In this document: piece by piece, positions 1 through 64,000 of the stretch | Position numbering within the stretch: position 1 is the stretch's first letter | Layout of the letters: each line of letters begins with the position of its first letter | Assembly (NCBI GenBank): GCA_965202805.1 | Contig: OZ241869.1 | Span: forward strand, 2,656,001 to 2,720,000 | Direction: 5' to 3' | From: Longimicrobiales bacterium | GTDB taxonomy: Bacteria > Gemmatimonadota > Gemmatimonadetes > Longimicrobiales > Gaopeijiaceae | Length of the DNA: 64,000 bases | The notes under the pieces: generated by a model | The model's input: the letters and a program-made list of their open reading frames with translations, nothing else | What the model was told of the DNA's origin: nothing | Databases searched by the model: none | Made by a program: the position numbers and the translations under genes

Positions 1-66
1 GGCGCGGCACCATCGCCGTTCCCACCCGCCACCACGTCGCCCCGCACCGCCATCTTCGTCGTGCGG

Positions 67-1353
67 CTAGACCGACGCCGCCACCGGCTCGCGGGCCGCG
101 CCCGCATAGGGCGACTCCAGCCGGTACTCCGGCCGCGCTTCGAGGAAGGCGGCCACCCGGCCCTCCCGGGTCACCGCCTCGGCGATGAAGTCCAGCGCCT
201 CCTGCAGGCGCTCGTCGGAAGCCGCGCAGCTGAAGCGCAGGAACCCGGCCCCGGCGTCGCCGAAGCACTCGCCGCCCAGGCAGGCGACCCCGAAGTCGTC
301 GTCCGCCCCCTCGAGCAGGTACATCGCCAGGCCGTGGCTGGTGATGCCGAGCCGGTTGCACACCGGCGCCACCTTCGGAAAAACGTAGAACGTCGCGTGC
401 GGATCCAGCGACGAGAACCCGTCGATCCGGTTGAGCCCCTCCGTCAGCAGCTCCACCTTGCGGCGGAACCGGCGCATGGCGGCCTCGCGCTCGGCGCCGT
501 CCCGCTCGAGCGCCGCCACCCCCGCCAGCTGAATGAAGGGCGGCGCGCACGACACGCTCGTGTTGATCATCTTGCCGATGGCCTCGACGGTCTCGGGCGC
601 CGACACCGCGAACCCCAGGCGCCAGCCGCCCATGCTGTACGACTTGCTGAAGGTGTAGGCGGCCACCGAGCGCTCCATCATCCCGGGCTGCGCCAGCGGC
701 GACACGTGCTTCCCCTTCCACACCATGTGGCAGTAGGGCTCATCGCTGAAGACGGCGACGCGGGTGCCCCGAACCAGCTCCGCGATGCCGCGAAAATCCT
801 CCTCCGTGGCCACGCCCCCGGTGGGATTGTGGGGCGAATTCAGGAAGATGGCCCTGGGCCGGGGATCCTCGGCGATGAATCGCTCGACCGCGGCCAGGCT
901 CGGGCGGAAGGCGTCCTCCTGGCGAAGCGGCGTGAACACCGGACGCCCCCCGCGCCTGAGGATGTTGGGCACGTAGGTCGGGAAGTACGGGCTGAAGACC
1001 AGGACCCCGTCCCCCGGATCCACGAACGCCTCGCAGAAGTACTGCTCGAAGACCTTGGTGCCGGTGGCGATGACGACGTTGTCGCGGCCCGCGGGCACAC
1101 CGAACTCGCGCTGCATGTAGCGCGCGGCCGCGTCGCGCAGCTCCGGGAGCCCCAGGGAAGCGCAGTAGCGCGTCTGGCCCGCGGCGATGGCTTCCCGCCC
1201 CGCCTCGGCCGCCGCGCTCGTGGTCGCGAACGGGCTGTCGCCGATCTCGAGCTCGACGACGTCCTTCCCCTCTGACTGAAGCCGCTTGGCGACCGCCAGC
1301 ACGGTAAAGGCGGCTTCCGCCGTCAGCGACCGCGCGAACCCGCTCAGTTCCAT
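67..1353 (-). CDS. Class I/II PLP-dependent aminotransferase (aspartate aminotransferase-like)
   Basis: NSPHNPTG, FSDEPY and TFSKSYSMGGWRLG (PLP-Lys) motifs; ATG at 1353 (alternative GTG at 1359). Confidence 0.93.
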   Translation of the reverse strand: MELSGFARSLTAEAAFTVLAVAKRLQSEGKDVVELEIGDSPFATTSAAAEAGREAIAAGQTRYCASLGLPELRDAAARYMQREFGVPAGRDNVVIATGTKVFEQYFCEAFVDPGDGVLVFSPYFPTYVPNILRRGGRPVFTPLRQEDAFRPSLAAVERFIAEDPRPRAIFLNSPHNPTGGVATEEDFRGIAELVRGTRVAVFSDEPYCHMVWKGKHVSPLAQPGMMERSVAAYTFSKSYSMGGWRLGFAVSAPETVEAIGKMINTSVSCAPPFIQLAGVAALERDGAEREAAMRRFRRKVELLTEGLNRIDGFSSLDPHATFYVFPKVAPVCNRLGITSHGLAMYLLEGADDDFGVACLGGECFGDAGAGFLRFSCAASDERLQEALDFIAEAVTREGRVAAFLEARPEYRLESPYAGAAREPVAASV

Positions 1354-1554
1354 GGCCACTCGTCAATTCTCCGTTTGTCGTTGCGTGGGCGCGAGATGGG
1401 CAGCGGCGTTATTCGCAGGACATCATGCGCAGCGCTGCCCGGACCGGAATGATAGGCGACCCTCCCCGCCGACCGGAAGGGTAGGCGCCGGTTGCGCTGG
1501 CCGCCAGACTGGACGGGATGCGTGATGCAGAATTAGAAGGTGTTGGGTGTTGGC

Positions 1555-1606
1555 CTAAATTTAGTCGCTGACCTTAATTTAGCCCGCAGCCTAATCCCAT
1601 CTAAAT
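1555..1606. promoter_or_regulatory. AT-rich operator-like boxes in a divergent intergenic region
   Basis: Palindrome CTAAATTTAG (1555-1564), CTTAATTTAG (1573-1582), CTAAT (1591), CTAAAT (1601). Confidence 0.4.
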
Positions 1607-1735
1607 CCTGGGTGACGGCCGTGCAGGCTCACCGCCCCCGGCCCGCCTTGCCCATACTCCACGCCATCTTCATCTTGCGATGCTCGCTCCGTTGTGCGAG
1701 GCGATGAACATCTGTTTGGAAGGGGGACGCGGAAG

Positions 1736-3757
1736 ATGACAGGAAAGGACCGTCAATCACGGATGCCGGCCACGCGGGGCTGGTGCTGGCTGGCCCTTAT
1801 TTCGCTCGGCGCGGGCGCGTGCGCCCAGACCTCGGATGCGGGACCGGCCGGGAGCGTGGTCACCGAGGGCGACTGGGCCTACATCGGCGGCGACGCCGGC
1901 AGCCAGCGCTACACGGAGCTCACGCAGATCAACCCCGCCAACTTCGACCAGCTCGAAGTGGACTGGATCTGGGACGGCTCCGCGTATCCTAACGTTAACG
2001 CGCGCGCGACCCCCATCTACGTCAACGGCAAGCTGATCAGCGTCGCGGGCGAGAAGCGCCACGTGATCGCCACCGATCCTGCATCCGGCAAGGTGCTCTG
2101 GGACTGGGTCGAGCCCGAGACCTTCCGCTGGGAGTACTCGATGCGGAAGAACCACGGCAAGGGCGTCGCATACGCGAACGTCGACGGCCGCGACATCGTC
2201 TACGTGGTCACGCCCGCCTTCTTCCTGCACGCGCTCGACGCCGAAACCGGCGAGCCCATCGAGGGCTTCGGCGGTTCGGTGGACATCGAGGGCTTCCCGA
2301 AGACCGGGACCGTGGATCTGCTCGCGGACCTGGGCCACGAATACGATCCGTACATGGGGGTCCCGCTGGAGAAGGGCTACATCACCAGTTCGTCCCCGGC
2401 CATCGTGGTCAACGGCGTGATCATCGTCGGAAACTCCGCCGAGCAGGGATACAACCAGTCGCGCATGGAGAACATCCCGGGCGACATCCTCGCCTATGAC
2501 GCGCGCACCGGCGAGTTCCTGTGGAAGTTCGACGTGCTGCCCGGTCCCGGCGAGTTCGGGCACGAGACCTGGGAGAACGACGCCTGGGAGTGGACCGGCG
2601 ACATCTCGTCGTGGGCGCCGCTTTCGGCCGACCCCGGGCTGGGGCTCGTCTACATCCCCACCAACGGGGCCACGCAGGACTTCTACGGCGGCTTCCGCCC
2701 CGGCGACAACCTGTTCAGCACGAGCCTCATAGCGCTCGACGTGCAGACCGGCGAGCGGGTCTGGCACTACCAGCTCGTCCATCACGACATCTGGAACTAC
2801 GACACCTCCACCGCGCCGATGCTGGTGGACGTGACCGTCGACGGGGAAGACATCCCCGCCATCGTGCAGATCACCAAGCAGTCCTTCGCCTACGCCTTCA
2901 ACCGCGCGACCGGCGAGCCCATCTGGCCCATCGAGGAGAAGCCGGTGCCGAAGTCGAAGGTGCCGGGGGAGAAGCTGGCCGAGACGCAGCCGCATCCGAC
3001 CTGGCCCCTTCCGTACGACATGCAGGGTCTGAGCGTGGACGACCTGGTCGACTTCACGCCCGAGCTGCGCCAGGCCGCGCTCGACCTGCTCGAGCCCTAC
3101 GACTGGGGTCCGTTCTTCCAGCCCCCGCTGCACCGCGACAACGACGAGGGCAAGCTGGGCTCGATCTGGTGCCCCGGCGACGTGGGCGGCACCAACATCG
3201 ACGGCACGCCCGCGGTGGATCCCGAAAGCGGAGTCATCTTCGTGACCTCACAGAAGGGATGCTCGTCGCGGCTGGTGGTGCCCGGCCACGAGGTCGACGA
3301 GAGGGTGGAGGCACCCACCGGCACGACCATCAACGACTTCGCGGTGTTGGGCGGCGCGCGCATCGGGCGCGTGCAGGGGCTGCCGATGTACAAGCCCCCG
3401 TACAGCAAGATCACCGCGATCGACATGAACACCGGCGAGCACCTCTGGTGGATCCCGGTGGGCGACACCCCCAACAACGTGCTCAATCATCCCGCGCTGG
3501 AAGGGATCGATATCCCCAACACAGGGACTGGCAGGCAGGCGGCGCAGATCGTGACCCCGGACATGCTCATGTACACGGGCAACGCGAGCGACAACACCCC
3601 CATGCTTTACGCCGTCGACAAGGCGACGGGGGAGCGGCTGGGCCAGGTCGAACTCCCCGGCAACCCGCGCTACGGCATGATGACCTACATGCACGAGGGC
3701 AAGCAGCGGGTGGTGATCCAGGCGCCGAACATGCTGATGGCGATGAGTCTGCCGTAG
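1736..3757 (+). CDS. PQQ-dependent dehydrogenase (quinoprotein glucose dehydrogenase-like), probable lipoprotein
   Basis: W..IGGD..SQRY..L.QI, WHYQLVHHDIWNYD and KPPYSKITAIDMNTGEHLW motifs; LGAGAC lipobox-like; start uncertain (1694/1736/1763). Confidence 0.9.
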   Translation: MTGKDRQSRMPATRGWCWLALISLGAGACAQTSDAGPAGSVVTEGDWAYIGGDAGSQRYTELTQINPANFDQLEVDWIWDGSAYPNVNARATPIYVNGKLISVAGEKRHVIATDPASGKVLWDWVEPETFRWEYSMRKNHGKGVAYANVDGRDIVYVVTPAFFLHALDAETGEPIEGFGGSVDIEGFPKTGTVDLLADLGHEYDPYMGVPLEKGYITSSSPAIVVNGVIIVGNSAEQGYNQSRMENIPGDILAYDARTGEFLWKFDVLPGPGEFGHETWENDAWEWTGDISSWAPLSADPGLGLVYIPTNGATQDFYGGFRPGDNLFSTSLIALDVQTGERVWHYQLVHHDIWNYDTSTAPMLVDVTVDGEDIPAIVQITKQSFAYAFNRATGEPIWPIEEKPVPKSKVPGEKLAETQPHPTWPLPYDMQGLSVDDLVDFTPELRQAALDLLEPYDWGPFFQPPLHRDNDEGKLGSIWCPGDVGGTNIDGTPAVDPESGVIFVTSQKGCSSRLVVPGHEVDERVEAPTGTTINDFAVLGGARIGRVQGLPMYKPPYSKITAIDMNTGEHLWWIPVGDTPNNVLNHPALEGIDIPNTGTGRQAAQIVTPDMLMYTGNASDNTPMLYAVDKATGERLGQVELPGNPRYGMMTYMHEGKQRVVIQAPNMLMAMSLP

Positions 3758-3792
3758 GGGGAGGATGACGCCGGATTCCGAGGAAGGGTGGC

Positions 3793-4674
3793 GTGACCTC
3801 TGAGGGGCAGTCCCTGGGCAACCGCATCCTCCAGTTCGGGGCGACCCGCATCGTTCTGGCCACGCTGGCCATCGTTGCGGCCATCTTCGTGGTCCAACTC
3901 GTGGTCGGTGGTCTGCACGAGATCCTGGGCTTTGGACCGCTGGGCCAGAACACGCTCCAGTACGTCATCCCGATGGTGGTCGCGGTCCACTTCGCGTACA
4001 TCGGCTACGTCCGCCTCGTGGAGCGGCGCCGGGCCGACGAGTTGTCCGGAAAGGGCGCTGTGCGCGAGACCGGCGCGGGAATCGCGGTGGGTGCGGGTCT
4101 GCTCGTCGCCACCATCGGCGCCATCGCGGCGCTGGGATTCTACCAGGTTACCGGGTCCAACCCTGTGAGCGCAGTGGTGCCGACGCTCGCCATGGCCGTG
4201 GCCTCCGGGTACGCGGAGGAGGTGCTGTTCCGCGGCGTGCTCTTCCGCATCATCGAGGAGAGCCTGGGCACCTGGATCGCCCTGGCGCTCACAGCGCTCA
4301 TGTTCGGCTTCGCGCACATGATGAACCCCAACGCGACGCTGTTCAGTTCGTTCACCATCGCCATGGAGGCGGGTGTGCTGCTGGGCGCCGCCTACGTTCT
4401 TACCCGGCGGCTCTGGCTCGCGGTGGGCATCCACTTCGCCTGGAACTTCACCCAGGGGGGCATCTTCGGCGTCCGGGTCTCCGGGTTCACCATGGATGGG
4501 CTGCTCGAGTCGGAGCTGAGCGGCCCCACGTTGCTGTCAGGGGGAGAGTTCGGGGTGGAGGCGTCGATCTTCGCGCTGGCGCTGGGGGTGGGAACCGGGG
4601 TCTGGTTCCTGGTCCGGGCCGGGCGCAAGGGGCACTTCATCGCGCCGTTCTGGAGGAGGGCAAGGGGCGCCTGA
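3793..4674 (+). CDS. CPBP (CAAX/Abi) family intramembrane glutamic endopeptidase
   Basis: EEVLFRG, FGFAH and HFAWN motifs; multiple TM helices. Confidence 0.92.
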   Translation: MTSEGQSLGNRILQFGATRIVLATLAIVAAIFVVQLVVGGLHEILGFGPLGQNTLQYVIPMVVAVHFAYIGYVRLVERRRADELSGKGAVRETGAGIAVGAGLLVATIGAIAALGFYQVTGSNPVSAVVPTLAMAVASGYAEEVLFRGVLFRIIEESLGTWIALALTALMFGFAHMMNPNATLFSSFTIAMEAGVLLGAAYVLTRRLWLAVGIHFAWNFTQGGIFGVRVSGFTMDGLLESELSGPTLLSGGEFGVEASIFALALGVGTGVWFLVRAGRKGHFIAPFWRRARGA

Positions 4675-4716
4675 GACCTCCGCAGGGGACTCCCAGCCGG
4701 ATACCCCCCGGACCGA

Positions 4717-5316
4717 TCAGCCGGGATTGTGGACGCCGATCACGCCGCACCCGACCCGGGCGCCCGCGCCACCGGTCGGCTGGGTCGTGAAGTCATCCGC
4801 GCCCGCGTGGACGATGACGGCGCGCCCCAGGATGCTGTGGTCCCCCTGCAGCTTGATGACGGCGTCCAGCCGGTTCATCGTGGCGTGGCCGCGTGCGTCC
4901 GCCGTGATGTTCCCCAGGTCGCCGACGTGCCGCACCGCCGCGTCCGGGCCCCCGTGGTCGCTGCCCGTGGGGTTGAAGTGGCCGCCCGCCGTCTTGCCGT
5001 CGCCACCGGAACAGTCTCCGAACTCGTGGATGTGGAACCCGTGGTCGCCTGGGGACAGGCCGATCACATCGGCCACGACGCGAACCCGGCCGCTCTCGTT
5101 CGTGAAGGTGACCGTACCGGAGACGGAGTTGCCCGTGGTGGGGTGAATCACCGCCACCGCCTGGTCGGTCCTGGGTCCAAGCAGCGTCTCGGTGCAGCCC
5201 GTCCAGGTCAGGACAACGGTCGCGAGCGCCGCGAAGCGCCCGACGATCCGAAGGAGGCGTGCGCACCGACGGTGGCTCATCGGGTCGATGTCACGACAGC
5301 GAGTCATGGCCGACAT
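4717..5316 (-). CDS. sodC: Cu/Zn superoxide dismutase (lipoprotein)
   Basis: HGFHIHE, GGHFNP, RHVGDLGN and GARVGCG motifs; RBS GGGAGGGAG before ATG 5316. Confidence 0.95.
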   Translation of the reverse strand: MSAMTRCRDIDPMSHRRCARLLRIVGRFAALATVVLTWTGCTETLLGPRTDQAVAVIHPTTGNSVSGTVTFTNESGRVRVVADVIGLSPGDHGFHIHEFGDCSGGDGKTAGGHFNPTGSDHGGPDAAVRHVGDLGNITADARGHATMNRLDAVIKLQGDHSILGRAVIVHAGADDFTTQPTGGAGARVGCGVIGVHNPG

Positions 5317-5587
5317 GTCTCCCTCCCCGTTCATGTTTGTCGGAAAACCAGACCGGTTTTGTCGCATCCTACGATGCCTCCCCACGCGCTTCAAGTTGGC
5401 GGCGCGGGCCAACTATCCTTGGTCTCCAGAGGGCAACGAGCGGAGGATATCTGCTCGCGGAACTGCCAGATTTCTTTTCCCACCAGAACCGTCAGGCCAA
5501 GCCAGACCAGACCGACGCCCACCGCAATGGGATGTCGGATCGAACTCTTGGTTTTCGCCTGCCGCGATAGCGTCAAAATCGGGCTTC

Positions 5588-6112
5588 TTACCACCCAAGG
5601 AATTGCTTCCGCTTCATGACGAAGTGCTCACGGATGAGATCGGTCGGGATCGCCGATCCATGCTTGCCCTCTCCGTTGTACACCTGACTCCAAGGAGTGT
5701 CAGGCGCATGAGTGCGATTCCGCAAACTCGCCGCTGTAAGGTGTCCGTACGCTCGCCAAGTTCCCGAAACAGCCCCGCGGGCTTGCCTGTCCGACCTTGG
5801 AATCGAACTGACCCAAGTCGATCCATCGCGGTTCAGTTCAAACGACCGGCCGGTAATCGGGTTGTTGGTGTACACCTTGAATTCGTGGAACAGGCTTGGA
5901 ATGACGGGGCCATGCTTCCAAGCCTGGATCGGCTCCGTGAAGAGCTGTAGATCGTAGAGAACCAAGGCCCACCCGTAGGCGATGTAAACAAGCTTCTGGA
6001 GCTTCATGGGAGTCACGGCTACTCCGTCCCGGTCCGCCAAGTCCAGGATGTAGTTCGCGACTTGCCCAGCGCTGTAGGGTCGCACGTGTAGCGGAGGTTC
6101 CTGGGTTGCCAT
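5588..6112 (-). CDS. Panacea (DUF4065/SocA-like) antitoxin, no adjacent toxin
   Basis: VANYIL..TPMKLQKLVY..F.EPIQAWKHGPV..L...TH...PW motifs. Confidence 0.88.
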   Translation of the reverse strand: MATQEPPLHVRPYSAGQVANYILDLADRDGVAVTPMKLQKLVYIAYGWALVLYDLQLFTEPIQAWKHGPVIPSLFHEFKVYTNNPITGRSFELNRDGSTWVSSIPRSDRQARGAVSGTWRAYGHLTAASLRNRTHAPDTPWSQVYNGEGKHGSAIPTDLIREHFVMKRKQFLGW

Positions 6113-6164
6113 AGGCGCCTTCCGAGCTGAACGGTTTCGCACGGAGGATGACGGGTGGCGGCGC

Positions 6165-6332
6165 TCAATCGTCCGCATGCAGATCGTCGAAGAGATCCTC
6201 GACGCTGTCGAACTGCGGGAGGTTGCCCCGGCGGGCTTCCTTCATCGCTTTGATCGTGGCGGCGTTGGGAACCGCGGCAGCTTCCTCCTTTACGGCCTTC
6301 TCGATGCGGGCCTGGACGCGGTGGTTTGGCAT
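6165..6332 (-). pseudogene. RelB/DinJ-family antitoxin with in-frame internal deletion, overlapping a YafQ-like toxin stub (MRTIER)
   Basis: Hand translation MPNHRVQARIEKAVKEEAAAV|PNAATIKAMKEARRGNLPQFDSVEDLFDDLHADD*; RBS AGAAGGGGAG; not in the ORF track. Confidence 0.75.
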
Positions 6333-6405
6333 GTCGAGCTCCCCTTCTGAGTTGCACTACACGGTCATGCAGGCAGGATGCCCGGTCAAGGGTAGTTCGT
6401 CCTCC

Positions 6406-9400
6406 TCACCGTTGGTTGGCGGGTGCGAGGCCGATGTGTCCCGTCAGTTGCAGACGTTGGCCGCCCGATGCGCGATCATAGGCCGTGGCGACTTCGAGCA
6501 GCCGGCCTCCCAGGCGGGCCCGGTAACCGCCGCGCACGTCCATCGTCCAGCCCGGGGGGAGGGCGTCCGGTCCCGGCGTCATGCCTGGCGCGCGGTCCTG
6601 CCAGAGCGCGAAGCCACCTCTGGTCTGGCCGCCCCAGCGGGGGGATGCGGACAGCGAGAATCCCTCCTCCTCGCGCCCACCCACCGTGAGGGTGAGGCCG
6701 GCGCCGCTCTCGTTGTAGCGGGTGGCCGAATGGAAGGCGAGCCACCGCCCCTGGACGTCGAGGCCGACGAGGCCGATCTGTGTGCGCAGTCCGCCGGCGA
6801 GTTCCACGCCGCGTCCGGTCGGGCCGTCGCCGCCGTCATGCCGCACGTGCACGGCGCCGAAGGGGGCGAGTCCCGCGCCGCCGGCCTGCAGCTCGCTTCG
6901 CACGTCGAGGCCGAGGCGGGCCTGGTGCACGCGCCCGCGCAGGTCGTCGATCGTCTCCGTCCCCTCGCCGGTCGACAGGTTGGCCCACCCCGCGTCGGCT
7001 CTCAGTCCGAACGCGACCGCGCCGCCCGCCGGTCCCAGCCGCCGCCGGAAGTCGACGAGCCCCATGGCGAGGTCCAGCGGACTCGTGCCGACGCGGCCGG
7101 TCGCAGCCCGTTCATTCCGGGCTTCCCCCGTGCCGGCGCCGAATGTCGTCCAGACCGCGGTGGCCCCTCGAGACCAGCGCAGGTACGGATGCACCGACGT
7201 CATCGAGGTGCTCAGCCGGCCACTCGCGGTCCCGGCGTTCCAGTCGCTCGCGCCCCGGCTGCGGCCCAGCGCGACGCCGAAGAGCCAGCTGGAAAGCTGC
7301 GCGTCGAGCCCCAGGTACTGGACACGCAGGTCTCCGTCGTAGTCGCCCGCGATGCCGGCCGGCCCGGACCCGGGTTCCCCGGCGCCGCCGTCGAAGCGCT
7401 GCACGTCTGCCTGACCCCACAGCGACCACGCGATTCCGGGGCGTGCCGAGTCAGCGGCCTGGCCTCCCCAGGCAAACGTGAAGTCCGTGCTGGCGATTCC
7501 GGCGGGACCGCGGATCTGGTTGAGCGGGTTTGAAACGCCCGCCGGGGCGAGGTCCGACAATGAGAGGTCCGTTCCCGGGGCGACGCCCGACAGCGAGAGT
7601 CCGGTACCCGGAGCGGGCCGTGGCGCGCCCGGGGTCGATAGTGCCGTGCCCGGCCTCACATGGGCCGAGCGCGTCCTGTGCGCGAACCGGTTTCCAATGC
7701 CCGTGGGGTCGGGCAGCCAGCCCGTAACCACCTGCTTCGCCGCGTCCCAGAAGGAGTGCCCGTCCGGGAGCCCCACGGATCTGCCTCCAACGCGCAGCCC
7801 CGACTGCCCGCCCGCGTCGGTACCCCCTCGGGCGCCGGGCGCGACGCGTCGTTCGAGCGTCATGCGTGCGCTCGCAAGCCAGGACCGCGCCATGGCGGCG
7901 AACGCGTCGTTCAGCACTGCCCGCACCGGCCGGTCGCTCACGCCGACGGTCACACGCTGGGTCGCGGCCAGTCCACCGGGGTCCGTTGCCGTGACGATGA
8001 CCGTGGCGTCCCCGTAGGCCACCGGAACCAGGACGAGCGCCGCTCCGCTCACCGCCGCGGTGACGACGTCCGCGTTGGAGGTCTCGGCACTGAAGGCCAG
8101 CGGATCACCGTCGATGTCGGTGAAGAAGGGCGTGAGTTCAACCGTCACCTCGTCTTCGCCCTCGTCCAGCAGCTGATCGGGGATCGCACCCACCGCCGCC
8201 GGCCCGTCGTTGACCGGGGTCACGGTCACCTCGACGGTCGCGGTGTCGGCGAGGCCGTCCATGTCGGCGACCACGTAGGTGAAGCGGTCGGGGCCGTGGT
8301 AGTTCGCGTCCGGGACGTAGGAAACGTTCGTTCCGTCCGCCGCGACCTCGGCTGCGCCATGCCCGGCGGGCGACACGCTCCGGACGTGCAGCCGGTCGCC
8401 GTCAAGATCCACGTCGTTGTCGAGCACCGGGATCTCGACCGCCTCGTCCTCGGCGGTGGTGGCCTGGTCGTCGGCCGCTTCGGGTGCGTCGTTCACCGGG
8501 GTCACGGTGATCTCCACCATCGCGGTGTCGGCCAGGCCGCCCGCGTCGGCGACCACGTAGGTGAAGCGGTCGGGGCCGTGGTAGTTCGCGTCCGGGAGGT
8601 AGGAGACGCTGGTTCCGTCCGCCGCGACCTCGGCCACGCCGTGCTCGGCGGGCGACACGCTCTCGACGCGCAGCCGGTCGCCGTCGAGGTCCGCGTCGTT
8701 GTCCAGCACCGGGATCTCGACCGCCTCATCCTCCCGGGTGGTGGCCTGGTCGTCGGCCGCTTCGGGCGCGTCGTTCACCGGGGTCACGGTGATCTCCACC
8801 ATCGCGGTGTCGGCCAGGCCGCCCGCGTCGGCGACCACGTACGTGAACCGGTCGGGGCCATGGTAGTTCGCGTCCGGCACGTAGGAGACGCTCGTTCCGT
8901 TCGCCGCGACTTCGGCCACGCCATGCCCGGCGGGCGACACGCTCTCGACGCGCAGCCGGTCGCCGTCGAGGTCCGTGTCGTTGTCGAGCACGGCAATCTC
9001 GACCGCTTCATCCTCCCGGGTGGTGGCCTGGTCGTCGGCGGCTTCGGGCGCGTCGTTCACCGGAACCACGGTGACCTCCACCGTCGCCGTGTCGGCCAGG
9101 CCGCCCGCGTCGGCGACCACGTACGTGAACCGGTCGGGGCCATGGTAGTTCGGGTCCGGCGCATACTGCACGGCCGTCCAGGCGCCGACAATCTGCGCCT
9201 GCCCGTGTCCGGGCACGCCGACCGAAACCACGCGAATCCGGTCTCCGCGATCCGGATCGGCATCGTTGGCCAGCACCTCGACCCTCGCCTTCCGGTCCTC
9301 GGCCACGCTCAGCGTGTCGTCCGCGGCTACGGGGTGTTCGTTGACATCGACCACCTGCACCACGACCTCCGCCTGCGCTTCGCCGCCCAGCGTGTCCGTC

Positions 9401-11346
9401 GCCGTCACGGTCAGCGCGTAGCGGTTCGGATCGGCTTCGAAGTCCTCCCCGGGGCCGATGTAGCTCAGATCCCCCGACGCCGCATCGATGGCGAAGCGGT
9501 CGGCGCCGGACGCCAGCCCGAACTCGAACTCGTCTCCATCCGGATCGGTCGCGCGAACCCGGCCCAGCCTTCTTGGCGTCCCGCGGCCGACGCGGTTCTC
9601 CGCAATCTCGAAACGAGGCGACCGCCCGAACACCGGAGCGCGGTTCACGACTTCGACCGCGACCTCCGCGGTCGTGGTTCCGCCCTGCCCGTCTTCGACT
9701 TGAACCCGGATGACGACGCGGCCGATTCGGTCCGGTGCCGTCCAGAGCGCATCCGGCCCGTCGGTCGCGCCCGTGAACGTTCCCTGCGCAGCGCTCCAGT
9801 CGTATGCGATGGCGTCGCCGTCCGGATCCGAGGCGTCGGCCGTCAGCCGCACCTCGCCGCCGCGCGGAACCGCGCAGGGATCGCATGCCGCCTGCACGGT
9901 GGGCGGACTGTTGGGCGGCGGCGGGGAGTCGTCGTCCCGGATCGTCACCTCGACCGACGCCGGGTTGCCCGCCGTCACCTCCGGCGGCAGCGCCCCCAGC
10001 GACACCGTGAAGGTCTCCTCGTTCGCGTCGGCGTCCTCCACCGTCGAGATCGTGCCGGCGCCGGACGTCCGGCCACCGCCGATCGTGATGCTCGCCAACG
10101 ATCCGAAGTCGCCCGATTCGGCGGTCCCGGCCGCCAGCGTCAGCGGGATCGTCACGCCGTTCGACAACGCCTCCGACAACCGCGCCGTCACCGTCACCGG
10201 CTGCCCCTCCTCCACGGGATTCGGGGAAGCCGACAGGCTCACCCTCGGCGGCAGCGGCGCCCCGTCACCGTCCCGGATCGTCACCTCGACCGACGCCGGG
10301 CTGCCCGCCGTCACCTCTCCCGGCAGATTGCGCAGCCCCACCGTGAACGTCTCGTGTTCCGCGTCCGCGTCGTCCGTGGTGGAGATCGTGCCCGTGCCGG
10401 ACGTCCGGCCACCACCGATCGTGATGCTCGCCAGCGACCCGAAGTCCCCGGCTTCGGCGGTGCCGGCCGACAGCGACAGCGGGATCGTCACGCTGTTCGA
10501 CAACGCGGCCGACAGCCGCGCCGTCACCGTCACCGACTGCCCCTCGTCCACGGGGTTCGGGGCGGCCGACAGGCTCACGCTGGGCGTCGGCGGGGGCGTG
10601 GTCAGCCTGGTGAAGGTGAGCACCGCCATGGGCTCGTTGGAGAACTTGCCCGTGCCCGCGATGCGCGTAATGACGCCCTGCGGACTCGTGTCGGGATTGG
10701 ACAGGGAGAACTCCTCCCCGTCCTCGGTGCCGGCATCGTACGGAAAGAGGTTCACCACAAGCGACGGCCGCCACTGACCCGAGCCGTCGAGCAGGGACAC
10801 TCCAGACACACCGACGAACCAGTCGGGACTGGGACCGATCATGGACAGGAGCGTCACCAGCGGATGCGCCCTGTTGACGTCGATATTGAACGTCGCACTG
10901 CCGGTGCCGCCTCCCGAGACGCCTTCCTGAATGACCGACAGGGTGTGCGAACTGCCCGAAACCTCGCTGCGGAAGGTCCCGGTGGAGCCCAGTTCGGCCA
11001 CGCCCTCGACACCGGCACTGGCCTGCCCGCCAGGCGCCCAGAAGGTGACGCCGCTCCCGTGCACGCCCCCGATCAGCGTCGTGAAGTGCGCTCCGCCCAC
11101 CACTCCTCCGGGCGTACTGTCCAGCGTCCAGTTGCCATCGAACGTCACCTGGTAGGTGATCGTCTGCGCCGCGGCCGGCAGCGCTGACACACCAAGGGCA
11201 ACGGGCAGGGCGAGAAGTGCGCCGAAGCGCCGGCGGCGGAACGTGCGCGGGCGGCGGACGAGCGTGTGCGGGAGGAGGCCAGCGATGCCGACCACCTGCC
11301 GCACCCAATCGGAGAGGATCCCCCGAAGGGAGAAGTTGCGTTTCAT
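6406..11346 (-). CDS. Large surface adhesin: Spondin_N + 2x Calx-beta-like + PKD/cadherin + 4 tandem Ig-like repeats + autotransporter-like beta-barrel
   Basis: SMIGPSPDWFVGV..PYDAGT (Spondin_N); VNDAPEAADD repeats; amphipathic C-terminal strands; start uncertain. Confidence 0.82.
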   Translation of the reverse strand: MKRNFSLRGILSDWVRQVVGIAGLLPHTLVRRPRTFRRRRFGALLALPVALGVSALPAAAQTITYQVTFDGNWTLDSTPGGVVGGAHFTTLIGGVHGSGVTFWAPGGQASAGVEGVAELGSTGTFRSEVSGSSHTLSVIQEGVSGGGTGSATFNIDVNRAHPLVTLLSMIGPSPDWFVGVSGVSLLDGSGQWRPSLVVNLFPYDAGTEDGEEFSLSNPDTSPQGVITRIAGTGKFSNEPMAVLTFTRLTTPPPTPSVSLSAAPNPVDEGQSVTVTARLSAALSNSVTIPLSLSAGTAEAGDFGSLASITIGGGRTSGTGTISTTDDADAEHETFTVGLRNLPGEVTAGSPASVEVTIRDGDGAPLPPRVSLSASPNPVEEGQPVTVTARLSEALSNGVTIPLTLAAGTAESGDFGSLASITIGGGRTSGAGTISTVEDADANEETFTVSLGALPPEVTAGNPASVEVTIRDDDSPPPPNSPPTVQAACDPCAVPRGGEVRLTADASDPDGDAIAYDWSAAQGTFTGATDGPDALWTAPDRIGRVVIRVQVEDGQGGTTTAEVAVEVVNRAPVFGRSPRFEIAENRVGRGTPRRLGRVRATDPDGDEFEFGLASGADRFAIDAASGDLSYIGPGEDFEADPNRYALTVTATDTLGGEAQAEVVVQVVDVNEHPVAADDTLSVAEDRKARVEVLANDADPDRGDRIRVVSVGVPGHGQAQIVGAWTAVQYAPDPNYHGPDRFTYVVADAGGLADTATVEVTVVPVNDAPEAADDQATTREDEAVEIAVLDNDTDLDGDRLRVESVSPAGHGVAEVAANGTSVSYVPDANYHGPDRFTYVVADAGGLADTAMVEITVTPVNDAPEAADDQATTREDEAVEIPVLDNDADLDGDRLRVESVSPAEHGVAEVAADGTSVSYLPDANYHGPDRFTYVVADAGGLADTAMVEITVTPVNDAPEAADDQATTAEDEAVEIPVLDNDVDLDGDRLHVRSVSPAGHGAAEVAADGTNVSYVPDANYHGPDRFTYVVADMDGLADTATVEVTVTPVNDGPAAVGAIPDQLLDEGEDEVTVELTPFFTDIDGDPLAFSAETSNADVVTAAVSGAALVLVPVAYGDATVIVTATDPGGLAATQRVTVGVSDRPVRAVLNDAFAAMARSWLASARMTLERRVAPGARGGTDAGGQSGLRVGGRSVGLPDGHSFWDAAKQVVTGWLPDPTGIGNRFAHRTRSAHVRPGTALSTPGAPRPAPGTGLSLSGVAPGTDLSLSDLAPAGVSNPLNQIRGPAGIASTDFTFAWGGQAADSARPGIAWSLWGQADVQRFDGGAGEPGSGPAGIAGDYDGDLRVQYLGLDAQLSSWLFGVALGRSRGASDWNAGTASGRLSTSMTSVHPYLRWSRGATAVWTTFGAGTGEARNERAATGRVGTSPLDLAMGLVDFRRRLGPAGGAVAFGLRADAGWANLSTGEGTETIDDLRGRVHQARLGLDVRSELQAGGAGLAPFGAVHVRHDGGDGPTGRGVELAGGLRTQIGLVGLDVQGRWLAFHSATRYNESGAGLTLTVGGREEEGFSLSASPRWGGQTRGGFALWQDRAPGMTPGPDALPPGWTMDVRGGYRARLGGRLLEVATAYDRASGGQRLQLTGHIGLAPANQR
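8214..9345 (-). repeat. Four tandem ~282-bp (94-aa) Ig-like domain repeats
   Basis: Units begin near 9345, 9060, 8778 and 8496; last three nearly identical. Confidence 0.92.
9930..10580 (-). repeat. Two ~327-bp Calx-beta-like domain repeats
   Basis: VSLSA.PNPV.EGQ.VTVTARLS...ASVEVTIRD occurs twice. Confidence 0.88.
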
Positions 11347-11553
11347 TCGATCATTGCCCGGCGTCCCGAACATCCCCAGGACGCCCGTCTAAGTAATGTT
11401 TACCTTACATTCTGTAATGCGCGCAAAACATCATGCCCCTTGGGGGACCTCGGTGGCCCGGAGTACGCGGACCCCGCGTCGATCCGCGAGATCCATAGCT
11501 GGGGACCGCGCGAGACCCCTGACTCCGGCTCACCTCCGGGCCTGTCCCGCACC

Positions 11554-14154
11554 TCACCGCGGCGGCCCACCTCCCCGGCTGCTGCCTCCGATCGGGTCAC
11601 CCTGCGGCATCACCAGCGCGCCGCCTGGGACCGTGTTCTCGATGCGCTGCTGCCAGCGGCGGATGTCGGCGGCCACCAGGCGCTGGTGCGGTGACGGGTC
11701 GGACATCGCCTCCAGGTCCGTGGCGAGCCGCTCCAGCCGGTCGGCGAGCACGGCGCGCACCTCGGCGGCGTTTCCGTCCCGGCTGGCCTGCTGCATCATG
11801 CGGTCGGCGACGGAGCGCTGGACGGCGTGCAGCACCCGCTGGCGGTAGTCGTCCGGGGCCGCGTCCGCGCCCCAGGTGTGCTCGATCAGCCGGTCCGCGA
11901 CCTCCTCAAGGCCCGGGTAGTCGCCCATGCTGCCGAACACCAGCAGGCGGGCCATGCGGTTGGGGTGCAGGATCTCGCCCACGGCGAAGTCGGCCGCCGC
12001 CTCGGCCGCGCCCACCGGGTCGAAGACCAGCCCGGTGTAGCCGGGGAAGGCCTCGCCCTCGTCGTGGCGGAAGGCCGCGGGCGGGATCATCGACACGACG
12101 TCCTCGGGCAGCGTCAGGAAGTCGACCGTCAGCGTCGAGAGAATCGTCTCCAGCGCGTCCCGCTGCTCGTCGGCCGGGATGATGGCGAACGGCCTCTGCC
12201 CATCTCCCTTGAGCGCGTAGCGATAGTCGGCGCCGCCGAGGGTCTGCGCGGCGGAGCGCAGCTGGAAGCGATGGTGCATGTAGAGGGGCATCAGGACGTA
12301 TTCGAGGTCCGAGAGCGGCTCTCCGGTGCGGAGCACGTCGGTGCCGAACTTCTCGAGCCCGATCTCGCGCACGTCGATTTCGAGCTTCAGATGGTCGACC
12401 AGGTTGGCCCCGTTGTCCCATACGCTCGCCCCCGGGTGTGCGGCCCCGATGAAGTTGTTGTTGGTGTGCATCATGAAGACGAGCCCGTCGTCGATCCCCT
12501 GCAGGACGATCTCGTTCAGCGCGGCCCGCTCGTCGGTCCCCTCCGGGAACTCCCGGTAGAGCCAGTTGACGGAGAGCTTGTCGTAGGTGCCGATGCGGGG
12601 CACGTAGGCGTCGGAGAGGTCGATGTCGCCGTTGTCGTCGATGGTGGCCAGGGGCGCAGGATAGTCCATGACGCTCTCGCGGCCGTAGGTGCTGGAGAGA
12701 TAGTTGTGCGGGAAGCCGAGCGTGTGCCCCACCTCGTGCGCGGACAGCTGCCGGACGCGCGCGAGCGCCATCTCCACCGCGTCGGAGTTGCCGGCGACCT
12801 GGGCCAGGTACTCGAAGTCCGGCGCCCCCGCGAGCATGCACGCCTCCCAGTAGGCGCGCTCCTCGTCGCTCATGGGCACGTCGAAGTAGCCGCCCCCGTC
12901 GTCGGAGGTGATCCCGCCCGTGAACGGCGGCACCATCCCCTGCCCGTGCAGGTAGTCCTGGCGCAGCCGCAGGCTCCCCAGGTTCACCACCCCGCGCACG
13001 ATCTCGCCGGTGCGCGGATCGATCACCGAGTTGCCGTACGAGTAGCCGCGCGTCCGCCGGTGGGTCCAGTGGATCATGTTGTAGCGGATGTCCTGCGCGT
13101 CGACCCCCTCGGGCAGCACCTCGACGTGGTAGGCGTCGATGAAGCCCGCCTCCTCGAAGGCCTCGGCCCACCACTCGGCCCCCTCGATGAGCGCGCTCCG
13201 CACCGGCTCGGGCGTGCCCGGATCCACATAGTAGACGATGGGCTCGACCGCCTCGGAGCGCTCCGCGTCCGGGTCCCGCTTCTGCAGGCGATGGCGGGCC
13301 ACCCAGCGGATGCGCATGTCCTCGTCGATGGGACTCGCGTAGTCGCGCACGGTCGGCCCGTTCACCCCGATACGCGGATCGGCGACGCGCGGTTCGTAAC
13401 CGGGCCCGGGCAACTGGATGAAGGAGTGGTGCTGGCGCACGGTGAACGAACTGCCCGTGGCCGCAACGCCGCTGACCAGGTTGCCGGGCCGGTCGCTCGT
13501 GAAGGTGAGCATCGCCTCGACCTCGGTGTTCTCCGGAAACGACTTGGTGTTGGGCAGATAGATGGCGCTACGGGACACGTCGAGCTGGAACGACCCCTGC
13601 CCCCGCTGCTCGATCTGATTAATGACCCCGCGCGCGTCGCGCATGAAGAACTCGGTGGCGTCCACCAGCACGCGGTCGCCGGTGCGGGCCACGATGTCGA
13701 AGCCCCAGTGCACCGACGGCGCGAAGGCGTCGCGCACCGCCCGCGCCTCGGCGGTGTTTTCGGTGATGGCCCGGAACTCGTAGTTGGGCTCGACGAGCAG
13801 CACCCGCGGCCCGATGCGGCGCGCCTCGAAGACGTGCGTCCCGCGCAACTGCCCCCGGTCGATCCCCACCGGATTGCTCCCGAGCCCCGACCCCATCGAG
13901 ATCTGGTAGAGAAACTCGGTGTCCAGCTCGGCGATCTCCCAGTAGAGGGCGCCGGCGTCGTCATCCCAGTAGAGGTTGAAGAAGCCCTCCATGGGGGTCG
14001 TGCCCTGGGTCATCTCCTCGATGGTGGGGAGGTCCTGGGCGGTGGCGGGGGAGGGGAAGGTGGCGATGGTGGCGACCACGGCCGCGGTGGTGAGTGCGGC
14101 GAGGGTGAGGAGGGGGGTGGGGGGGACGAGTCGGCGGGTTCGTCGGGTCGTCAT
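11554..14154 (-). CDS. Secreted zinc-dependent metalloprotease (DUF5117/DUF4953 type)
   Basis: HEVGHTLGFPHN and SVMDY Met-turn; signal peptide ..ATAQD; RBS GGAGG-like before ATG 14154. Confidence 0.92.
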   Translation of the reverse strand: MTTRRTRRLVPPTPLLTLAALTTAAVVATIATFPSPATAQDLPTIEEMTQGTTPMEGFFNLYWDDDAGALYWEIAELDTEFLYQISMGSGLGSNPVGIDRGQLRGTHVFEARRIGPRVLLVEPNYEFRAITENTAEARAVRDAFAPSVHWGFDIVARTGDRVLVDATEFFMRDARGVINQIEQRGQGSFQLDVSRSAIYLPNTKSFPENTEVEAMLTFTSDRPGNLVSGVAATGSSFTVRQHHSFIQLPGPGYEPRVADPRIGVNGPTVRDYASPIDEDMRIRWVARHRLQKRDPDAERSEAVEPIVYYVDPGTPEPVRSALIEGAEWWAEAFEEAGFIDAYHVEVLPEGVDAQDIRYNMIHWTHRRTRGYSYGNSVIDPRTGEIVRGVVNLGSLRLRQDYLHGQGMVPPFTGGITSDDGGGYFDVPMSDEERAYWEACMLAGAPDFEYLAQVAGNSDAVEMALARVRQLSAHEVGHTLGFPHNYLSSTYGRESVMDYPAPLATIDDNGDIDLSDAYVPRIGTYDKLSVNWLYREFPEGTDERAALNEIVLQGIDDGLVFMMHTNNNFIGAAHPGASVWDNGANLVDHLKLEIDVREIGLEKFGTDVLRTGEPLSDLEYVLMPLYMHHRFQLRSAAQTLGGADYRYALKGDGQRPFAIIPADEQRDALETILSTLTVDFLTLPEDVVSMIPPAAFRHDEGEAFPGYTGLVFDPVGAAEAAADFAVGEILHPNRMARLLVFGSMGDYPGLEEVADRLIEHTWGADAAPDDYRQRVLHAVQRSVADRMMQQASRDGNAAEVRAVLADRLERLATDLEAMSDPSPHQRLVAADIRRWQQRIENTVPGGALVMPQGDPIGGSSRGGGPPR

Positions 14155-14672
14155 GGCGGGTACCTCGGAGGGGTGGGGGTGCGGGAGTTCTTCTGCAGGA
14201 GCGTTGGAGCGTCGGGCGGGTGAAGCCAGGCCGTAGGCACGTGACCACCAGCGATGGCTCAACACGGATACGGTGAGACTGGAACAGGGGCCAGAGGGGC
14301 GCAAGCGAGCAACACCCTCATGCGGTGGCGAGACACACAACAGATCATGGCCCCGCTTCCTCAGACAAAGCCTCACGGGGGAGGACGGCGTTCAGAGCCG
14401 GCATCCGAGAGGTGTACGTGGCCGAGAGGGCGGACTCTCGCTCTCTGGCTATCGTAGGCGTTGGTCGGATGATGCTAGACCACGCGGAACGCAAGTACCG
14501 AGGGCATTACCCGAAGAATCGGCCTCTGTGATCGACGTGCTAGCCTGACTCCCTTGGCGGTGCCCCGTCATCTCCCAGCTTCCACGTAGACCTCCACCGA
14601 GGTTTACAACGTTCCCAACGTCCGCTAACGTCGGTGTATCGCAACGCCGCACGACGTCCGGCTGATGGGGAG

Positions 14673-15617
14673 ATGGAACAAACGATGCCATCACACCTTT
14701 CCGTGACATCCAGAAAGCCTGCGCTCCCCGAAGCCGATTTCATGTTCGGGATCGACTTCAAGCACCGTGAGCGGCCAGCTTCTCGGCTGTTCCTCGCGAC
14801 ACATGCATTCATCCTCACTTGTGAGTCACTGGATCGAGAATTGATAGGTTGTATAGATTCAAGCATACAGCCTGTTATGGTATTGGAAGATGTTCAAGCG
14901 GCATCTCTAAAGACTTGGTTTCGGACCATGCTGAGCGAAGTCGACGATACGGCTCTGCACCGCATGGATTGGAAGCCTATGATTGGTCAATACCTTGTGC
15001 GTGCCAAGTACTTCATCCTCCGGTGGCTTGACGATCCCGAACGGTCGTCGCCACACGACATGATTGATGAGATTGGCGACCTTGCCGAAGATCAGGGCAT
15101 TGTGAATAAGCTCGGATACCGACCTCCGCAGCTGGGGAGCTTACTTGACGCCGCGACTAATTACCAAGAAGTAAAAGACCACTTGATAGAGGGCGACCAA
15201 GCGTATGTAGAGATTGAACCCAACAGCGAGGCGCCTATAAGACACGATGTGAATGTCACCGTGGCGTGGAATGTAGATACTATCGCAGACTTGATCACGA
15301 GCGACACCTCGGTCAGCGAAAGCACTATGAACCTAATAGTAAAAAAGCCCGACTTTTTGGGTGATAGCAAATGGGATTTTCGTCACGGCAAACGGACCAT
15401 TTCAGCCAAGATTGAAGATGAGGGCTGGCTCCGTGACTTTCAGAACCGGAAAATCAACGTGCTCCCAGGCTACGCGCTAAAATGTCGCGTGCGAACCGAG
15501 CTCGCGTATGACGCATCCTACGAGCTAATATCGACCCGCTACTTCATCCAAGAGGTCTTGGAAGTTATCGCTTTTAATTATGACGACGAACAGTCTTTCT
15601 TTTTTGGTCAAGAGTAA
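14673..15617 (+). CDS. Hypothetical protein, lower GC, horizontally acquired
   Basis: Long ORF with protein-like composition (IVKKPDFLGDSKWDF..ISAKIEDEGWL); start 14673 or 14685. Confidence 0.75.
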   Translation: MEQTMPSHLSVTSRKPALPEADFMFGIDFKHRERPASRLFLATHAFILTCESLDRELIGCIDSSIQPVMVLEDVQAASLKTWFRTMLSEVDDTALHRMDWKPMIGQYLVRAKYFILRWLDDPERSSPHDMIDEIGDLAEDQGIVNKLGYRPPQLGSLLDAATNYQEVKDHLIEGDQAYVEIEPNSEAPIRHDVNVTVAWNVDTIADLITSDTSVSESTMNLIVKKPDFLGDSKWDFRHGKRTISAKIEDEGWLRDFQNRKINVLPGYALKCRVRTELAYDASYELISTRYFIQEVLEVIAFNYDDEQSFFFGQE

Positions 15618-16094
15618 AGAGGGCGTTGCCTTCCTATGTCTCACCCCCAGCTAATAGCATGGAGACGTACCACAAGACGGCAGCCACTCTATCGATATGA
15701 AAGAAACCATTCCCGTCTCCTCGCACGACCGCTCTTGCGCTTTATTGCGGAAGTTATACGCGACATATTGCTTGGTTTGCTTCAGAGCGTGATCCCTTGA
15801 TGACCTTGCAAACCATATGCATTCAGACGGTCGGAATGCGTTCCCTTAACTCATATGCCCGCTCCATCACCGAGTGCGGATACGTCACCGTCTGCGCCTC
15901 CGGAGTCCTCCAAGTACCGGATGCTGTCCCCGTGCGTCGGCAGCAAGGGGACCTGCTACGACGGTTGTCGCGTGCCGCGAGACATATCGGCTGCCGACGC
16001 CAAGCAGTGTTGCAATGAAATGCTATGGCCGTGACAGGTTCAGGGCAGATGTTGTATCTTTTCATGTAGAGAAACGACACACGACGAGGCCTAC

Positions 16095-16763
16095 ATGAGG
16101 TTGATCGACTTTCTCAAACGCTATCCCGACGGTTGGATCGTGAACGCAACGAAGAGCCCGGAGGAGCACCGGTGGGCGCATGATCGTGACCCTGGGTTAT
16201 CCCGCAGGCGCTCCATCCACCATCGCATCCGACCTGCGATGATCGAGGAAGACAACGCGATGCTCCAGCGCATCGGTGAGGCCGGCGTGACCTCCGTTGG
16301 CGGCAAGCCGCGAAGGGGCAATAGCCGGTTCGGAGGTCGTCCGGGCCTGGACGGGCGCCACACACACACATTGGCGGTTATCGGCGCCGTCGATTGGGGC
16401 GCAGCGTGGGCACTCGCGTGGCCACCGATCCCTCGGAGGGAAGCGTTGGTCGGTTACCCAACCGCCACATGGATCTGCAGGGATCGCCGCTCACCACGGA
16501 TGGGTATCAGTCTCGAAAGCACCTTTGGGACTGGACGGCTTAACGCCATCATCAATCACCGCATCAGCTACCCGGTCGGGTTGGTTCACACTAACAGTGT
16601 CGAACGCTTCGGGAGCCTTCGAAAGCGCCCGTGGCATGCAACGCCGCATCGCCTCGAAGCAGAGCGCCTGCCGCTCTACATTGCCGAATCTGTCGGAGGA
16701 CATAATCACAGAAGGGATCGAAACGCGTTCGGTTCCGTCATTCGGGAGGCGATGGCATGGTGA
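16095..16763 (+). pseudogene. Degenerate IS1595 (ISXO2-like) transposase
   Basis: EAGVTSVGGK (from E.DET.VGGK), AVIGAV, INH..Y..G.VHTNSVE.F.SL.KR and LYIAE...HNHR; catalytic acidic residues and Zn ribbon eroded. Confidence 0.8.
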
Positions 16764-18226
16764 ACACACCCAATAAGCTGCTCTACGGCGATTGCCTCAC
16801 GCACCTTCGGCAGATGCCGAAGTACAGCGTGGACTTAATCTATCTCGATCCGCCGTTCAACTCAAATCGCGAATACAACAACATCTACAAGGACGAGACA
16901 GGCCGCCCCCTCCCTGACATGATCGAGGCGTTCAATGACACCTGGACATTGGACCAAGAACGAGAGCGTGCTATACGGCATACCCCGGTCCTGATGCGGG
17001 AAGCAGGCATCGAGGACGAGGTAGCTAACTTTTGGAAGCTGTGGATGAATGCGCTGCGGGCCACCAATCCGCGGTTGCTCGCCTATCTGTCTTACATGAC
17101 CGAGCGGCTACTCCAGATGAAGAGCATCCTCAAGCCAGCCGGCACAATCTATGTACACTGTGATCCCACTGCAAGTCACTATCTGAAAGTGATGATGGAC
17201 AGCATTTTTGGACACAAGAACTTCCGCAATGAGATCGTTTGGTGCTACCGTGGGGGCGGAGTTCCGAAGAGCGACTTTGCACGAAAGCATGACATTATCC
17301 TGCGGTATTCGGCGGGAAAAACGGTGACGTTCAATGTCGATGACGTGCGGATTCCCTATTCTGATGCGGTCTTAGGAAGTAACCCTAGCCGGTACGACAA
17401 ATCTTACCGACCAGGGAAGGTCTATAGCGGATACACTCTGAACCCAAAGGGGAAGCATCCTGAAGACTGGTGGCCGATCCAGCCAATTATGCCGTCATCT
17501 GGTGAACGCATGGGGTACAAGACCCAGAAGCCTCTCGTCCTAATGGAGCGTATCATCAAGGCCAGCAGCAATCCGCGAGACATGGTACTTGACCCTTTCT
17601 GCGGGTGTGGAACAACGATGGAAGCGGCTCACAGACTCGGCCGTCGATGGATTGGCATAGACATCGCGATTCATGCCGTCAAGCGTGTATCCCGCGTCCG
17701 ACTCCAAGAGCGTCTAGGATTGGTCGAGGGTGAGCACTTTGAGATCGACGGAGTGCCGCGCGACCTCGAAGGAGCCATAGACCTTTGGAAGCGGGACAAA
17801 TATGACTTCCAGCGTTGGGCTGTGGAACAGGTGGACGGCTTTGTGACTACCAAGCGGACGGCGGACGGCGGAATTGACGGACGTCTGTACTTCGGCGTGA
17901 AGGATCGAAAAGACCTTGCCAGCATGGCACTGGAGGTGAAAGGTGGAAAACACGTCACCATCGCACACCTGAGAGCATTGCGGGGAGTACTGGAGACGGA
18001 CAGTGCAGAGATGGCCGGGCTGATCGTTATGAACCCACTAGGGCCGACCCAACAACGGAATTTCAATCGCTTCGCAGCGCAGGCGGGCTACTTTGAGGAA
18101 CTAGGCACCAAGTATGACTGTATGCAGATTCTCACTGTGCCTGATATCTTGGCGGGGAAGAAGTTCCATACACCCAGCGTGGCGGGTTTGTACGTGACCG
18201 GACAAGGCCAATTGGGGCTCGGATAG
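16757..18226 (+). CDS. Beta-class N6A/N4C DNA methyltransferase with C-terminal Mrr-like PD-(D/E)xK domain
   Basis: LIYLDPPF, TQKP..L.ERII..SSN, VLDPFCGCGTT; C-terminal DGGIDG...EVKGG. Confidence 0.92.
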   Translation: MVNTPNKLLYGDCLTHLRQMPKYSVDLIYLDPPFNSNREYNNIYKDETGRPLPDMIEAFNDTWTLDQERERAIRHTPVLMREAGIEDEVANFWKLWMNALRATNPRLLAYLSYMTERLLQMKSILKPAGTIYVHCDPTASHYLKVMMDSIFGHKNFRNEIVWCYRGGGVPKSDFARKHDIILRYSAGKTVTFNVDDVRIPYSDAVLGSNPSRYDKSYRPGKVYSGYTLNPKGKHPEDWWPIQPIMPSSGERMGYKTQKPLVLMERIIKASSNPRDMVLDPFCGCGTTMEAAHRLGRRWIGIDIAIHAVKRVSRVRLQERLGLVEGEHFEIDGVPRDLEGAIDLWKRDKYDFQRWAVEQVDGFVTTKRTADGGIDGRLYFGVKDRKDLASMALEVKGGKHVTIAHLRALRGVLETDSAEMAGLIVMNPLGPTQQRNFNRFAAQAGYFEELGTKYDCMQILTVPDILAGKKFHTPSVAGLYVTGQGQLGLG

Positions 18227-18311
18227 TTCTGCCCATGGGCGCAAGCCTAGAGCTCATCATTTCATATCAGTTGTCGTCCTGAGCCTCGCGATCCGCGAAT
18301 GTACAAGTACG

Positions 18312-19052
18312 ATGGATTGGACGCCCCCTCCCGACGGCATCGCGATGTGCCAAGATGGTGCTGAAGCGATTAAGTCGGCCATCTGAGGGAGGAGGCATCC
18401 ACATGGAAGAGGTTACGATCATCGGGATCGATCTGGCAAAGCGCAGCTTTCAGGTACACGGGGCGCGGGCGGACGGGTCGGTTGCCTACCGCAGGAAGCT
18501 GAGCCGCGGGAAGCTGCTGGGCTTTTTCGGTTCACAGCCGCCGTGTACGGTGGCGATGGAGGCGTGCGCCAGCGCCCACTACTGGGGCCGTGAGATCGTG
18601 GCGCTCGGCCACGAAGTGAGACTGGTTCCCCCGATCTACGTGAAACCCTTCGTCAAGAGGAACAAAAACGACGCGGCCGACGCGGAGGCGATCACGGAGA
18701 CGGCGCAGCGTCCGACCATGCACTTCGTGGCGGTCAAGACCGAAGCGCAGCAAGCGCAGGGGATGCTCTTTCGCACGCGTGACCTGCTGGTGCGCCAGCG
18801 GACGCAGACGATCAACGCGCTGCGGGGCCACCTCGCCGAGTACGGTGTTGTCACTCCGCAGGGCAGGGCCCGGATCAGGCCGTTGGCCGCGGTGCTCGAA
18901 GACCGGGACTGTAGCTTGCCCGAGGCGGTCGCCGATCTGGGCTGGGTGCTGCTCGGGCGGATCGATGAACTCGATGAGAAGATCGATGGGCTCGACCGCG
19001 AAATCCAGGCGAGCGCGCGGCAGAATGAAGAGACGGCGCGGCTGATGACGAT
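18312..19052 (+). mobile_element. IS110-family (IS1111 group) element, 3'-truncated
   Basis: Left end ATGGATTGGACGCCCC; transposase from ATG 18403 with IGIDLAK, AMEAC, KNDAADAEAI; homology stops at LMTI, so the C-terminal domain is missing. Confidence 0.9.
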
Positions 19053-19067
19053 CTGTCTTCGAAGCGC

Positions 19068-19310
19068 TTATGGTTCTGTCTCCATCCGATTCAATCGCTG
19101 ACTAATCGCTTGCTGCTCCTTGTGGAACAAGTCAAGCACCTTCACGATCTTCGGCAGCATGTCGTCGAGCCGCCGCTCGATGGCGTCGATCCGTTCTTCG
19201 GGTGTGTCCAGCGCTCGGATCTGGTGTTCGTCGAGCGATCGAAGCAGGGCCGCGATCATGGGACTGGACCGCGCCATTTTCTTTATGACTCTTCTGGATT
19301 CTTGGTTCAT
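19068..19310 (-). CDS. Small coiled-coil hypothetical protein
   Basis: 80-aa helical ORF (EERIDAIERRLDDML) located where the IS110 is cut. Confidence 0.45.
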   Translation of the reverse strand: MNQESRRVIKKMARSSPMIAALLRSLDEHQIRALDTPEERIDAIERRLDDMLPKIVKVLDLFHKEQQAISQRLNRMETEP

Positions 19311-19705
19311 GGTTCTTGGAGTGCGTCCCTGGCGCAGTGTTGTTACCGTCCCTGTGGCGACATCTATGAGCCAGCCATCCATGCCGCACGCTCGTCGGCG
19401 ACCATTCTTCGTTCGGAATCAATTCCTGCGGGAGCGGTGGCGGTGGGCATAGCGAGCAAGCTACTTGCGCGGCAGCTGCAGGTCCACCGAGGGCCGACCG
19501 GTCAGCACCAGCCAAGTGGACAGGCTCCCGTCCAACTGGTTCATCGATCGCGTTCGCCTCTCGCCTCAGTGCCACAACGTACTCGAACGGGGCGGCAGCC
19601 TCCTCCGGCCAGACCCCAACATCGCTGTGCTCCGGTCGCCGTCGGAGCGGATGGCGTTAGGTTGACGAATGTCAACCGTGATGGACGAGAACCCTGCTAA
19701 GCGCC

Positions 19706-21169
19706 ATGGAAGAACTCTTGTCTCAGGAAACGCGCCAACGCTCAACCGAGGAAGATGCAGATCGCTTTGTCAACCTGGTGAATGACTCCGGGTACTGGCA
19801 GTCCATCGACTTACGCATCTGCGCCATCCGTTGTGGCCGTCACTGGGTGAACCTCGTGACCCGTGGCTTCCTGGACCACCGCCCCGCTCGGTCGGTTCCC
19901 GCCTTCTCTCCGGTTGAGCGGTCGGACTTCCGCGCTTGGCAGGTGGTCCTTCCGATCACGGACCTGTCCGACGTGGTGCACGGGATTGTCAGCGGCACGA
20001 CGAAGCTGGGGAAGCCGTCCGTACAATACGTTGGCAGGTCGGATCAGCCGGCCATGGAGGTGAGTTACGTCTTCAGCGAACTCTCGGCGTCGTATCGGAG
20101 TGTGGAGTACGATGCCTGGAGCTGTCACGCCCTCGTGGGCCACGGTTCTCCGATGTGGCAGGTAGTGAGGGAGGCTGGCCAAGGTCCGTTGGAACTCGAC
20201 TGCATGATTCGCAGTGGGCCGAACGCCTACGACGGGCTCTCGGACCTGGTGCGAAGATTCTGCACACGCACCGAGGGACCGGAGATCCAGCGCAACCCGA
20301 CCATCTTCGAGTTGATCGCTCCCCTGGCCTTGCGCTTTGATCGTGAAAAGGGAGTCTCTTCGCCCGAACGCGCGAGCGTCGCCCTGCGGGCCGCTGCAGA
20401 TGTCTTCGTCGCGAAGGCGGAGTTGGTCTGGACGGTGGTCGCTGGCGGAGAACCGCCCCGTCACGGGTCGACCAAGCTGCACGAGCGCGACTGGACCAAT
20501 CACGATGGTGGCGTCCGCGCGCGGCTGGACATTCCGATTCGCGAGGGCGACGCGACCGCCACGCTCTTCATTCTCATGGCGGGCCGATGTGTGGACTGCG
20601 TGTCCGTGCCCTTAGCCGAAGCGGGCTACAACCTTCAGATGAGAACACACAACGTTGTGGATCCGGGCCTTCGCCGGTTCCTTGAGCATCTACGGCCGGC
20701 AAGATCGCACAAGGGGAAGGAGTTCGGGGAGGCTGTTGGTCTGCTGTTCCTCTTCCTCGGCTTCCATGTGGATCCGCTCTACGCGCAGAGTGGGCTGGGG
20801 GACGCCGTCGACAGCTTGGCTCATGATCCGGCCTCTTCCGTCATCCTAGCCATCGAGTGCACGGTCGGGCCGCCGGACGGGAAGGCAAAACTGAGCAAGC
20901 TTATCGCCCGGTCAGCGGAAATGCGCAGCAAGCTTCGGGATAGCGAAGTGATCCCTGTCCTCGCGACGGCAATTCCGCGTGAGGCGGTATCGAAGATCGA
21001 AGTGGAGAAGGCCGAGCGTGACGGCGTTGCGCTTCTCGCTCGAGAGGATCTCGATGACCTCTGGACGGCGGCGCAGACCGGAGAGACCACAACCCATGTG
21101 GTCCGCCGGCTACGGCACCAACTCACACAAGAGAGACTTCGGGGAGCCAGGAACCGAGAGGGCGATTGA
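19706..21169 (+). CDS. Hypothetical protein with C-terminal restriction-endonuclease-like (PD-(D/E)xK/Mrr-like) domain
   Basis: F.EAV..LF..LGF...VDSLA.....AIECT pattern. Confidence 0.65.
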   Translation: MEELLSQETRQRSTEEDADRFVNLVNDSGYWQSIDLRICAIRCGRHWVNLVTRGFLDHRPARSVPAFSPVERSDFRAWQVVLPITDLSDVVHGIVSGTTKLGKPSVQYVGRSDQPAMEVSYVFSELSASYRSVEYDAWSCHALVGHGSPMWQVVREAGQGPLELDCMIRSGPNAYDGLSDLVRRFCTRTEGPEIQRNPTIFELIAPLALRFDREKGVSSPERASVALRAAADVFVAKAELVWTVVAGGEPPRHGSTKLHERDWTNHDGGVRARLDIPIREGDATATLFILMAGRCVDCVSVPLAEAGYNLQMRTHNVVDPGLRRFLEHLRPARSHKGKEFGEAVGLLFLFLGFHVDPLYAQSGLGDAVDSLAHDPASSVILAIECTVGPPDGKAKLSKLIARSAEMRSKLRDSEVIPVLATAIPREAVSKIEVEKAERDGVALLAREDLDDLWTAAQTGETTTHVVRRLRHQLTQERLRGARNREGD

Positions 21170-21287
21170 TCGGGACAATCGTGACGGCTGACCCGGTGTT
21201 TTCGGTTGTGCTCCCGGGGTCCTGTGGACGGTAGTCCGGGCGGCCGGGATGCGCTCATGGTGACGGCTTATCGCCGCGGAGAAGTAG

Positions 21288-21926
21288 TCACCTAGATCGC
21301 AACTCGCGCAGGGAACCGAAATACTCTGGCAAGGCACCGCCACGAGTCGGCCCCGTCCAGTTCCCTAAGCTAGTTTCGATGGTTGCCTCTACGGATTTCG
21401 GATATCCCAAATCCGACGGGAGATTGGTGTGTGAAGGAACCCTCAACTGGATATTGCCCCCGGGCGGGAGGACCGACCTATCTGGTTGCACCTCGTGAAG
21501 CAGTGTTTTCGCCTTCTTCTTTCGTGCCAATCCCAACCGCTTCGCCCTTACTCCCACACTCTTGATCGTTACCGTGCGGAGGCTCATATTATCAATAGAA
21601 AAAACGAAGTCCTCGTACGTTGTATATACGGGCACGGAGCCAGGGTCTTGCTCGCAGTAGTTGGGATCTTCCTCATAGTACCAGTCTACCGATACTGCTA
21701 ATCGGAGGCTCTCGGAGCGACGGGCGAGACGTAACGAAACAACCACGGCACCTAGAGACCCAATACCGGCGACGAAACCGCCCAACATGGTAAGCACTCG
21801 GATCGTATGATCCGACAGCCACGGGAAGAGATCACCCACAGAGGCTAAAACCTCTTGATCTGGAACAAGACAACGAAGTACGTCTCGTCCTCGGAAGATG
21901 CCGTTCCCAGTGGCGCGGAAGAACAC
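21288..21926 (-). CDS. Hypothetical single-TM protein
   Basis: Hydrophobic VLTMLGGFVAGIGSLGAVVVSL segment followed by a beta-rich domain; lower GC. Confidence 0.6.
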   Translation of the reverse strand: MFFRATGNGIFRGRDVLRCLVPDQEVLASVGDLFPWLSDHTIRVLTMLGGFVAGIGSLGAVVVSLRLARRSESLRLAVSVDWYYEEDPNYCEQDPGSVPVYTTYEDFVFSIDNMSLRTVTIKSVGVRAKRLGLARKKKAKTLLHEVQPDRSVLPPGGNIQLRVPSHTNLPSDLGYPKSVEATIETSLGNWTGPTRGGALPEYFGSLRELRSR

Positions 21927-22015
21927 TCCCGCATCGTATCGATGCCTGCTTCCCCAACTACCCGACCGCTATGCCTATCGCCCAAGAGCTTCCCTTTGAT
22001 TGAGACGTTTGGACA

Positions 22016-24358
22016 CTACTGCGGCCAGTGCTTCTGCCGGTACTCAAGCAGTGCCGATCCCGAGAGTTCCTCCGTCGCGTTGTTGAGTCGCGCGAAGAAG
22101 ATCTCCCGGGCCTTACCCTTTCGGGAGGCAAACGTCGGCTGGGTCCCACGACGTACGTCGATGCGCGCGATCGTCCGGCCTTCGATAGTGCAGTAGCCCA
22201 CGGGGAGATCGGTGGCGGCGACGCTTCCGAGTGCGTTCTTGACCGCCGTGGTTATCCAAAGCTCCCAACCATCGCAGTCCGCCCCTTTGACGTGCGGGTA
22301 GTCCGCCTCGATTCCCACGGGGTCACCTCGGTCATTGACACCGATCAGTAGCGTGCCGCCATCCGTGTTCATGAAGGCGGCAATCGTCTTGATGACTGCC
22401 CACGTGATTGCCTCGTCACGCCCGTTGCTGTGCAGGTTGAAGCGGGCTGTCGACTTGAACTCGACCACCGCCGATTCACCGTTCTCGATCAATGACCGGA
22501 CACCCGACTCGATGTCGATCTCTCGCTGAGCGAACGGGCTCTCGTCGCGCTCCGGCCGCCGATTCACCGGCTTGGACATCGCTCGTTCGATGTGGCCGAG
22601 TAGACGCTCGAACCGCTGGTTGAAATAGTGTCCGAAATCGTCACATCGAAGGGCCACCGGGTCAATGTCGTGGGAGCGGAGAAAGCCGTCGAGCACATGT
22701 GACTGGATGCCATCGCCGGATTCGATCCGTGAAAGGTAGACGCTGGGCGCGGAGCCGCCGATGCGTCGGTTGGTGCGTGCGTCGAGAGCCGTCTTGTTGA
22801 CGATGCAGTTCGCAATCCCCGAGTCGATACCGTGCTCATCCCCGCGCGTGTCGCACCAGTGCCGAGGAAAGACATGGTGGATATCGATCGCTTGCTCCAT
22901 ATAGGCGTGGACATCGATCGGCTGGCCGGTCTTGAAATCGCGAGCGCCCTGCTTCATCTGGAGTGCGTGCAGGCCCTTGTAGGCGGCACTGTTTCGTGTG
23001 CGTAACGTGAGTAGCCGCTCTGCTTGGAACTGTGCGGCTTGCACCGTGCGGGGCGGGGGAGAGTCGGGCAACGCCTCGGTCCACGCAACGCAATCCTCCA
23101 GGTCAAGCGCAAACCGTGTTTCCGTGCCGCCGCCGTACATTTCACCGAGGACACCGCACCAGAACCACCGCCCGAGCCGCTGAAGCGACTCGTAAGACTC
23201 CGCTCGGTCTTCCAGCCAGCCGAAGATGGCCGCCAAGGGCACCAACTGCGTTGTGTACGGGATATCGCGGTAGCGGAACATGCACTGGGTGTGCAAGAAC
23301 GAGACCGTGCGCAGCAGTCCTGTCTCGGCTCGATCCGCCCATTGCTCGTAGTCCGCGAGCGGTAGGCGCAAGACCTCACGGCGCTTGCAGGAGATCGCCG
23401 GAGCTTTGTCGTCCTCCGGATGTGCCCCGAGATGCGACTGCCGTCGGTTGTAGGTGGCGAGCAGCGTAACGATCTGCAGGAAGGCAGTGGCGTCGACCTT
23501 CTTCAGCAGTTCGAATTGGCTGAGTCGCTGCTGGCGGGCTTCCCAGTCCTTGCGCAGTTCGAAGTTGTCGGCGGCGTATGTCGCCGTCAGCAGTTCGAAG
23601 ACCGTCAGCGTAACGCCACCGGTGTTGACCTTCTCGAACACCTGGCACACGGCCTCCTTCGGTGTCGGCTTAGCCAGTTGAATCGTCGGCACATCGTATT
23701 GCTGGAACGGAAGGACGACTTCCTCGTGAAACCGCATCCACTTGGCGAGCCGCTCGGCCATGTCACCGCGACCTGAACCCAGATACGCCTGCTGCCAGAC
23801 CATCGTGTCGCCGGCATGGAAAACGATGTCCAGCGGAAACATCTGTGCCGCAATTTCGTGCTCGCGAGTGGTAAGGTCCAGATCGACTTTCCGACCGAAG
23901 TCGCTCCGAATGATGCGATCCGCCGGAATGCCGACGATGCCCTTCTCTTCCCGGTCCGCAGAGGGGTCGATGCAGGCTTCGATGCTTGCATAGTAGTGAC
24001 GGAGCAGCTTTTTCCCACGGCTTGAGCGCGTGCGAACCGGGTCTCGGGACTTCAGGGCCTGGAACAGCGACGTTAGCCGCTGCTGGCCGTCGAGCAGCAG
24101 CGTCTCGGGCTCCGGCCTCGGGTTCAGCTTGACCCCTTCGAGCAATCTCGCCTTGAAGTTCACGCCGGGATTGCCGGCGACAAGCGTCATGACCGCCCCG
24201 ATCGGATACGACAGCGAAATCGAGGCCAGCAGACTCCGGATGTGGTCGTCGTCCCACACCCATCCACGTTGGAAGTCCGGCAGTTGGAGCTCACCGCTAG
24301 TCGCTTGATCGAGCAGGTCTACGAGGGGCACATCGTCGCTGTTGAACTTCTTCTTCAT
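22016..24358 (-). CDS. GmrSD-like (DUF262 + HNH/DUF1524-like) protein fused to a C-terminal Schlafen/AlbA_2 domain
   Basis: QLPDFQRGWVW, LLDGQQRLTSL, FEKVNTGG, DIHHVFP..N..N; GES..VEFKST..IAAFMNTDGGTLLIGV.D. Confidence 0.9.
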   Translation of the reverse strand: MKKKFNSDDVPLVDLLDQATSGELQLPDFQRGWVWDDDHIRSLLASISLSYPIGAVMTLVAGNPGVNFKARLLEGVKLNPRPEPETLLLDGQQRLTSLFQALKSRDPVRTRSSRGKKLLRHYYASIEACIDPSADREEKGIVGIPADRIIRSDFGRKVDLDLTTREHEIAAQMFPLDIVFHAGDTMVWQQAYLGSGRGDMAERLAKWMRFHEEVVLPFQQYDVPTIQLAKPTPKEAVCQVFEKVNTGGVTLTVFELLTATYAADNFELRKDWEARQQRLSQFELLKKVDATAFLQIVTLLATYNRRQSHLGAHPEDDKAPAISCKRREVLRLPLADYEQWADRAETGLLRTVSFLHTQCMFRYRDIPYTTQLVPLAAIFGWLEDRAESYESLQRLGRWFWCGVLGEMYGGGTETRFALDLEDCVAWTEALPDSPPPRTVQAAQFQAERLLTLRTRNSAAYKGLHALQMKQGARDFKTGQPIDVHAYMEQAIDIHHVFPRHWCDTRGDEHGIDSGIANCIVNKTALDARTNRRIGGSAPSVYLSRIESGDGIQSHVLDGFLRSHDIDPVALRCDDFGHYFNQRFERLLGHIERAMSKPVNRRPERDESPFAQREIDIESGVRSLIENGESAVVEFKSTARFNLHSNGRDEAITWAVIKTIAAFMNTDGGTLLIGVNDRGDPVGIEADYPHVKGADCDGWELWITTAVKNALGSVAATDLPVGYCTIEGRTIARIDVRRGTQPTFASRKGKAREIFFARLNNATEELSGSALLEYRQKHWPQ

Positions 24359-24419
24359 CAGTTGCTCTCGTCACATGGGGAAAAGCTGCCGTCGCGTTCA
24401 CCAGAACTTATCTCCAATC

Positions 24420-24668
24420 TCACCCCACCGGCTCCCAAAGCTCAATCGCGTTCCCCTCGGGGTCGTGTATCCGCGCGAAGCGCCCGATGCCCTCCATCTC
24501 GCTTTCGTGGCTAACCTCGATGTCCGCGGACTTCAGTTGTGCGATCATCGCGTCCAGATCGGCCACGCGGAAGTTCAGCATGAACGTCTTGTCCGCCGCG
24601 AAGTAGTCCGTGTCGGCGGCGAAGGGTCCGAAGACCGTGACCCGCCGAGCCCCTGAACGCGTGGCACG
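24420..24668 (-). pseudogene. VOC/glyoxalase gene with frameshifting internal deletion
   Basis: Paralog of 37866-38228; MPRVQGLGG and VTVF..MLNFRV..DPEGNAIELWEP lie in different frames. Confidence 0.85.
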
Positions 24669-24794
24669 CTGCCTCCCCTGGGTGATGGACCGCACCATCT
24701 GCGCATCGGAAGTCTCGCGGAGAGAGGCCGTCCCTGCCAGACTTGTGGCGGAACTCGACTCTCGACGGCAACCACCACCAACCGGAACACCCCC

Positions 24795-25769
24795 ATGCCA
24801 AAGAACATCGTCGTGTGCTGTGACGGCACGGGCAACGAGTACGGCCCCAACAACACCAACGTCGTGAAGCTGTACGAGGCGATCGTTCGCGACGCGGACC
24901 AGGTCGCCTTCTACGATCCGGGCGTCGGCACCTTCAGCTTTCTCGGCAGGACGCTCGGACGCCGGGTGGGCCGCACGCTGGGGAAGGCGTTCGGTGCCGG
25001 GCTCCAGCAGAACATAGAGGATGCCTACCGGTTCCTCATGGACCGCTACGAGCCGGGGGACAGGCTGTACCTGTTCGGCTTCAGCCGCGGCGCGTTCACC
25101 GTGCGCGCGCTGGCCGGGATGCTGAACCTGTGCGGTCTGCTGCAGAAGGGCAGCCTCAACCTGGTGCCGTACGCGTCCAGGATCTACAACGACCGCGCGC
25201 GTCACGGGATGGCGCCCGGGTTCAAGCGGACCTATTGCCACGACTGCCGTCCGCACCTCATCGGCGTGTGGGACACGGTCGGCTCGATGGGCTGGTTCTG
25301 GGGCCGGAAGTTCTTCGACTCAACGCTGAACCACGATGTGAAGTACGGCTACCACGCGGTCTCCATCGACGAACAGCGCAAGAAGTTCCCGGCCAACATG
25401 TGGCGCGAGGACGCCAAGGCCGACCACCAGACGATCGAGCAGGTCTGGTTCGCCGGCGTCCACTCCGATGTCGGCGGCTGGTATCGCGATGCCGGCCTCT
25501 CCGACATCGCACTGGAATGGATGCTGGACAGGGCGCGAGCCCGGGGCTTGCGTCTGAGACCGCACTGGCGCCGCAGGCTCTCACCCGATCCCGCGGGTCG
25601 CCTCCACGTCTCGAGAACCGGCCTGTGGCGGCTGTGGAGGCCGGCGCCGCGAGCCATCCCCGAAGGTGCGCTCATCCACAGGAGCGTGCTGGCGCGCATG
25701 GAGGATCCCGCGCTGGGGTACGCGCCCGCCAATCTGCCCGGCGCGCATACGGTTGTCGGTGGTCGCTAG
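24795..25769 (+). CDS. DUF2235 alpha/beta-hydrolase (Tle1-like phospholipase)
   Basis: KNIVVCCDGT.N, YDPGVGT, GFSRGA, GVWDTV and WFAGVHSDVGG motifs. Confidence 0.93.
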   Translation: MPKNIVVCCDGTGNEYGPNNTNVVKLYEAIVRDADQVAFYDPGVGTFSFLGRTLGRRVGRTLGKAFGAGLQQNIEDAYRFLMDRYEPGDRLYLFGFSRGAFTVRALAGMLNLCGLLQKGSLNLVPYASRIYNDRARHGMAPGFKRTYCHDCRPHLIGVWDTVGSMGWFWGRKFFDSTLNHDVKYGYHAVSIDEQRKKFPANMWREDAKADHQTIEQVWFAGVHSDVGGWYRDAGLSDIALEWMLDRARARGLRLRPHWRRRLSPDPAGRLHVSRTGLWRLWRPAPRAIPEGALIHRSVLARMEDPALGYAPANLPGAHTVVGGR

Positions 25770-26935
25770 TCGGGCATCGCGCGCAACATGTATTGATCGA
25801 ACATGGGAACGGTGAACGCCGTTTCTCCGTGAGCAGGACTCCAGATCATCCCTTTCCGGATCAGGCCCGTGCGGATTGGTCCTGCCGAAGTAACCGCAAC
25901 CCCCAGCTCTGTCGCTACTGCCCCCGAGCGGTGTGGACCTGGGCCGAGTTGCGCCATTGCCCTCAGATACTCCTGCTCCCTGGGCGTAAGGCGGTCGAAG
26001 CGAACGCGGAAGAAGCTCGCGTCCAGAGCGGCAATCACCCTTTCCCTGGCCGACTCGACATCATCGAGAGTCACCGGTGATTCGGAAGCGATGTTCCAGC
26101 AATGCGCTCCCCACTCCTGAAGAAAATACGGATAGCCTTCGGTCTGATGACCGATCTGTGACAGCGCGTCATCTTCGATTTCGGCTCCCGCCTCCTCGAT
26201 CGGCCCTCGAATGGCCTCTGCTATGGCATTCTCGTCGAGTGGACCAACCTCGGGGAAATCGAATAGACGTTCCGCGTAGCTCTTGGCCTCGCCAGCTACC
26301 GCTGCGAGCTGCGGTAGCCCGGCACCGAACATGATCAGGGGTAATCCCGTTTGGCTAATTCGGTGCAGCGCAACGATGAGTGCGCCCAAGTCTTCGTCTG
26401 ACAGGTATTGGACCTCATCCACAAGGAGGGCTGCCGGTTTGTCGGCGGCTTTGGCCGCTTCACCGACGGCGACCAGGAGATCCGTAAGGTCGGTCTCGAG
26501 ATCGCCGGAAGCGGCCAGGCCCGGCTCTGGCGTCACGCCTACCTCAAACTCTGGGTAGGAGACCTTGAATGCGCTGGCGAAATTCCGGAGAGCGCCAAGG
26601 GCTCGGTTGCCAAGGACGCGGGCCTTCTCGCGGCCGCCAAGTTGATAAAGGAGACGGCCGAGTTTGGGGACGATGAGAGCTGCCAGGGGACGCCTCTCCG
26701 GGGCCTCGATCAGGGCGGTCAGGTACCCCGCAACCTCCGCAAGGTCTCCTATGCGGACGAGAAGGACGGTCTTGCCGACGCCTCGAAGGCCGAGAAGCAT
26801 CATGCTCTTCGCGTGTCGGCCAGCTTGGATTCGTCGTAGCGCGATATCCGCCGACACAAGCAATTCGTTGCGACCGGCCAAGGCTGGAGGCCGAGATCCC
26901 GCTCCGGGTGCGAACGGGTTGGCAACCGGATCCAT
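25766..26935 (-). CDS. AAA/STAND-like ATP-binding protein with C-terminal winged helix, copy 1
   Basis: NPFAPGAG, Walker A GLRGVGKT, Walker B LLVDEVQ, GYPYFLQ. Confidence 0.9.
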   Translation of the reverse strand: MDPVANPFAPGAGSRPPALAGRNELLVSADIALRRIQAGRHAKSMMLLGLRGVGKTVLLVRIGDLAEVAGYLTALIEAPERRPLAALIVPKLGRLLYQLGGREKARVLGNRALGALRNFASAFKVSYPEFEVGVTPEPGLAASGDLETDLTDLLVAVGEAAKAADKPAALLVDEVQYLSDEDLGALIVALHRISQTGLPLIMFGAGLPQLAAVAGEAKSYAERLFDFPEVGPLDENAIAEAIRGPIEEAGAEIEDDALSQIGHQTEGYPYFLQEWGAHCWNIASESPVTLDDVESARERVIAALDASFFRVRFDRLTPREQEYLRAMAQLGPGPHRSGAVATELGVAVTSAGPIRTGLIRKGMIWSPAHGETAFTVPMFDQYMLRAMPD

Positions 26936-26950
26936 CGAACTTCCTTTGAG

Positions 26951-27014
26951 AGAGTTAGATCCAGTTAGATGCATCTAAGGCTAGATCCTGTCTAACTCCC
27001 ACTAACTCTGTCAA
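26951..27014 (-). promoter_or_regulatory. Phased TTAGAT/ATCTAA operator array with TTGACA upstream of ATPase copy 1
   Basis: AGAGTTAG(26951)..CTAACTCT(27009) imperfect palindrome with six boxes; TTGACA on - strand at 27014-27009. Confidence 0.65.
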
Positions 27015-27178
27015 GATGCTGGTTCTTGTTGAGTGGCCCATAGGTGGACGTCGCGTGTTCCTGGTAGGATGCGCCGGTTTCCAGAGGACTGGCATCAGCC
27101 CGAGCCCACGCGACCTAGATCGAGCCAGCTCCCGACGAATCCGAATTCTCTCCGCTCTGCCTCAAGGCTAACACCCTC

Positions 27179-27655
27179 ATGCCAAAGAACATCGTCGTGT
27201 GCTGTGACGGTACGGGTAACGAGTACGGCTCGAACAACACCAACCACGCGGTCTCCATCGACGAACGGCGCAAGAAGTTTCCGGCCAACATGTGGCGCGA
27301 GGACGTCAAGGCCGATCACCAGACGATCGAGCAGGTCTGGTTCGTCGGCGTCCACTCCGATGTCGGCGGCTGGTATCGCGATGCCGACCTCTCCGACATC
27401 GCACTGGACTGGATGCTGGACAGGGCGCGGGCCCGGGGCTTGCACCTGAGATCGCACTGGCGCCGCAGGCTCTCACCCGATCCCGCGGATCGCCTCCACG
27501 CCTCGAGAACCGGCTTTTGGAGGCTGTGGAGGCCGGCGCCGCGACCCATCCCCGAAGGTGCGCTCATCCACGGGAGCGTGCTGGCGCGCATGGACGATCC
27601 GGCGCTGGGGTACGCGCCCGCCAACCTGCCCGGCGCGCATACGGTTGTGGAATAG
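27179..27655 (+). pseudogene. DUF2235 paralog with in-frame internal deletion (lacks GFSRG nucleophile)
   Basis: NNTN joined directly to HAVSIDE, compared with the 24795 copy. Confidence 0.9.
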
Positions 27656-27777
27656 GAGCTCACGACGGGCGGGATTGCGGCATCGTCCGGCAGGGTGAAG
27701 ATGGACCGGTGTCCGTCATGGCGGAGCAACTCCATGCAACCGAGAAGGAGTTCGCCGCGAAGTAAGGACGCCAGCGC

Positions 27778-27805
27778 CCACAAACCCTGACGTAACGTAA
27801 GGCTT
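27778..27805. repeat. 28-bp direct repeat, copy 1
   Basis: CCACAAACCCTGACGTAACGTAAGGCTT, identical at 31111-31138. Confidence 0.9.
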
Positions 27806-27940
27806 GCGCTTGACCGCTCGCCAATCAAGCGCGTCGCCAAGCGGTTACCTTTCTCGCATTCCTATATGTCCTTATCCTTGCGGGCCGCGTGGCCGTTCGG
27901 GCCTTCCTGACCCCTCATCTATCCGGAAGATACGCCAGAG

Positions 27941-28657
27941 GTGACCCAATCGTCCTTCCCCGTTCAACTGGAGCGTCCGTCCTACCCGGCGGCCGAGGCC
28001 GGCCGTCTGGTTGGGCTCACCGCGAGCAGGGTGCGGCGGTGGCTGGGCGCGTATGGCTACAGCTACGGTGACGCCGTGCGTCACCAACCCCCGGTGCTGC
28101 GTCGTGGCGCGACCGGTTCGTACGCGTCTTTCCTGGATCTCGTGGACCTGCTCTTCGTGAAGCAGTTTCTGGATCATGGCATTTCGCTGCAGAAGGTGCG
28201 CCGTGCACTTGACGAAGCTCACGACATTCTCGGGACGAACCACTTCGCAAGGCAGTCGTTTTTTGCCGACGGCGCGGACATCTACCTCGAAGTTCGAGAA
28301 AACGGAGAAGCGATCCTGGAACTGCTGTCAGATGGGCAGTGGGTGATCGCACCGGTCATTCGGCAGCTCGCCACCGAGATCGACTTCGCGTCCCCGGAGG
28401 GCTTGGCGCGCCGGTGGTTCCCCTTGGGGCGAAACAGACCTGTCGTGCTGGACCCTTTCGTGTCGTTCGGCGCGCCCACGGTCGTCGGGCACGGCGTGAA
28501 GACCGCCAACGTTCACGATCTCTTCGTCGCCGAGAACGAGAAGCTGGCGGCGGTTCGCGCCTGGTGGGACCTTGCCGAGGGTGAAGTGGAGGCGGCGGTA
28601 GAGTTCGAACGCCGCCATCAAGATTACACTCCATACCTTCCGGCTGGAGCCGCATAG
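27941..28657 (+). CDS. HTH + DUF433 antitoxin (VapB45-like), no adjacent PIN toxin
   Basis: Y...EA.RLVGL....VRRW, SFLDLV, VVLDP.VSFGAP.V. Confidence 0.85.
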   Translation: MTQSSFPVQLERPSYPAAEAGRLVGLTASRVRRWLGAYGYSYGDAVRHQPPVLRRGATGSYASFLDLVDLLFVKQFLDHGISLQKVRRALDEAHDILGTNHFARQSFFADGADIYLEVRENGEAILELLSDGQWVIAPVIRQLATEIDFASPEGLARRWFPLGRNRPVVLDPFVSFGAPTVVGHGVKTANVHDLFVAENEKLAAVRAWWDLAEGEVEAAVEFERRHQDYTPYLPAGAA

Positions 28658-29814
28658 GGCAAGGGCCGCGTTATCCGCCCCGGATGACGGGCCCGGTAGT
28701 GCGAGGGGTGGACGAGAACGTAGGCCTTTCCGGTGAGGTGGTCGATGGCATTCATGATCGGCCCGAAAGAGTGGTGCGCGAAGCGGGAGCTTTGCAGAAT
28801 CACGATATCTGGACCGAGGATTCGGATTTCGTCCAGGATTAGCTTGACCTCCTTCGTCCGGTCCAGGAACTTCTGGGTGCTCTTTTGCTGCAAAGTGTTT
28901 TCCGCTCCGTGCCATGCCCATTTGTAGATGTTGGAGAAGGCCAGGTAGGAGAGCGGGTTTTCCGAGGGTAGGCCCTCGCCTTTCCGTAACAAGGCTTGGC
29001 AGCTGTCCTTGGAATCCTGGAGCCTCTCCCAGCCCCACTCCGGAGGGCATCCGTAGCGTAGCATGGTGACGTAGGTTCCGGCGATGTGAGGGTTGAAACC
29101 TGTCTGAACCTTCTCTTGGGGCTCCAGCCCTGCCTGCCATTCGTCGGTCGTCCAGATCCCTTCGGGATTCATGTCGTACCCGACGTTCAGACCGAAGACG
29201 AGGACACGGTTTACCTCCGGGTCTGAGCCGTACTTCGTTCCGACATGGGGGTAACAAGCGATCTTCCACTCCTCCCGTCCCTTCAGCAAGCCGGTCGCGG
29301 GATCTACCCCCATGTCCTCGAAGAACTCTGCGTAGCGCTCTTCCAGTTGGTCTACCAGTTCTTCGACCAGATCGCTGCTTCTACCGTCGGCCCTTCTCGG
29401 CCCAAGCCGTTTCGGAGGCAAGCCCCCTACGTTGACTGCCTCTCCGGCTGTCGTCCGGCCAGGAGCGTCTTTCGCACCCTCGCCAAATCCGATCACTGTG
29501 AAGGAGGCACCGGGATACCCCATCTGCTGGATCACCTCCCGGCACGACGCCTGAAGGTTGTCGCGCGTGACCCAACGAACGTTCGCCCACAGATCCGGGT
29601 CAAGCCGCAGAAAATCTCGGTAACTCGGCTTCAAGAAAAAGCGCTTTCCACCGCGCCAGATCAGCCACGGGAACCGGTCGGACGCGGCACACTTGCGCAA
29701 CGCATCCGGGTTCATGCGGTTTAGCTCCGGGAGCAGGTGTCTGAGCACATCGCGTAGCTTGGCCCGGGTGTGGCGTTCACCGAACAGGAGGTATTCGCAG
29801 GAGGTGACGGGCAT
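28624..29814 (-). CDS. Hypothetical protein with C-terminal uracil-DNA-glycosylase-like domain
   Basis: PHVG.KY..RVLVFGLN, AFSNIYK, EI.IL.PDIVIL and HPS motifs. Confidence 0.6.
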   Translation of the reverse strand: MPVTSCEYLLFGERHTRAKLRDVLRHLLPELNRMNPDALRKCAASDRFPWLIWRGGKRFFLKPSYRDFLRLDPDLWANVRWVTRDNLQASCREVIQQMGYPGASFTVIGFGEGAKDAPGRTTAGEAVNVGGLPPKRLGPRRADGRSSDLVEELVDQLEERYAEFFEDMGVDPATGLLKGREEWKIACYPHVGTKYGSDPEVNRVLVFGLNVGYDMNPEGIWTTDEWQAGLEPQEKVQTGFNPHIAGTYVTMLRYGCPPEWGWERLQDSKDSCQALLRKGEGLPSENPLSYLAFSNIYKWAWHGAENTLQQKSTQKFLDRTKEVKLILDEIRILGPDIVILQSSRFAHHSFGPIMNAIDHLTGKAYVLVHPSHYRARHPGRITRPLPYAAPAGRYGV

Positions 29815-29908
29815 CAGTCTGGCCAGTTGGGGTCAAGCGGGCGTCCCGGCACCGGCGGAAGCCTTGCCCCACTCACCGAGGGGTTAGCCGGTGTCCATCG
29901 CGGCGCCA

Positions 29909-30898
29909 TCAGTCCGGCGGTGGGAAATGCGCCGTCAGGAAGCGCTCTATCTGCTCAAGTCGGTCGTCGAGCGCCTTGCCGGCCCGGTACCCGCCATCGT
30001 CGTACTTGCCAAGCGCGGCAGTAGCCTTGTCTTCGTCGATGTGCGGAAACCACTCAGCGAACTGTCCCGGACCTACCCAGATACTCAGGCCTCCGCCGCT
30101 CTCCCTCGCCCGCGGCCCCGCGTACATCAGGAATCGAGTTCGGTTTGCCGGCGGCGCAACTCTCACGGATGCCCGTTGCGGCTGCACTGGGAGGCCAGCC
30201 TGCTCGGACATCTTGACAAAGCGATCGAACTGCTCGCGCACGCCCACCTCCTCAGCGAAGGCACGGATCTTTTCAACGGTGTACCGGCGTTTTGGAGGTG
30301 CTGGCTCGGTCGGTTCGTCAACGACTTCACGAATCAGAAGCAGCGGCCCGTCCTGCAGCTTGAACACCTCGAAGCTGACGACACCGATCGGGACTCCGAA
30401 GCGTGCGAGAAACTCGTTCATGCGCTCCAGGCCTGAGTGGATTCCTGCACCAACGAGCAGCACGGCGATCTCGCGCTCCTCCCCCTCGCCAGCCAATTGC
30501 TGCTTCACTTTTTCCGACAGCGTTTCCTCGTTACCGTACCTGCCGAGGTTGGCCTTCAGCTTCCCGTAGAGTTTGTCCGCGTCGAGTCGGGCTAGCGACG
30601 AAGCGTAGTAGAGCGCCTGTCCGAGCGCGCCGGAATCGAGCCTCCCGGGCTTGATCTCGATCACCAGCCAGCGATCCCGTGAGTCGATCGCCAGAAGGTC
30701 CAGCTGTCCGTCGTCGATTCTCACCTGGCGACCGACCAGGGTGTATCCCTCCCCGATCAGCGTCACGTCGTTTACGATCCAGTTTTCGAAATGTCGCTCC
30801 AGTCCGATGTGGGAGCGCGCGATTTTCTGCGGTTGCGACCGTTGCGGGCCATCGTCGCCCCGCTGAGCATCCATGCTCCAAGCCGCCAAGTTCGTCAT
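29909..30898 (-). CDS. NucS/DUF91-like PD-(D/E)xK endonuclease
   Basis: LE..FE.WI....L......VGRQ....G.LDLLAID....LVIEIK. Confidence 0.85.
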   Translation of the reverse strand: MTNLAAWSMDAQRGDDGPQRSQPQKIARSHIGLERHFENWIVNDVTLIGEGYTLVGRQVRIDDGQLDLLAIDSRDRWLVIEIKPGRLDSGALGQALYYASSLARLDADKLYGKLKANLGRYGNEETLSEKVKQQLAGEGEEREIAVLLVGAGIHSGLERMNEFLARFGVPIGVVSFEVFKLQDGPLLLIREVVDEPTEPAPPKRRYTVEKIRAFAEEVGVREQFDRFVKMSEQAGLPVQPQRASVRVAPPANRTRFLMYAGPRARESGGGLSIWVGPGQFAEWFPHIDEDKATAALGKYDDGGYRAGKALDDRLEQIERFLTAHFPPPD

Positions 30899-31110
30899 CG
30901 TCTGCCTTCCTCAGCGTTAGTCCGCGCGTCAACTGGATTGGTAGACGGCAAGCGTAAGTGTCGGTCCGGCGAGAACACAACTCGGGGCGCGACCTCATGA
31001 ACTCGCCCATCGTACAGAATCAGGAAATCCCAGCCGACACCGAGTGGCTCTGGCACGAGAGGGCCATCGTCGAGGGGATCCTGGCTGGCGTTAACCGCTG
31101 TCATGCGCCT

Positions 31111-31138
31111 CCACAAACCCTGACGTAACGTAAGGCTT
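31111..31138. repeat. 28-bp direct repeat, copy 2
   Basis: Identical to 27778-27805. Confidence 0.9.
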
Positions 31139-31213
31139 TGCGCTCGAGCGCCCTTTGCGGTGGCTCTTGTGGCATTAGTTGACACAAAACGCGGGAAATA
31201 CCATCTTCACGCT

Positions 31214-31555
31214 ATGGCTACCCGGCAGACTCGAAACATCTCGCTACCACCCCAACTGGACGCCTTCGTCGAACGACTGGTCTCGCGTGGACGCTACCGA
31301 ACCGCTAGCGAAGTGGTTCGGCACGGCTTGCGGCTGCTGGAGGAAGCAGAGCACCGGAGGCTTCTTGAGAAGTGGATCTACGAGGGACTGAGCGACGAAG
31401 AGAGGAAGAGGATGTCACCTGCGCTCCTGGATCGCGCCCGGACACACTTCCGCAGACTCGCCGAAGCTACACTTCGCGAAGTTGCGGACGGACGTGTGTC
31501 CGACGGACAAGCTGCCATGCAGCGGCTGAGAGAACGCATTGAGGCCCAGACCTGA
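31214..31555 (+). CDS. ParD-like ribbon-helix-helix antitoxin
   Basis: TRNISLPP.L..FV..LV..GRY..ASEVVR.GLRLLEE. Confidence 0.88.
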   Translation: MATRQTRNISLPPQLDAFVERLVSRGRYRTASEVVRHGLRLLEEAEHRRLLEKWIYEGLSDEERKRMSPALLDRARTHFRRLAEATLREVADGRVSDGQAAMQRLRERIEAQT

Positions 31556-31648
31556 GTGCCGACAGGCTACAGGCTCAGCCAGACTGCGCTGGAGGAACTT
31601 GAGGAGATCCTCCTCCATGTATCGGAACGGTCCGGGACGGAGTTATGA
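31556..31648 (+). pseudogene. Truncated ParE/RelE toxin
   Basis: GTG directly after the antitoxin stop: MPTGYRLSQTALEELEEILLHVSERSG, then interrupted by the duplicated block. Confidence 0.7.
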
Positions 31649-31698
31649 CTCATGAGAATAATCGTTATGGCCCATGTCCCATAACTATGGCGCGAGGG

Positions 31699-31890
31699 TC
31701 ACAACTTTGGGTTGCCGTCCTCCGGCAGCCCGTACCACGTGCCTCTCTTCTTGCCGTGCATGACCAGTTCGCCTCGACGGGTCAGTCGAGCCAGGATCCG
31801 GCTCGCCTGCTTCGGATGAACCTTGCAGAGTTCAGCTGCGTCGCGACGGGCGATCCGGCGGTGCGCGGCCACCTACTGAAGCACGAGCTG
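31699..31890 (-). pseudogene. C-terminal winged-helix remnant of a regulator (second copy at about 33420-33580)
   Basis: QLVLQ*VAAHRRIARRDAAELC...G.KRGTWY with an internal stop; block 31627-31860 is repeated at 33347-33580. Confidence 0.65.
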
Positions 31891-31913
31891 GCGTGAAATG
31901 GGCACCTGCACCG

Positions 31914-33083
31914 CTAGTCGGGCATCGCGCGCAACATGTATTGATCAAACATGGGAACGGTGAACGCCGTTTCTCCGTGAGCGGGACTCCAGATCATCCC
32001 TTTCCGGATCAGGCCCGTGCGGATTGGTCCTGCCGAAGTAACCGCAACCCCTAGCTCTGCCGCTACTGCCCCTGAGCGGTGTGGACCTGGGCCGAGTTGC
32101 GCCATTGCTCTCAGATACTCCTGCTCCCTGGGCGTAAGGCGGTCGAAGCGAACGCGGAAGAAGCTCGCGTCCAGAGCGGCAATCACCCTTTCCCTGGCCG
32201 ACTCGACATCATCGAGAGTCACCGGTGATTCGGAAGCGATGTTCCAGCAATGCGCTCCCCACTCCTGAAGAAAATACGGATAGCCTTCGGTCTGATGACC
32301 GATCTGTGACAGCGCGTCATCTTCGATTTCGGCTCCCGCCTCCTCGACCGGCCCTCGAATGGCCTCTGCTATGGCATTCTCGTCGAGTGGACCAACCTCG
32401 GGGAAATCGAATAGACGTTCCGCGTAGCTCTTGGCCTCGCCAGCTACCGCTGCGAGCTGCGGTAGCCCAGCACCGAACATGATCAGCGGTAATCCCGTTT
32501 GGCTAATTCGGTGCAGCGCAACGATGAGTGCGCCCAAGTCTTCGTCTGACAGGTATTGGACCTCATCCACAAGGAGGGCTGCCGGTTTGTCGGCGGCTTT
32601 GGCCGCTTCACCGACGGCGACCAAGAGATCCGTAAGGTCGGTCTCGAGATCGCCGGAAGCGGCTAGACCCGGCTCTGGCGTCACGCCTACCTCAAACTCT
32701 GCGTAGGAGACCTTGAATGCGCTGGCGAAATTCCGGAGAGCGCCAAGGGCTCGGTTGCCAAGGACGCGGGCCTTCTCGCGGCCGCTAAGTTGATAAAGGA
32801 GACGGCCGAGTTTGGGGACGATGAGATCTGCCAAGGGACGCCTCTCCGGGGCCTCGATCAGGGCGGTCAGGTACCCAGCAACTTCCGCAAGGTCTCCGAT
32901 GCGGACGAGAAGGACGGTCTTGCCAACGCCTCGAAGGCCGAGAAGCATCATGCTCTTCGCGTGTCGGCCAGCTTGGATTCGTCGTAGCGCGATATCCGCC
33001 GACACAAGCAATTCGTTGCGACCGGCCAAGGCTGGAGGCCGAGACCCCGCTCCGGGTGCGAACGGGTTGGCAATCGGATCCAT
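31914..33083 (-). CDS. AAA/STAND-like ATP-binding protein, copy 2
   Basis: Six amino-acid differences seen versus copy 1; same upstream operator array. Confidence 0.9.
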   Translation of the reverse strand: MDPIANPFAPGAGSRPPALAGRNELLVSADIALRRIQAGRHAKSMMLLGLRGVGKTVLLVRIGDLAEVAGYLTALIEAPERRPLADLIVPKLGRLLYQLSGREKARVLGNRALGALRNFASAFKVSYAEFEVGVTPEPGLAASGDLETDLTDLLVAVGEAAKAADKPAALLVDEVQYLSDEDLGALIVALHRISQTGLPLIMFGAGLPQLAAVAGEAKSYAERLFDFPEVGPLDENAIAEAIRGPVEEAGAEIEDDALSQIGHQTEGYPYFLQEWGAHCWNIASESPVTLDDVESARERVIAALDASFFRVRFDRLTPREQEYLRAMAQLGPGPHRSGAVAAELGVAVTSAGPIRTGLIRKGMIWSPAHGETAFTVPMFDQYMLRAMPD

Positions 33084-33165
33084 CGAACTTCCTTTGAGAA
33101 AGTTAGATCCAGTTAGATGCATCTAAGGCTAGAAGCTGTCTAACTGCCACTAACTCTGTCAAGAT

Positions 33166-33332
33166 GTCGCCTCCACGTCTCGAGAACCGGCCTGTGGCGG
33201 CTGTGGAGGCCGGCGCCGCGAGCCATCCCCGAAGGTGCGCTCATCCACGGGAGCGTGCTGGCACGCATGGATGATCCCGCGCTCGGGTACGCGCCCGCCA
33301 ACCTGCCCGGCGCGCATACGGTTGTGGAGTAG
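33166..33332 (+). pseudogene. DUF2235 3' fragment (third copy)
   Basis: RLHVSRTGLWRLWRP...GAHTVVE*. Confidence 0.85.
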
Positions 33333-33587
33333 GAGCTTCGACGGGGACGGTCCGGGACGGAGTTATGACTCATGGGTATAACCGTTATGACCCATGTCCC
33401 ATAACTATGGCGCGAGGGCCACAACTCTGGGTTGCCGTCCTCCGGCAGCCCGTACCACGTGCCTCTCTTCTTGCCGTGCATGACCAAGTCGCCCCGACGG
33501 GTCAGTCGAGCCAGGGTCCGGCTCGCCTGCTATGGATGAACCTTGCAGAGTTCAGCTGCGTCGCGACGGGCGATCCGGCGGGACCCG

Positions 33588-34610
33588 TCAACGTCCCGTC
33601 CAGAGCCGGGCGCGCTCCAGGAACACTGTCGCATCTTCGCGCCACTCCGCGTAGCCGATCTCGCGGTCGCGGGTAAGCCAACTCAGCTTCTCGTCGATGC
33701 AGGCCAGTAGTTCCGGCCGCCCGGCGTCCAGGGCGAAGCCACCGTGTTCGGCGAGGGTATCGAGCGCGGAGACCACGAAGCTGCCGTCGGACTCGTAGGC
33801 GGTTTCGCCGTTGCCGATCGCGCCTTGCGCGACTGCATCGATCGTTTCGTCGCGCAGGGCCTCAATGAGCTCCCGTTCGTTCGCGGCGTGGACGACCCGG
33901 GGCATCGACTCGGACGGCGGATGGATGTGCGTCCTTCCCTCCAGGACCGCAGATGCTCTCGCGGCGGTGATCACATAGGCCGCCGTGCCGTCAGCCACCA
34001 CCGTCCCCCCCGGAGTGTCGATCCGCGTGCCTGCGGCCAGGACGCCGGCGTCGTCGGCAAGCCCCGCGAGCTGGAGGAAACGCGCTTCACCGGTCGTACC
34101 CCGAAAGACACCGACCAGCACATCCCGGGTCAGCCCGTCGTAGGACGAGAAACGTCCTTCGTCGCCTGCACGCACCAGCAGCGACTGGCGAAAGGCGATG
34201 TGGCCGGACGTAAAGGCCACGGCCACCTCTCCGGCGTGGTCCCGGGTTCGGGAATCGAGAATCGAGATACCGCCGCCCACGATGTCGATATCCGGCGTGG
34301 ACGGGAGCAGCCAGATGTCGGGCCATTCAGCGACGGGACTCCGTTCGAAGGACAGCCGCGCCCCCTCCATCGCCTCCATCGCCGTGAGCAGGTCCGCCTC
34401 GTAGCCGAGGTGGGTGTGGAACCCCGGAGAGGCCGGATCTTCGTCGGCGCTGTAGCTCACGGGCGGGTAGTACGCGTAGAACGCCGCGCGGAGAGGCTCG
34501 CCCGCGGGTGTGCAGGCACCGGCGAGCTGCTCCGGCTCCGTGACCCGGCAGGCCGAACTCAGGAGCAGGATGCCGGGGATGGCGAAGCGCAGCAAATGAA
34601 CAGGTTTCAC
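33588..34610 (-). CDS. Amino-acid ABC-type substrate-binding lipoprotein (family 3-like)
   Basis: LSSAC lipobox; Y.PVSY..GYEADL and VGV..GTTGE motifs; GTG overlaps the stop of the VOC remnant. Confidence 0.8.
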   Translation of the reverse strand: MKPVHLLRFAIPGILLLSSACRVTEPEQLAGACTPAGEPLRAAFYAYYPPVSYSADEDPASPGFHTHLGYEADLLTAMEAMEGARLSFERSPVAEWPDIWLLPSTPDIDIVGGGISILDSRTRDHAGEVAVAFTSGHIAFRQSLLVRAGDEGRFSSYDGLTRDVLVGVFRGTTGEARFLQLAGLADDAGVLAAGTRIDTPGGTVVADGTAAYVITAARASAVLEGRTHIHPPSESMPRVVHAANERELIEALRDETIDAVAQGAIGNGETAYESDGSFVVSALDTLAEHGGFALDAGRPELLACIDEKLSWLTRDREIGYAEWREDATVFLERARLWTGR

Positions 34611-34683
34611 GACGCGGGTTCCCAAAGCTCGATCGCGTTTGCGTCGGGGTCGTGGATGCGGGCAAAGCGGCCGATGCGGAAGC
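34607..34683 (-). pseudogene. VOC 3' fragment
   Basis: IGRFARIHDPDANAIELWEPAS*. Confidence 0.75.
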
Positions 34684-34722
34684 TCGGGCCATCCGCTGAT
34701 CCCGGTACTCCGCGCCGATCCG

Positions 34723-35541
34723 TCAACGGAAGGCGCGGCGCAGCGCAGCTTCGTAGACCGCGTCGCCGAACCACTTGCGGATGAACATCAACGGACGGGC
34801 AAAGGCGCCCTTCACGTAGCGCCGTCGCGGGCGGGCGGTGGTCGCGGCCTCGACGAACACCCGTGCGAGCACGCTGGCTTCGGTGCCGCGACTCATGGTC
34901 TCGGGATCGGACACCATCGCGAGGAATCGATCCAGACCGGCCTTGTAGGCACTGTCGGCGTAGTACTTTTGAAGCGAGCCTGCCACCACTTCGCCGAACT
35001 CGGTCCGGATGCCGCCGGGCTGGATGAGGACGACCTGGATGTTGAAGGGCGCGGTCTCGATGCGGAGGCAGTCCGACCAGCCCTCGAGTGCGTGCTTGGT
35101 CGCGTGGTACCATGCGCCGAAGGGCGTGAATATCCGGCCGCCCATCGACGAGACATTGACGATTCGGCCCGCGCCTTGCGCCCGCATATGCGGCAGGACG
35201 AGCTGGGTGAGGTGGGCCAGGCCGAACAGGTTTACCTCGAACTGGTATCTCGCGTCGTCGAGCGGGATGTCCTCGACCGTCCCGTAGAGGCCGAAGCCCG
35301 CGTTGTTGATCAGCACGTCGATACGTCCCTCGGCATCGACGATCCGGCGCACGGCCCGCTCGTTGTCCTCGCCCTTCGAGACGTCCATCTCGACCGGGGT
35401 GATGCCGTGTTCAGACAGGTCGTCCATGCGGTCCAGTCGGCGCGCGCCGGCGTAGACGGTGTGGCCCTCGCCGGCCAGGAGGATCGCGGCCTCCCGGCCC
35501 ATGCCGGACGAGGCTCCCGTGACGAGCATGATCTTGCCCAA
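34723..35541 (-). CDS. Short-chain dehydrogenase/reductase
   Basis: TGASSGMG, NNAG and YHATK motifs. Confidence 0.95.
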   Translation of the reverse strand: MGKIMLVTGASSGMGREAAILLAGEGHTVYAGARRLDRMDDLSEHGITPVEMDVSKGEDNERAVRRIVDAEGRIDVLINNAGFGLYGTVEDIPLDDARYQFEVNLFGLAHLTQLVLPHMRAQGAGRIVNVSSMGGRIFTPFGAWYHATKHALEGWSDCLRIETAPFNIQVVLIQPGGIRTEFGEVVAGSLQKYYADSAYKAGLDRFLAMVSDPETMSRGTEASVLARVFVEAATTARPRRRYVKGAFARPLMFIRKWFGDAVYEAALRRAFR

Positions 35542-35626
35542 GGCGCTGCTCCTTCTCTCGGTGTCGGCTGAAGACGTTGCCCGTGGGGGCGTCGAGACGT
35601 GGGTCGGGGAACGGGCCCCAGGCTGC

Positions 35627-37831
35627 CTACTTCGGCCCGGGCGCCAGATGCTCCAGCAGATAGCGCACCATCAGCATGCGAACATGGACCGCCGTCCCCT
35701 CTCCCTCCGACAACCCGTGGTTCCGGTTGGGATAGGTGAAGTAGTCGAAGGTCTTCCCGAGTTCCACCAGTCGGTCCACCAGTCCCTCGACGATCTCCAG
35801 GTGGGTGTTGGTTTCCCCGGTTCCGTGAATGATGAGCAGGTCCCCCTCGAGCCCTTCCGCGTAGTTGATGGGCGCGGAGACGCGGTAGCCGTCCGGGTTG
35901 GTTTCCAGGGTCTCCATGTAGATCTCCTGGAACCATGCGTTGTAGAGGTGCGGCTGGGGCTTGGGGACCACGGCGATCCCCACGTGGTAGACATCGGGCT
36001 TGCGAAACAGCGAATTCAGGGTGTTGGATCCGCCGCCGCTCCAGCCCCAGATCCCCACCCTGGACACATCGACGTAGGGGAGCATCCTGCCGAGTTCCAG
36101 CACGCCCGCCGCATGCTCCTCCGTCGATTGCACGCCGATCGTCGGAAAGGGCGCCCTCCGCCACGCCGCACCCTTCGGCGCCGGCGTGCCCCGGTTCTCG
36201 ATTGACACGACCAGGTACCCGAGGTCCGCGATGGCGCGATGGTAGTTGTTCCGGGTCGACCACTGGTCGAGGACGGTCTGGCCGTGCGGTTCCCCGTAGA
36301 CGTAGATGAACACCGGGTATTTCGCGCCGGGGTCGAAATCCCGCGGCTTGATCATCCACGCGTCCATCACCACGCCGTCCCCGATATCCAGCTCCAGAAA
36401 CTCCGTGGGGCGTGAGATCGTGGCCTCGGCCCGGCGCCGGAGCTCGTCGTTGTCCTCCAGAACCCGCACGACGCGGTGGTCTGGGAGGCTGATCAGGGCG
36501 GTAACCGGGGGAGTATCGAATGTGGAATATGTGTGGAAGGCCCACCGAAGGTCGGGAGAGAAGTCGTAGAAGTGGGTTCCCGGCTGGTCCGGGGGCGTGA
36601 CCCGCTCGGGCTCTTCGGCGCCGTCCAGCCGGACACGGTAGAGGTAGCGCTGGGTGGCGTTGTCGGGCGAGGCGAAGAAGTAGAACCAGCCATCTCCCCC
36701 ATCGACCTCCCCGTGGGCAACCGGCCCGCGCTCCATGACGTCGCCGGGCCCCGGGGTCAGGAGCCGTTCCTCGCGCCCGTCGCGCGAATAGACCCAGGAG
36801 TGGCGCCACCCGTCCTTCTCGGTCAGGAAGAGGAAGGAGTCGCCCCCCCGGATCCACTCCAGGCCGGCGTTCAGGCGATAGCTGGCGACGACCCAGGCCG
36901 GATCGGACTCGTGGTAGACCCGGTTGACCTCACCCGTGGTCACGTTGGCGATGAAGAAGTCCCGTTCGTCCCGAAACCGGCTGAACTGCTCCACCAGCAG
37001 CTCCTCGGAGTTCCCGGCCCAGCTCACCTGCCCGAGATAGAAGCCCTCGGTGGGGGAAGGGATGGAGATCCAGCGGACTTCCGTGCCCTCGGCGTCCACC
37101 ACGCCCACCCGGAGCCTGGTGATCGTCTCGCCCACCCGCGCGAATCGGACCTGCCGGAGCTCGGGATACGAGGGATCGGTGGGGACGAGCATGGACCTCA
37201 TCCGCACTCCGGAGGCGTCGGACTCGACGAAGGCGACCCGGTTGCCGTCGGGGCTCCACACGGCGCGCCCGTTGGAGACGGATTGGGCGGTGGTGTGGGT
37301 CAGGCGGGTCGTTTGCGCGGCCGCGAGGTCGTGGACGTGGAGGTCGCCCTCACGGCTGAAGAGGATGCGGCCTCCTTCCGGGGAGATGGTGCTCCCGGGG
37401 CCTGCCTCCACCCTCGTCAGCCTGGAGGTGGCGGGTTCGAGCATCCAGAAGCCGTCGGTGTCGGTCCGGAGGAGCGCCCAGGTGCCGTCCGGGGCGAACT
37501 GGTAGTCGGAGATGCTCAGGGGCTCCGAACCACCGGCGGGCGTGAGGTCGGCGAGCGAGGCGAGGACGGTCCGGCTGCCGCTCGCGGCATCGTACCCGAT
37601 CAACTCCGGCTGCAACGCGCCCGAGGGGGTCTCCAGGGTCGTGTATCCGGATCCGTCGGGCAGCCAGGTCGCCTGGAATGACCGCGCGTCAAAGTCCCTC
37701 GCCTCGAAGATGGAACGGAGGCGGGCTTCCGTCTCTGCGGGGACCTGGCAGAAGGCTGGAGATGCGACAAGTGTGGGGACGGCGAGAACGCCAACCAGCC
37801 AGAGGCTCCGAATAATGCGTCTCGTGCTCAT
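35627..37831 (-). CDS. S9B dipeptidyl-peptidase IV-like peptidase
   Basis: Signal peptide, DPPIV_N propeller, GWSGGG, YPNRNH. Confidence 0.92.
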   Translation of the reverse strand: MSTRRIIRSLWLVGVLAVPTLVASPAFCQVPAETEARLRSIFEARDFDARSFQATWLPDGSGYTTLETPSGALQPELIGYDAASGSRTVLASLADLTPAGGSEPLSISDYQFAPDGTWALLRTDTDGFWMLEPATSRLTRVEAGPGSTISPEGGRILFSREGDLHVHDLAAAQTTRLTHTTAQSVSNGRAVWSPDGNRVAFVESDASGVRMRSMLVPTDPSYPELRQVRFARVGETITRLRVGVVDAEGTEVRWISIPSPTEGFYLGQVSWAGNSEELLVEQFSRFRDERDFFIANVTTGEVNRVYHESDPAWVVASYRLNAGLEWIRGGDSFLFLTEKDGWRHSWVYSRDGREERLLTPGPGDVMERGPVAHGEVDGGDGWFYFFASPDNATQRYLYRVRLDGAEEPERVTPPDQPGTHFYDFSPDLRWAFHTYSTFDTPPVTALISLPDHRVVRVLEDNDELRRRAEATISRPTEFLELDIGDGVVMDAWMIKPRDFDPGAKYPVFIYVYGEPHGQTVLDQWSTRNNYHRAIADLGYLVVSIENRGTPAPKGAAWRRAPFPTIGVQSTEEHAAGVLELGRMLPYVDVSRVGIWGWSGGGSNTLNSLFRKPDVYHVGIAVVPKPQPHLYNAWFQEIYMETLETNPDGYRVSAPINYAEGLEGDLLIIHGTGETNTHLEIVEGLVDRLVELGKTFDYFTYPNRNHGLSEGEGTAVHVRMLMVRYLLEHLAPGPK

Positions 37832-37865
37832 GAAGAACTCCAGATCATCCCAACAGGTCGAAATC

Positions 37866-38228
37866 TCACGATACGGGCTCCCAAAGCTCGATCGCGTTTC
37901 CTTCGGGGTCGTGGATGCGGGCGAAGCGGCCGACGCCCTCCATCTCGCTCTCGTGGCTGACCTCGATATCCGCGGACTTCAGTTGCGCGATCATCGCGTC
38001 CAGATCCGCCACGCGGAAGTTCAGCATGAACGCCTTGTCCGCCGCGAAATAGTCCGTGTCGGCACCGAAGGGCGCGAAAACCGTAACCCCGGACTCGGTC
38101 ACCCAGGGCGGCATCTCCATGTTCGTCGGGGCGGGATTGATGCCAAGGTGATCCTGATACCATTTCGCAAGTCCCTTCGGGTCCTGTGCCCGAAAGAAGA
38201 ACCCGCCGAATCCCTGAACGGTTTGCAC
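37866..38228 (-). CDS. VOC/glyoxalase family protein (intact copy)
   Basis: GGFFFRAQDP..L..WY..HLG, MLNFRV, DPEGN.IELWEP. Confidence 0.92.
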   Translation of the reverse strand: MQTVQGFGGFFFRAQDPKGLAKWYQDHLGINPAPTNMEMPPWVTESGVTVFAPFGADTDYFAADKAFMLNFRVADLDAMIAQLKSADIEVSHESEMEGVGRFARIHDPEGNAIELWEPVS

Positions 38229-38486
38229 GCTGCGTCCTCTCGATGATGGGTTGCACGATCTGCGCTTCGGAGAGTGTCGTGGAGAGAGGGCGTCTGCGCC
38301 AGAGCGCGGGCCGCAACCCGGCGGATGCCCCTCTCACCGTCCGTCCGAACGTCATCCATGCCCTGCCAACCGGGGGCCGTGTGAACCTCCCGAGGGTTGA
38401 CGGTATCAGATCACATGACTAGCGTACACCGCCTGAATCGTCCTGGCCGGATCGGACACGGGAGCAGACAGATCATATGAGTGTAT

Positions 38487-38876
38487 ATGACCACGAGTTC
38501 GGCCAGCACGCCAAGGAGCGAGAATCAGCCCGACAAGCACGCCGAGGCGCGCCGACAGCTGATCGCCCTGATCCGGCAGCCACGGCGACGGGTGAGTGCA
38601 TGGTCTCTCGAGCGCCCCACCGACATCCGGTACGAGGAGGTTTGGAATCCCGAGTCCGGGATGTACCTGACCGAGAAGGGTATGTGGCATATGATCGAGC
38701 GCTTCCTCGGGGAGGGAGTCCCGCTCCGGCAGCAGACGCTGGATCAGCCTGCGGGCGAGAAGGCGTGGGTGTGCCTGTTTCGGCTCGCGGCAGACCAACC
38801 GCGCATCTACGTCAAACTTCAGATGATCGGGTCTCGTGTCCATCTTCGCAGCTTCCATTACTCCGATCCGAGGTGA
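38487..38876 (+). CDS. MqsR-like (RelE-fold) toxin
   Basis: C-terminal IYVKLQ....V.LRSFH pattern; directly upstream of the MqsA-like gene. Confidence 0.65.
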   Translation: MTTSSASTPRSENQPDKHAEARRQLIALIRQPRRRVSAWSLERPTDIRYEEVWNPESGMYLTEKGMWHMIERFLGEGVPLRQQTLDQPAGEKAWVCLFRLAADQPRIYVKLQMIGSRVHLRSFHYSDPR

Positions 38877-38882
38877 TCCGGA

Positions 38883-39452
38883 ATGGCTAAGATTGCTTCA
38901 CCCCCGACCGTCCTCCGTGAGATTGACGGACCTGAGATCTGCGGGTCGTGCGAAACCCCGGGCCTCAGGACGGAACTCGTCCGGGACCCATTCATTTACG
39001 GCGCTGGTGAAGACGCCGTTGAACTCGCCGTCGAGATCCCCGTCCATACCTGTTCGTACTGCGGGTCGTACACAGGCGAGGCGGCGGCGGACATCAGACA
39101 CGACGCGGTGTGCCGGCACCTCGGGCTCCTGACACCGAACGAGATTCGGGAGCTTCGCGGAGTATACGAGATGTCCCGTGCCGCCTTCGCGACGTTGACC
39201 GGCCTCGGCGAAGCAACCATCGCCCGCTGGGAAAGACGCGAGGTGATCCAGAACGTCGCAAACGACCGTTACCTGAGGCTGCTCCAGAATCCGGCCATCT
39301 TCCTCCAGCTCAAGGCGTTGGCGCATCCTGGAGCCTCGGTGGACGCCGTCCGCGACTCGGTGATTGCCGTGCCGCATGTCCTGCAACTCGATCGCGCGAA
39401 GGAGTATCGCGACCGTGGCGCGGCCTTTTCGCTGCACGAGCACGCGGCCTGA
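38883..39452 (+). CDS. MqsA-family antitoxin (Zn ribbon + XRE HTH) with C-terminal extension
   Basis: CGSC...CSYCG; GLLTPNEIRELR...SRAAFA.L.G.GEATIARWE...Q..AND..LRL. Confidence 0.88.
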   Translation: MAKIASPPTVLREIDGPEICGSCETPGLRTELVRDPFIYGAGEDAVELAVEIPVHTCSYCGSYTGEAAADIRHDAVCRHLGLLTPNEIRELRGVYEMSRAAFATLTGLGEATIARWERREVIQNVANDRYLRLLQNPAIFLQLKALAHPGASVDAVRDSVIAVPHVLQLDRAKEYRDRGAAFSLHEHAA

Positions 39453-41326
39453 TGTACGTCGTCACCTTCTACTCCTTCAAGGGCGGCGTCGGTCGCACGC
39501 TCGCGCTGCTCAACGTGGCCTACGAGTTGGCAGACTCCGGCCAGCGTGTACTGGTCGTCGACTTCGACCTGGAGGCACCTGCGATCCGCGCCGACCGGTG
39601 GAACAGGGACGCGCAAGATGGCGACGTGGCGCGAGTGGGCCAGTTGTCGGAAAACCGGGGCGTGGTAGAGTACGTCGGCCAGTACCTCCAGACGATGCGG
39701 GTCCCCGACGTCCGGGAGTTCATCGTCGACGCCACCACGCCCGAGAATTGTCAGGGACAAATCTCCGTGATGCCTGCCGGAGAGCTGAACGACAGCTATG
39801 GCCAGCGCCTGAACGCCATCGACTGGAACGAGCTCTACCAGCTCCGCGACGGCTATGTAATGTTCGAGGATACACGAGCTCAGTGGGATGCCGCCGGGTT
39901 CGACTACGTCCTGCTGGACTCCCGCACCGGGTTCACCGATGTGGGCGGGATCTGCACCCGCCACCTGCCCGACGCCGTCGTCTCGCTGTTCCGCCCGGAC
40001 GATCAGAGCCTGAACGGCACCCGACAGGTTGTCGAGGCCATCCGCAAGGAGGAGCAAACGCCCCGGAGGAGACAGGAGATCGAACAACATTTCGTCATGG
40101 CCGGGATACCGGATGCCGACGACGAGCATGGCCACCTGGCTGCGAGAAGGAGGCTGTTCAGGACAGAGCTCAGCATTCCCGGCCCTGAACGACTGTTGGA
40201 GATCAGGCACTACCCCAGCATGGACCTGCTGACCCAGCCGATCTACACGCAGACCCGCAGCGGGACCCGCCTGGCCCGTTCGTATCGAATCCTTGCGCGC
40301 AGGATTCGTGCCTGGAACATCGGCGACCGAAAGGGCATTCTGGACGGTCTTCGCGACCGCCGTCGCTTCGCAGACTCGCGTGCGTTGGACGACTTCCTGG
40401 CCCAGGTCAGGAGGCGGTACCACAACGACGCGGACGTTCTCATCGAACTCGCAGAAACATACGAATCCCGAGGATCGATCCTGAAGGCCGCCGAGCTGCT
40501 CGACAGGGCGGCCGAACTCCGCCCCGCGATGACCCACAAGCAGCTCCTGCATTTGGCGCGCGCACGGCACCGGACCGAGGACCGGCAAGGTGCCCTGCGG
40601 GCCCTGCGGTCGTTCTTCCAGACGGATGTCCATCACCCGTCTTCGGAGAACCTGTTCCTGCTCTTGATGGAAGCACTTGACTTGCTCGAAACGCTCGGGG
40701 AGGACGCCGCGGGACTCGCTGCTGAGGCGCCAATCATTGCGGAGCTCTCGCCTCGGACGCGCGTCCATGTGGCATCGCGGCTTAATCGGTCAGTGGGCGA
40801 GCGTCGCGTGGCCATTTCGATATTTGAGACACTTCTCGACGAAGACACTCTCTCAACCAGACAGAAGGCGAGCTGGGCGTGGCGCCTTGCCCTTGCCCGC
40901 ATGGCCGTGGGGGACTACGACCGCGCCGGGGCGGTTTTCCGGTCAGAACTGGACGATTCCGCGTCTCGTTCTGCCGTGCCCACCGCGTTCAATCTGGCCA
41001 TGGCCGAGTGGGCGATGGCCGGTAAGCCGAATGAAGACGCCTTCCGCGCCGTGGTGAAGCGCATGGACGAAGAAGACGACGGCGATTGGCAGCGAGACAA
41101 CGCCAGCGGACTCCAAGGCGTGGCCGTCGTACAGTGGTTCGGAAACCGCCGGGAGCAGGCCACAAGCAGCCTGGATGCGGCCGAGAAGGCCTTGGGCCGC
41201 ACCGCGATCAGCTGCTGGTCCTACACCCGCGTCCCACGCAAGACTTTCCTGGAGCACTGCGCCGAGATCCGCCGACTCTTCGCCGGCGAGGACATCCAAC
41301 CAGTCTTCATGCGAGGCGGTTGCTGA
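39452..41326 (+). CDS. KGGVGR-variant ParA/MinD-family ATPase with C-terminal TPR-like helical region
   Basis: VTFYSFKGGVGRT, VLVVDFDLEAP, DYVLLDSRTG; ATG overlaps the antitoxin stop (TGATG). Confidence 0.88.
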   Translation: MYVVTFYSFKGGVGRTLALLNVAYELADSGQRVLVVDFDLEAPAIRADRWNRDAQDGDVARVGQLSENRGVVEYVGQYLQTMRVPDVREFIVDATTPENCQGQISVMPAGELNDSYGQRLNAIDWNELYQLRDGYVMFEDTRAQWDAAGFDYVLLDSRTGFTDVGGICTRHLPDAVVSLFRPDDQSLNGTRQVVEAIRKEEQTPRRRQEIEQHFVMAGIPDADDEHGHLAARRRLFRTELSIPGPERLLEIRHYPSMDLLTQPIYTQTRSGTRLARSYRILARRIRAWNIGDRKGILDGLRDRRRFADSRALDDFLAQVRRRYHNDADVLIELAETYESRGSILKAAELLDRAAELRPAMTHKQLLHLARARHRTEDRQGALRALRSFFQTDVHHPSSENLFLLLMEALDLLETLGEDAAGLAAEAPIIAELSPRTRVHVASRLNRSVGERRVAISIFETLLDEDTLSTRQKASWAWRLALARMAVGDYDRAGAVFRSELDDSASRSAVPTAFNLAMAEWAMAGKPNEDAFRAVVKRMDEEDDGDWQRDNASGLQGVAVVQWFGNRREQATSSLDAAEKALGRTAISCWSYTRVPRKTFLEHCAEIRRLFAGEDIQPVFMRGGC

Positions 41327-41348
41327 AGGGCTTGAGAGAGGAAACGCG

Positions 41349-41633
41349 ATGAGCACGTTCGGAGAAGACCTGATCCGGTCGCTGAAGGAAGTTTTGGCTC
41401 ACAGTAAGGGCGAAGGCCCCGCCATCGTTCACGCCCCGGTGACCCCGCGCGAGGTCCGGGAACAGGCCAAGCTGACACAGTCTCAGATGGCAGCCCTGAT
41501 GGGTATGAGCCTGTCCGGCTACCGGAAATGGGAGCAGGGAACGCGCCGCGTCAGCGGCCCGGCCGCGACGCTTCTGCGCATCATCCAGCACGAACCCGCC
41601 GCGGTCAGGCGTGCGCTGCTGGCGTCGCCTTGA
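41349..41633 (+). CDS. HigA-like XRE HTH antitoxin/regulator, no adjacent HigB toxin
   Basis: F..DLI.SL.E..AH, LTQ.Q.A......WEQG.R..SGPA..LL. Confidence 0.85.
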   Translation: MSTFGEDLIRSLKEVLAHSKGEGPAIVHAPVTPREVREQAKLTQSQMAALMGMSLSGYRKWEQGTRRVSGPAATLLRIIQHEPAAVRRALLASP

Positions 41634-41679
41634 AGGACACGTCTTGCTGCCCGGTGACAAGCCCGAGCCAGGGAAGCCC

Positions 41680-42987
41680 ATGAAGCCGCTACGCCGCGCA
41701 GTTCCCATCTCGTGCCTGCTGGCGCTGCTTCCGGCCCTCGGTTGTCAGGAGGTGCCGGAGCCTGGCCAGCGGCTCGATCCCGGCGTGGATACCGCGCCGG
41801 CGACGGTAACCGATTCCGCAGGGGTGAGCATTGCTACAATCCCCAACCTGCTCGCCCTGGACCTTCCTGAACTCGGCCTGACGCTGCTTCACTCCACGGT
41901 CGACGATCTTGACCTGGTCGAGGTGGTGGGTGCGGTTCTGCTACCCGATTCGTCGCTGGTCATCGCTGACAAGGCCGCGCCCAACCTCAGCTTCCTGCAT
42001 CCGGACGGAAGCCTGCGGGCGCAGGTGGGCCGGGAGGGAGAGGGTCCGGGCGAATACACCGATCTCTCGCGCATCGGGCTCACCGGCGATGGATCGCTGT
42101 TCGCCTATGACCGGGCCCTGCGCCGGTTCACGTTTCTCGATCGCGAGGGCGGCGTCATCGGGGTCCGGCGAAGCGGATGCATTGCTGCGACGGGAGAAGC
42201 CGTTCCCCTTGCGGATGTGAGCGGGCAAGGCTTCATCGGCGTCCTCGAGACCCGGCCCGATCTCCCGCCGGGCGTGCAACGCGCCCCGCTGTTCCTGGTG
42301 ACCTGTGCGGGCACCGAAGGATCGTTCGAGACATCGGGGGAGTGGGCGGGCAAGGAGCGCTACGTCACATCGAATCAGTGGATCGCCGTCGGGTTCGGTC
42401 GGACGGCACTGTACGATGGGCGGGGAAACCATACGGTCCTCGGCACCAACGACTCGTTGGACCTGACGCTGTACGAGGGAACGGCCGTGCGTACCAGGGT
42501 CCGCGGCGGTTCTTCCATGCGGATGGTGACCCCGCAGGAACGCGAGGAATGGACCGATCTGTACCTGGACATGTTCCCCGAGGTCGCCCGGGCGGACAGG
42601 CGGAGGAGATTGGAGCAGTCAGAGGTTCGGGACGCGTATCCGTCCTTCGGGGCCATCAAGGTGGATGGCGGTGGCAGGATATGGATCGGAGACTACGCGA
42701 AGCTGTCGGCCGAGCAGCGACTGTGGACGGTTCTCGGTGCGGACGGAACGCCGGTCGGCTCCGTTCATCTCCCGGTCTTCCGTCCGGATTGGCTGCAGAT
42801 CCGTGAAGGCTCAATCACCGGCCGGGCGCTGGTCGAGTGGGAAGTCACCATCCCCAGCCCGGTCCACGAGTTACTGGACATCGCCGGCGAGCGCATCGCG
42901 GTGCTGGGCAAGGACGAGTTCGGTCGCGAGTTCGTCGAGGTGTACGAGGTCGGGATGCCCGGGGAAGGGACAGCCCCGCCACGCTAG
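41680..42987 (+). CDS. 6-bladed beta-propeller lipoprotein
   Basis: ALGC lipobox; DSAGV, GREGEGPGEY and D..G.IW motifs. Confidence 0.8.
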   Translation: MKPLRRAVPISCLLALLPALGCQEVPEPGQRLDPGVDTAPATVTDSAGVSIATIPNLLALDLPELGLTLLHSTVDDLDLVEVVGAVLLPDSSLVIADKAAPNLSFLHPDGSLRAQVGREGEGPGEYTDLSRIGLTGDGSLFAYDRALRRFTFLDREGGVIGVRRSGCIAATGEAVPLADVSGQGFIGVLETRPDLPPGVQRAPLFLVTCAGTEGSFETSGEWAGKERYVTSNQWIAVGFGRTALYDGRGNHTVLGTNDSLDLTLYEGTAVRTRVRGGSSMRMVTPQEREEWTDLYLDMFPEVARADRRRRLEQSEVRDAYPSFGAIKVDGGGRIWIGDYAKLSAEQRLWTVLGADGTPVGSVHLPVFRPDWLQIREGSITGRALVEWEVTIPSPVHELLDIAGERIAVLGKDEFGREFVEVYEVGMPGEGTAPPR

Positions 42988-42992
42988 CTCGG

Positions 42993-44249
42993 TCACGGAG
43001 CGCCGAAGCCGAGCGCCCGCGCGAGGTCTTCGTGCTCGAACGCCGACTCCATGCGATCGATTTCCCTTCGACCCCCGCCGAGTCGCGCGGCGACCTCTCG
43101 CCACTCGGAGACCGCCTTCCCTGCCGCGCCCGCAATCCGTCTGGCGTGTTTCGGGCCCAGGCCGTAATACTCCGCGGTGGCCAGCGCCTGGTCGAGCGAA
43201 GCGGTGCCATCGAATTCGTCGATGTATGTCGTAAGGACCCGGGGGCTCACGTCCGTCGGCACGGGATTCAGGTCGTAGGCCGGTGAGAGGCGCCAGCCCC
43301 TTCCGATCTCGTAGAGGAATCCGTGGTTCCGCAGATGATCGTCGGTGTTCGAGATGAGGACGCTGAAAACGACGCGTCTCCACAGCTCGGCGAGGTCGGT
43401 TCGTGCCGCCGCTCCGTGACTGCGCAGCGCCTCGGCCAGCTCGAGATACGAGCGCCGCTCGTTGTCGCGGGCATCCAGCATGCTCATCGTCGAGAGAAAC
43501 GGCACCCGATGGCTTCCCTCGCGGTCGAACCGCTGAAGAACCAGGATTCGCCTTCCGGCAACGGTCTCCAGTCGCCACGCGGGGACCCGGATCCCGGCGC
43601 GTTTCGCGAGCGCGAGCGCGACTCCTTCCCAGAGCACGATGTCGCGGTCGTCCTCGGTGCCTGGAAACTTCGCCAGCACCAACTCGCCGCCGTCGTCCCT
43701 GACCGCGGCCTTGGGCCGGGTGCCGCCGAGGGACGATCCGGGACCGACCAGCAGGCGAAGGTCGTCGTCCTTCTCGCGCCGGCGAAGAACCCGCCTCGAG
43801 GCCGCCACGAGCCGGCGCAGATCGACCAGCGGAGGAACGCGCATCGCGCCCGCTTCGGCGAGAAACGGCCCTTCCCGCTGCGGCGAGAATCTGAGCGCGC
43901 CCATCCGGATTTCGTCGTCCACGCGAAGAAGGAAATCGGATTCGAACAGAGTCCGGGGAGCTCGCCCTTCCAACCTCGCCCGCCTGACTTCGGCACGGCG
44001 GAGGAGCACCCGGCCCCAGCGGTCCGGCGCCGAATCGCCGAGGGACCCGAAGAGTCTGCCGCGCGTGTGGTACGGGCCCGGTCCAACCGTCAGCGCGGGC
44101 TCGAGGGCGAAGCGCTGGGGGTGGTCCATCCACGCCGCATCGTATTCGAACGATGCGCTCTCGCGGCCGCCGCGAACGCGAATCCACAGCCGGCCGGCTC
44201 GCATGGGCTCACCCCGCAGATCGACGTGAACCAGGACGGGGGTGTCCAT
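42993..44249 (-). CDS. hipA: HipA-family Ser/Thr kinase toxin
   Basis: GSSLGG.RPKA, NTDDHLRNHGF and LSPAYD motifs. Confidence 0.93.
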   Translation of the reverse strand: MDTPVLVHVDLRGEPMRAGRLWIRVRGGRESASFEYDAAWMDHPQRFALEPALTVGPGPYHTRGRLFGSLGDSAPDRWGRVLLRRAEVRRARLEGRAPRTLFESDFLLRVDDEIRMGALRFSPQREGPFLAEAGAMRVPPLVDLRRLVAASRRVLRRREKDDDLRLLVGPGSSLGGTRPKAAVRDDGGELVLAKFPGTEDDRDIVLWEGVALALAKRAGIRVPAWRLETVAGRRILVLQRFDREGSHRVPFLSTMSMLDARDNERRSYLELAEALRSHGAAARTDLAELWRRVVFSVLISNTDDHLRNHGFLYEIGRGWRLSPAYDLNPVPTDVSPRVLTTYIDEFDGTASLDQALATAEYYGLGPKHARRIAGAAGKAVSEWREVAARLGGGRREIDRMESAFEHEDLARALGFGAP

Positions 44250-44611
44250 CAGTCGTCGGCGCCCGCAAGACGCGTCTCGCCCCTCCGACGTTCGGCCGAG
44301 GGCACGCGCACGCGCTGAGGCAGGCGCTCCTCCAGCAGATCGAGCCCGATCCCGTCCCGGCTGCGGTCAGCCAGCTCCGAAATGCCGTCGTGCATCCCCA
44401 GGACGAACAGGACCGTGGCGTACATGCCCATGGAGACGCCCGCGTCACCCCGTTCGATCCTGTGCAGCGTCGTGCGGCTGATCAGCGCGCGCTCGGCCAT
44501 CGTCGATGCGCGGATGCGGCGGCGCAGCCGGGCGTCCCGGATGTCGCTCCCCAGCTTCCTGAGGATGCGCCGGACCGGAAGCGGCAGCGTGCCGCGGATG
44601 TAGGAAGGCAT
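44249..44611 (-). CDS. HipB-like XRE HTH antitoxin
   Basis: LG.DIR.ARLRR.....AERA.ISR.TL.RIE.GD; stop overlaps the hipA start. Confidence 0.88.
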   Translation of the reverse strand: MPSYIRGTLPLPVRRILRKLGSDIRDARLRRRIRASTMAERALISRTTLHRIERGDAGVSMGMYATVLFVLGMHDGISELADRSRDGIGLDLLEERLPQRVRVPSAERRRGETRLAGADD

Positions 44612-44621
44612 CTGATGATCC

Positions 44622-44685
44622 TTTACCGTCCAGTAATACAGGTGTGAATGCAGTTAGCGTATATGATACTGTACGGTATGGTAAA
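44622..44685 (-). promoter_or_regulatory. Inverted-repeat operator upstream of hipBA
   Basis: TACCGTCCAGTA ... TACTGTACGGTA (11/12 inverted match) in an AT-rich stretch. Confidence 0.55.
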
Positions 44686-44792
44686 ACGCACCCCCACGGA
44701 CAACTCGTTCTCACGCGCCGGTCTCGCGGAGAGAAGCCGTCTCTGCCAGATTCAGAATCCCTCAATCCACGAACCGCAGAAAAGGGAGCCCC

Positions 44793-46538
44793 ATGGCGCT
44801 GCCAGCCAGCCGATCCGGTCCCGCTGTTCGATTCCAACCCGACGAGAATCCCGGCTTGCCCGTCACCATCGGACTGGCGCTGCAGTACTGTCTGCTCACT
44901 GTGGGGCCGATCGTTCTGACCGTCGCGATCGTGGTACGGGCGGCCGGCCAGAGCGAGCTCTTTCTGTCGTGGGCGGCGTGCGCGGCGCTGCTGGTGAGCG
45001 GCATTGCGACGATGGTCCAGGCTCAACGCGTGGGACGCCTCGGGGCGGGATACATCCTGCTGATGGGCACGTCGGGGGCCTTCATCGCGGTGGCGGTGAC
45101 GGCGCTGGTGCAGGGGGGGCCGGCGTTGCTGGCGACGCTGGTGGCGGTCTCGGCGGTGTTTCAGTTTGCGCTGGCGTCGCGGCTGTCGCTGCTGCGGCGG
45201 ATCATCACGCCGACCGTAGCGGGGACGGTGATCATGCTGATCGCCGTGACGGTGATGCCGCTGATCCTCGACCTGATCGGGCGGGTGCCCGAGGGGGTGG
45301 CGCCGGCGGCCGGGCCGGTCACGGCCGCGGTGACCCTCGGCGTCACGATGGTGATCGTGCTGCGCGCTTCCGGGGCGATGCGGCTGTGGGGTCCCGTGAT
45401 CGGGATCGTGGCCGGGAGCGCGGTCGCCGGCTTCTTCGGCGTGTTCTCGTGGGATGCGGTGGCCGCGGCCCCCTGGTTCGGACTGCCGCTGGCGGGCTGG
45501 CCGGGATTCGACTTCAGCTTCGGGCCCGTGTTCTGGGCGCTGCTTCCGGCGTTCGTGTTCGTCACGCTGGTGGGGGCGATTGAGACCATCGGCGATGCGG
45601 TGGCCGTGCAGCGCGTGTCGTGGCGGAAGGAGCGGGCCACGGACTTTCGCGGGGTGCAGGGGGCGGTCATGGCGGACGGCCTGGGCAACCTCCTCTCGGG
45701 ACTGCTCGCCACGGTTCCCAACACGACCTATTCGAGCAGCGTCGCAATCGTGGAGATCACCGGCGTGGCCGCGCGGCGGGTGGGCGTCGCCATCGGCGTC
45801 GGGTTCTGCGCGCTGGCCCTGCTCCCCAAGCTGGTGGCGGTGATCCTCTCGGTCCCGGACGCGATCATCGGCACCTACCTGATCGTGCTGATCGCGATCC
45901 TTTTCGTTCTGGGCATGCGCATCGTCGTGGCGGACGGCATGAACTATCGGAAGGCGGCCATCGTCGGCGTCTCGTTCTGGGTCGGCTACGGCTTCCAGAG
46001 CGGCGGCCTGTTCATAGACCGGATGACCCCGTTTTTCGCTGAGATGCTCGGGAACGGCATGACCTCGGGCGGGCTCACGGCGCTCGCGCTGTCGGTGTTC
46101 GTCGAGCTCGCCGGACCGCGCCGCAAGCGTCTGGTGACCACGCTCGACGTGGACGCTTTGCCCGGGATCAGGGCGTTCATCGAGAGCTGCGCGGCGCGTG
46201 CGGGATGGGGCGCCGGCATGCTCCAGCGGGTCCACCTGGCTTCGGAAGAGGCGCTGGTGAGCCTGATGGGCGACGAGGGCGGCGCCGACGGCCCGGCGCG
46301 GCGGCTGCGACTCGGCGTGCGTCTCGAGCGCGAGGCGGCGGAACTGGAGTTCCTCGCCGCGCCAGGGGAAGGGAACCTGGAAGACCGCATGGCGCTGGCC
46401 GCCGAGCAATCGGTCGAGATCGAGGCCCAGCGCGACTTCTCGTTGCGGCTGCTGCGGCACCTGGCCGGATCGGTCCGGCACCAGAAGTACCACGACACGG
46501 ACATTCTCACGGTGCGGGTGGAGGCGCCGGCCGCGTAG
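44793..46538 (+). CDS. NCS2 xanthine/uracil permease fused to an RsbW/HATPase_c-like domain
   Basis: LALQ, MGTSGAF, ETIGD, ADG.GN, NTTYS....EITGVAAR; C-terminal LASEEAL..SLRLLRHL. Confidence 0.85.
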   Translation: MALPASRSGPAVRFQPDENPGLPVTIGLALQYCLLTVGPIVLTVAIVVRAAGQSELFLSWAACAALLVSGIATMVQAQRVGRLGAGYILLMGTSGAFIAVAVTALVQGGPALLATLVAVSAVFQFALASRLSLLRRIITPTVAGTVIMLIAVTVMPLILDLIGRVPEGVAPAAGPVTAAVTLGVTMVIVLRASGAMRLWGPVIGIVAGSAVAGFFGVFSWDAVAAAPWFGLPLAGWPGFDFSFGPVFWALLPAFVFVTLVGAIETIGDAVAVQRVSWRKERATDFRGVQGAVMADGLGNLLSGLLATVPNTTYSSSVAIVEITGVAARRVGVAIGVGFCALALLPKLVAVILSVPDAIIGTYLIVLIAILFVLGMRIVVADGMNYRKAAIVGVSFWVGYGFQSGGLFIDRMTPFFAEMLGNGMTSGGLTALALSVFVELAGPRRKRLVTTLDVDALPGIRAFIESCAARAGWGAGMLQRVHLASEEALVSLMGDEGGADGPARRLRLGVRLEREAAELEFLAAPGEGNLEDRMALAAEQSVEIEAQRDFSLRLLRHLAGSVRHQKYHDTDILTVRVEAPAA

Positions 46539-46611
46539 GGCTCAGGCCCGGGGCATCCTTCGATCGCCTCCCGAATGGTTCTCCAGTACTTGGCCGGGTG
46601 ACTCGGCATCA

Positions 46612-46633
46612 TCAACTAAAATATTAGTTGACA
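46612..46633 (+). promoter_or_regulatory. 20-bp palindromic operator overlapping TTGACA upstream of tonB
   Basis: TCAACTAA-AATA-TTAGTTGA; TTGACA at 46628-46633. Confidence 0.6.
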
Positions 46634-46744
46634 GATCCGCTCTCGCTCTCCATCGTACCAATCGGTGTTCTTCGGAAGCGAGCGAGGGCCAACCGCCTGG
46701 TGCTCGACCGGCTCCGGGCAATGGCCACCCGACGAGGAGAGACG

Positions 46745-47431
46745 ATGAGCGACAAGGAATCCGTACAGGTGCAGGAAGGCCCGCCTCTCGAGACGGCGAA
46801 CGACCGCTTCAAGAGATCGTTCGACACCTGGTTCTGGGGATCGGTTCTGGCCGCGACCGTGGTTCACTTCGCGATGTTCATGTTCTGGCCGACATTGACC
46901 GCGGAGGACGTCTCCTTCGATTCCGAGGAGCTCGTGGCGATCGAACTCCCGCCCGAGATCGAGATTCCGCCGCCGCCCCAGGCGATCAGCCGGCCCGCGA
47001 CCCCCGTGATCGCCGCGGCCGACATCAGCGAGGACATCACGATCGCGCCGACCACCTTCGAGGACAATCCGGTCGAGGAGCTGCCTCCTCCGCCCGACGA
47101 GGAGGCCGTCGACATCTCGTCGGCGCCGTCGTTTACACCCTACACCGTCCGTCCGGACCTCATCAACCAGCGTGAAGTGGAGCGTGCGCTGGAGCGGGAG
47201 TATCCCCCGATCCTGCGGGACAACGGGATCGGCGGGAGGGTGACCGTGCACTTCTTCATCGACGAGGAAGGGATCGTTCAGAACACCCTCGTCGCGGAGA
47301 CCTCGGGACACTCCTCGCTTGATGAGGCGGCGCTGCGCGTGGCCAACGTCTTCCGGTTCACCCCGGCGCTCAACCTGGACAAGGTGGTCCCGGTGTGGAT
47401 CGCGCTTCCCATCCAGTTCCAGACGCGTTAG
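46745..47431 (+). CDS. tonB: Energy transducer TonB
   Basis: N-terminal TM, Pro-rich linker, YP......GI.G.V.V.F.ID..G..SG...LD.AA...F.PA. Confidence 0.9.
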
Positions 47432-48333
47432 TCGCGTCGGGCGGGCTCCTCGAGTATGACGGGCTCGTCGACACGGCCGTCGGATTCACGGTGCTCCGTG
47501 ACGGGCGCTCGGTGGTGTTCGATCCGGGTCACAGCGCATTCCAGGTGTTCGCGCCGGACGGGGAGTTCGAGCGCTCGGTGCGCATGCCCGGCACCTCATT
47601 CTACGGGATCCGGAACCTGTTGCCCGCCAGGGACGGCCGGAACGTCATCACGACAAGCATCTCGGCTTTCGGCATGGGAGGCCCCGCCGGCGGCCCCGAG
47701 CCATCGTTCCGCCCCATCTACCGATTGGTGCTGACCGGCGATGAGGCCGTGCAGGACACGGTGATCCGGGCGTGGCGCCCATCGGGAGACCCGGACGGCT
47801 TCGGGCCGGAGCTGGTTGCCGGGGCGCTGCCGGGGGGTGGGCTGGTCTACACCGACTCTTCCGCCTATGCGATCAAGGTTGCTGCCGGAGACGGGGAACT
47901 GACGCGTGTGCTCACCCGGCCGTTTCGGCCTGAACCCGTCACGGGCCGCATCAGGGAGCGGGAGATCGAACGCCAGTTGGAGGAAAACGAGGAGCGCGCC
48001 GCCAGATCGAATGCTCCGTTCGCCGCCGCCATGGCCGATAGGAGACGCGAGAGCATCCAGAACATGGAGTTCTACCCCGAGGTGCCGGTGGTCCGCGACC
48101 TGCAGACCAGCTGGGAGGGGACCATCTGGGTGCTTCGGCGCGGGGAGGAACCGGCGAGCGATGGCCCGATCGATGTGCTGACCCCGGACGGCCGCTACAT
48201 CGGGACCTTCCCTGCCGGCACGACCGGGTTGCCCGACGCGTTCGGGCCGGACGGGCTGGCCGCGTTCATCGAGCGTGACGAATTCGACGTGAGGAGCGTG
48301 GCGGTGCGGCGACTGCCGGCTGGTGTGAGGTGA
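47432..48333 (+). pseudogene. 5'-truncated 6-bladed beta-propeller protein
   Basis: GTIWV.R..IDVL..DG.Y.G..PDAFGP.G..A..ERDEFDV; no signal peptide or credible start. Confidence 0.65.
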
Positions 48334-48375
48334 GGCCCGGCCGGGTGCCGGCGATGAGCCATCGCGTCGCACCGT

Positions 48376-48675
48376 TTGCGCGCGGGCCGAGGCCGTAGCG
48401 GAAACAACCCCTGCCCGGCGGGTGAACTCGAGTTCTTCTGTGTCGGCAGAGGCTCATTCGTTCGTGCACCGCGGGTCTACATCGATGAAATCTGGCAACC
48501 GGAAGGGCTCGCCGCGCTGCAGAGGTTCTCACCGTCTGAATTGTACTCGGTTGAGGTCTATTTCTCCGGCTCGGAGATTCGCGGCTATACCTACCAGTTC
48601 ATGGAGCGTACCGCGCGCAAGCCACAGGCCCTGATTCCCGTGCTCCTCTGGCGCTGGGGCCGCCGACCTCCCTGA
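48376..48675 (+). pseudogene. C-terminal fragment of a plug-like outer-membrane-associated protein
   Basis: PRVYIDE...L....PSELYSVEVY pattern; no start or RBS. Confidence 0.4.
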
Positions 48676-48803
48676 GACCTCAGATGAGTTGGTTGGAGTT
48701 AGGCCTGGTGCCGCGGACGCCAAAGCGGCCCGTTTCCAGCACGCCGCAATCTAGCTAGTTTTCTAGTCATCTTCATCGCGCCACGAGCGGAGCGCGCAGA
48801 AAC

Positions 48804-49037
48804 ATGGTCATTGTCAATGTCCACCAGGCCAAGACGCAGCTTTCACGGCTGCTGGCGCAAGTCGAGGCAGGCGAGGAAGTCGTGGTCGCCCGCCGGGGCA
48901 AACCCGTCGCGCGGCTGGTTGCCTTCGAGCCCCGCGGCGCTCGGTGTCCGGATGTCCTCAAGGGGAAGGTCACGATCCCCGACAGCTTCTTCGATCCGTT
49001 GCCGGAGGAGGAGCTGAAATCATGGGAAGGCGAGTAG
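48804..49037 (+). CDS. Phd/YefM-family antitoxin
   Basis: VNVHQAKTQLSRLL..VE.GEEVV.AR.GKPVARLV. Confidence 0.93.
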   Translation: MVIVNVHQAKTQLSRLLAQVEAGEEVVVARRGKPVARLVAFEPRGARCPDVLKGKVTIPDSFFDPLPEEELKSWEGE

Positions 49038-49044
49038 CGTCCCG

Positions 49045-49431
49045 ATGCGGGTGTTGCTGGATACCCATGCCTTCCTCTGGTGGATCGCCGACAGCGGACG
49101 CCTGTCCCTGGCGGCGCGCCAAGTGATTGCCGACGAAACGAACGACATCGTCGTCAGTGCTGCGTCCGCCTGGGAAATCACTACCAAGTACAGAATCGGC
49201 AAGCTCCCCGGCGCTGAGGCGGTGGCACTCGATGTTGCGGGCGCCATCTCAGCCCAGGGGTTCGAAAACCTTCCGATCAGCGTCGTCGACGCGGAACGCG
49301 CGGGGCGGCTGCCCGGGCCTCACCGTGACCCCTTCGACCGGATGCTTGCAGCGCAGGCTCAGGCGCGCGACCTGGCGGTCGTTTCTGCGGACACGGCATT
49401 GGACGCCTACGGGATCCGCAGGATCTGGTGA
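49045..49431 (+). CDS. vapC: VapC PIN-domain toxin
   Basis: LLDTH, S.AS.WEI..K and HRDPFDRML.AQA motifs. Confidence 0.94.
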   Translation: MRVLLDTHAFLWWIADSGRLSLAARQVIADETNDIVVSAASAWEITTKYRIGKLPGAEAVALDVAGAISAQGFENLPISVVDAERAGRLPGPHRDPFDRMLAAQAQARDLAVVSADTALDAYGIRRIW

Positions 49432-49670
49432 CCTCGCCTCAGCCCGCACCCCTGTTCAGCACCACCGCAATCAGCGCCCCGGCCGCCCCGTTGTTCACAA
49501 TCCCGATCAGGGTGTGCCCGCCGACCGTCGCGAGCGTCTGCACGTCGGCCATGGTGGCGTAGCCCATCAGCGCCATGCCCGGACTCAGCAGGGCCCCGAA
49601 CACGGCGCCCGCCTGGAAACCCGCCCCCGTTGCCAGCAGGAAGCTTCTGGTCACGCTGTCGGGTCCCCGG

Positions 49671-51149
49671 TCACGCGATGATGTCGTGAATCACCTCGCC
49701 CGCCACATCCGTCAGCCGGAAATCACGACCGCTGTAGTTGTAGGTGAGCTTCTCGTGGTCGATGCCCATCAGGTAGAGGATGGTCGCGTGCAGGTCGTGG
49801 ATGTGGACCGGGTTTTCCACGGCCTTGAAGCCGAAGTCGTCGGTGGCACCGTAGGTCATGCCGCCCCTGATGCCGCCGCCGGCCAGCCAGATGCTGAAGC
49901 CGAACGGGTTGTGGTCGCGGCCGTTGACCACGCGGCCGCCGGCGCCCCCACCCCCCGTCTCGAGCACGGGCGTGCGTCCGAACTCGGTGCCGCACACCAC
50001 CAGGGTGTCGTCGAAGAGGCCCCGTGACTTGAGGTCCTTGATCACCGCCGCGAAGGGCTGGTCGGAGTCCTTCGCGTTCTTGCGGTGCTGGAAGATGTCG
50101 GTGTGGGCATCCCAGGGATCGCCCTTCGCGTAGTAGACCTGCACGATGCGCACGCCGCGCTCGATCAGCCGCACCGCCATCAGGCAGCCGCGCGCGGTGC
50201 TTCCCGGGCCGTACAACTTCTGGGTCGCCTCGCTCTCGCCGCGGATGTCGAACACGTCCGGGGCCTCGGTCTGCATGCGGTAGGCGGTCTCCATCACCTG
50301 GATGGCGCCCTCGATCTGCGGATCCTCCTCCTCCAGGCGCTGCATGTGCAGCCGGTTCAGCCTCTCGATCAGGTCTACCTCCCGGCGCTGGCCATCGCCA
50401 TTCATCTCCTCGCCACGGATGTTGGGGATCAGGCGCTCGGGGTCGAAGTCGTCCTCGATCCTCGGCACCTTGTCGGAGATGTAGGTGCCCTGGTGGATGG
50501 GCGGCAGGAAGGCGTTGCTCCACAGCGGCGGGCCCACCACGGTGGGCTGGTCGGGGCAGAGCACCACGAATCCGGGCAGGTTCCGGTTCTCGGTGCCGAG
50601 CCCGTAGGTGAGCCACGAGCCCAGCGAGGGCCGGCCCGGCTGGATGTGCCCCGTGTTCATCATGAGCAGCGACGGCTCGTGATTCGGGATCTCGGTGTGC
50701 ATCGAGCGGATCACGCAGATGTCGTCCGCGCACTCGCCCACGTGCGGGAAGAGTTCGCTGACCTCGATCCCCGACTGCCCGTAGCGCTTGAAGCTGAAGG
50801 GCGACTTCATGAGAGCGCCGGTGCGCCGCTCGGTCTTGATCTCGCCGCTCGGCAGGGGCTGCCCGTGGTACTTCTCGAGCATCGGCTTGGGATCGAAGGT
50901 GTCGACCTGCGAGACGCCCCCGTTCATGAACAGGAAGATGACGTTCTTCGCGCGCGGCTCGAAATCAGGCCTGGGCAGCGGCGTGCCCATCGACGAAACG
51001 AGCCCGTTGGAAGCCTCGAGCATCGACGTCCCCACGAGGCTGGCGAACGCCATCATGCCAAAGCCCGCGCCCATGGTCTTCAGGGCCTCGCGCCGCGTGC
51101 GCGGCTCCCCGTGGATCATGCCGCAGCCGTGATGATCGTGATCAGACAT
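49671..51149 (-). CDS. DUF1501 domain protein (Tat signal)
   Basis: TRREAL; AKNVIFLFM.GG.SQVDTFDPKP, WDAH, EFGRTP, GRDHNP. Confidence 0.93.
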   Translation of the reverse strand: MSDHDHHGCGMIHGEPRTRREALKTMGAGFGMMAFASLVGTSMLEASNGLVSSMGTPLPRPDFEPRAKNVIFLFMNGGVSQVDTFDPKPMLEKYHGQPLPSGEIKTERRTGALMKSPFSFKRYGQSGIEVSELFPHVGECADDICVIRSMHTEIPNHEPSLLMMNTGHIQPGRPSLGSWLTYGLGTENRNLPGFVVLCPDQPTVVGPPLWSNAFLPPIHQGTYISDKVPRIEDDFDPERLIPNIRGEEMNGDGQRREVDLIERLNRLHMQRLEEEDPQIEGAIQVMETAYRMQTEAPDVFDIRGESEATQKLYGPGSTARGCLMAVRLIERGVRIVQVYYAKGDPWDAHTDIFQHRKNAKDSDQPFAAVIKDLKSRGLFDDTLVVCGTEFGRTPVLETGGGGAGGRVVNGRDHNPFGFSIWLAGGGIRGGMTYGATDDFGFKAVENPVHIHDLHATILYLMGIDHEKLTYNYSGRDFRLTDVAGEVIHDIIA

Positions 51150-51170
51150 CAGTCCACAAAACCTGCCATC

Positions 51171-54100
51171 TCAGTCCACAAACCTGAATTCCGCGACGCT
51201 GAACAGCGCTCGCGCGTACTGGACCCATGCCTGCATGGAGGCGCGGTGCTCCGGGGTGTCGGGCTCGAGGTCTTCCGCGGCCTCATCATCCTCCGCAGCC
51301 CCCGCATCCTCCTCCGATGCGTCCGCCCCGGCTTCGTCACTCGACTCATCTTCGAGCTTCGCAAGCTCTTCCGCCAGGAACGCGGCGCGGCGCTCTTCGA
51401 TGAACTCGAGGCCGGCGGCGATCTCGGGCTCGCTGACATCCCGCGAATAAAGCAGCGGATATGCGGCTTCGATCATCTCCCGGTCTCGGAAGACAGGGCT
51501 GTCCAGTTCATCTGCACTGTTATCGGCGTGCATTTGGGTACCTGACGGCGTCTCTCCGTTGGTCTCGGACGCGTGCCCCGGCTCGCCGTTGCCGTTCCCG
51601 TTGCTGCCATTGCCCGAACGCCCGCTCACTTCCTCTCCATCCTCCGCAACCAGCCCGGCGTCAGCCGTCTCATCCAGCAGCCGCTTCACGAACAGCTCCG
51701 CCTGCCTCCGCACGAAGGGGCTGTTCATGAAGTAGAGGCTCTGGCCGGGCACGTTGGTGGTGTAGCGGCGCTCCGCGGACAGGCTCGGGTTCGGGAAGTC
51801 GAAGGTCTGCAGGAACTCGTCGACCTGGAAGCGGCTCACCTCGCCGTAGATGGTGCGGCGGTTGTTCTCCTCGTCGCGCAGGCTCTTCGAAGGCCCGCCC
51901 ACGGTGGCGTCCAGGTCCCCGGACACCTGCAGGATCGCGTCGCGGATGCTCTCGGCGTCGAGCCGGCGCCGGTCCGCGCGCCAGTAGTAGCGGTTGGCTC
52001 CGTCGATGGCCTCGTTGCCGGCGTGCCGCCCGCTGGCCAGCTGATACGTCGCCGACAGCATGATGTCGCGGTGCAGCTGCTTGACCGACATCCCGCCCTC
52101 GACGAAGCGCGAAGCCAGGTACTCGAGCAGCTCGGGGTTCGTGGGCCGCTCGCCCATCATCCCGAAGTTGCTGGGGGTGTCGACGATGCCCGTGCCCATG
52201 TGCCAGCGCCAGACGCGGTTCACGATGACGCGCGCGGTGATCGGGTGCCCGGCGATGGCCTCCGCGAGCTCCAGCCGGCCGCTCCCCCCGGCGTACGGCT
52301 CGGCGCCCTCCTCGTCGAGGACGGTCAGAAAGCCGCGCGGCACCGCTTCGCCGAGGTTCGTGGGGCTGCCGCGGATGTGCAGGGCGATGTCCGTCAGATC
52401 CTCGGGCTCCTTGTCGGCTACGCCCATCGCGAAGGGCAGGTCCGGGAGCTCCTCCTCCAGCTCCTCGATGCGTTCGCGCATGGCCGAGATATGGTCCATC
52501 GCCACGCGCCCGAGCTGCCGCTCCAGCCCCCATCCGCGGAACCGGAACAGGCCCGGCGCCGGGAAGAAGGTGTCCAGCTGGTTGTCGAGGTCGCTGCGGA
52601 AGATGTCCGAGTAGAGGTTGAAGCGCTCCCGCTCCATGGTCTCGAGCTCGAGCTGGTGCTGGTCGAAGAAGCTCTCGAAGCCGTTGGGCATCGGCGTTGA
52701 CTTCACTTCCTCGAGCGGCGTGCCCTTCGCGATGATGCGCTGGTTGCGCTCCTCCAGCTTCTCCTGCTCCGCGGCCACCTCGAGCACCAGGCGCTGGAAG
52801 GCGTCGGCCAGCTCCCGGGCCTCGTCCTCCTCGGCGTCGCCGCGCGCGATCATCTCCTGCCAGTCGATCAGGAACGGATAGTGCTTCGGCTCCTTGCCCA
52901 GGAAGCGGATCCAGCGCTGCAGCGTTTCGAGGTCGACCTTGGCCTGCGAGGCGGCCTGCTCGGGCGGAAGCTGCGGCCTGCCGGTCACCTGCCACGCGGC
53001 CATCATGTAGCGCGACACCTGGAGCGAGAGCACGCGCGTCAACTGGTCGCCCTCGGTGCTCAGGTACTCGTTGAGACTCTTCTTCAGGCCGTCGATGAAC
53101 TCCTTTTCCTTCTCGTAGGCCTCGGCTTCGTCCTCTTCCGCAATCGGATATTCGTGATAGTCGGCGTTGTTGAAGATGCCGGCGAGGGCATAGTAGTCGT
53201 GCGTGCCGATGGGATCGTACTTGTGGTCGTGGCAGCGGGCGCAGCCCACGGTGAGGCCCAGGAACCCGCGCGTCGTGACGTCGACGCGGTCGTGGCGCTC
53301 GTCGGCGCGCGCCACCGGCGGATCGGCGATGTCGTAGTACCAGGGACCGCCCCCGAGAAAGCCCAGCGCGGGGATGGCGCGCTCGCGTTCGGCCTCCTCC
53401 AGCAGGTCGCCCGCGATCTGCGCCTTGACGAAGAGGTCGTAGGGCATGTCGCGGTTGAAGGCCTCGACCACCCAGTCGCGCTGGATGTAGGCGTTGGGGT
53501 AGCGCTCGCGTCCCGAACCGCCCGGCGCCAGCCCGCGGGTGTCGTCCTCGCCGAAGCGGGCCACGTCCAGCCAGTGCCGGCCCCAGCGCTCGCCGTAGTG
53601 GGGGGAGGCCAGCAGCCGCTCGACGACCTTCCCGAAGGCGTCCGGCGACGTGTCGCTGACGAAGGCGTCGACCTCCTCCGGGGTCGGGGGCAGGCCGGTC
53701 AGGTCGAAGGTGGCGCGCCGGATGAGCTGGCGGCGGTCGGCGGCCCGCAACGGCTCGAGCCCCTGCTCCTCGATCTTCGCGAGCACGAAGCGGTCGATGT
53801 CGTTCTGCGCCCAGTCGGCGTTCGCGGGCGCGGGGATGGCGGGATCGGCCAGCGGCCGGAACGACCAGAAGTCACGCTCGGCGGCGGTTACTCCGCGCCG
53901 GGGGATCGCGAGCGGCGCGGTGATCTCGGCCCACTCCGCCCCAGCCTGGATCCACTCGATGAACCCCTCGATTTCGGTGTCGGGGAGCTGATCCGCGTTG
54001 CGCGGCATCTGCAGGTCATCGTCCACATGCCGGAGCGCGGCGATGATGAGGCTCTCTTCCGCGTTCCCCGGGATGATCGCGGGGCCGCGGCTGCCTCCCT

Positions 54101-54692
54101 GGAGCATCCGCTCGCGGGAATCGAGCCGGAGACCGCTCCGTTCGTCGTCGGTGTGGCACGAGAAGCAACTGCGCTCAAGGACCGGCCGCACCTTGTCGAC
54201 GAAGACCCGAGCGCCGGGCGAGAGTCCCTCGTCGGCGAGGGCGAGGACGGCCCCCGCGGCTCCTCCCGCCCCTGCCGCCCCTGCCGCGCCTTCAGCCACC
54301 ACCGGCCAGGGCGCGTCCATGCGAATCCACTCGATCAGCCCCTCGATCTGCTGCGGCGTGAGCGGATCTTCGTCGCGAGGCATCTCCTGCCCCTCGATCT
54401 CGTGGCGCACCGTCCGGATCAGCAGACTCCCGGAGGGATCCCCGGGGATGATCGCGGGCCCGGAGTCGCCGCCTCGCAGCATCGCCTCGCGCGAGTTGAG
54501 GCGAAGATTCCCGCGGCGCAGTCGCCCGTGGCAGTCCATGCAGCTCTCGGCCAGCACCGGACGCACCCGGGTTTCGAAGAACTCTTCGGGCGATTGCGCG
54601 GAGGCGGTCCCGGGGAGCAGCAGCGCGACCAGCCCGGCGAACAGCAACGCGCCGAAGAACATGGGAAAGGCGAGGCTGAAGACTGGCCTCAT
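51171..54692 (-). CDS. Planctomycete-type cytochrome c / DUF1549 / DUF1553 protein
   Basis: CMDCH, CFSCH, CARCHDHK; DLTGLPPT, YGERWGRHWLD, RRLDAESIRD. Confidence 0.92.
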   Translation of the reverse strand: MRPVFSLAFPMFFGALLFAGLVALLLPGTASAQSPEEFFETRVRPVLAESCMDCHGRLRRGNLRLNSREAMLRGGDSGPAIIPGDPSGSLLIRTVRHEIEGQEMPRDEDPLTPQQIEGLIEWIRMDAPWPVVAEGAAGAAGAGGAAGAVLALADEGLSPGARVFVDKVRPVLERSCFSCHTDDERSGLRLDSRERMLQGGSRGPAIIPGNAEESLIIAALRHVDDDLQMPRNADQLPDTEIEGFIEWIQAGAEWAEITAPLAIPRRGVTAAERDFWSFRPLADPAIPAPANADWAQNDIDRFVLAKIEEQGLEPLRAADRRQLIRRATFDLTGLPPTPEEVDAFVSDTSPDAFGKVVERLLASPHYGERWGRHWLDVARFGEDDTRGLAPGGSGRERYPNAYIQRDWVVEAFNRDMPYDLFVKAQIAGDLLEEAERERAIPALGFLGGGPWYYDIADPPVARADERHDRVDVTTRGFLGLTVGCARCHDHKYDPIGTHDYYALAGIFNNADYHEYPIAEEDEAEAYEKEKEFIDGLKKSLNEYLSTEGDQLTRVLSLQVSRYMMAAWQVTGRPQLPPEQAASQAKVDLETLQRWIRFLGKEPKHYPFLIDWQEMIARGDAEEDEARELADAFQRLVLEVAAEQEKLEERNQRIIAKGTPLEEVKSTPMPNGFESFFDQHQLELETMERERFNLYSDIFRSDLDNQLDTFFPAPGLFRFRGWGLERQLGRVAMDHISAMRERIEELEEELPDLPFAMGVADKEPEDLTDIALHIRGSPTNLGEAVPRGFLTVLDEEGAEPYAGGSGRLELAEAIAGHPITARVIVNRVWRWHMGTGIVDTPSNFGMMGERPTNPELLEYLASRFVEGGMSVKQLHRDIMLSATYQLASGRHAGNEAIDGANRYYWRADRRRLDAESIRDAILQVSGDLDATVGGPSKSLRDEENNRRTIYGEVSRFQVDEFLQTFDFPNPSLSAERRYTTNVPGQSLYFMNSPFVRRQAELFVKRLLDETADAGLVAEDGEEVSGRSGNGSNGNGNGEPGHASETNGETPSGTQMHADNSADELDSPVFRDREMIEAAYPLLYSRDVSEPEIAAGLEFIEERRAAFLAEELAKLEDESSDEAGADASEEDAGAAEDDEAAEDLEPDTPEHRASMQAWVQYARALFSVAEFRFVD

Positions 54693-54838
54693 CGCGCGGA
54701 CTCCCTCGACCGCTGACACGTGCCTGACGAAACGGGATACCAGTCTGTCATTATGCGACGGGGCTTCCCCGGACGCAACGCGCATGCGCCTGGTGCGCGC
54801 GCGACCGGCTCCGGGTCGATCCGGGATGCCGGCCGGCA

Positions 54839-56485
54839 TCAGCATTCAACCGACTCCTCCAGGGCTTCCCGGAACGCGGCTTCGATCTCCCATGGGATAT
54901 CCGAATCGCGGTAGAGCGCGGCCCCGTTGGAGAGCACAAAACCATCGCCTTCCGCCGGGGCGCCGGGATGCGCCGATGGGACCGGAGGCAGGTCCTGCGG
55001 TACTCGCTGGCCCGATGCCTCCCGCGACCGTCGTTGACCCGGTGCCTGGACCGACCGTCGCTGGCCCGGCGCTTCGTCCGGTACCCGCTGGCCCGTTGCC
55101 TCCCGCGACACTCGCTGCCTCCGCGCGTTTCCCAACTTTGGCCTGCTCGGCGCATCGACCAGCATCCTCCCCTTCGGCGTGACGAAGAGCACGGTCCCGT
55201 CGCTGGCCACGGACACTTTCACGCGACCCTCGTGAACCGCGCGATGATGCCGCCGACAGAGCAACACCGTGTTCCTCAGGCTCGTCTCGCCCCCGTCGGC
55301 CCAGTGCTTCACGTGATGCGCCTCGGTGAACCGGCAGCCGCACCCCGGAAAGCGACATCCCCGGTCCCGCTCCTCCAGCGCCCGCCGGATGTGCGGCGGA
55401 ATGGTCCGGGTTCGCCGGCCCACGTTCAGCACCGACCCGTCCTCGGCGTGGACCATCGCGACCACCGCAGCATCGCATGCCATGCGCCGCGACGTTTCCG
55501 CGGAGACGCGGATCCCGTCCAGATCCGAGCGTCCCGGCTCGCCCTCGGCCGCGAGCGTCGCGGCGTCGCAGTGGACCATCACCTGGTAGCGCTCCGCGCG
55601 CGTGCCGGACTCGACGCGGGGTCGGGCCCGGGGTTCACGGCACTCACCACCCCCGAACCCGGCCGCCAGCGCCCGCTCCGCCAGTAACCCCACCGCATCC
55701 GCCCGGCGCTGCTTCGGCTTGGGACGCGCGTTGCCGGCATCGTTCCCTCGGCTACCCGCACCCGCTCGGCCCTCGTCACCACCCGCACGCGCACCGCCCG
55801 CACCGCCCTCGCGACCACCAGCGCCCCCGTCGCCCTCGCGCCGGAACAGCGCATCAGACGCCGCCTCCACCGCCCGCATCAGCACCGCTCCGACCTCGGG
55901 CTCGAGCCGGCCCTTCACCACGTACATGCCGTCGCCGTCCACGAACACGGAAAACGTCCGGCTGCGGCGCCGGGCCTGCTCTGCGGTCAGCTCCTCGTTG
56001 CGGGACAGCTTCGTCCACATGCGCAGCGTCCGCTCCAGCTTCGCCGCCGAGCTGGCGCGCGCGAACTTGAGCAGCTCCCCCTCTTGCTCGGGCGTCGCCA
56101 CGCGCGTGAGCGCCCGCACCTTGGTGTATGAGATGGTGCCGCTCGCCAGGGCATCCGCCGTCTGCGGCAGGTTCTCGAGCGCGCGGGCCGCGCGGACGCG
56201 TTCGCGGGCCGGGCCGAGCTTCATGCCGAGCCGCCACGCGAGCCACTCGGCGCAGGAAGAGTAGCCGCCGTCCTTCCACCCGCCCCGGCGGTCGAAGTCA
56301 GCGATCAGGGTCATCATCCGGGCTTCGGCGGCGTTGATGCGTTCGGCAAGCGCCGCGATGCGTTCGCCGAGCCGGTAGAGTTCATCGTCGTTCTCGTCGG
56401 AAGAGGGCGCTTCGCGCGTGGCGCAGCCCTGGTCTGAAGATGCGATCGAGTCTCCAGATGCGATCAAGTTTCGAGATGCAATCAT
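54839..56485 (-). CDS. DUF222 + HNH endonuclease (13E12-repeat-like)
   Basis: RRMACDA, RDRGCRFPGC..AHHVKHWADGGET.L.N.VLLCRRHH..VH. Confidence 0.9.
   Translation of the reverse strand: MIASRNLIASGDSIASSDQGCATREAPSSDENDDELYRLGERIAALAERINAAEARMMTLIADFDRRGGWKDGGYSSCAEWLAWRLGMKLGPARERVRAARALENLPQTADALASGTISYTKVRALTRVATPEQEGELLKFARASSAAKLERTLRMWTKLSRNEELTAEQARRRSRTFSVFVDGDGMYVVKGRLEPEVGAVLMRAVEAASDALFRREGDGGAGGREGGAGGARAGGDEGRAGAGSRGNDAGNARPKPKQRRADAVGLLAERALAAGFGGGECREPRARPRVESGTRAERYQVMVHCDAATLAAEGEPGRSDLDGIRVSAETSRRMACDAAVVAMVHAEDGSVLNVGRRTRTIPPHIRRALEERDRGCRFPGCGCRFTEAHHVKHWADGGETSLRNTVLLCRRHHRAVHEGRVKVSVASDGTVLFVTPKGRMLVDAPSRPKLGNARRQRVSREATGQRVPDEAPGQRRSVQAPGQRRSREASGQRVPQDLPPVPSAHPGAPAEGDGFVLSNGAALYRDSDIPWEIEAAFREALEESVEC
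54995..55125 (-). repeat. 27-bp (9-aa) tandem repeats in the HNH protein tail
   Basis: ATGQRVPDE/APGQRRSVQ/APGQRRSRE/ASGQRVPQD. Confidence 0.8.
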
Positions 56486-56704
56486 CGGTTGTTCCCGAAT
56501 ATCTAGGTTATTGTTGATGACTTACGTACAAATATAACGGCACTGAAATCGACCGCTCAGGATGCCCTGTAGCGGCCGAGGCGGGGTTGGGAGACCATCG
56601 GAGGAGGAAGCGGCCCACGAACGCTCTCAGAGGGCCGGTCAGCGCCCCTGGCGGACTATGGAACGCGGGATATCGGATCCTGCCGAAGAGCGGGTTCGAA
56701 ACCC

Positions 56705-56904
56705 GTCAATGGCAAATCGGGACGCCCGCATGTGAATTCGGGCGCCTTGGTTCCTGCCCGCAGCGAGCCGGGCGCTGAGGATCCTGTCAATGGCAAATCG
56801 GGACGCCCGCATGCGAATTCGGGCACCTGGACTCCCGCCCGCAGGAAACCGTGCGCCGGCGTCCTGTCAATGGCAAATCGGGACGCCCGCATGTGAATTC
56901 GGGC
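56705..56904. repeat. Three 39-bp direct repeats with 42/41-bp linkers
   Basis: GTCAATGGCAAATCGGGACGCCCGCATGYGAATTCGGGC at 56705, 56786 and 56866. Confidence 0.93.
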
Positions 56905-56919
56905 CGGCTTGTGTCCCCC

Positions 56920-59538
56920 TCAGAACGACACCGTCGCGGTCATGGACACCGTCCGCGGCGCGCCCAGCCAGGCCGCGTTTTCGGTGATGGCCGACAGATA
57001 GGCCGCGTTGCCCAGGTTGTTCGCCACGATCGAGAACTCCGTCGAGCGTAGCACTTCGCTCAGGGCCTCGCCTCTGAGAGTCACGTAGGCGTCGGTCGTC
57101 CAGTAGGCGTCGGCGTACCAGTCCGCCGCCAGGCTGACCCGGCGGGAGGACGTGTACTTGGCGGAGAGCCCGCCGCCGAGCGGTCCGCTTCGGTCGAGCG
57201 AGATGACCCACAGCCGGGCCGGCACCCCGGTCACGTCGGATCCCGCCACGATGCCCTGGCTTTCGTCGACGAGCGGATCACCGGATCCGATGTACTCCGA
57301 GTTGTTGAACGTGAAGGCCGTGTAGAACGACGTCTGCCCGGACAGCGGCACCGTCGCGGCCACCTCAAGGCCGCTCGTTTCGATGCCGCCCGCGTTGAAA
57401 TACGCCCCGCCTCCCGGGATGAGGTAGTTGGGACCCGCGGGCGTCTGCGGACCGAGGTAGAAGATCCGATTCGTGAAGTCGATGGAGTACCAGGCGGCGC
57501 TGAACGCGACCCGTTCGCCCGCATATTGCACACCCACATCGAGGTTCGAGGCGGTCTCGGGTTCGAGCTGCTCCAGGCTCCGGCCCGGGACCTCGAGCAG
57601 CGTGCTGGCGATCGCCCTGAAGTTCTCGGAATAGCCTGCGAACAGGTCGAGGCCCTCGACCGGCGTCTGGTACGTGACGCCGCCCTGGAAGAGCAGCTTC
57701 GAATCGGAACCGACATCGAGCGACGGATCGGTATGGAACTGGTCCTCGCGCGACACGCCGATCAGGTACTGCTTGACGCCGCCGCTCAGAGCGAAGGGGC
57801 CAACGTAGAGCGTCTCTTCCAGGTACCACTTGAAGATGTTCTGCGGGAAGTCCCACTCGTACTGGTACCAGTAGGCCTGGTCGTCCCACTTGAAGCTTAG
57901 CGTGGGATCGAGCATGCGGTGCCAGTCCCGGCCGAGGTCGCGCCGCGAGCCCTCGTACCAGATGCCGGCCCGGAGCGCGCTGCCGGCGCTGCCCAGGGTG
58001 GCCGACCACTCTTCGTCGAGGGTCAGGCCGAAGCGGTCCTTCCCGTAGTGGCTGTGGCGGTACGACTGCACCGCGGTGGCCCCCGGGTGGCACGCCGGGT
58101 CGACGGCCGGGCCACCCGACCCGTAGTAGTTGAAGATGTAGGACGACGTGCATCCGGGCGTGGGTCCGACCGCGACACCGTCGGCGTCCACGAAGCGGAT
58201 CACCCCGAGCTGCGAGCCGCCCCGGACCGGCGGGTTGCCCGCCAGCTCCGATTCCGGTCCGCCGCCGTCGTCGACCACGTCCACGATGTAGGGGGGCAGC
58301 CAGTCGCCGCGGCCCCGGTTGCGGTGGTAGTAGACGCCCGCGCTCAGTGAACTGAGTTCGCTCTGCGCCCAGTCCATCCTCAGGTATGCGAGCGTGTTCC
58401 GGCGCCGGGTCTGCCATCCGGGCCGATAGAACTGGTTCAGGTACGGTACCCCGGGCCAGTCTCCGACCAGCCGGTCCCAGCGTGGGTCGGCTCTGAAGTC
58501 GCCATCGCTGTAGAGCCGCTGGTAGACGTCCTCGTGAATGTCGTCGTACGAGAGATAGCTGGTGAAGTCGACGCGGCCGTGCGACGAAACCAGTTTGGCG
58601 GCGACGTGCTCCCGCTCATTTCTCGCGGAGCCCTCCATCCAGTCGGTCGCCTCCTGGCGTACGCCGGCGATCCAGGCCCGCGTCTCTCCGCCGAACAGCG
58701 GTCCGGTGTCGACCCGCATGGAGAACCGCTCGCCGCCGTTCTCGCCGATCGTGGCGGACGCGGTGTAGGCGCGCTCCTCCGCGGGATCGTCCGTGAGGTA
58801 GTTGAAGGTGCCGCCCAGCGCCTCGACGGACCGGGAGGCGATGTCGGCCGTGCCCTGCGAAACCTCGACGCTCGCGAGGTTCATCGGGTCGACGAAGCGG
58901 TTCGCCTTGGCGCCACTCCAGTAGTCGGAGGTGCCGTTGGGAAAGCCGTCGATGGTGGTGCCGATCTGCACGTCGTTGATGGTCACCTGGAAGCCGCGCA
59001 CGGCCACGTTGCTCGACCAGTCGTCGAAGCCGTACGCGTCCCCTTCCTGCACCGACACGCCGGGGAGGTTGTCCACCACCGCCGTCACGTTGGTGATCTT
59101 CGACTGCTGCCGGATCATCGACTCGGGGACGAAGTTGCGCGCGAAGAAGCGGGGCTCCTCGGCGACGACGCTGAGCGTGTCGAACAGGTAGGTGACCTGC
59201 AGGACGAGCTGGACGGTCTCGGTGGCGCCCGCCGCGAGCGTGACCTCGGACTCCGCGACCTCGAACCCCGGCAGCATCGCTGTGACGACGTAGGTTCCGG
59301 CGGCCAGGTCGGCGAACCGGAAGGAGCCGTCGTCGCCCGCGACGGCCTCCCGGCTCAGGCCGGTGCCGGTCACCGTCACGAGCGCACCGGACATCGGCAG
59401 GCCGTTCGAGCCTACGGTCGTGCCTTCGATGGTTCCGGTGGTCTGGGCCGTCGCCGGCGCGGTGGCCGACAGCGAGAGGAGCAAGGTAGCCAGGGCGAGA
59501 AGGCGGCTGGAGAGCGGGTTGGCGATCGACGTGTCCAT
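56920..59538 (-). CDS. TonB-dependent receptor with N-terminal carboxypeptidase-regulatory-like domain
   Basis: Signal peptide; plug LPGV..VRGF; L.PE; terminal Phe; RBS AGGAGG. Confidence 0.92.
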   Translation of the reverse strand: MDTSIANPLSSRLLALATLLLSLSATAPATAQTTGTIEGTTVGSNGLPMSGALVTVTGTGLSREAVAGDDGSFRFADLAAGTYVVTAMLPGFEVAESEVTLAAGATETVQLVLQVTYLFDTLSVVAEEPRFFARNFVPESMIRQQSKITNVTAVVDNLPGVSVQEGDAYGFDDWSSNVAVRGFQVTINDVQIGTTIDGFPNGTSDYWSGAKANRFVDPMNLASVEVSQGTADIASRSVEALGGTFNYLTDDPAEERAYTASATIGENGGERFSMRVDTGPLFGGETRAWIAGVRQEATDWMEGSARNEREHVAAKLVSSHGRVDFTSYLSYDDIHEDVYQRLYSDGDFRADPRWDRLVGDWPGVPYLNQFYRPGWQTRRRNTLAYLRMDWAQSELSSLSAGVYYHRNRGRGDWLPPYIVDVVDDGGGPESELAGNPPVRGGSQLGVIRFVDADGVAVGPTPGCTSSYIFNYYGSGGPAVDPACHPGATAVQSYRHSHYGKDRFGLTLDEEWSATLGSAGSALRAGIWYEGSRRDLGRDWHRMLDPTLSFKWDDQAYWYQYEWDFPQNIFKWYLEETLYVGPFALSGGVKQYLIGVSREDQFHTDPSLDVGSDSKLLFQGGVTYQTPVEGLDLFAGYSENFRAIASTLLEVPGRSLEQLEPETASNLDVGVQYAGERVAFSAAWYSIDFTNRIFYLGPQTPAGPNYLIPGGGAYFNAGGIETSGLEVAATVPLSGQTSFYTAFTFNNSEYIGSGDPLVDESQGIVAGSDVTGVPARLWVISLDRSGPLGGGLSAKYTSSRRVSLAADWYADAYWTTDAYVTLRGEALSEVLRSTEFSIVANNLGNAAYLSAITENAAWLGAPRTVSMTATVSF

Positions 59539-59701
59539 ATGCACGGTCCTCCTTTCCTGAACAGGCTCCCGTCCTCTGTACTATGGGGCGCGGACAGAGG
59601 TGGCGCGAGGGGAGGAAGTTGCGCGCGGGAAGCGACAGATACGGGCATCACGCCGTCTGATAATGGCGGAAGGCAGAAAATCGGGAGGGACGCTGCCGGG
59701 T

Positions 59702-61345
59702 TCAGCGGCGATAGTCGTGCAGGCATGTGCGGCTGCCGGACGCGGCTGCCGCGCACACGGTCGCCGGCCTCGATCCCCGGGGAATCCGGGCCCGCCAGAG
59801 GTACTCCCCGTACCAGATCATCGCGGCTGTCCCCCCGGCATCCCCCGCATCCCCGTCCTGCGATTCCCACGTCACCTCCACGCCGCTCCATTCCGCCGCG
59901 AGAGACGGGCTCTTCCGCTGGTGGATGCGGACCAGGACGAGCGTGCTGTCACCGTCCGGCATCGTCATCGGCGTTCGCACGACGGGCGGATTGCCGTTCA
60001 CTTCGAGCCCATGTCCCAGGAAGATGCGCTCCTGGATGGCCGTGGGATGCTCGCCCTGGGACTGCACCACGTCGATGCGGCCGTCCCCGTCCAGGTCGGC
60101 GATGGCCATGCCGAGCGTCCCGGGCGTCTCCGCGCCGGTGAACACGTCCGTCGCCACACGCAGGCGGCCGCTCCCGTCGTTGATCAGCAGGCGATCGGGG
60201 CCGCTGAGCGAGCCGATCAGGAAATCGGCGTCGTAGTCGGCATCATAGTCGAGGAAGGCTACGACGTTGTCGTCCTCCCCGATGTTCTCGGAGGTGGGCC
60301 ACCAGGCGTCGGTGGCGTCCACGAACCGGCCTTCGCCGTCGTTGCGGAAGACGTGCTCGCGCCGGCGCGAGCCGCGTTCGCCGACGATTTCGCCGTCGTT
60401 GATGGTCACGAGGTCGAGGAATTCGTCGCCATCGAGGTCCATCGCCTCGAACTCATAGTTGTTCGTGTACTGCGGAAGCCCCCGCGGGTCCTCCTCGAAG
60501 GTGCCGGTGCCGTCGTTGCGGAAGAGCAGGCTTCCCGCGCAGCGCTTGCACGACACCAGCACATCCAGATCGAAGTCGTTGTCGACATCGACCAGCTCGA
60601 GGTCCCAGGAGAAGCGCACCAGAATCGCGGGCATGCGGCCGTCGGTGGCGTCCGTGAAGCGGCCGGCGCCGTCGTTCAGCCAGAGGCGCGTGCGGCCGCC
60701 CTCGTTGGTCATGTTGTTGCCCGGCCCCCAGTCCGCGAGGACCAGGTCGAGGTCGCCGTCCAGGTCGATGTCCCCGGGCTCGGCGTCGCCCAGGCTGAGC
60801 GGAAGCTGGGGGAGATGGGTCGCGGTCCGCTCCTCGAAGGCGCCGGCCTCCCTGCCCTCGAACGCGCCCTCTCCCGTCCCCAGAAACAGCCGGCTTCGGG
60901 TCTGGTACGTGGTGCCGACGAAGATGTCGGTATCGCCGTCCCCGTCGAAGTCGCGCGCCTTGATCACCCGCGCCAGGTCCGGCGTGGAACCGAACACCCG
61001 GGCGGTCACCTCCTCGAAGGGCTGCCCCGGACCGCGGTTGGCGAATGCCCGGTTCAGTTCGGGCTCACCCGCCTCGGAGTAGTTGCCCCCGTTCGCGAAC
61101 AGCAGGTCGATCCGGCCGTCCCCGTCGATGTCGGCGAGCTCGACCTTGTTGGTCCATTCGCCGGTGGCGGGCAGAAGCTCGTCGGTGGCGTCGTGCCAGA
61201 GTGCGGTGGGCAGGGGTGAATCCGCGGCCTGGTCCGACGACGCGGTCTCTCTCTCGCTCGCCGGTTCCCCACAGGCACATGCGAATGCGAGGAGAATACA
61301 GGGCCATCCTCCGCCCTCCCGCACCGTCTCAAGCCTCGAAGTCAT
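59702..61345 (-). CDS. FG-GAP/VCBS-repeat beta-propeller lipoprotein
   Basis: Seven D.DGDG..DL-type repeats; lipobox-like ACAC. Confidence 0.88.
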   Translation of the reverse strand: MTSRLETVREGGGWPCILLAFACACGEPASERETASSDQAADSPLPTALWHDATDELLPATGEWTNKVELADIDGDGRIDLLFANGGNYSEAGEPELNRAFANRGPGQPFEEVTARVFGSTPDLARVIKARDFDGDGDTDIFVGTTYQTRSRLFLGTGEGAFEGREAGAFEERTATHLPQLPLSLGDAEPGDIDLDGDLDLVLADWGPGNNMTNEGGRTRLWLNDGAGRFTDATDGRMPAILVRFSWDLELVDVDNDFDLDVLVSCKRCAGSLLFRNDGTGTFEEDPRGLPQYTNNYEFEAMDLDGDEFLDLVTINDGEIVGERGSRRREHVFRNDGEGRFVDATDAWWPTSENIGEDDNVVAFLDYDADYDADFLIGSLSGPDRLLINDGSGRLRVATDVFTGAETPGTLGMAIADLDGDGRIDVVQSQGEHPTAIQERIFLGHGLEVNGNPPVVRTPMTMPDGDSTLVLVRIHQRKSPSLAAEWSGVEVTWESQDGDAGDAGGTAAMIWYGEYLWRARIPRGSRPATVCAAAASGSRTCLHDYRR

Positions 61346-61395
61346 CGAGGTCGCGGTCGCCGCTGATGACGTATCCGGCCTTGATTCCCTGCCCC

Positions 61396-63291
61396 CTAAT
61401 CCATCGACGCAGCCAGTTCGCGCATCGCCTGAGCCAGCCAGCGCTGTCGGGGCGCGTCGCCCAGCCGCTCACCCGCGGCTACCTCGCCGGCGTTCGCGTC
61501 CAGCACGGCTGCGGTCTCCCTCAACTGCGCGGCCACGTCGGCGCCCGGGGATGACGCGGCGGCCCCGAGCACCTCTCGCGATCGCTGCAGCAGCGAGGGC
61601 TGGATGTCGCCGGCGCGCTCGAGCTGGTCGAGGTACGATCCTGCTACGGCGGGGTGCGCGGGCCAGGTGAACATCGGCTGCAGCTGCGCGTTGAACTCTT
61701 CGACCTGAACCATGTTTGCGGCGTCGATCTCGTTCTGGGAGAGATGCTCGCTGGGGCTCAGCCGGAAGATGTCGAGCCCGCGCGTGATCTCGGCGCCGTA
61801 GATGAAGCCGTTGTTCCAGTAGGTGGACCAGTAGCCGCCCGTGAACATCTCGTCCTCGCTCAGCGGGCCGCGGTCGAAGAAGGCGATCTCGACGGGGTCG
61901 GATGCGTCGGTGAAGTCGAGCATCGACAGGCCGCCCTGGTACCACGCCTGCACCATGATGTCGCGTCCGGGCACCGGGATGATGGCGCCGTTGTGGGCCA
62001 CGCAGTTCTCCAGCTCGCTCTGCGGCACCGGCAGCTTGTAGTAGCCGGCGAGCTCCATCTGTCCGTCGACGATGTCGAAGATCGCGTTCGCGCCCCAGTC
62101 GGGCGGATCGGTGGAGCGGCAGCGCGGCTGGCCTCCCCCGCCCCACTCGTCGGTGAAGAGGATCCTGGTGCCGTCGTTGTTGAAGGTGGCGGAGTGCCAG
62201 TAGGCGAAGTTGGGGTCGACCACCTCGTCGAGGCGCACCGGGTTCACCGGGTCGGAGATGTCGAGCAGGATGCCGTTCCCGGCGCACGCCCCGGCGGCGA
62301 GCCCGATATCGGGGAACACCGTGATGTCGTGGCACTGGTTGGTGAGACGGGATTCCTGAGTGCCCTCGCCGTGGTCGCCGCCCTGCCAGAGGCCGCCGTA
62401 TTCGCCGGTCTCGGGGTCCGCGAAGATGCGCGGCATGTTGACGATGCGGGCGTCCTCCGGGTTTGCGAGCGGGACCTGGATCACCTCGATGCGGAAGTAC
62501 GCGGTGTTGGGATCCTCCTCCGGGGGCAGTCCCGAGCAGCCGGGAAGCTCGTCCGCCGGACGCACCCCCGATGTGCCGGAAACGTAGACGTAGACGTTCT
62601 CGTCGTCATTCGGGTCGGTGACCACGGTGTGCGTGTGCGAACCGCGGCAGGTCTGGACGGCCGCCACCTGCCGGGGCGCCTCCAGATTGGACAGGTCGAA
62701 GATGCGCACCCCGCGGAAGCGCTCCACGCTCACGCTGTCCTGGACGCCCTCGGTGCCGCAGTCGAGGCGGCCGCGGGTCTCCTGCGCGGACATGAACAGC
62801 AGGTCGCCGTAGATCGACACGTCGCCCTGGCCGCCGGGGCACACCACCGCGACGTGCAGTTCGATGTTGCCGGGATCGGAGATGTCGTAGACCTGGAAGC
62901 CGTTGTAGTTGCCCTGAAAGAGGTAGTTCCCCTGGAAGGCGAGGTCCGTGTTGGAGAAGCCGGCGCCCTGGCGCGGCGTCTCCGGGTTGAAGAAGCCCTG
63001 CGGACGGGGCGTGGTCGCGACCAGCTCCAGGTTCCAGATGGCGCTCTCGGCGTCGAGCCAGCCGGCCGCAAGGTTCACCCTCGGATCGAGGATGTCCCAG
63101 TCGAAGGCCGGCAGCGCCGGTTCGGCCAGCGAGTCGGCGCGCACCTCGGCGAGCTCCTCGGGCCGGGGCTGGCCCGGCGGCACGGCCTGGGCGGACGACG
63201 TCGCGGGAATCGCCAGCGCCATCAGGACGGCACCGGGCATCACGACCCGTCCGGCCCACATCTCTCGATTCAACTCAAGCCGCTTCCGCAT
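61396..63291 (-). CDS. LVIVD-repeat-type secreted protein
   Basis: NTDLAFQG, CPGGQGDVS, QTCRGSHTH, CHDITV, ENCVAHNG. Confidence 0.85.
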   Translation of the reverse strand: MRKRLELNREMWAGRVVMPGAVLMALAIPATSSAQAVPPGQPRPEELAEVRADSLAEPALPAFDWDILDPRVNLAAGWLDAESAIWNLELVATTPRPQGFFNPETPRQGAGFSNTDLAFQGNYLFQGNYNGFQVYDISDPGNIELHVAVVCPGGQGDVSIYGDLLFMSAQETRGRLDCGTEGVQDSVSVERFRGVRIFDLSNLEAPRQVAAVQTCRGSHTHTVVTDPNDDENVYVYVSGTSGVRPADELPGCSGLPPEEDPNTAYFRIEVIQVPLANPEDARIVNMPRIFADPETGEYGGLWQGGDHGEGTQESRLTNQCHDITVFPDIGLAAGACAGNGILLDISDPVNPVRLDEVVDPNFAYWHSATFNNDGTRILFTDEWGGGGQPRCRSTDPPDWGANAIFDIVDGQMELAGYYKLPVPQSELENCVAHNGAIIPVPGRDIMVQAWYQGGLSMLDFTDASDPVEIAFFDRGPLSEDEMFTGGYWSTYWNNGFIYGAEITRGLDIFRLSPSEHLSQNEIDAANMVQVEEFNAQLQPMFTWPAHPAVAGSYLDQLERAGDIQPSLLQRSREVLGAAASSPGADVAAQLRETAAVLDANAGEVAAGERLGDAPRQRWLAQAMRELAASMD

Positions 63292-63360
63292 CGTCCCTCC
63301 TCTTCTTTCCCGTGTCCTCCGCGCGCCGGATCCGGGACGCGGAAGGTTGAATCAGGCCCT

Positions 63361-63999
63361 TTAGTCGCCGCTCTCCAGCAAACCGCGCATGCGCCGGATC
63401 TCCATCTCCTGGTCCGCCTCCACATCCGATGCGAAGTGGTAGATGGCGGACCCCTGTCCCGCGCCCGGGCTCGCGAACAGTTCCTCGACCATGACCAGCG
63501 CGCCTTCGTGGTGGCTGATCATGAACTCCAGGAAGAGGCGGTCGAATTCGGTGTCGCGCGCCTCCGCGAGTTGCGCCATCTGTTCCGGGGTGAGCATCCC
63601 CGGCATGAGTTCGCCCATCATGCCGTCGTGTCCGTGGTGCGTCATGGCGCCGGCTTCCTCGCCCCGCTCGCGCAGCCAGCGCTGCATCATCGCGATCTCG
63701 TCCTTCTGAGATATCTCGATGCGCAGGGCCAGCCGATGCAGCCGCCGATTCGACGTGCGGTCCCGGAGCAGCTCCACCATGTCCAGCGCCTGGGCGTGAT
63801 GCGGGATCATCCCGCGCATGAAGCGAAGATCGGCCTCGGTGTGGGGAGGGAGTTCGGTGCCGTCGAGTGCGCCCGGCTCGAGCACGCGGGTGTCCTCCCC
63901 CGGCGCTCCGGGCTGAACCGTGCGCGGAGGGGCCTGCGCGGAAAGAGCGCCGAGAGACGCGGCCGGCCCGGCCCATTCGCGGCGTTCGCCGGCAGCGTT
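63361..63999 (-). CDS. DUF305 domain protein (5' end outside the window)
   Basis: VQPGAPG, AD..FM.GMI.HHAQA, MPGMLT, FL..MI.HH.GA; frame is open to the window edge. Confidence 0.9.
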   Translation of the reverse strand, partial: NAAGERREWAGPAASLGALSAQAPPRTVQPGAPGEDTRVLEPGALDGTELPPHTEADLRFMRGMIPHHAQALDMVELLRDRTSNRRLHRLALRIEISQKDEIAMMQRWLRERGEEAGAMTHHGHDGMMGELMPGMLTPEQMAQLAEARDTEFDRLFLEFMISHHEGALVMVEELFASPGAGQGSAIYHFASDVEADQEMEIRRMRGLLESGD

Positions 64000-64000
64000 G

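Follow-up and report, generated by a model that had tools for sequence, protein, structure and literature searches.

Toxin-antitoxin operons with a ParA-type ATPase as their third gene have been predicted, in silico only, as the TA-ParA class (Li, Burroughs, Aravind, bioRxiv 10.64898/2026.10.19.760177, 22 Oct 2026). Its subtype iii (ConB2 clade) unites a BECR toxin of the MqsR-MqsA kind, an HTH antitoxin and a ParA-TPR fusion in fixed order, with Arg instead of the Walker A Lys. In the sections concerned, the authors propose a switch role for ParA, which would rearrange the pair and thereby free the toxin, and they set these systems apart from toxin-antitoxin-chaperone (TAC) systems. In the accounts of TAC used here (MqsRAC, HigBAC, CmdTAC), the order is likewise toxin, antitoxin and third gene; the third protein is a SecB-like chaperone that binds an antitoxin tail of ~45 aa with aromatic residues, and these tails, reported as dissimilar, are ClpXP degrons with AA or VA ends (bioRxiv 10.1101/2024.02.24.581848, PMC5105189, PMC8165232). 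The two-gene E. coli MqsR-MqsA pair (3hi2, 3gn5; PMC2791442) is described as toxin-first too, with a toxin of about 98 aa.

We analysed an operon within a window of 64,000 nt (the whole stretch of DNA examined) from a Longimicrobiales bacterium. Three co-oriented ORFs were present at 38487-38876 (129 aa), 38883-39452 (189 aa) and 39452-41326 (624 aa), all on the plus strand, with the 6-nt gap between genes 1 and 2 and the TGATG overlap between genes 2 and 3 (39450-39454) that the original prediction had described. That prediction also knew of no earlier description of the architecture, but the arrangement is already in print as a computationally predicted subtype iii, and the locus is therefore a further TA-ParA case, not a new system. 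It shares gene order, fusion and Walker A arginine with that subtype, and has PA after sensor-1 where PG is expected (PG 25, PA 15 and PT 1 in the family, n = 41). With TAC as described it has in common the order, the tail and, in some family members, an AA/VA C-terminus; a model further predicts that the third protein binds the tail. In contrast, its third gene encodes a 624-aa ParA-TPR ATPase rather than a SecB-like chaperone, which places the locus outside TAC, and its tail motif is family-wide; it may nevertheless work like a TAC system. The E. coli pair, as reported, shares the MqsR fold, the four-Cys zinc ribbon with Xre HTH and likely autorepression, whereas here the toxin is longer and unmatched by Pfam MqsR, the antitoxin has an extra tail, and the third gene is apparently obligatory.

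Literature searches, mostly without subscription papers, retrieved no experimental study and no mention of the tail. In the main text of bioRxiv 10.64898/2026.10.19.760177, 'degron' and 'Clp' are absent and 'tail' occurs once in an unrelated sense, and its relevant sections give no antitoxin binding site or operator; the tail motif with its degron-like end, the predicted ParA docking site and the palindromic operator are thus new relative to that main text. TA-ParA systems to date are computational predictions without a mechanism. The tail, predicted docking site and degron-like end recast 'ParA as switch' as testable point mutants and connect the class with TAC, from which its describers separated it.

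Toxin, antitoxin and operator

Gene 1 (38487..38876) encodes a divergent MqsR-fold (BECR) putative RNase toxin in which Y108, K110, F123 and H124 are invariant. Its structural model matched MqsR 3hi2 (Z 9.7, rmsd 2.9 over 89 residues; next-best Z 5.2) with 19% identity to E. coli MqsR, and Foldseek assigned MqsR at probability 0.98, but with E 0.079. The MqsR-like toxin originally proposed is thus recovered at the level of a modelled fold, from which RNase activity may be expected. Gene 1 had no match in Pfam, NCBIfam or PADLOC, the PF15723 (MqsR) profile matched 0 of 17 aligned family members, and PDB sequence searches with gene-1 profiles returned nothing significant; the nearest PF15723 trace was a single Atlas cluster (17% PF15723, at 0.92). 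Toxicity of MqsR is reported, in the material consulted, to involve K56, Q68, Y81 and K96; the invariant Y108 and H124 are 16 positions apart vs 15 for Y81 and K96, a mapping by spacing alone. Since a word-based search reached only five near-identical proteins, a profile search was required, which expanded the family to 471 clusters at 50% identity. The libraries searched contain no profile of this family, and neither plasmid record lists gene 1 in its gene table, which makes TA-ParA operons with this toxin easy to miss.

Gene 2 (38883..39452) encodes a 189-aa MqsA-type antitoxin with a CxxC...CxxC zinc ribbon, an Xre HTH and a tail. TIGR03830 (MqsA) aligned residues 20-136 to profile positions 1-118 of 127 with 54.9 bits (E 7e-15), below the curated cut-off of 61.8 that its homolog in genome G403 surpassed (68 bits), and the family profile matched E. 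coli MqsA 3gn5 (E 6.5e-5). All four zinc cysteines were invariant in 41/41 family antitoxins, with the HTH following C-terminally. By analogy with E. coli MqsA, the zinc-ribbon domain would hold the toxin.

Upstream, we read by eye a putative sigma-70 promoter on the plus strand (38397..38425; TTGACG, 17 nt, TAGCGT as a weak -10); a consensus scan for promoters and terminators gave nothing above chance and did not call it, and it is accordingly treated as inferred. Two operator-like palindromes without assigned strand accompany it: ATCACATGAC at 38410..38419 in the promoter spacer, with 2 mismatches to ATCATATGAT, and ATCATATGAG at 38472..38481 immediately 5' of gene 1, with 1 mismatch. Of 46 upstream regions, 35 contained one or more sites with no more than 1 mismatch to ATCATATGAT, vs 0/42 control regions, and the 4.0-Mb genome contains 11 such sites. 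The conserved operator, together with E. coli MqsA, suggests that gene 2 represses the operon at these palindromes.

Antitoxin tail and ParA-TPR ATPase

The tail (aa 137-189; 39291..39449, plus strand) comprises a variable linker, a predicted ParA-docking segment (aa 158-186; 39354-39440) that includes F182-x-L184, and a C-terminal Ala-Ala. Its presence after the HTH had been foreseen with the exact sequence, while the length is nearer 45-53 aa than the 40 first given. Of 41 tails, 35 have F at position 182 and the other 6 have W. [FW]xL lay within the last 16 aa of 34/41 tails vs 5.1% of 1354 own-genome ORFs, with corresponding values of 17/41 vs 2.7% for an [AVL]A end, 13/41 vs 1.3% for an AA end, and 0/150 for these motifs among gene-1 proteins as control, all for motifs picked after inspecting the sequences and for tails whose kin are not independent. 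An [AVL]A end is missing from 24 of the 41 tails, and it occurs in only 2/25 antitoxins without a gene-1-family match. DUF4258-type MqsA pairs that lack a ParA gene in the surrounding 1.5 kb have extensions too, two of which end in AA (L123, L124), so a tail with AA is no proof of a third partner. Two orphan antitoxin copies that lack their own toxin and ATPase (L156, L157) have a frameshifted or short tail. We infer that the tail is labile and often ends in a ClpX-type degron.

Gene 3 begins with a ParA/MinD-type ATPase domain (aa 1-290; 39452..40321, plus strand) bearing Walker A KGGVGRT, DFD and Walker B DSRTG. The deviant Walker A previously noted sits at residues 10-16; NF047398 (KGGVGR ATPase) scored 154.3 bits vs a cut-off of 90, and R15, which replaces the Walker A Lys, is present in 41/41 family members. 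A PADLOC label, PDC-M28B, was rejected as covering the ParA domain only, with no PADLOC match for genes 1 and 2. TPR-like repeats (aa 291-505, variable) and a C-terminal cap (aa 506-620) follow at 40322..41326 on the plus strand; here too the original reading held, as the model is helical over 293-580 and matched TPR structures at E 6.6e-7, with all Pfam TPR matches below cut-offs. Mean conservation along gene 3 was 0.40, 0.33 and 0.46, the repeats being the least conserved long part and the cap, with 15 near-invariant columns, more conserved. Low conservation of the repeats fits the expectation for a sensor, the role we presume for repeats and cap.

Complex prediction with the antitoxin tail and gene 3, modelled as one ParA monomer without nucleotide, gave ipSAE 0.72, 0.74 and 0.74 (best of three controls 0.00), with at least 89% of contacts in common between runs and partner pLDDT of at least 68. 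In calibration, 116/157 solved pairs and 2/215 mismatched pairs reached the ipSAE mark, counts that are only roughly valid with the alignments built here. The tail was placed on the beta2-beta3 insert (aa 70-147; 39659-39892), which holds most of the predicted site; the last three antitoxin residues fell outside the listed interface. According to the relevant part of the preprint, this insert and helix 4 of the other monomer form the ParB/MinE surface (bioRxiv 10.64898/2026.10.19.760177). On this modelling, the tail quite probably binds ParA. The earlier idea of an ATPase-TPR protein guarding the tail is thereby upheld as to the predicted contact and revised as to its site, which is the ParA domain, not the TPRs; tail-to-TPR binding was accordingly discarded. 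Special conservation of the docking surface was likewise dropped (interface 0.61 vs 0.60 for the rest of the domain).

We propose, as an evenly balanced proposition, a three-component type II immune switch of the TA-ParA type that is TAC-like, with the ParA ATPase in SecB's role. Gene 1 would be an mRNA RNase, its fold taken from the model, and docking of the antitoxin tail on the beta2-beta3 insert would shield a labile tail often ending in a ClpX-type degron. Once the helical repeats read an invader signal, the nucleotide or dimer state of the ATPase would change, or the tail would be displaced; the antitoxin would then be degraded, and the RNase would halt translation, leading to abortive infection or dormancy. 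A tail predicted to plug into the ATPase thus suggests how infection could release the toxin. Whether neutralisation needs gene 3 we judge equally finely poised. More tentatively, and somewhat short of probable as a whole, chaperone addiction may have been rebuilt on a P-loop switch, with a KGGVGR ParA gripping the degron tail of an upstream-encoded protein via its MinE/ParB surface, an ATPase cycle that controls when ClpXP can reach the antitoxin in an infected cell, and the tail serving as a portable leash by which one sensor ATPase controls many unrelated toxin pairs, perhaps TIR effectors.

A rather unlikely alternative is that the TA pair is stable and that ParA-TPR, after sensing, uses the tail as a handle to strip the antitoxin without proteolysis, the arginine-rich tail stimulating the ATPase like a MinE/ParB peptide. 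The predicted site on the partner surface of ParA proteins, the pair-reorganising switch posited in the preprint (bioRxiv 10.64898/2026.10.19.760177, in the parts cited above) and the many tails without a degron-like end would suit such stripping. However, the toxin and antitoxin occur without gene 3 in 0/25 gene-1 loci, the toxin is lost or broken with genes 2 and 3 retained at L003, L009 and L010, and AA/VA tail ends are well above background, all of which tell against such stripping.

Linkage, neighbours and genomic slot

In loci found through gene 1, genes 2 and 3 lay directly downstream in 25/25, and 16 of these loci had not first been found via gene 3; G373 (E 8.9e-4) was excluded because the gene-1 profile gave no confirmation. 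These loci span several phyla and include two plasmids, from Rhizobium and Massilia, and the gap between genes 2 and 3 ranged from -22 to +37 nt in 83/83. Such recurrence means that the gene order is not chance, and the neighbourhood comparison that the original prediction had called for shows the ATPase linked to the TA pair in other genomes; the three genes almost certainly form a linked system. One further locus (L126), which by its look we take to be a true TAC locus, has no Pfam match for its third gene.

Defence-type genes neighboured 17/31 homologous loci (a raw count without background, from 112/219 flanking ORFs scanned) and included BREX, GmrSD, Thoeris TIR, SIR2, DarT and type I R-M. 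The KGGVGR ATPase clade of gene 3 is also coupled to TIR genes: in these TIR-ParA (FxsC/FxsT-like) arrangements the ATPase lies directly downstream of the effector gene and the TIR proteins observed end in a short Pro-rich tail. They differ from the present operon in having a TIR-domain effector and no antitoxin, and some of the insert residues that make up the predicted tail site in gene 3 are different in their ATPases. An anti-phage role of the system is probable. The operon could instead be a stress or addiction unit of mobile, shuffled DNA, its ATPase reporting cell state or stabilising the cassette rather than sensing phage, and we regard this as improbable: its position in a variable slot with other TA modules nearby, the two plasmids, the failure of tblastn with gene 1 to find a phage record carrying it, and the 14/31 loci without a defence-type neighbour would agree with it, whereas the defence neighbours, the TIR coupling and the poorly conserved repeats tell against it. 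That an ordinary MqsRA-like pair merely sits beside an unrelated ParA gene would fit a slot shuffled between strains, and is refuted by the linkage counts (25/25, reciprocal and across phyla, with tight gene spacing); a second intact copy in the genome and the predicted complex also tell against it.

The operon occupies a variable gene slot (38304..41661, no strand assigned) whose flanks are common to same-genus genomes and whose cargo differs; it sits among other TA modules, with contents shuffled between strains, and no terminal repeats bounding the operon were found. In one sponge metatranscriptome, RNA contigs, which cannot show transcription, cover pieces of all three genes. The slot also contains an HTH gene (41349-41633) outside the three-gene system, an independent module since it lies behind other cargo in G1458 and G1460, as does a fragment of it in G324. 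The genome from which the window comes carries the second intact copy.

Three linked genes and their products

The three open reading frames of the original prediction, with their 6-nt gap, TGATG overlap, antitoxin tail sequence and KGGVGRT motif, were all confirmed in the sequence. Gene 1 (window 38487-38876, 129 aa) matched no family in Pfam, NCBIfam and PADLOC scans, and the Pfam MqsR profile matched none of 17 gene-1 homologs. Its structure model (pLDDT 92.2) aligned with E. coli MqsR (3hi2; Z = 9.7, rmsd 2.9, 89 residues), the sole chain with Z >= 8 among 48161 compared; the runner-up reached Z 5.2 and RelE-type toxins 4 to 4.5. Foldseek placed 3hi2 fourth by E-value (0.079; probability 0.98). 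A profile search delimited a gene-1 family of 471 clusters (E <= 0.001), and Y108, K110, F123 and H124 are invariant in its alignment (n = 149). The residues K56, Q68, Y81 and K96 have been described as required for MqsR toxicity (PMC2791442); the spacing of Y108/H124 resembles that of Y81/K96, and on that basis these pairs may be equivalent. We infer that gene 1 encodes a putative RNase.

Gene 2 (38883-39452, 189 aa) scored 54.9 bits against TIGR03830, below the cut-off of 61.8; its family profile aligns E. coli MqsA at positions 18-139, and its four cysteines are invariant (41/41). Gene 3 (39452-41326, 624 aa) belongs to the KGGVGR ATPases, at 154 bits against a 90-bit cut-off. Its model (pLDDT 90.7) shows a ParA/MinD domain that resembles BcsQ, Soj and MinD, with TPR-like helices behind it. 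Across 25 distant homologs, conservation was 0.82, 0.57 and 0.64 in the ParA part (aa 1-45, 70-147 and 148-290), 0.40 and 0.33 in the repeats, and 0.46 in the final 115 aa.

Within its own phylum, searches with gene 1 recovered 8 loci, spread over 7 of the 401 genomes (G373 dropped); they also gave 9, 4 and 1 loci in further sets of 351, 401 and 301 genomes, one additional locus in genome G405, and 2 plasmids. The proposed gene-neighbourhood analysis bore out the linkage: genes 2 and 3 lay behind gene 1 in 25/25 gene-1 loci, 16 of them first found independently of gene 3 (by coordinates, L160 is L022 and L163 is L021). Starting from gene 3, gene 2 was directly upstream in 23/23 genome loci and gene 1 in 20/23, the exceptions being a contig end (L004), an absence (L010) and a deletion (L020). 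Losses ran one way, with the toxin broken or missing and genes 2 and 3 retained (L003, L009, L010); none of the loci compared paired this toxin and antitoxin in the absence of gene 3. Of two orphan antitoxin copies, one (L156) has a frameshift in its tail and the other (L157) a short tail; at L012, genes 2 and 3 are both frameshifted, which may reflect assembly errors. A second intact copy lies in the same genome (C1:3240833-3243797; 46-52% identity; locus L155, G000:C1:3240752-3243820), its tail ending EA. The nearest relatives are mostly Gemmatimonadota records, and public holders of the system include a sponge metatranscriptome.

Of 572 metagenome gene-3 loci, 80 were kept; gene 2 is present in 61 of them, accompanied in 29 by a toxin of the gene-1 family. 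The remaining 32 loci with gene 2 had other small genes in the toxin slot or were too short, and 24 of their upstream proteins gave no convincing match in a Pfam scan. Several unrelated genes of 110-165 aa fill this slot (L043, L060, L073-L098, L104, L110), likewise with no convincing Pfam match and many with a strand and His motif at the end; they are probably further unnamed families of BECR, the RNase toxin fold class that includes MqsR. Of the 19 loci without gene 2, 2 were too short to judge, and TIR domains occurred in 6 of 13 scanned upstream genes. TIR genes upstream of KGGVGR ATPases (L099, L102, L105-L109, L112, L113) encode short, Pro-rich terminal tails of the P-x-L type; like the antitoxin tail, these may serve for docking.

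The antitoxin tail and its predicted contact with ParA

The reduced antitoxin set (66 of 94, at <60% identity) contained 41 members paired with a gene-1-family toxin. Counted from 20 residues past the RW motif, tails beyond the HTH had a median length of 55 residues (range 32-78) in the 61/66 representatives where this anchor was found. The linker is variable, and position 182 is F in 35/41 and W in 6/41. Within the final 16 residues, [FW]xL occurred in 34 of the 41 paired antitoxins, 17 ended in [AVL]A and 13 in AA, against a background of 5.1%, 2.7% and 1.3% in 1354 long own-genome ORFs; these patterns were picked after inspecting the sequences, and the counts include kin and hence are non-independent. 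AA ended 0/150 gene-1 and 2/59 gene-3 proteins; the antitoxin retains this end in L009, L022 and L023, where there is no overlap of genes 2 and 3. The [AVL]A end is absent from 24/41 tails and present in just 2/25 antitoxins without a gene-1-family toxin.

Full-length TIGR03830 matches in 151 genomes numbered 8: two belonged to the three-gene system, one was its orphan, one resembled a toxin-antitoxin-chaperone (TAC) locus, and four (L123, L124, L127, L130) were MqsA pairs of other kinds that carry extensions, in two cases ending AA, and lack a ParA gene within 1.5 kb. Because such pairs exist, the tail alone is not diagnostic, and the case for a tail-ParA system is built on linkage, the family motif and the complex model. 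The pairs at L123, L124 and L127 combine a DUF4258-type toxin with an MqsA-like antitoxin bearing a similar 35-55 aa extension, have no third gene, and could be under protease control. At L068:160-864, the gene directly upstream of the ParA gene encodes a non-MqsA body with a tail nearly identical to those of the L035 and L071 MqsA proteins, which would fit a portable tail or a swapped antitoxin front.

The complex was modeled from residues 1-624 of gene 3 and residues 135-189 of the antitoxin, with a 41-row alignment for each. The ipSAE was 0.72, 0.74 and 0.74 (three controls, 0.00), with at least 89% of contacts in common between runs and partner pLDDT at least 68; the score mark, passed by 116/157 solved and 2/215 mismatched pairs, is roughly valid for this pair. 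The predicted interface joins ParA residues 78-87, 125-147, 161-171 and 192-205 to tail residues 158-186, and supports binding of the tail to the ParA domain. The expected tail contact with gene 3 was thus predicted, on ParA and with no residue of the TPR-like repeats listed; the last three tail residues are also absent from the list, and unlisted positions are uncertain. In the model, an insert formed by gene-3 residues 70-147 separates beta2 (32-37) from the Walker B strand (152-158); together with helix 4 from the second monomer, it is described as the ParB/MinE partner surface (bioRxiv 10.64898/2026.10.19.760177). A core of P85, W125, Y129, G134, E139, D163, G166 and I167 is largely retained in distant relatives and partly in TIR-linked ATPases; the whole site is not extra-conserved relative to the rest of the domain (0.61 vs 0.60).

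A putative operator and relation to known systems

Upstream of gene 1 lies the palindrome ATCATATGAT, mostly in two copies. Sites with <= 1 mismatch occurred in 35/46 upstream regions, 0/42 regions farther upstream and 0.7% of shuffles, the consensus having been taken from the same regions in which sites were counted. Such sites number 11 in the own genome, and the sole perfect one precedes the second operon copy (L155). Operator-like palindromes in the window lie at 38410-38419, between the two boxes of a putative promoter (TTGACG-17-TAGCGT), and at 38472-38481; the antitoxin may repress its own operon through this putative operator.

The original prediction knew of no description of this architecture; a preprint already describes ParA-linked toxin-antitoxin (TA-ParA) systems, MqsR-MqsA with ParA-TPR among them, proposes ParA as a toxin-freeing switch and sets this theme apart from TAC systems (bioRxiv 10.64898/2026.10.19.760177). 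The window operon belongs to TA-ParA subtype iii, as a genuine and conserved example of a system type put forward as a prediction weeks before. Among the matches listed (12 of 13) for the preprint's main text, no passage concerns a degron, Clp or the antitoxin tail; novelty of the tail is judged against that main text, and figures and supplements may bear on it. PMC11980606 makes no mention of ParA. According to passages in bioRxiv 10.1101/2024.02.24.581848, PMC5105189 and PMC8165232, the antitoxins of TAC systems bind the chaperone through aromatic residues of the tail, and a terminal AA or VA acts as a ClpXP degron in CmdA and M. tuberculosis HigA1 but has no such role in E. coli HigA. The window operon, unlike these, is not a TAC system because it has no SecB; it may nevertheless work like one. 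What the present data add to the prediction is a concrete putative mechanism, made up of a tail with a degron-like end, a predicted docking site for it and a putative operator, and a TAC-like switch with ParA built from these parts is the best explanation, to which we give about an even chance. At L126:781-2338, a toxin and a tailed MqsA ending AA precede a 146-aa third gene with no Pfam match, which we take by eye to be SecB-like and the locus to be a likely divergent TAC.

Genomic setting

The operon sits in a slot whose content varies. Genomes of the same genus match on the flanks, up to 38303 and from about 41662, but have DUF429, ParD, NYN, Tle1-like or permease genes in place of the operon, and contigs of one public run join across the slot. 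A 69-nt element (38235-38303) upstream of a glyoxalase gene forms the left edge; it recurs in the genome and genus, also near 24400-24740 and 34600, and glyoxalase fragments recur regionally. A lone Xre HTH gene without toxin (41349-41633; NadS-like, below cut-off) stands behind other cargo in related genomes. The window also holds a lower-GC island (14600-33100) with a DNA methylase, an IS110 piece, a GmrSD-Schlafen fusion, a Tle1-like lipase, a NucS-like nuclease and ParD, together with a Panacea TA gene (5591-6178), HipA with an HTH (42996-44611) and a Phd-PIN pair (48804-49431). A 402-aa AAA_16 ATPase gene occurs in two near-identical copies 6 kb apart (25769-26974 and 31917-33122). Defence-type neighbours, classed by Pfam names, flanked 17/31 homologous loci (112/219 flanking ORFs scanned), a raw count with no background. 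At L052, L054 and L055 the ParA gene is followed by a 370-aa gene in the same orientation, which has no Pfam match, and by a HerA (DUF87) gene, possibly a linked defence pair.
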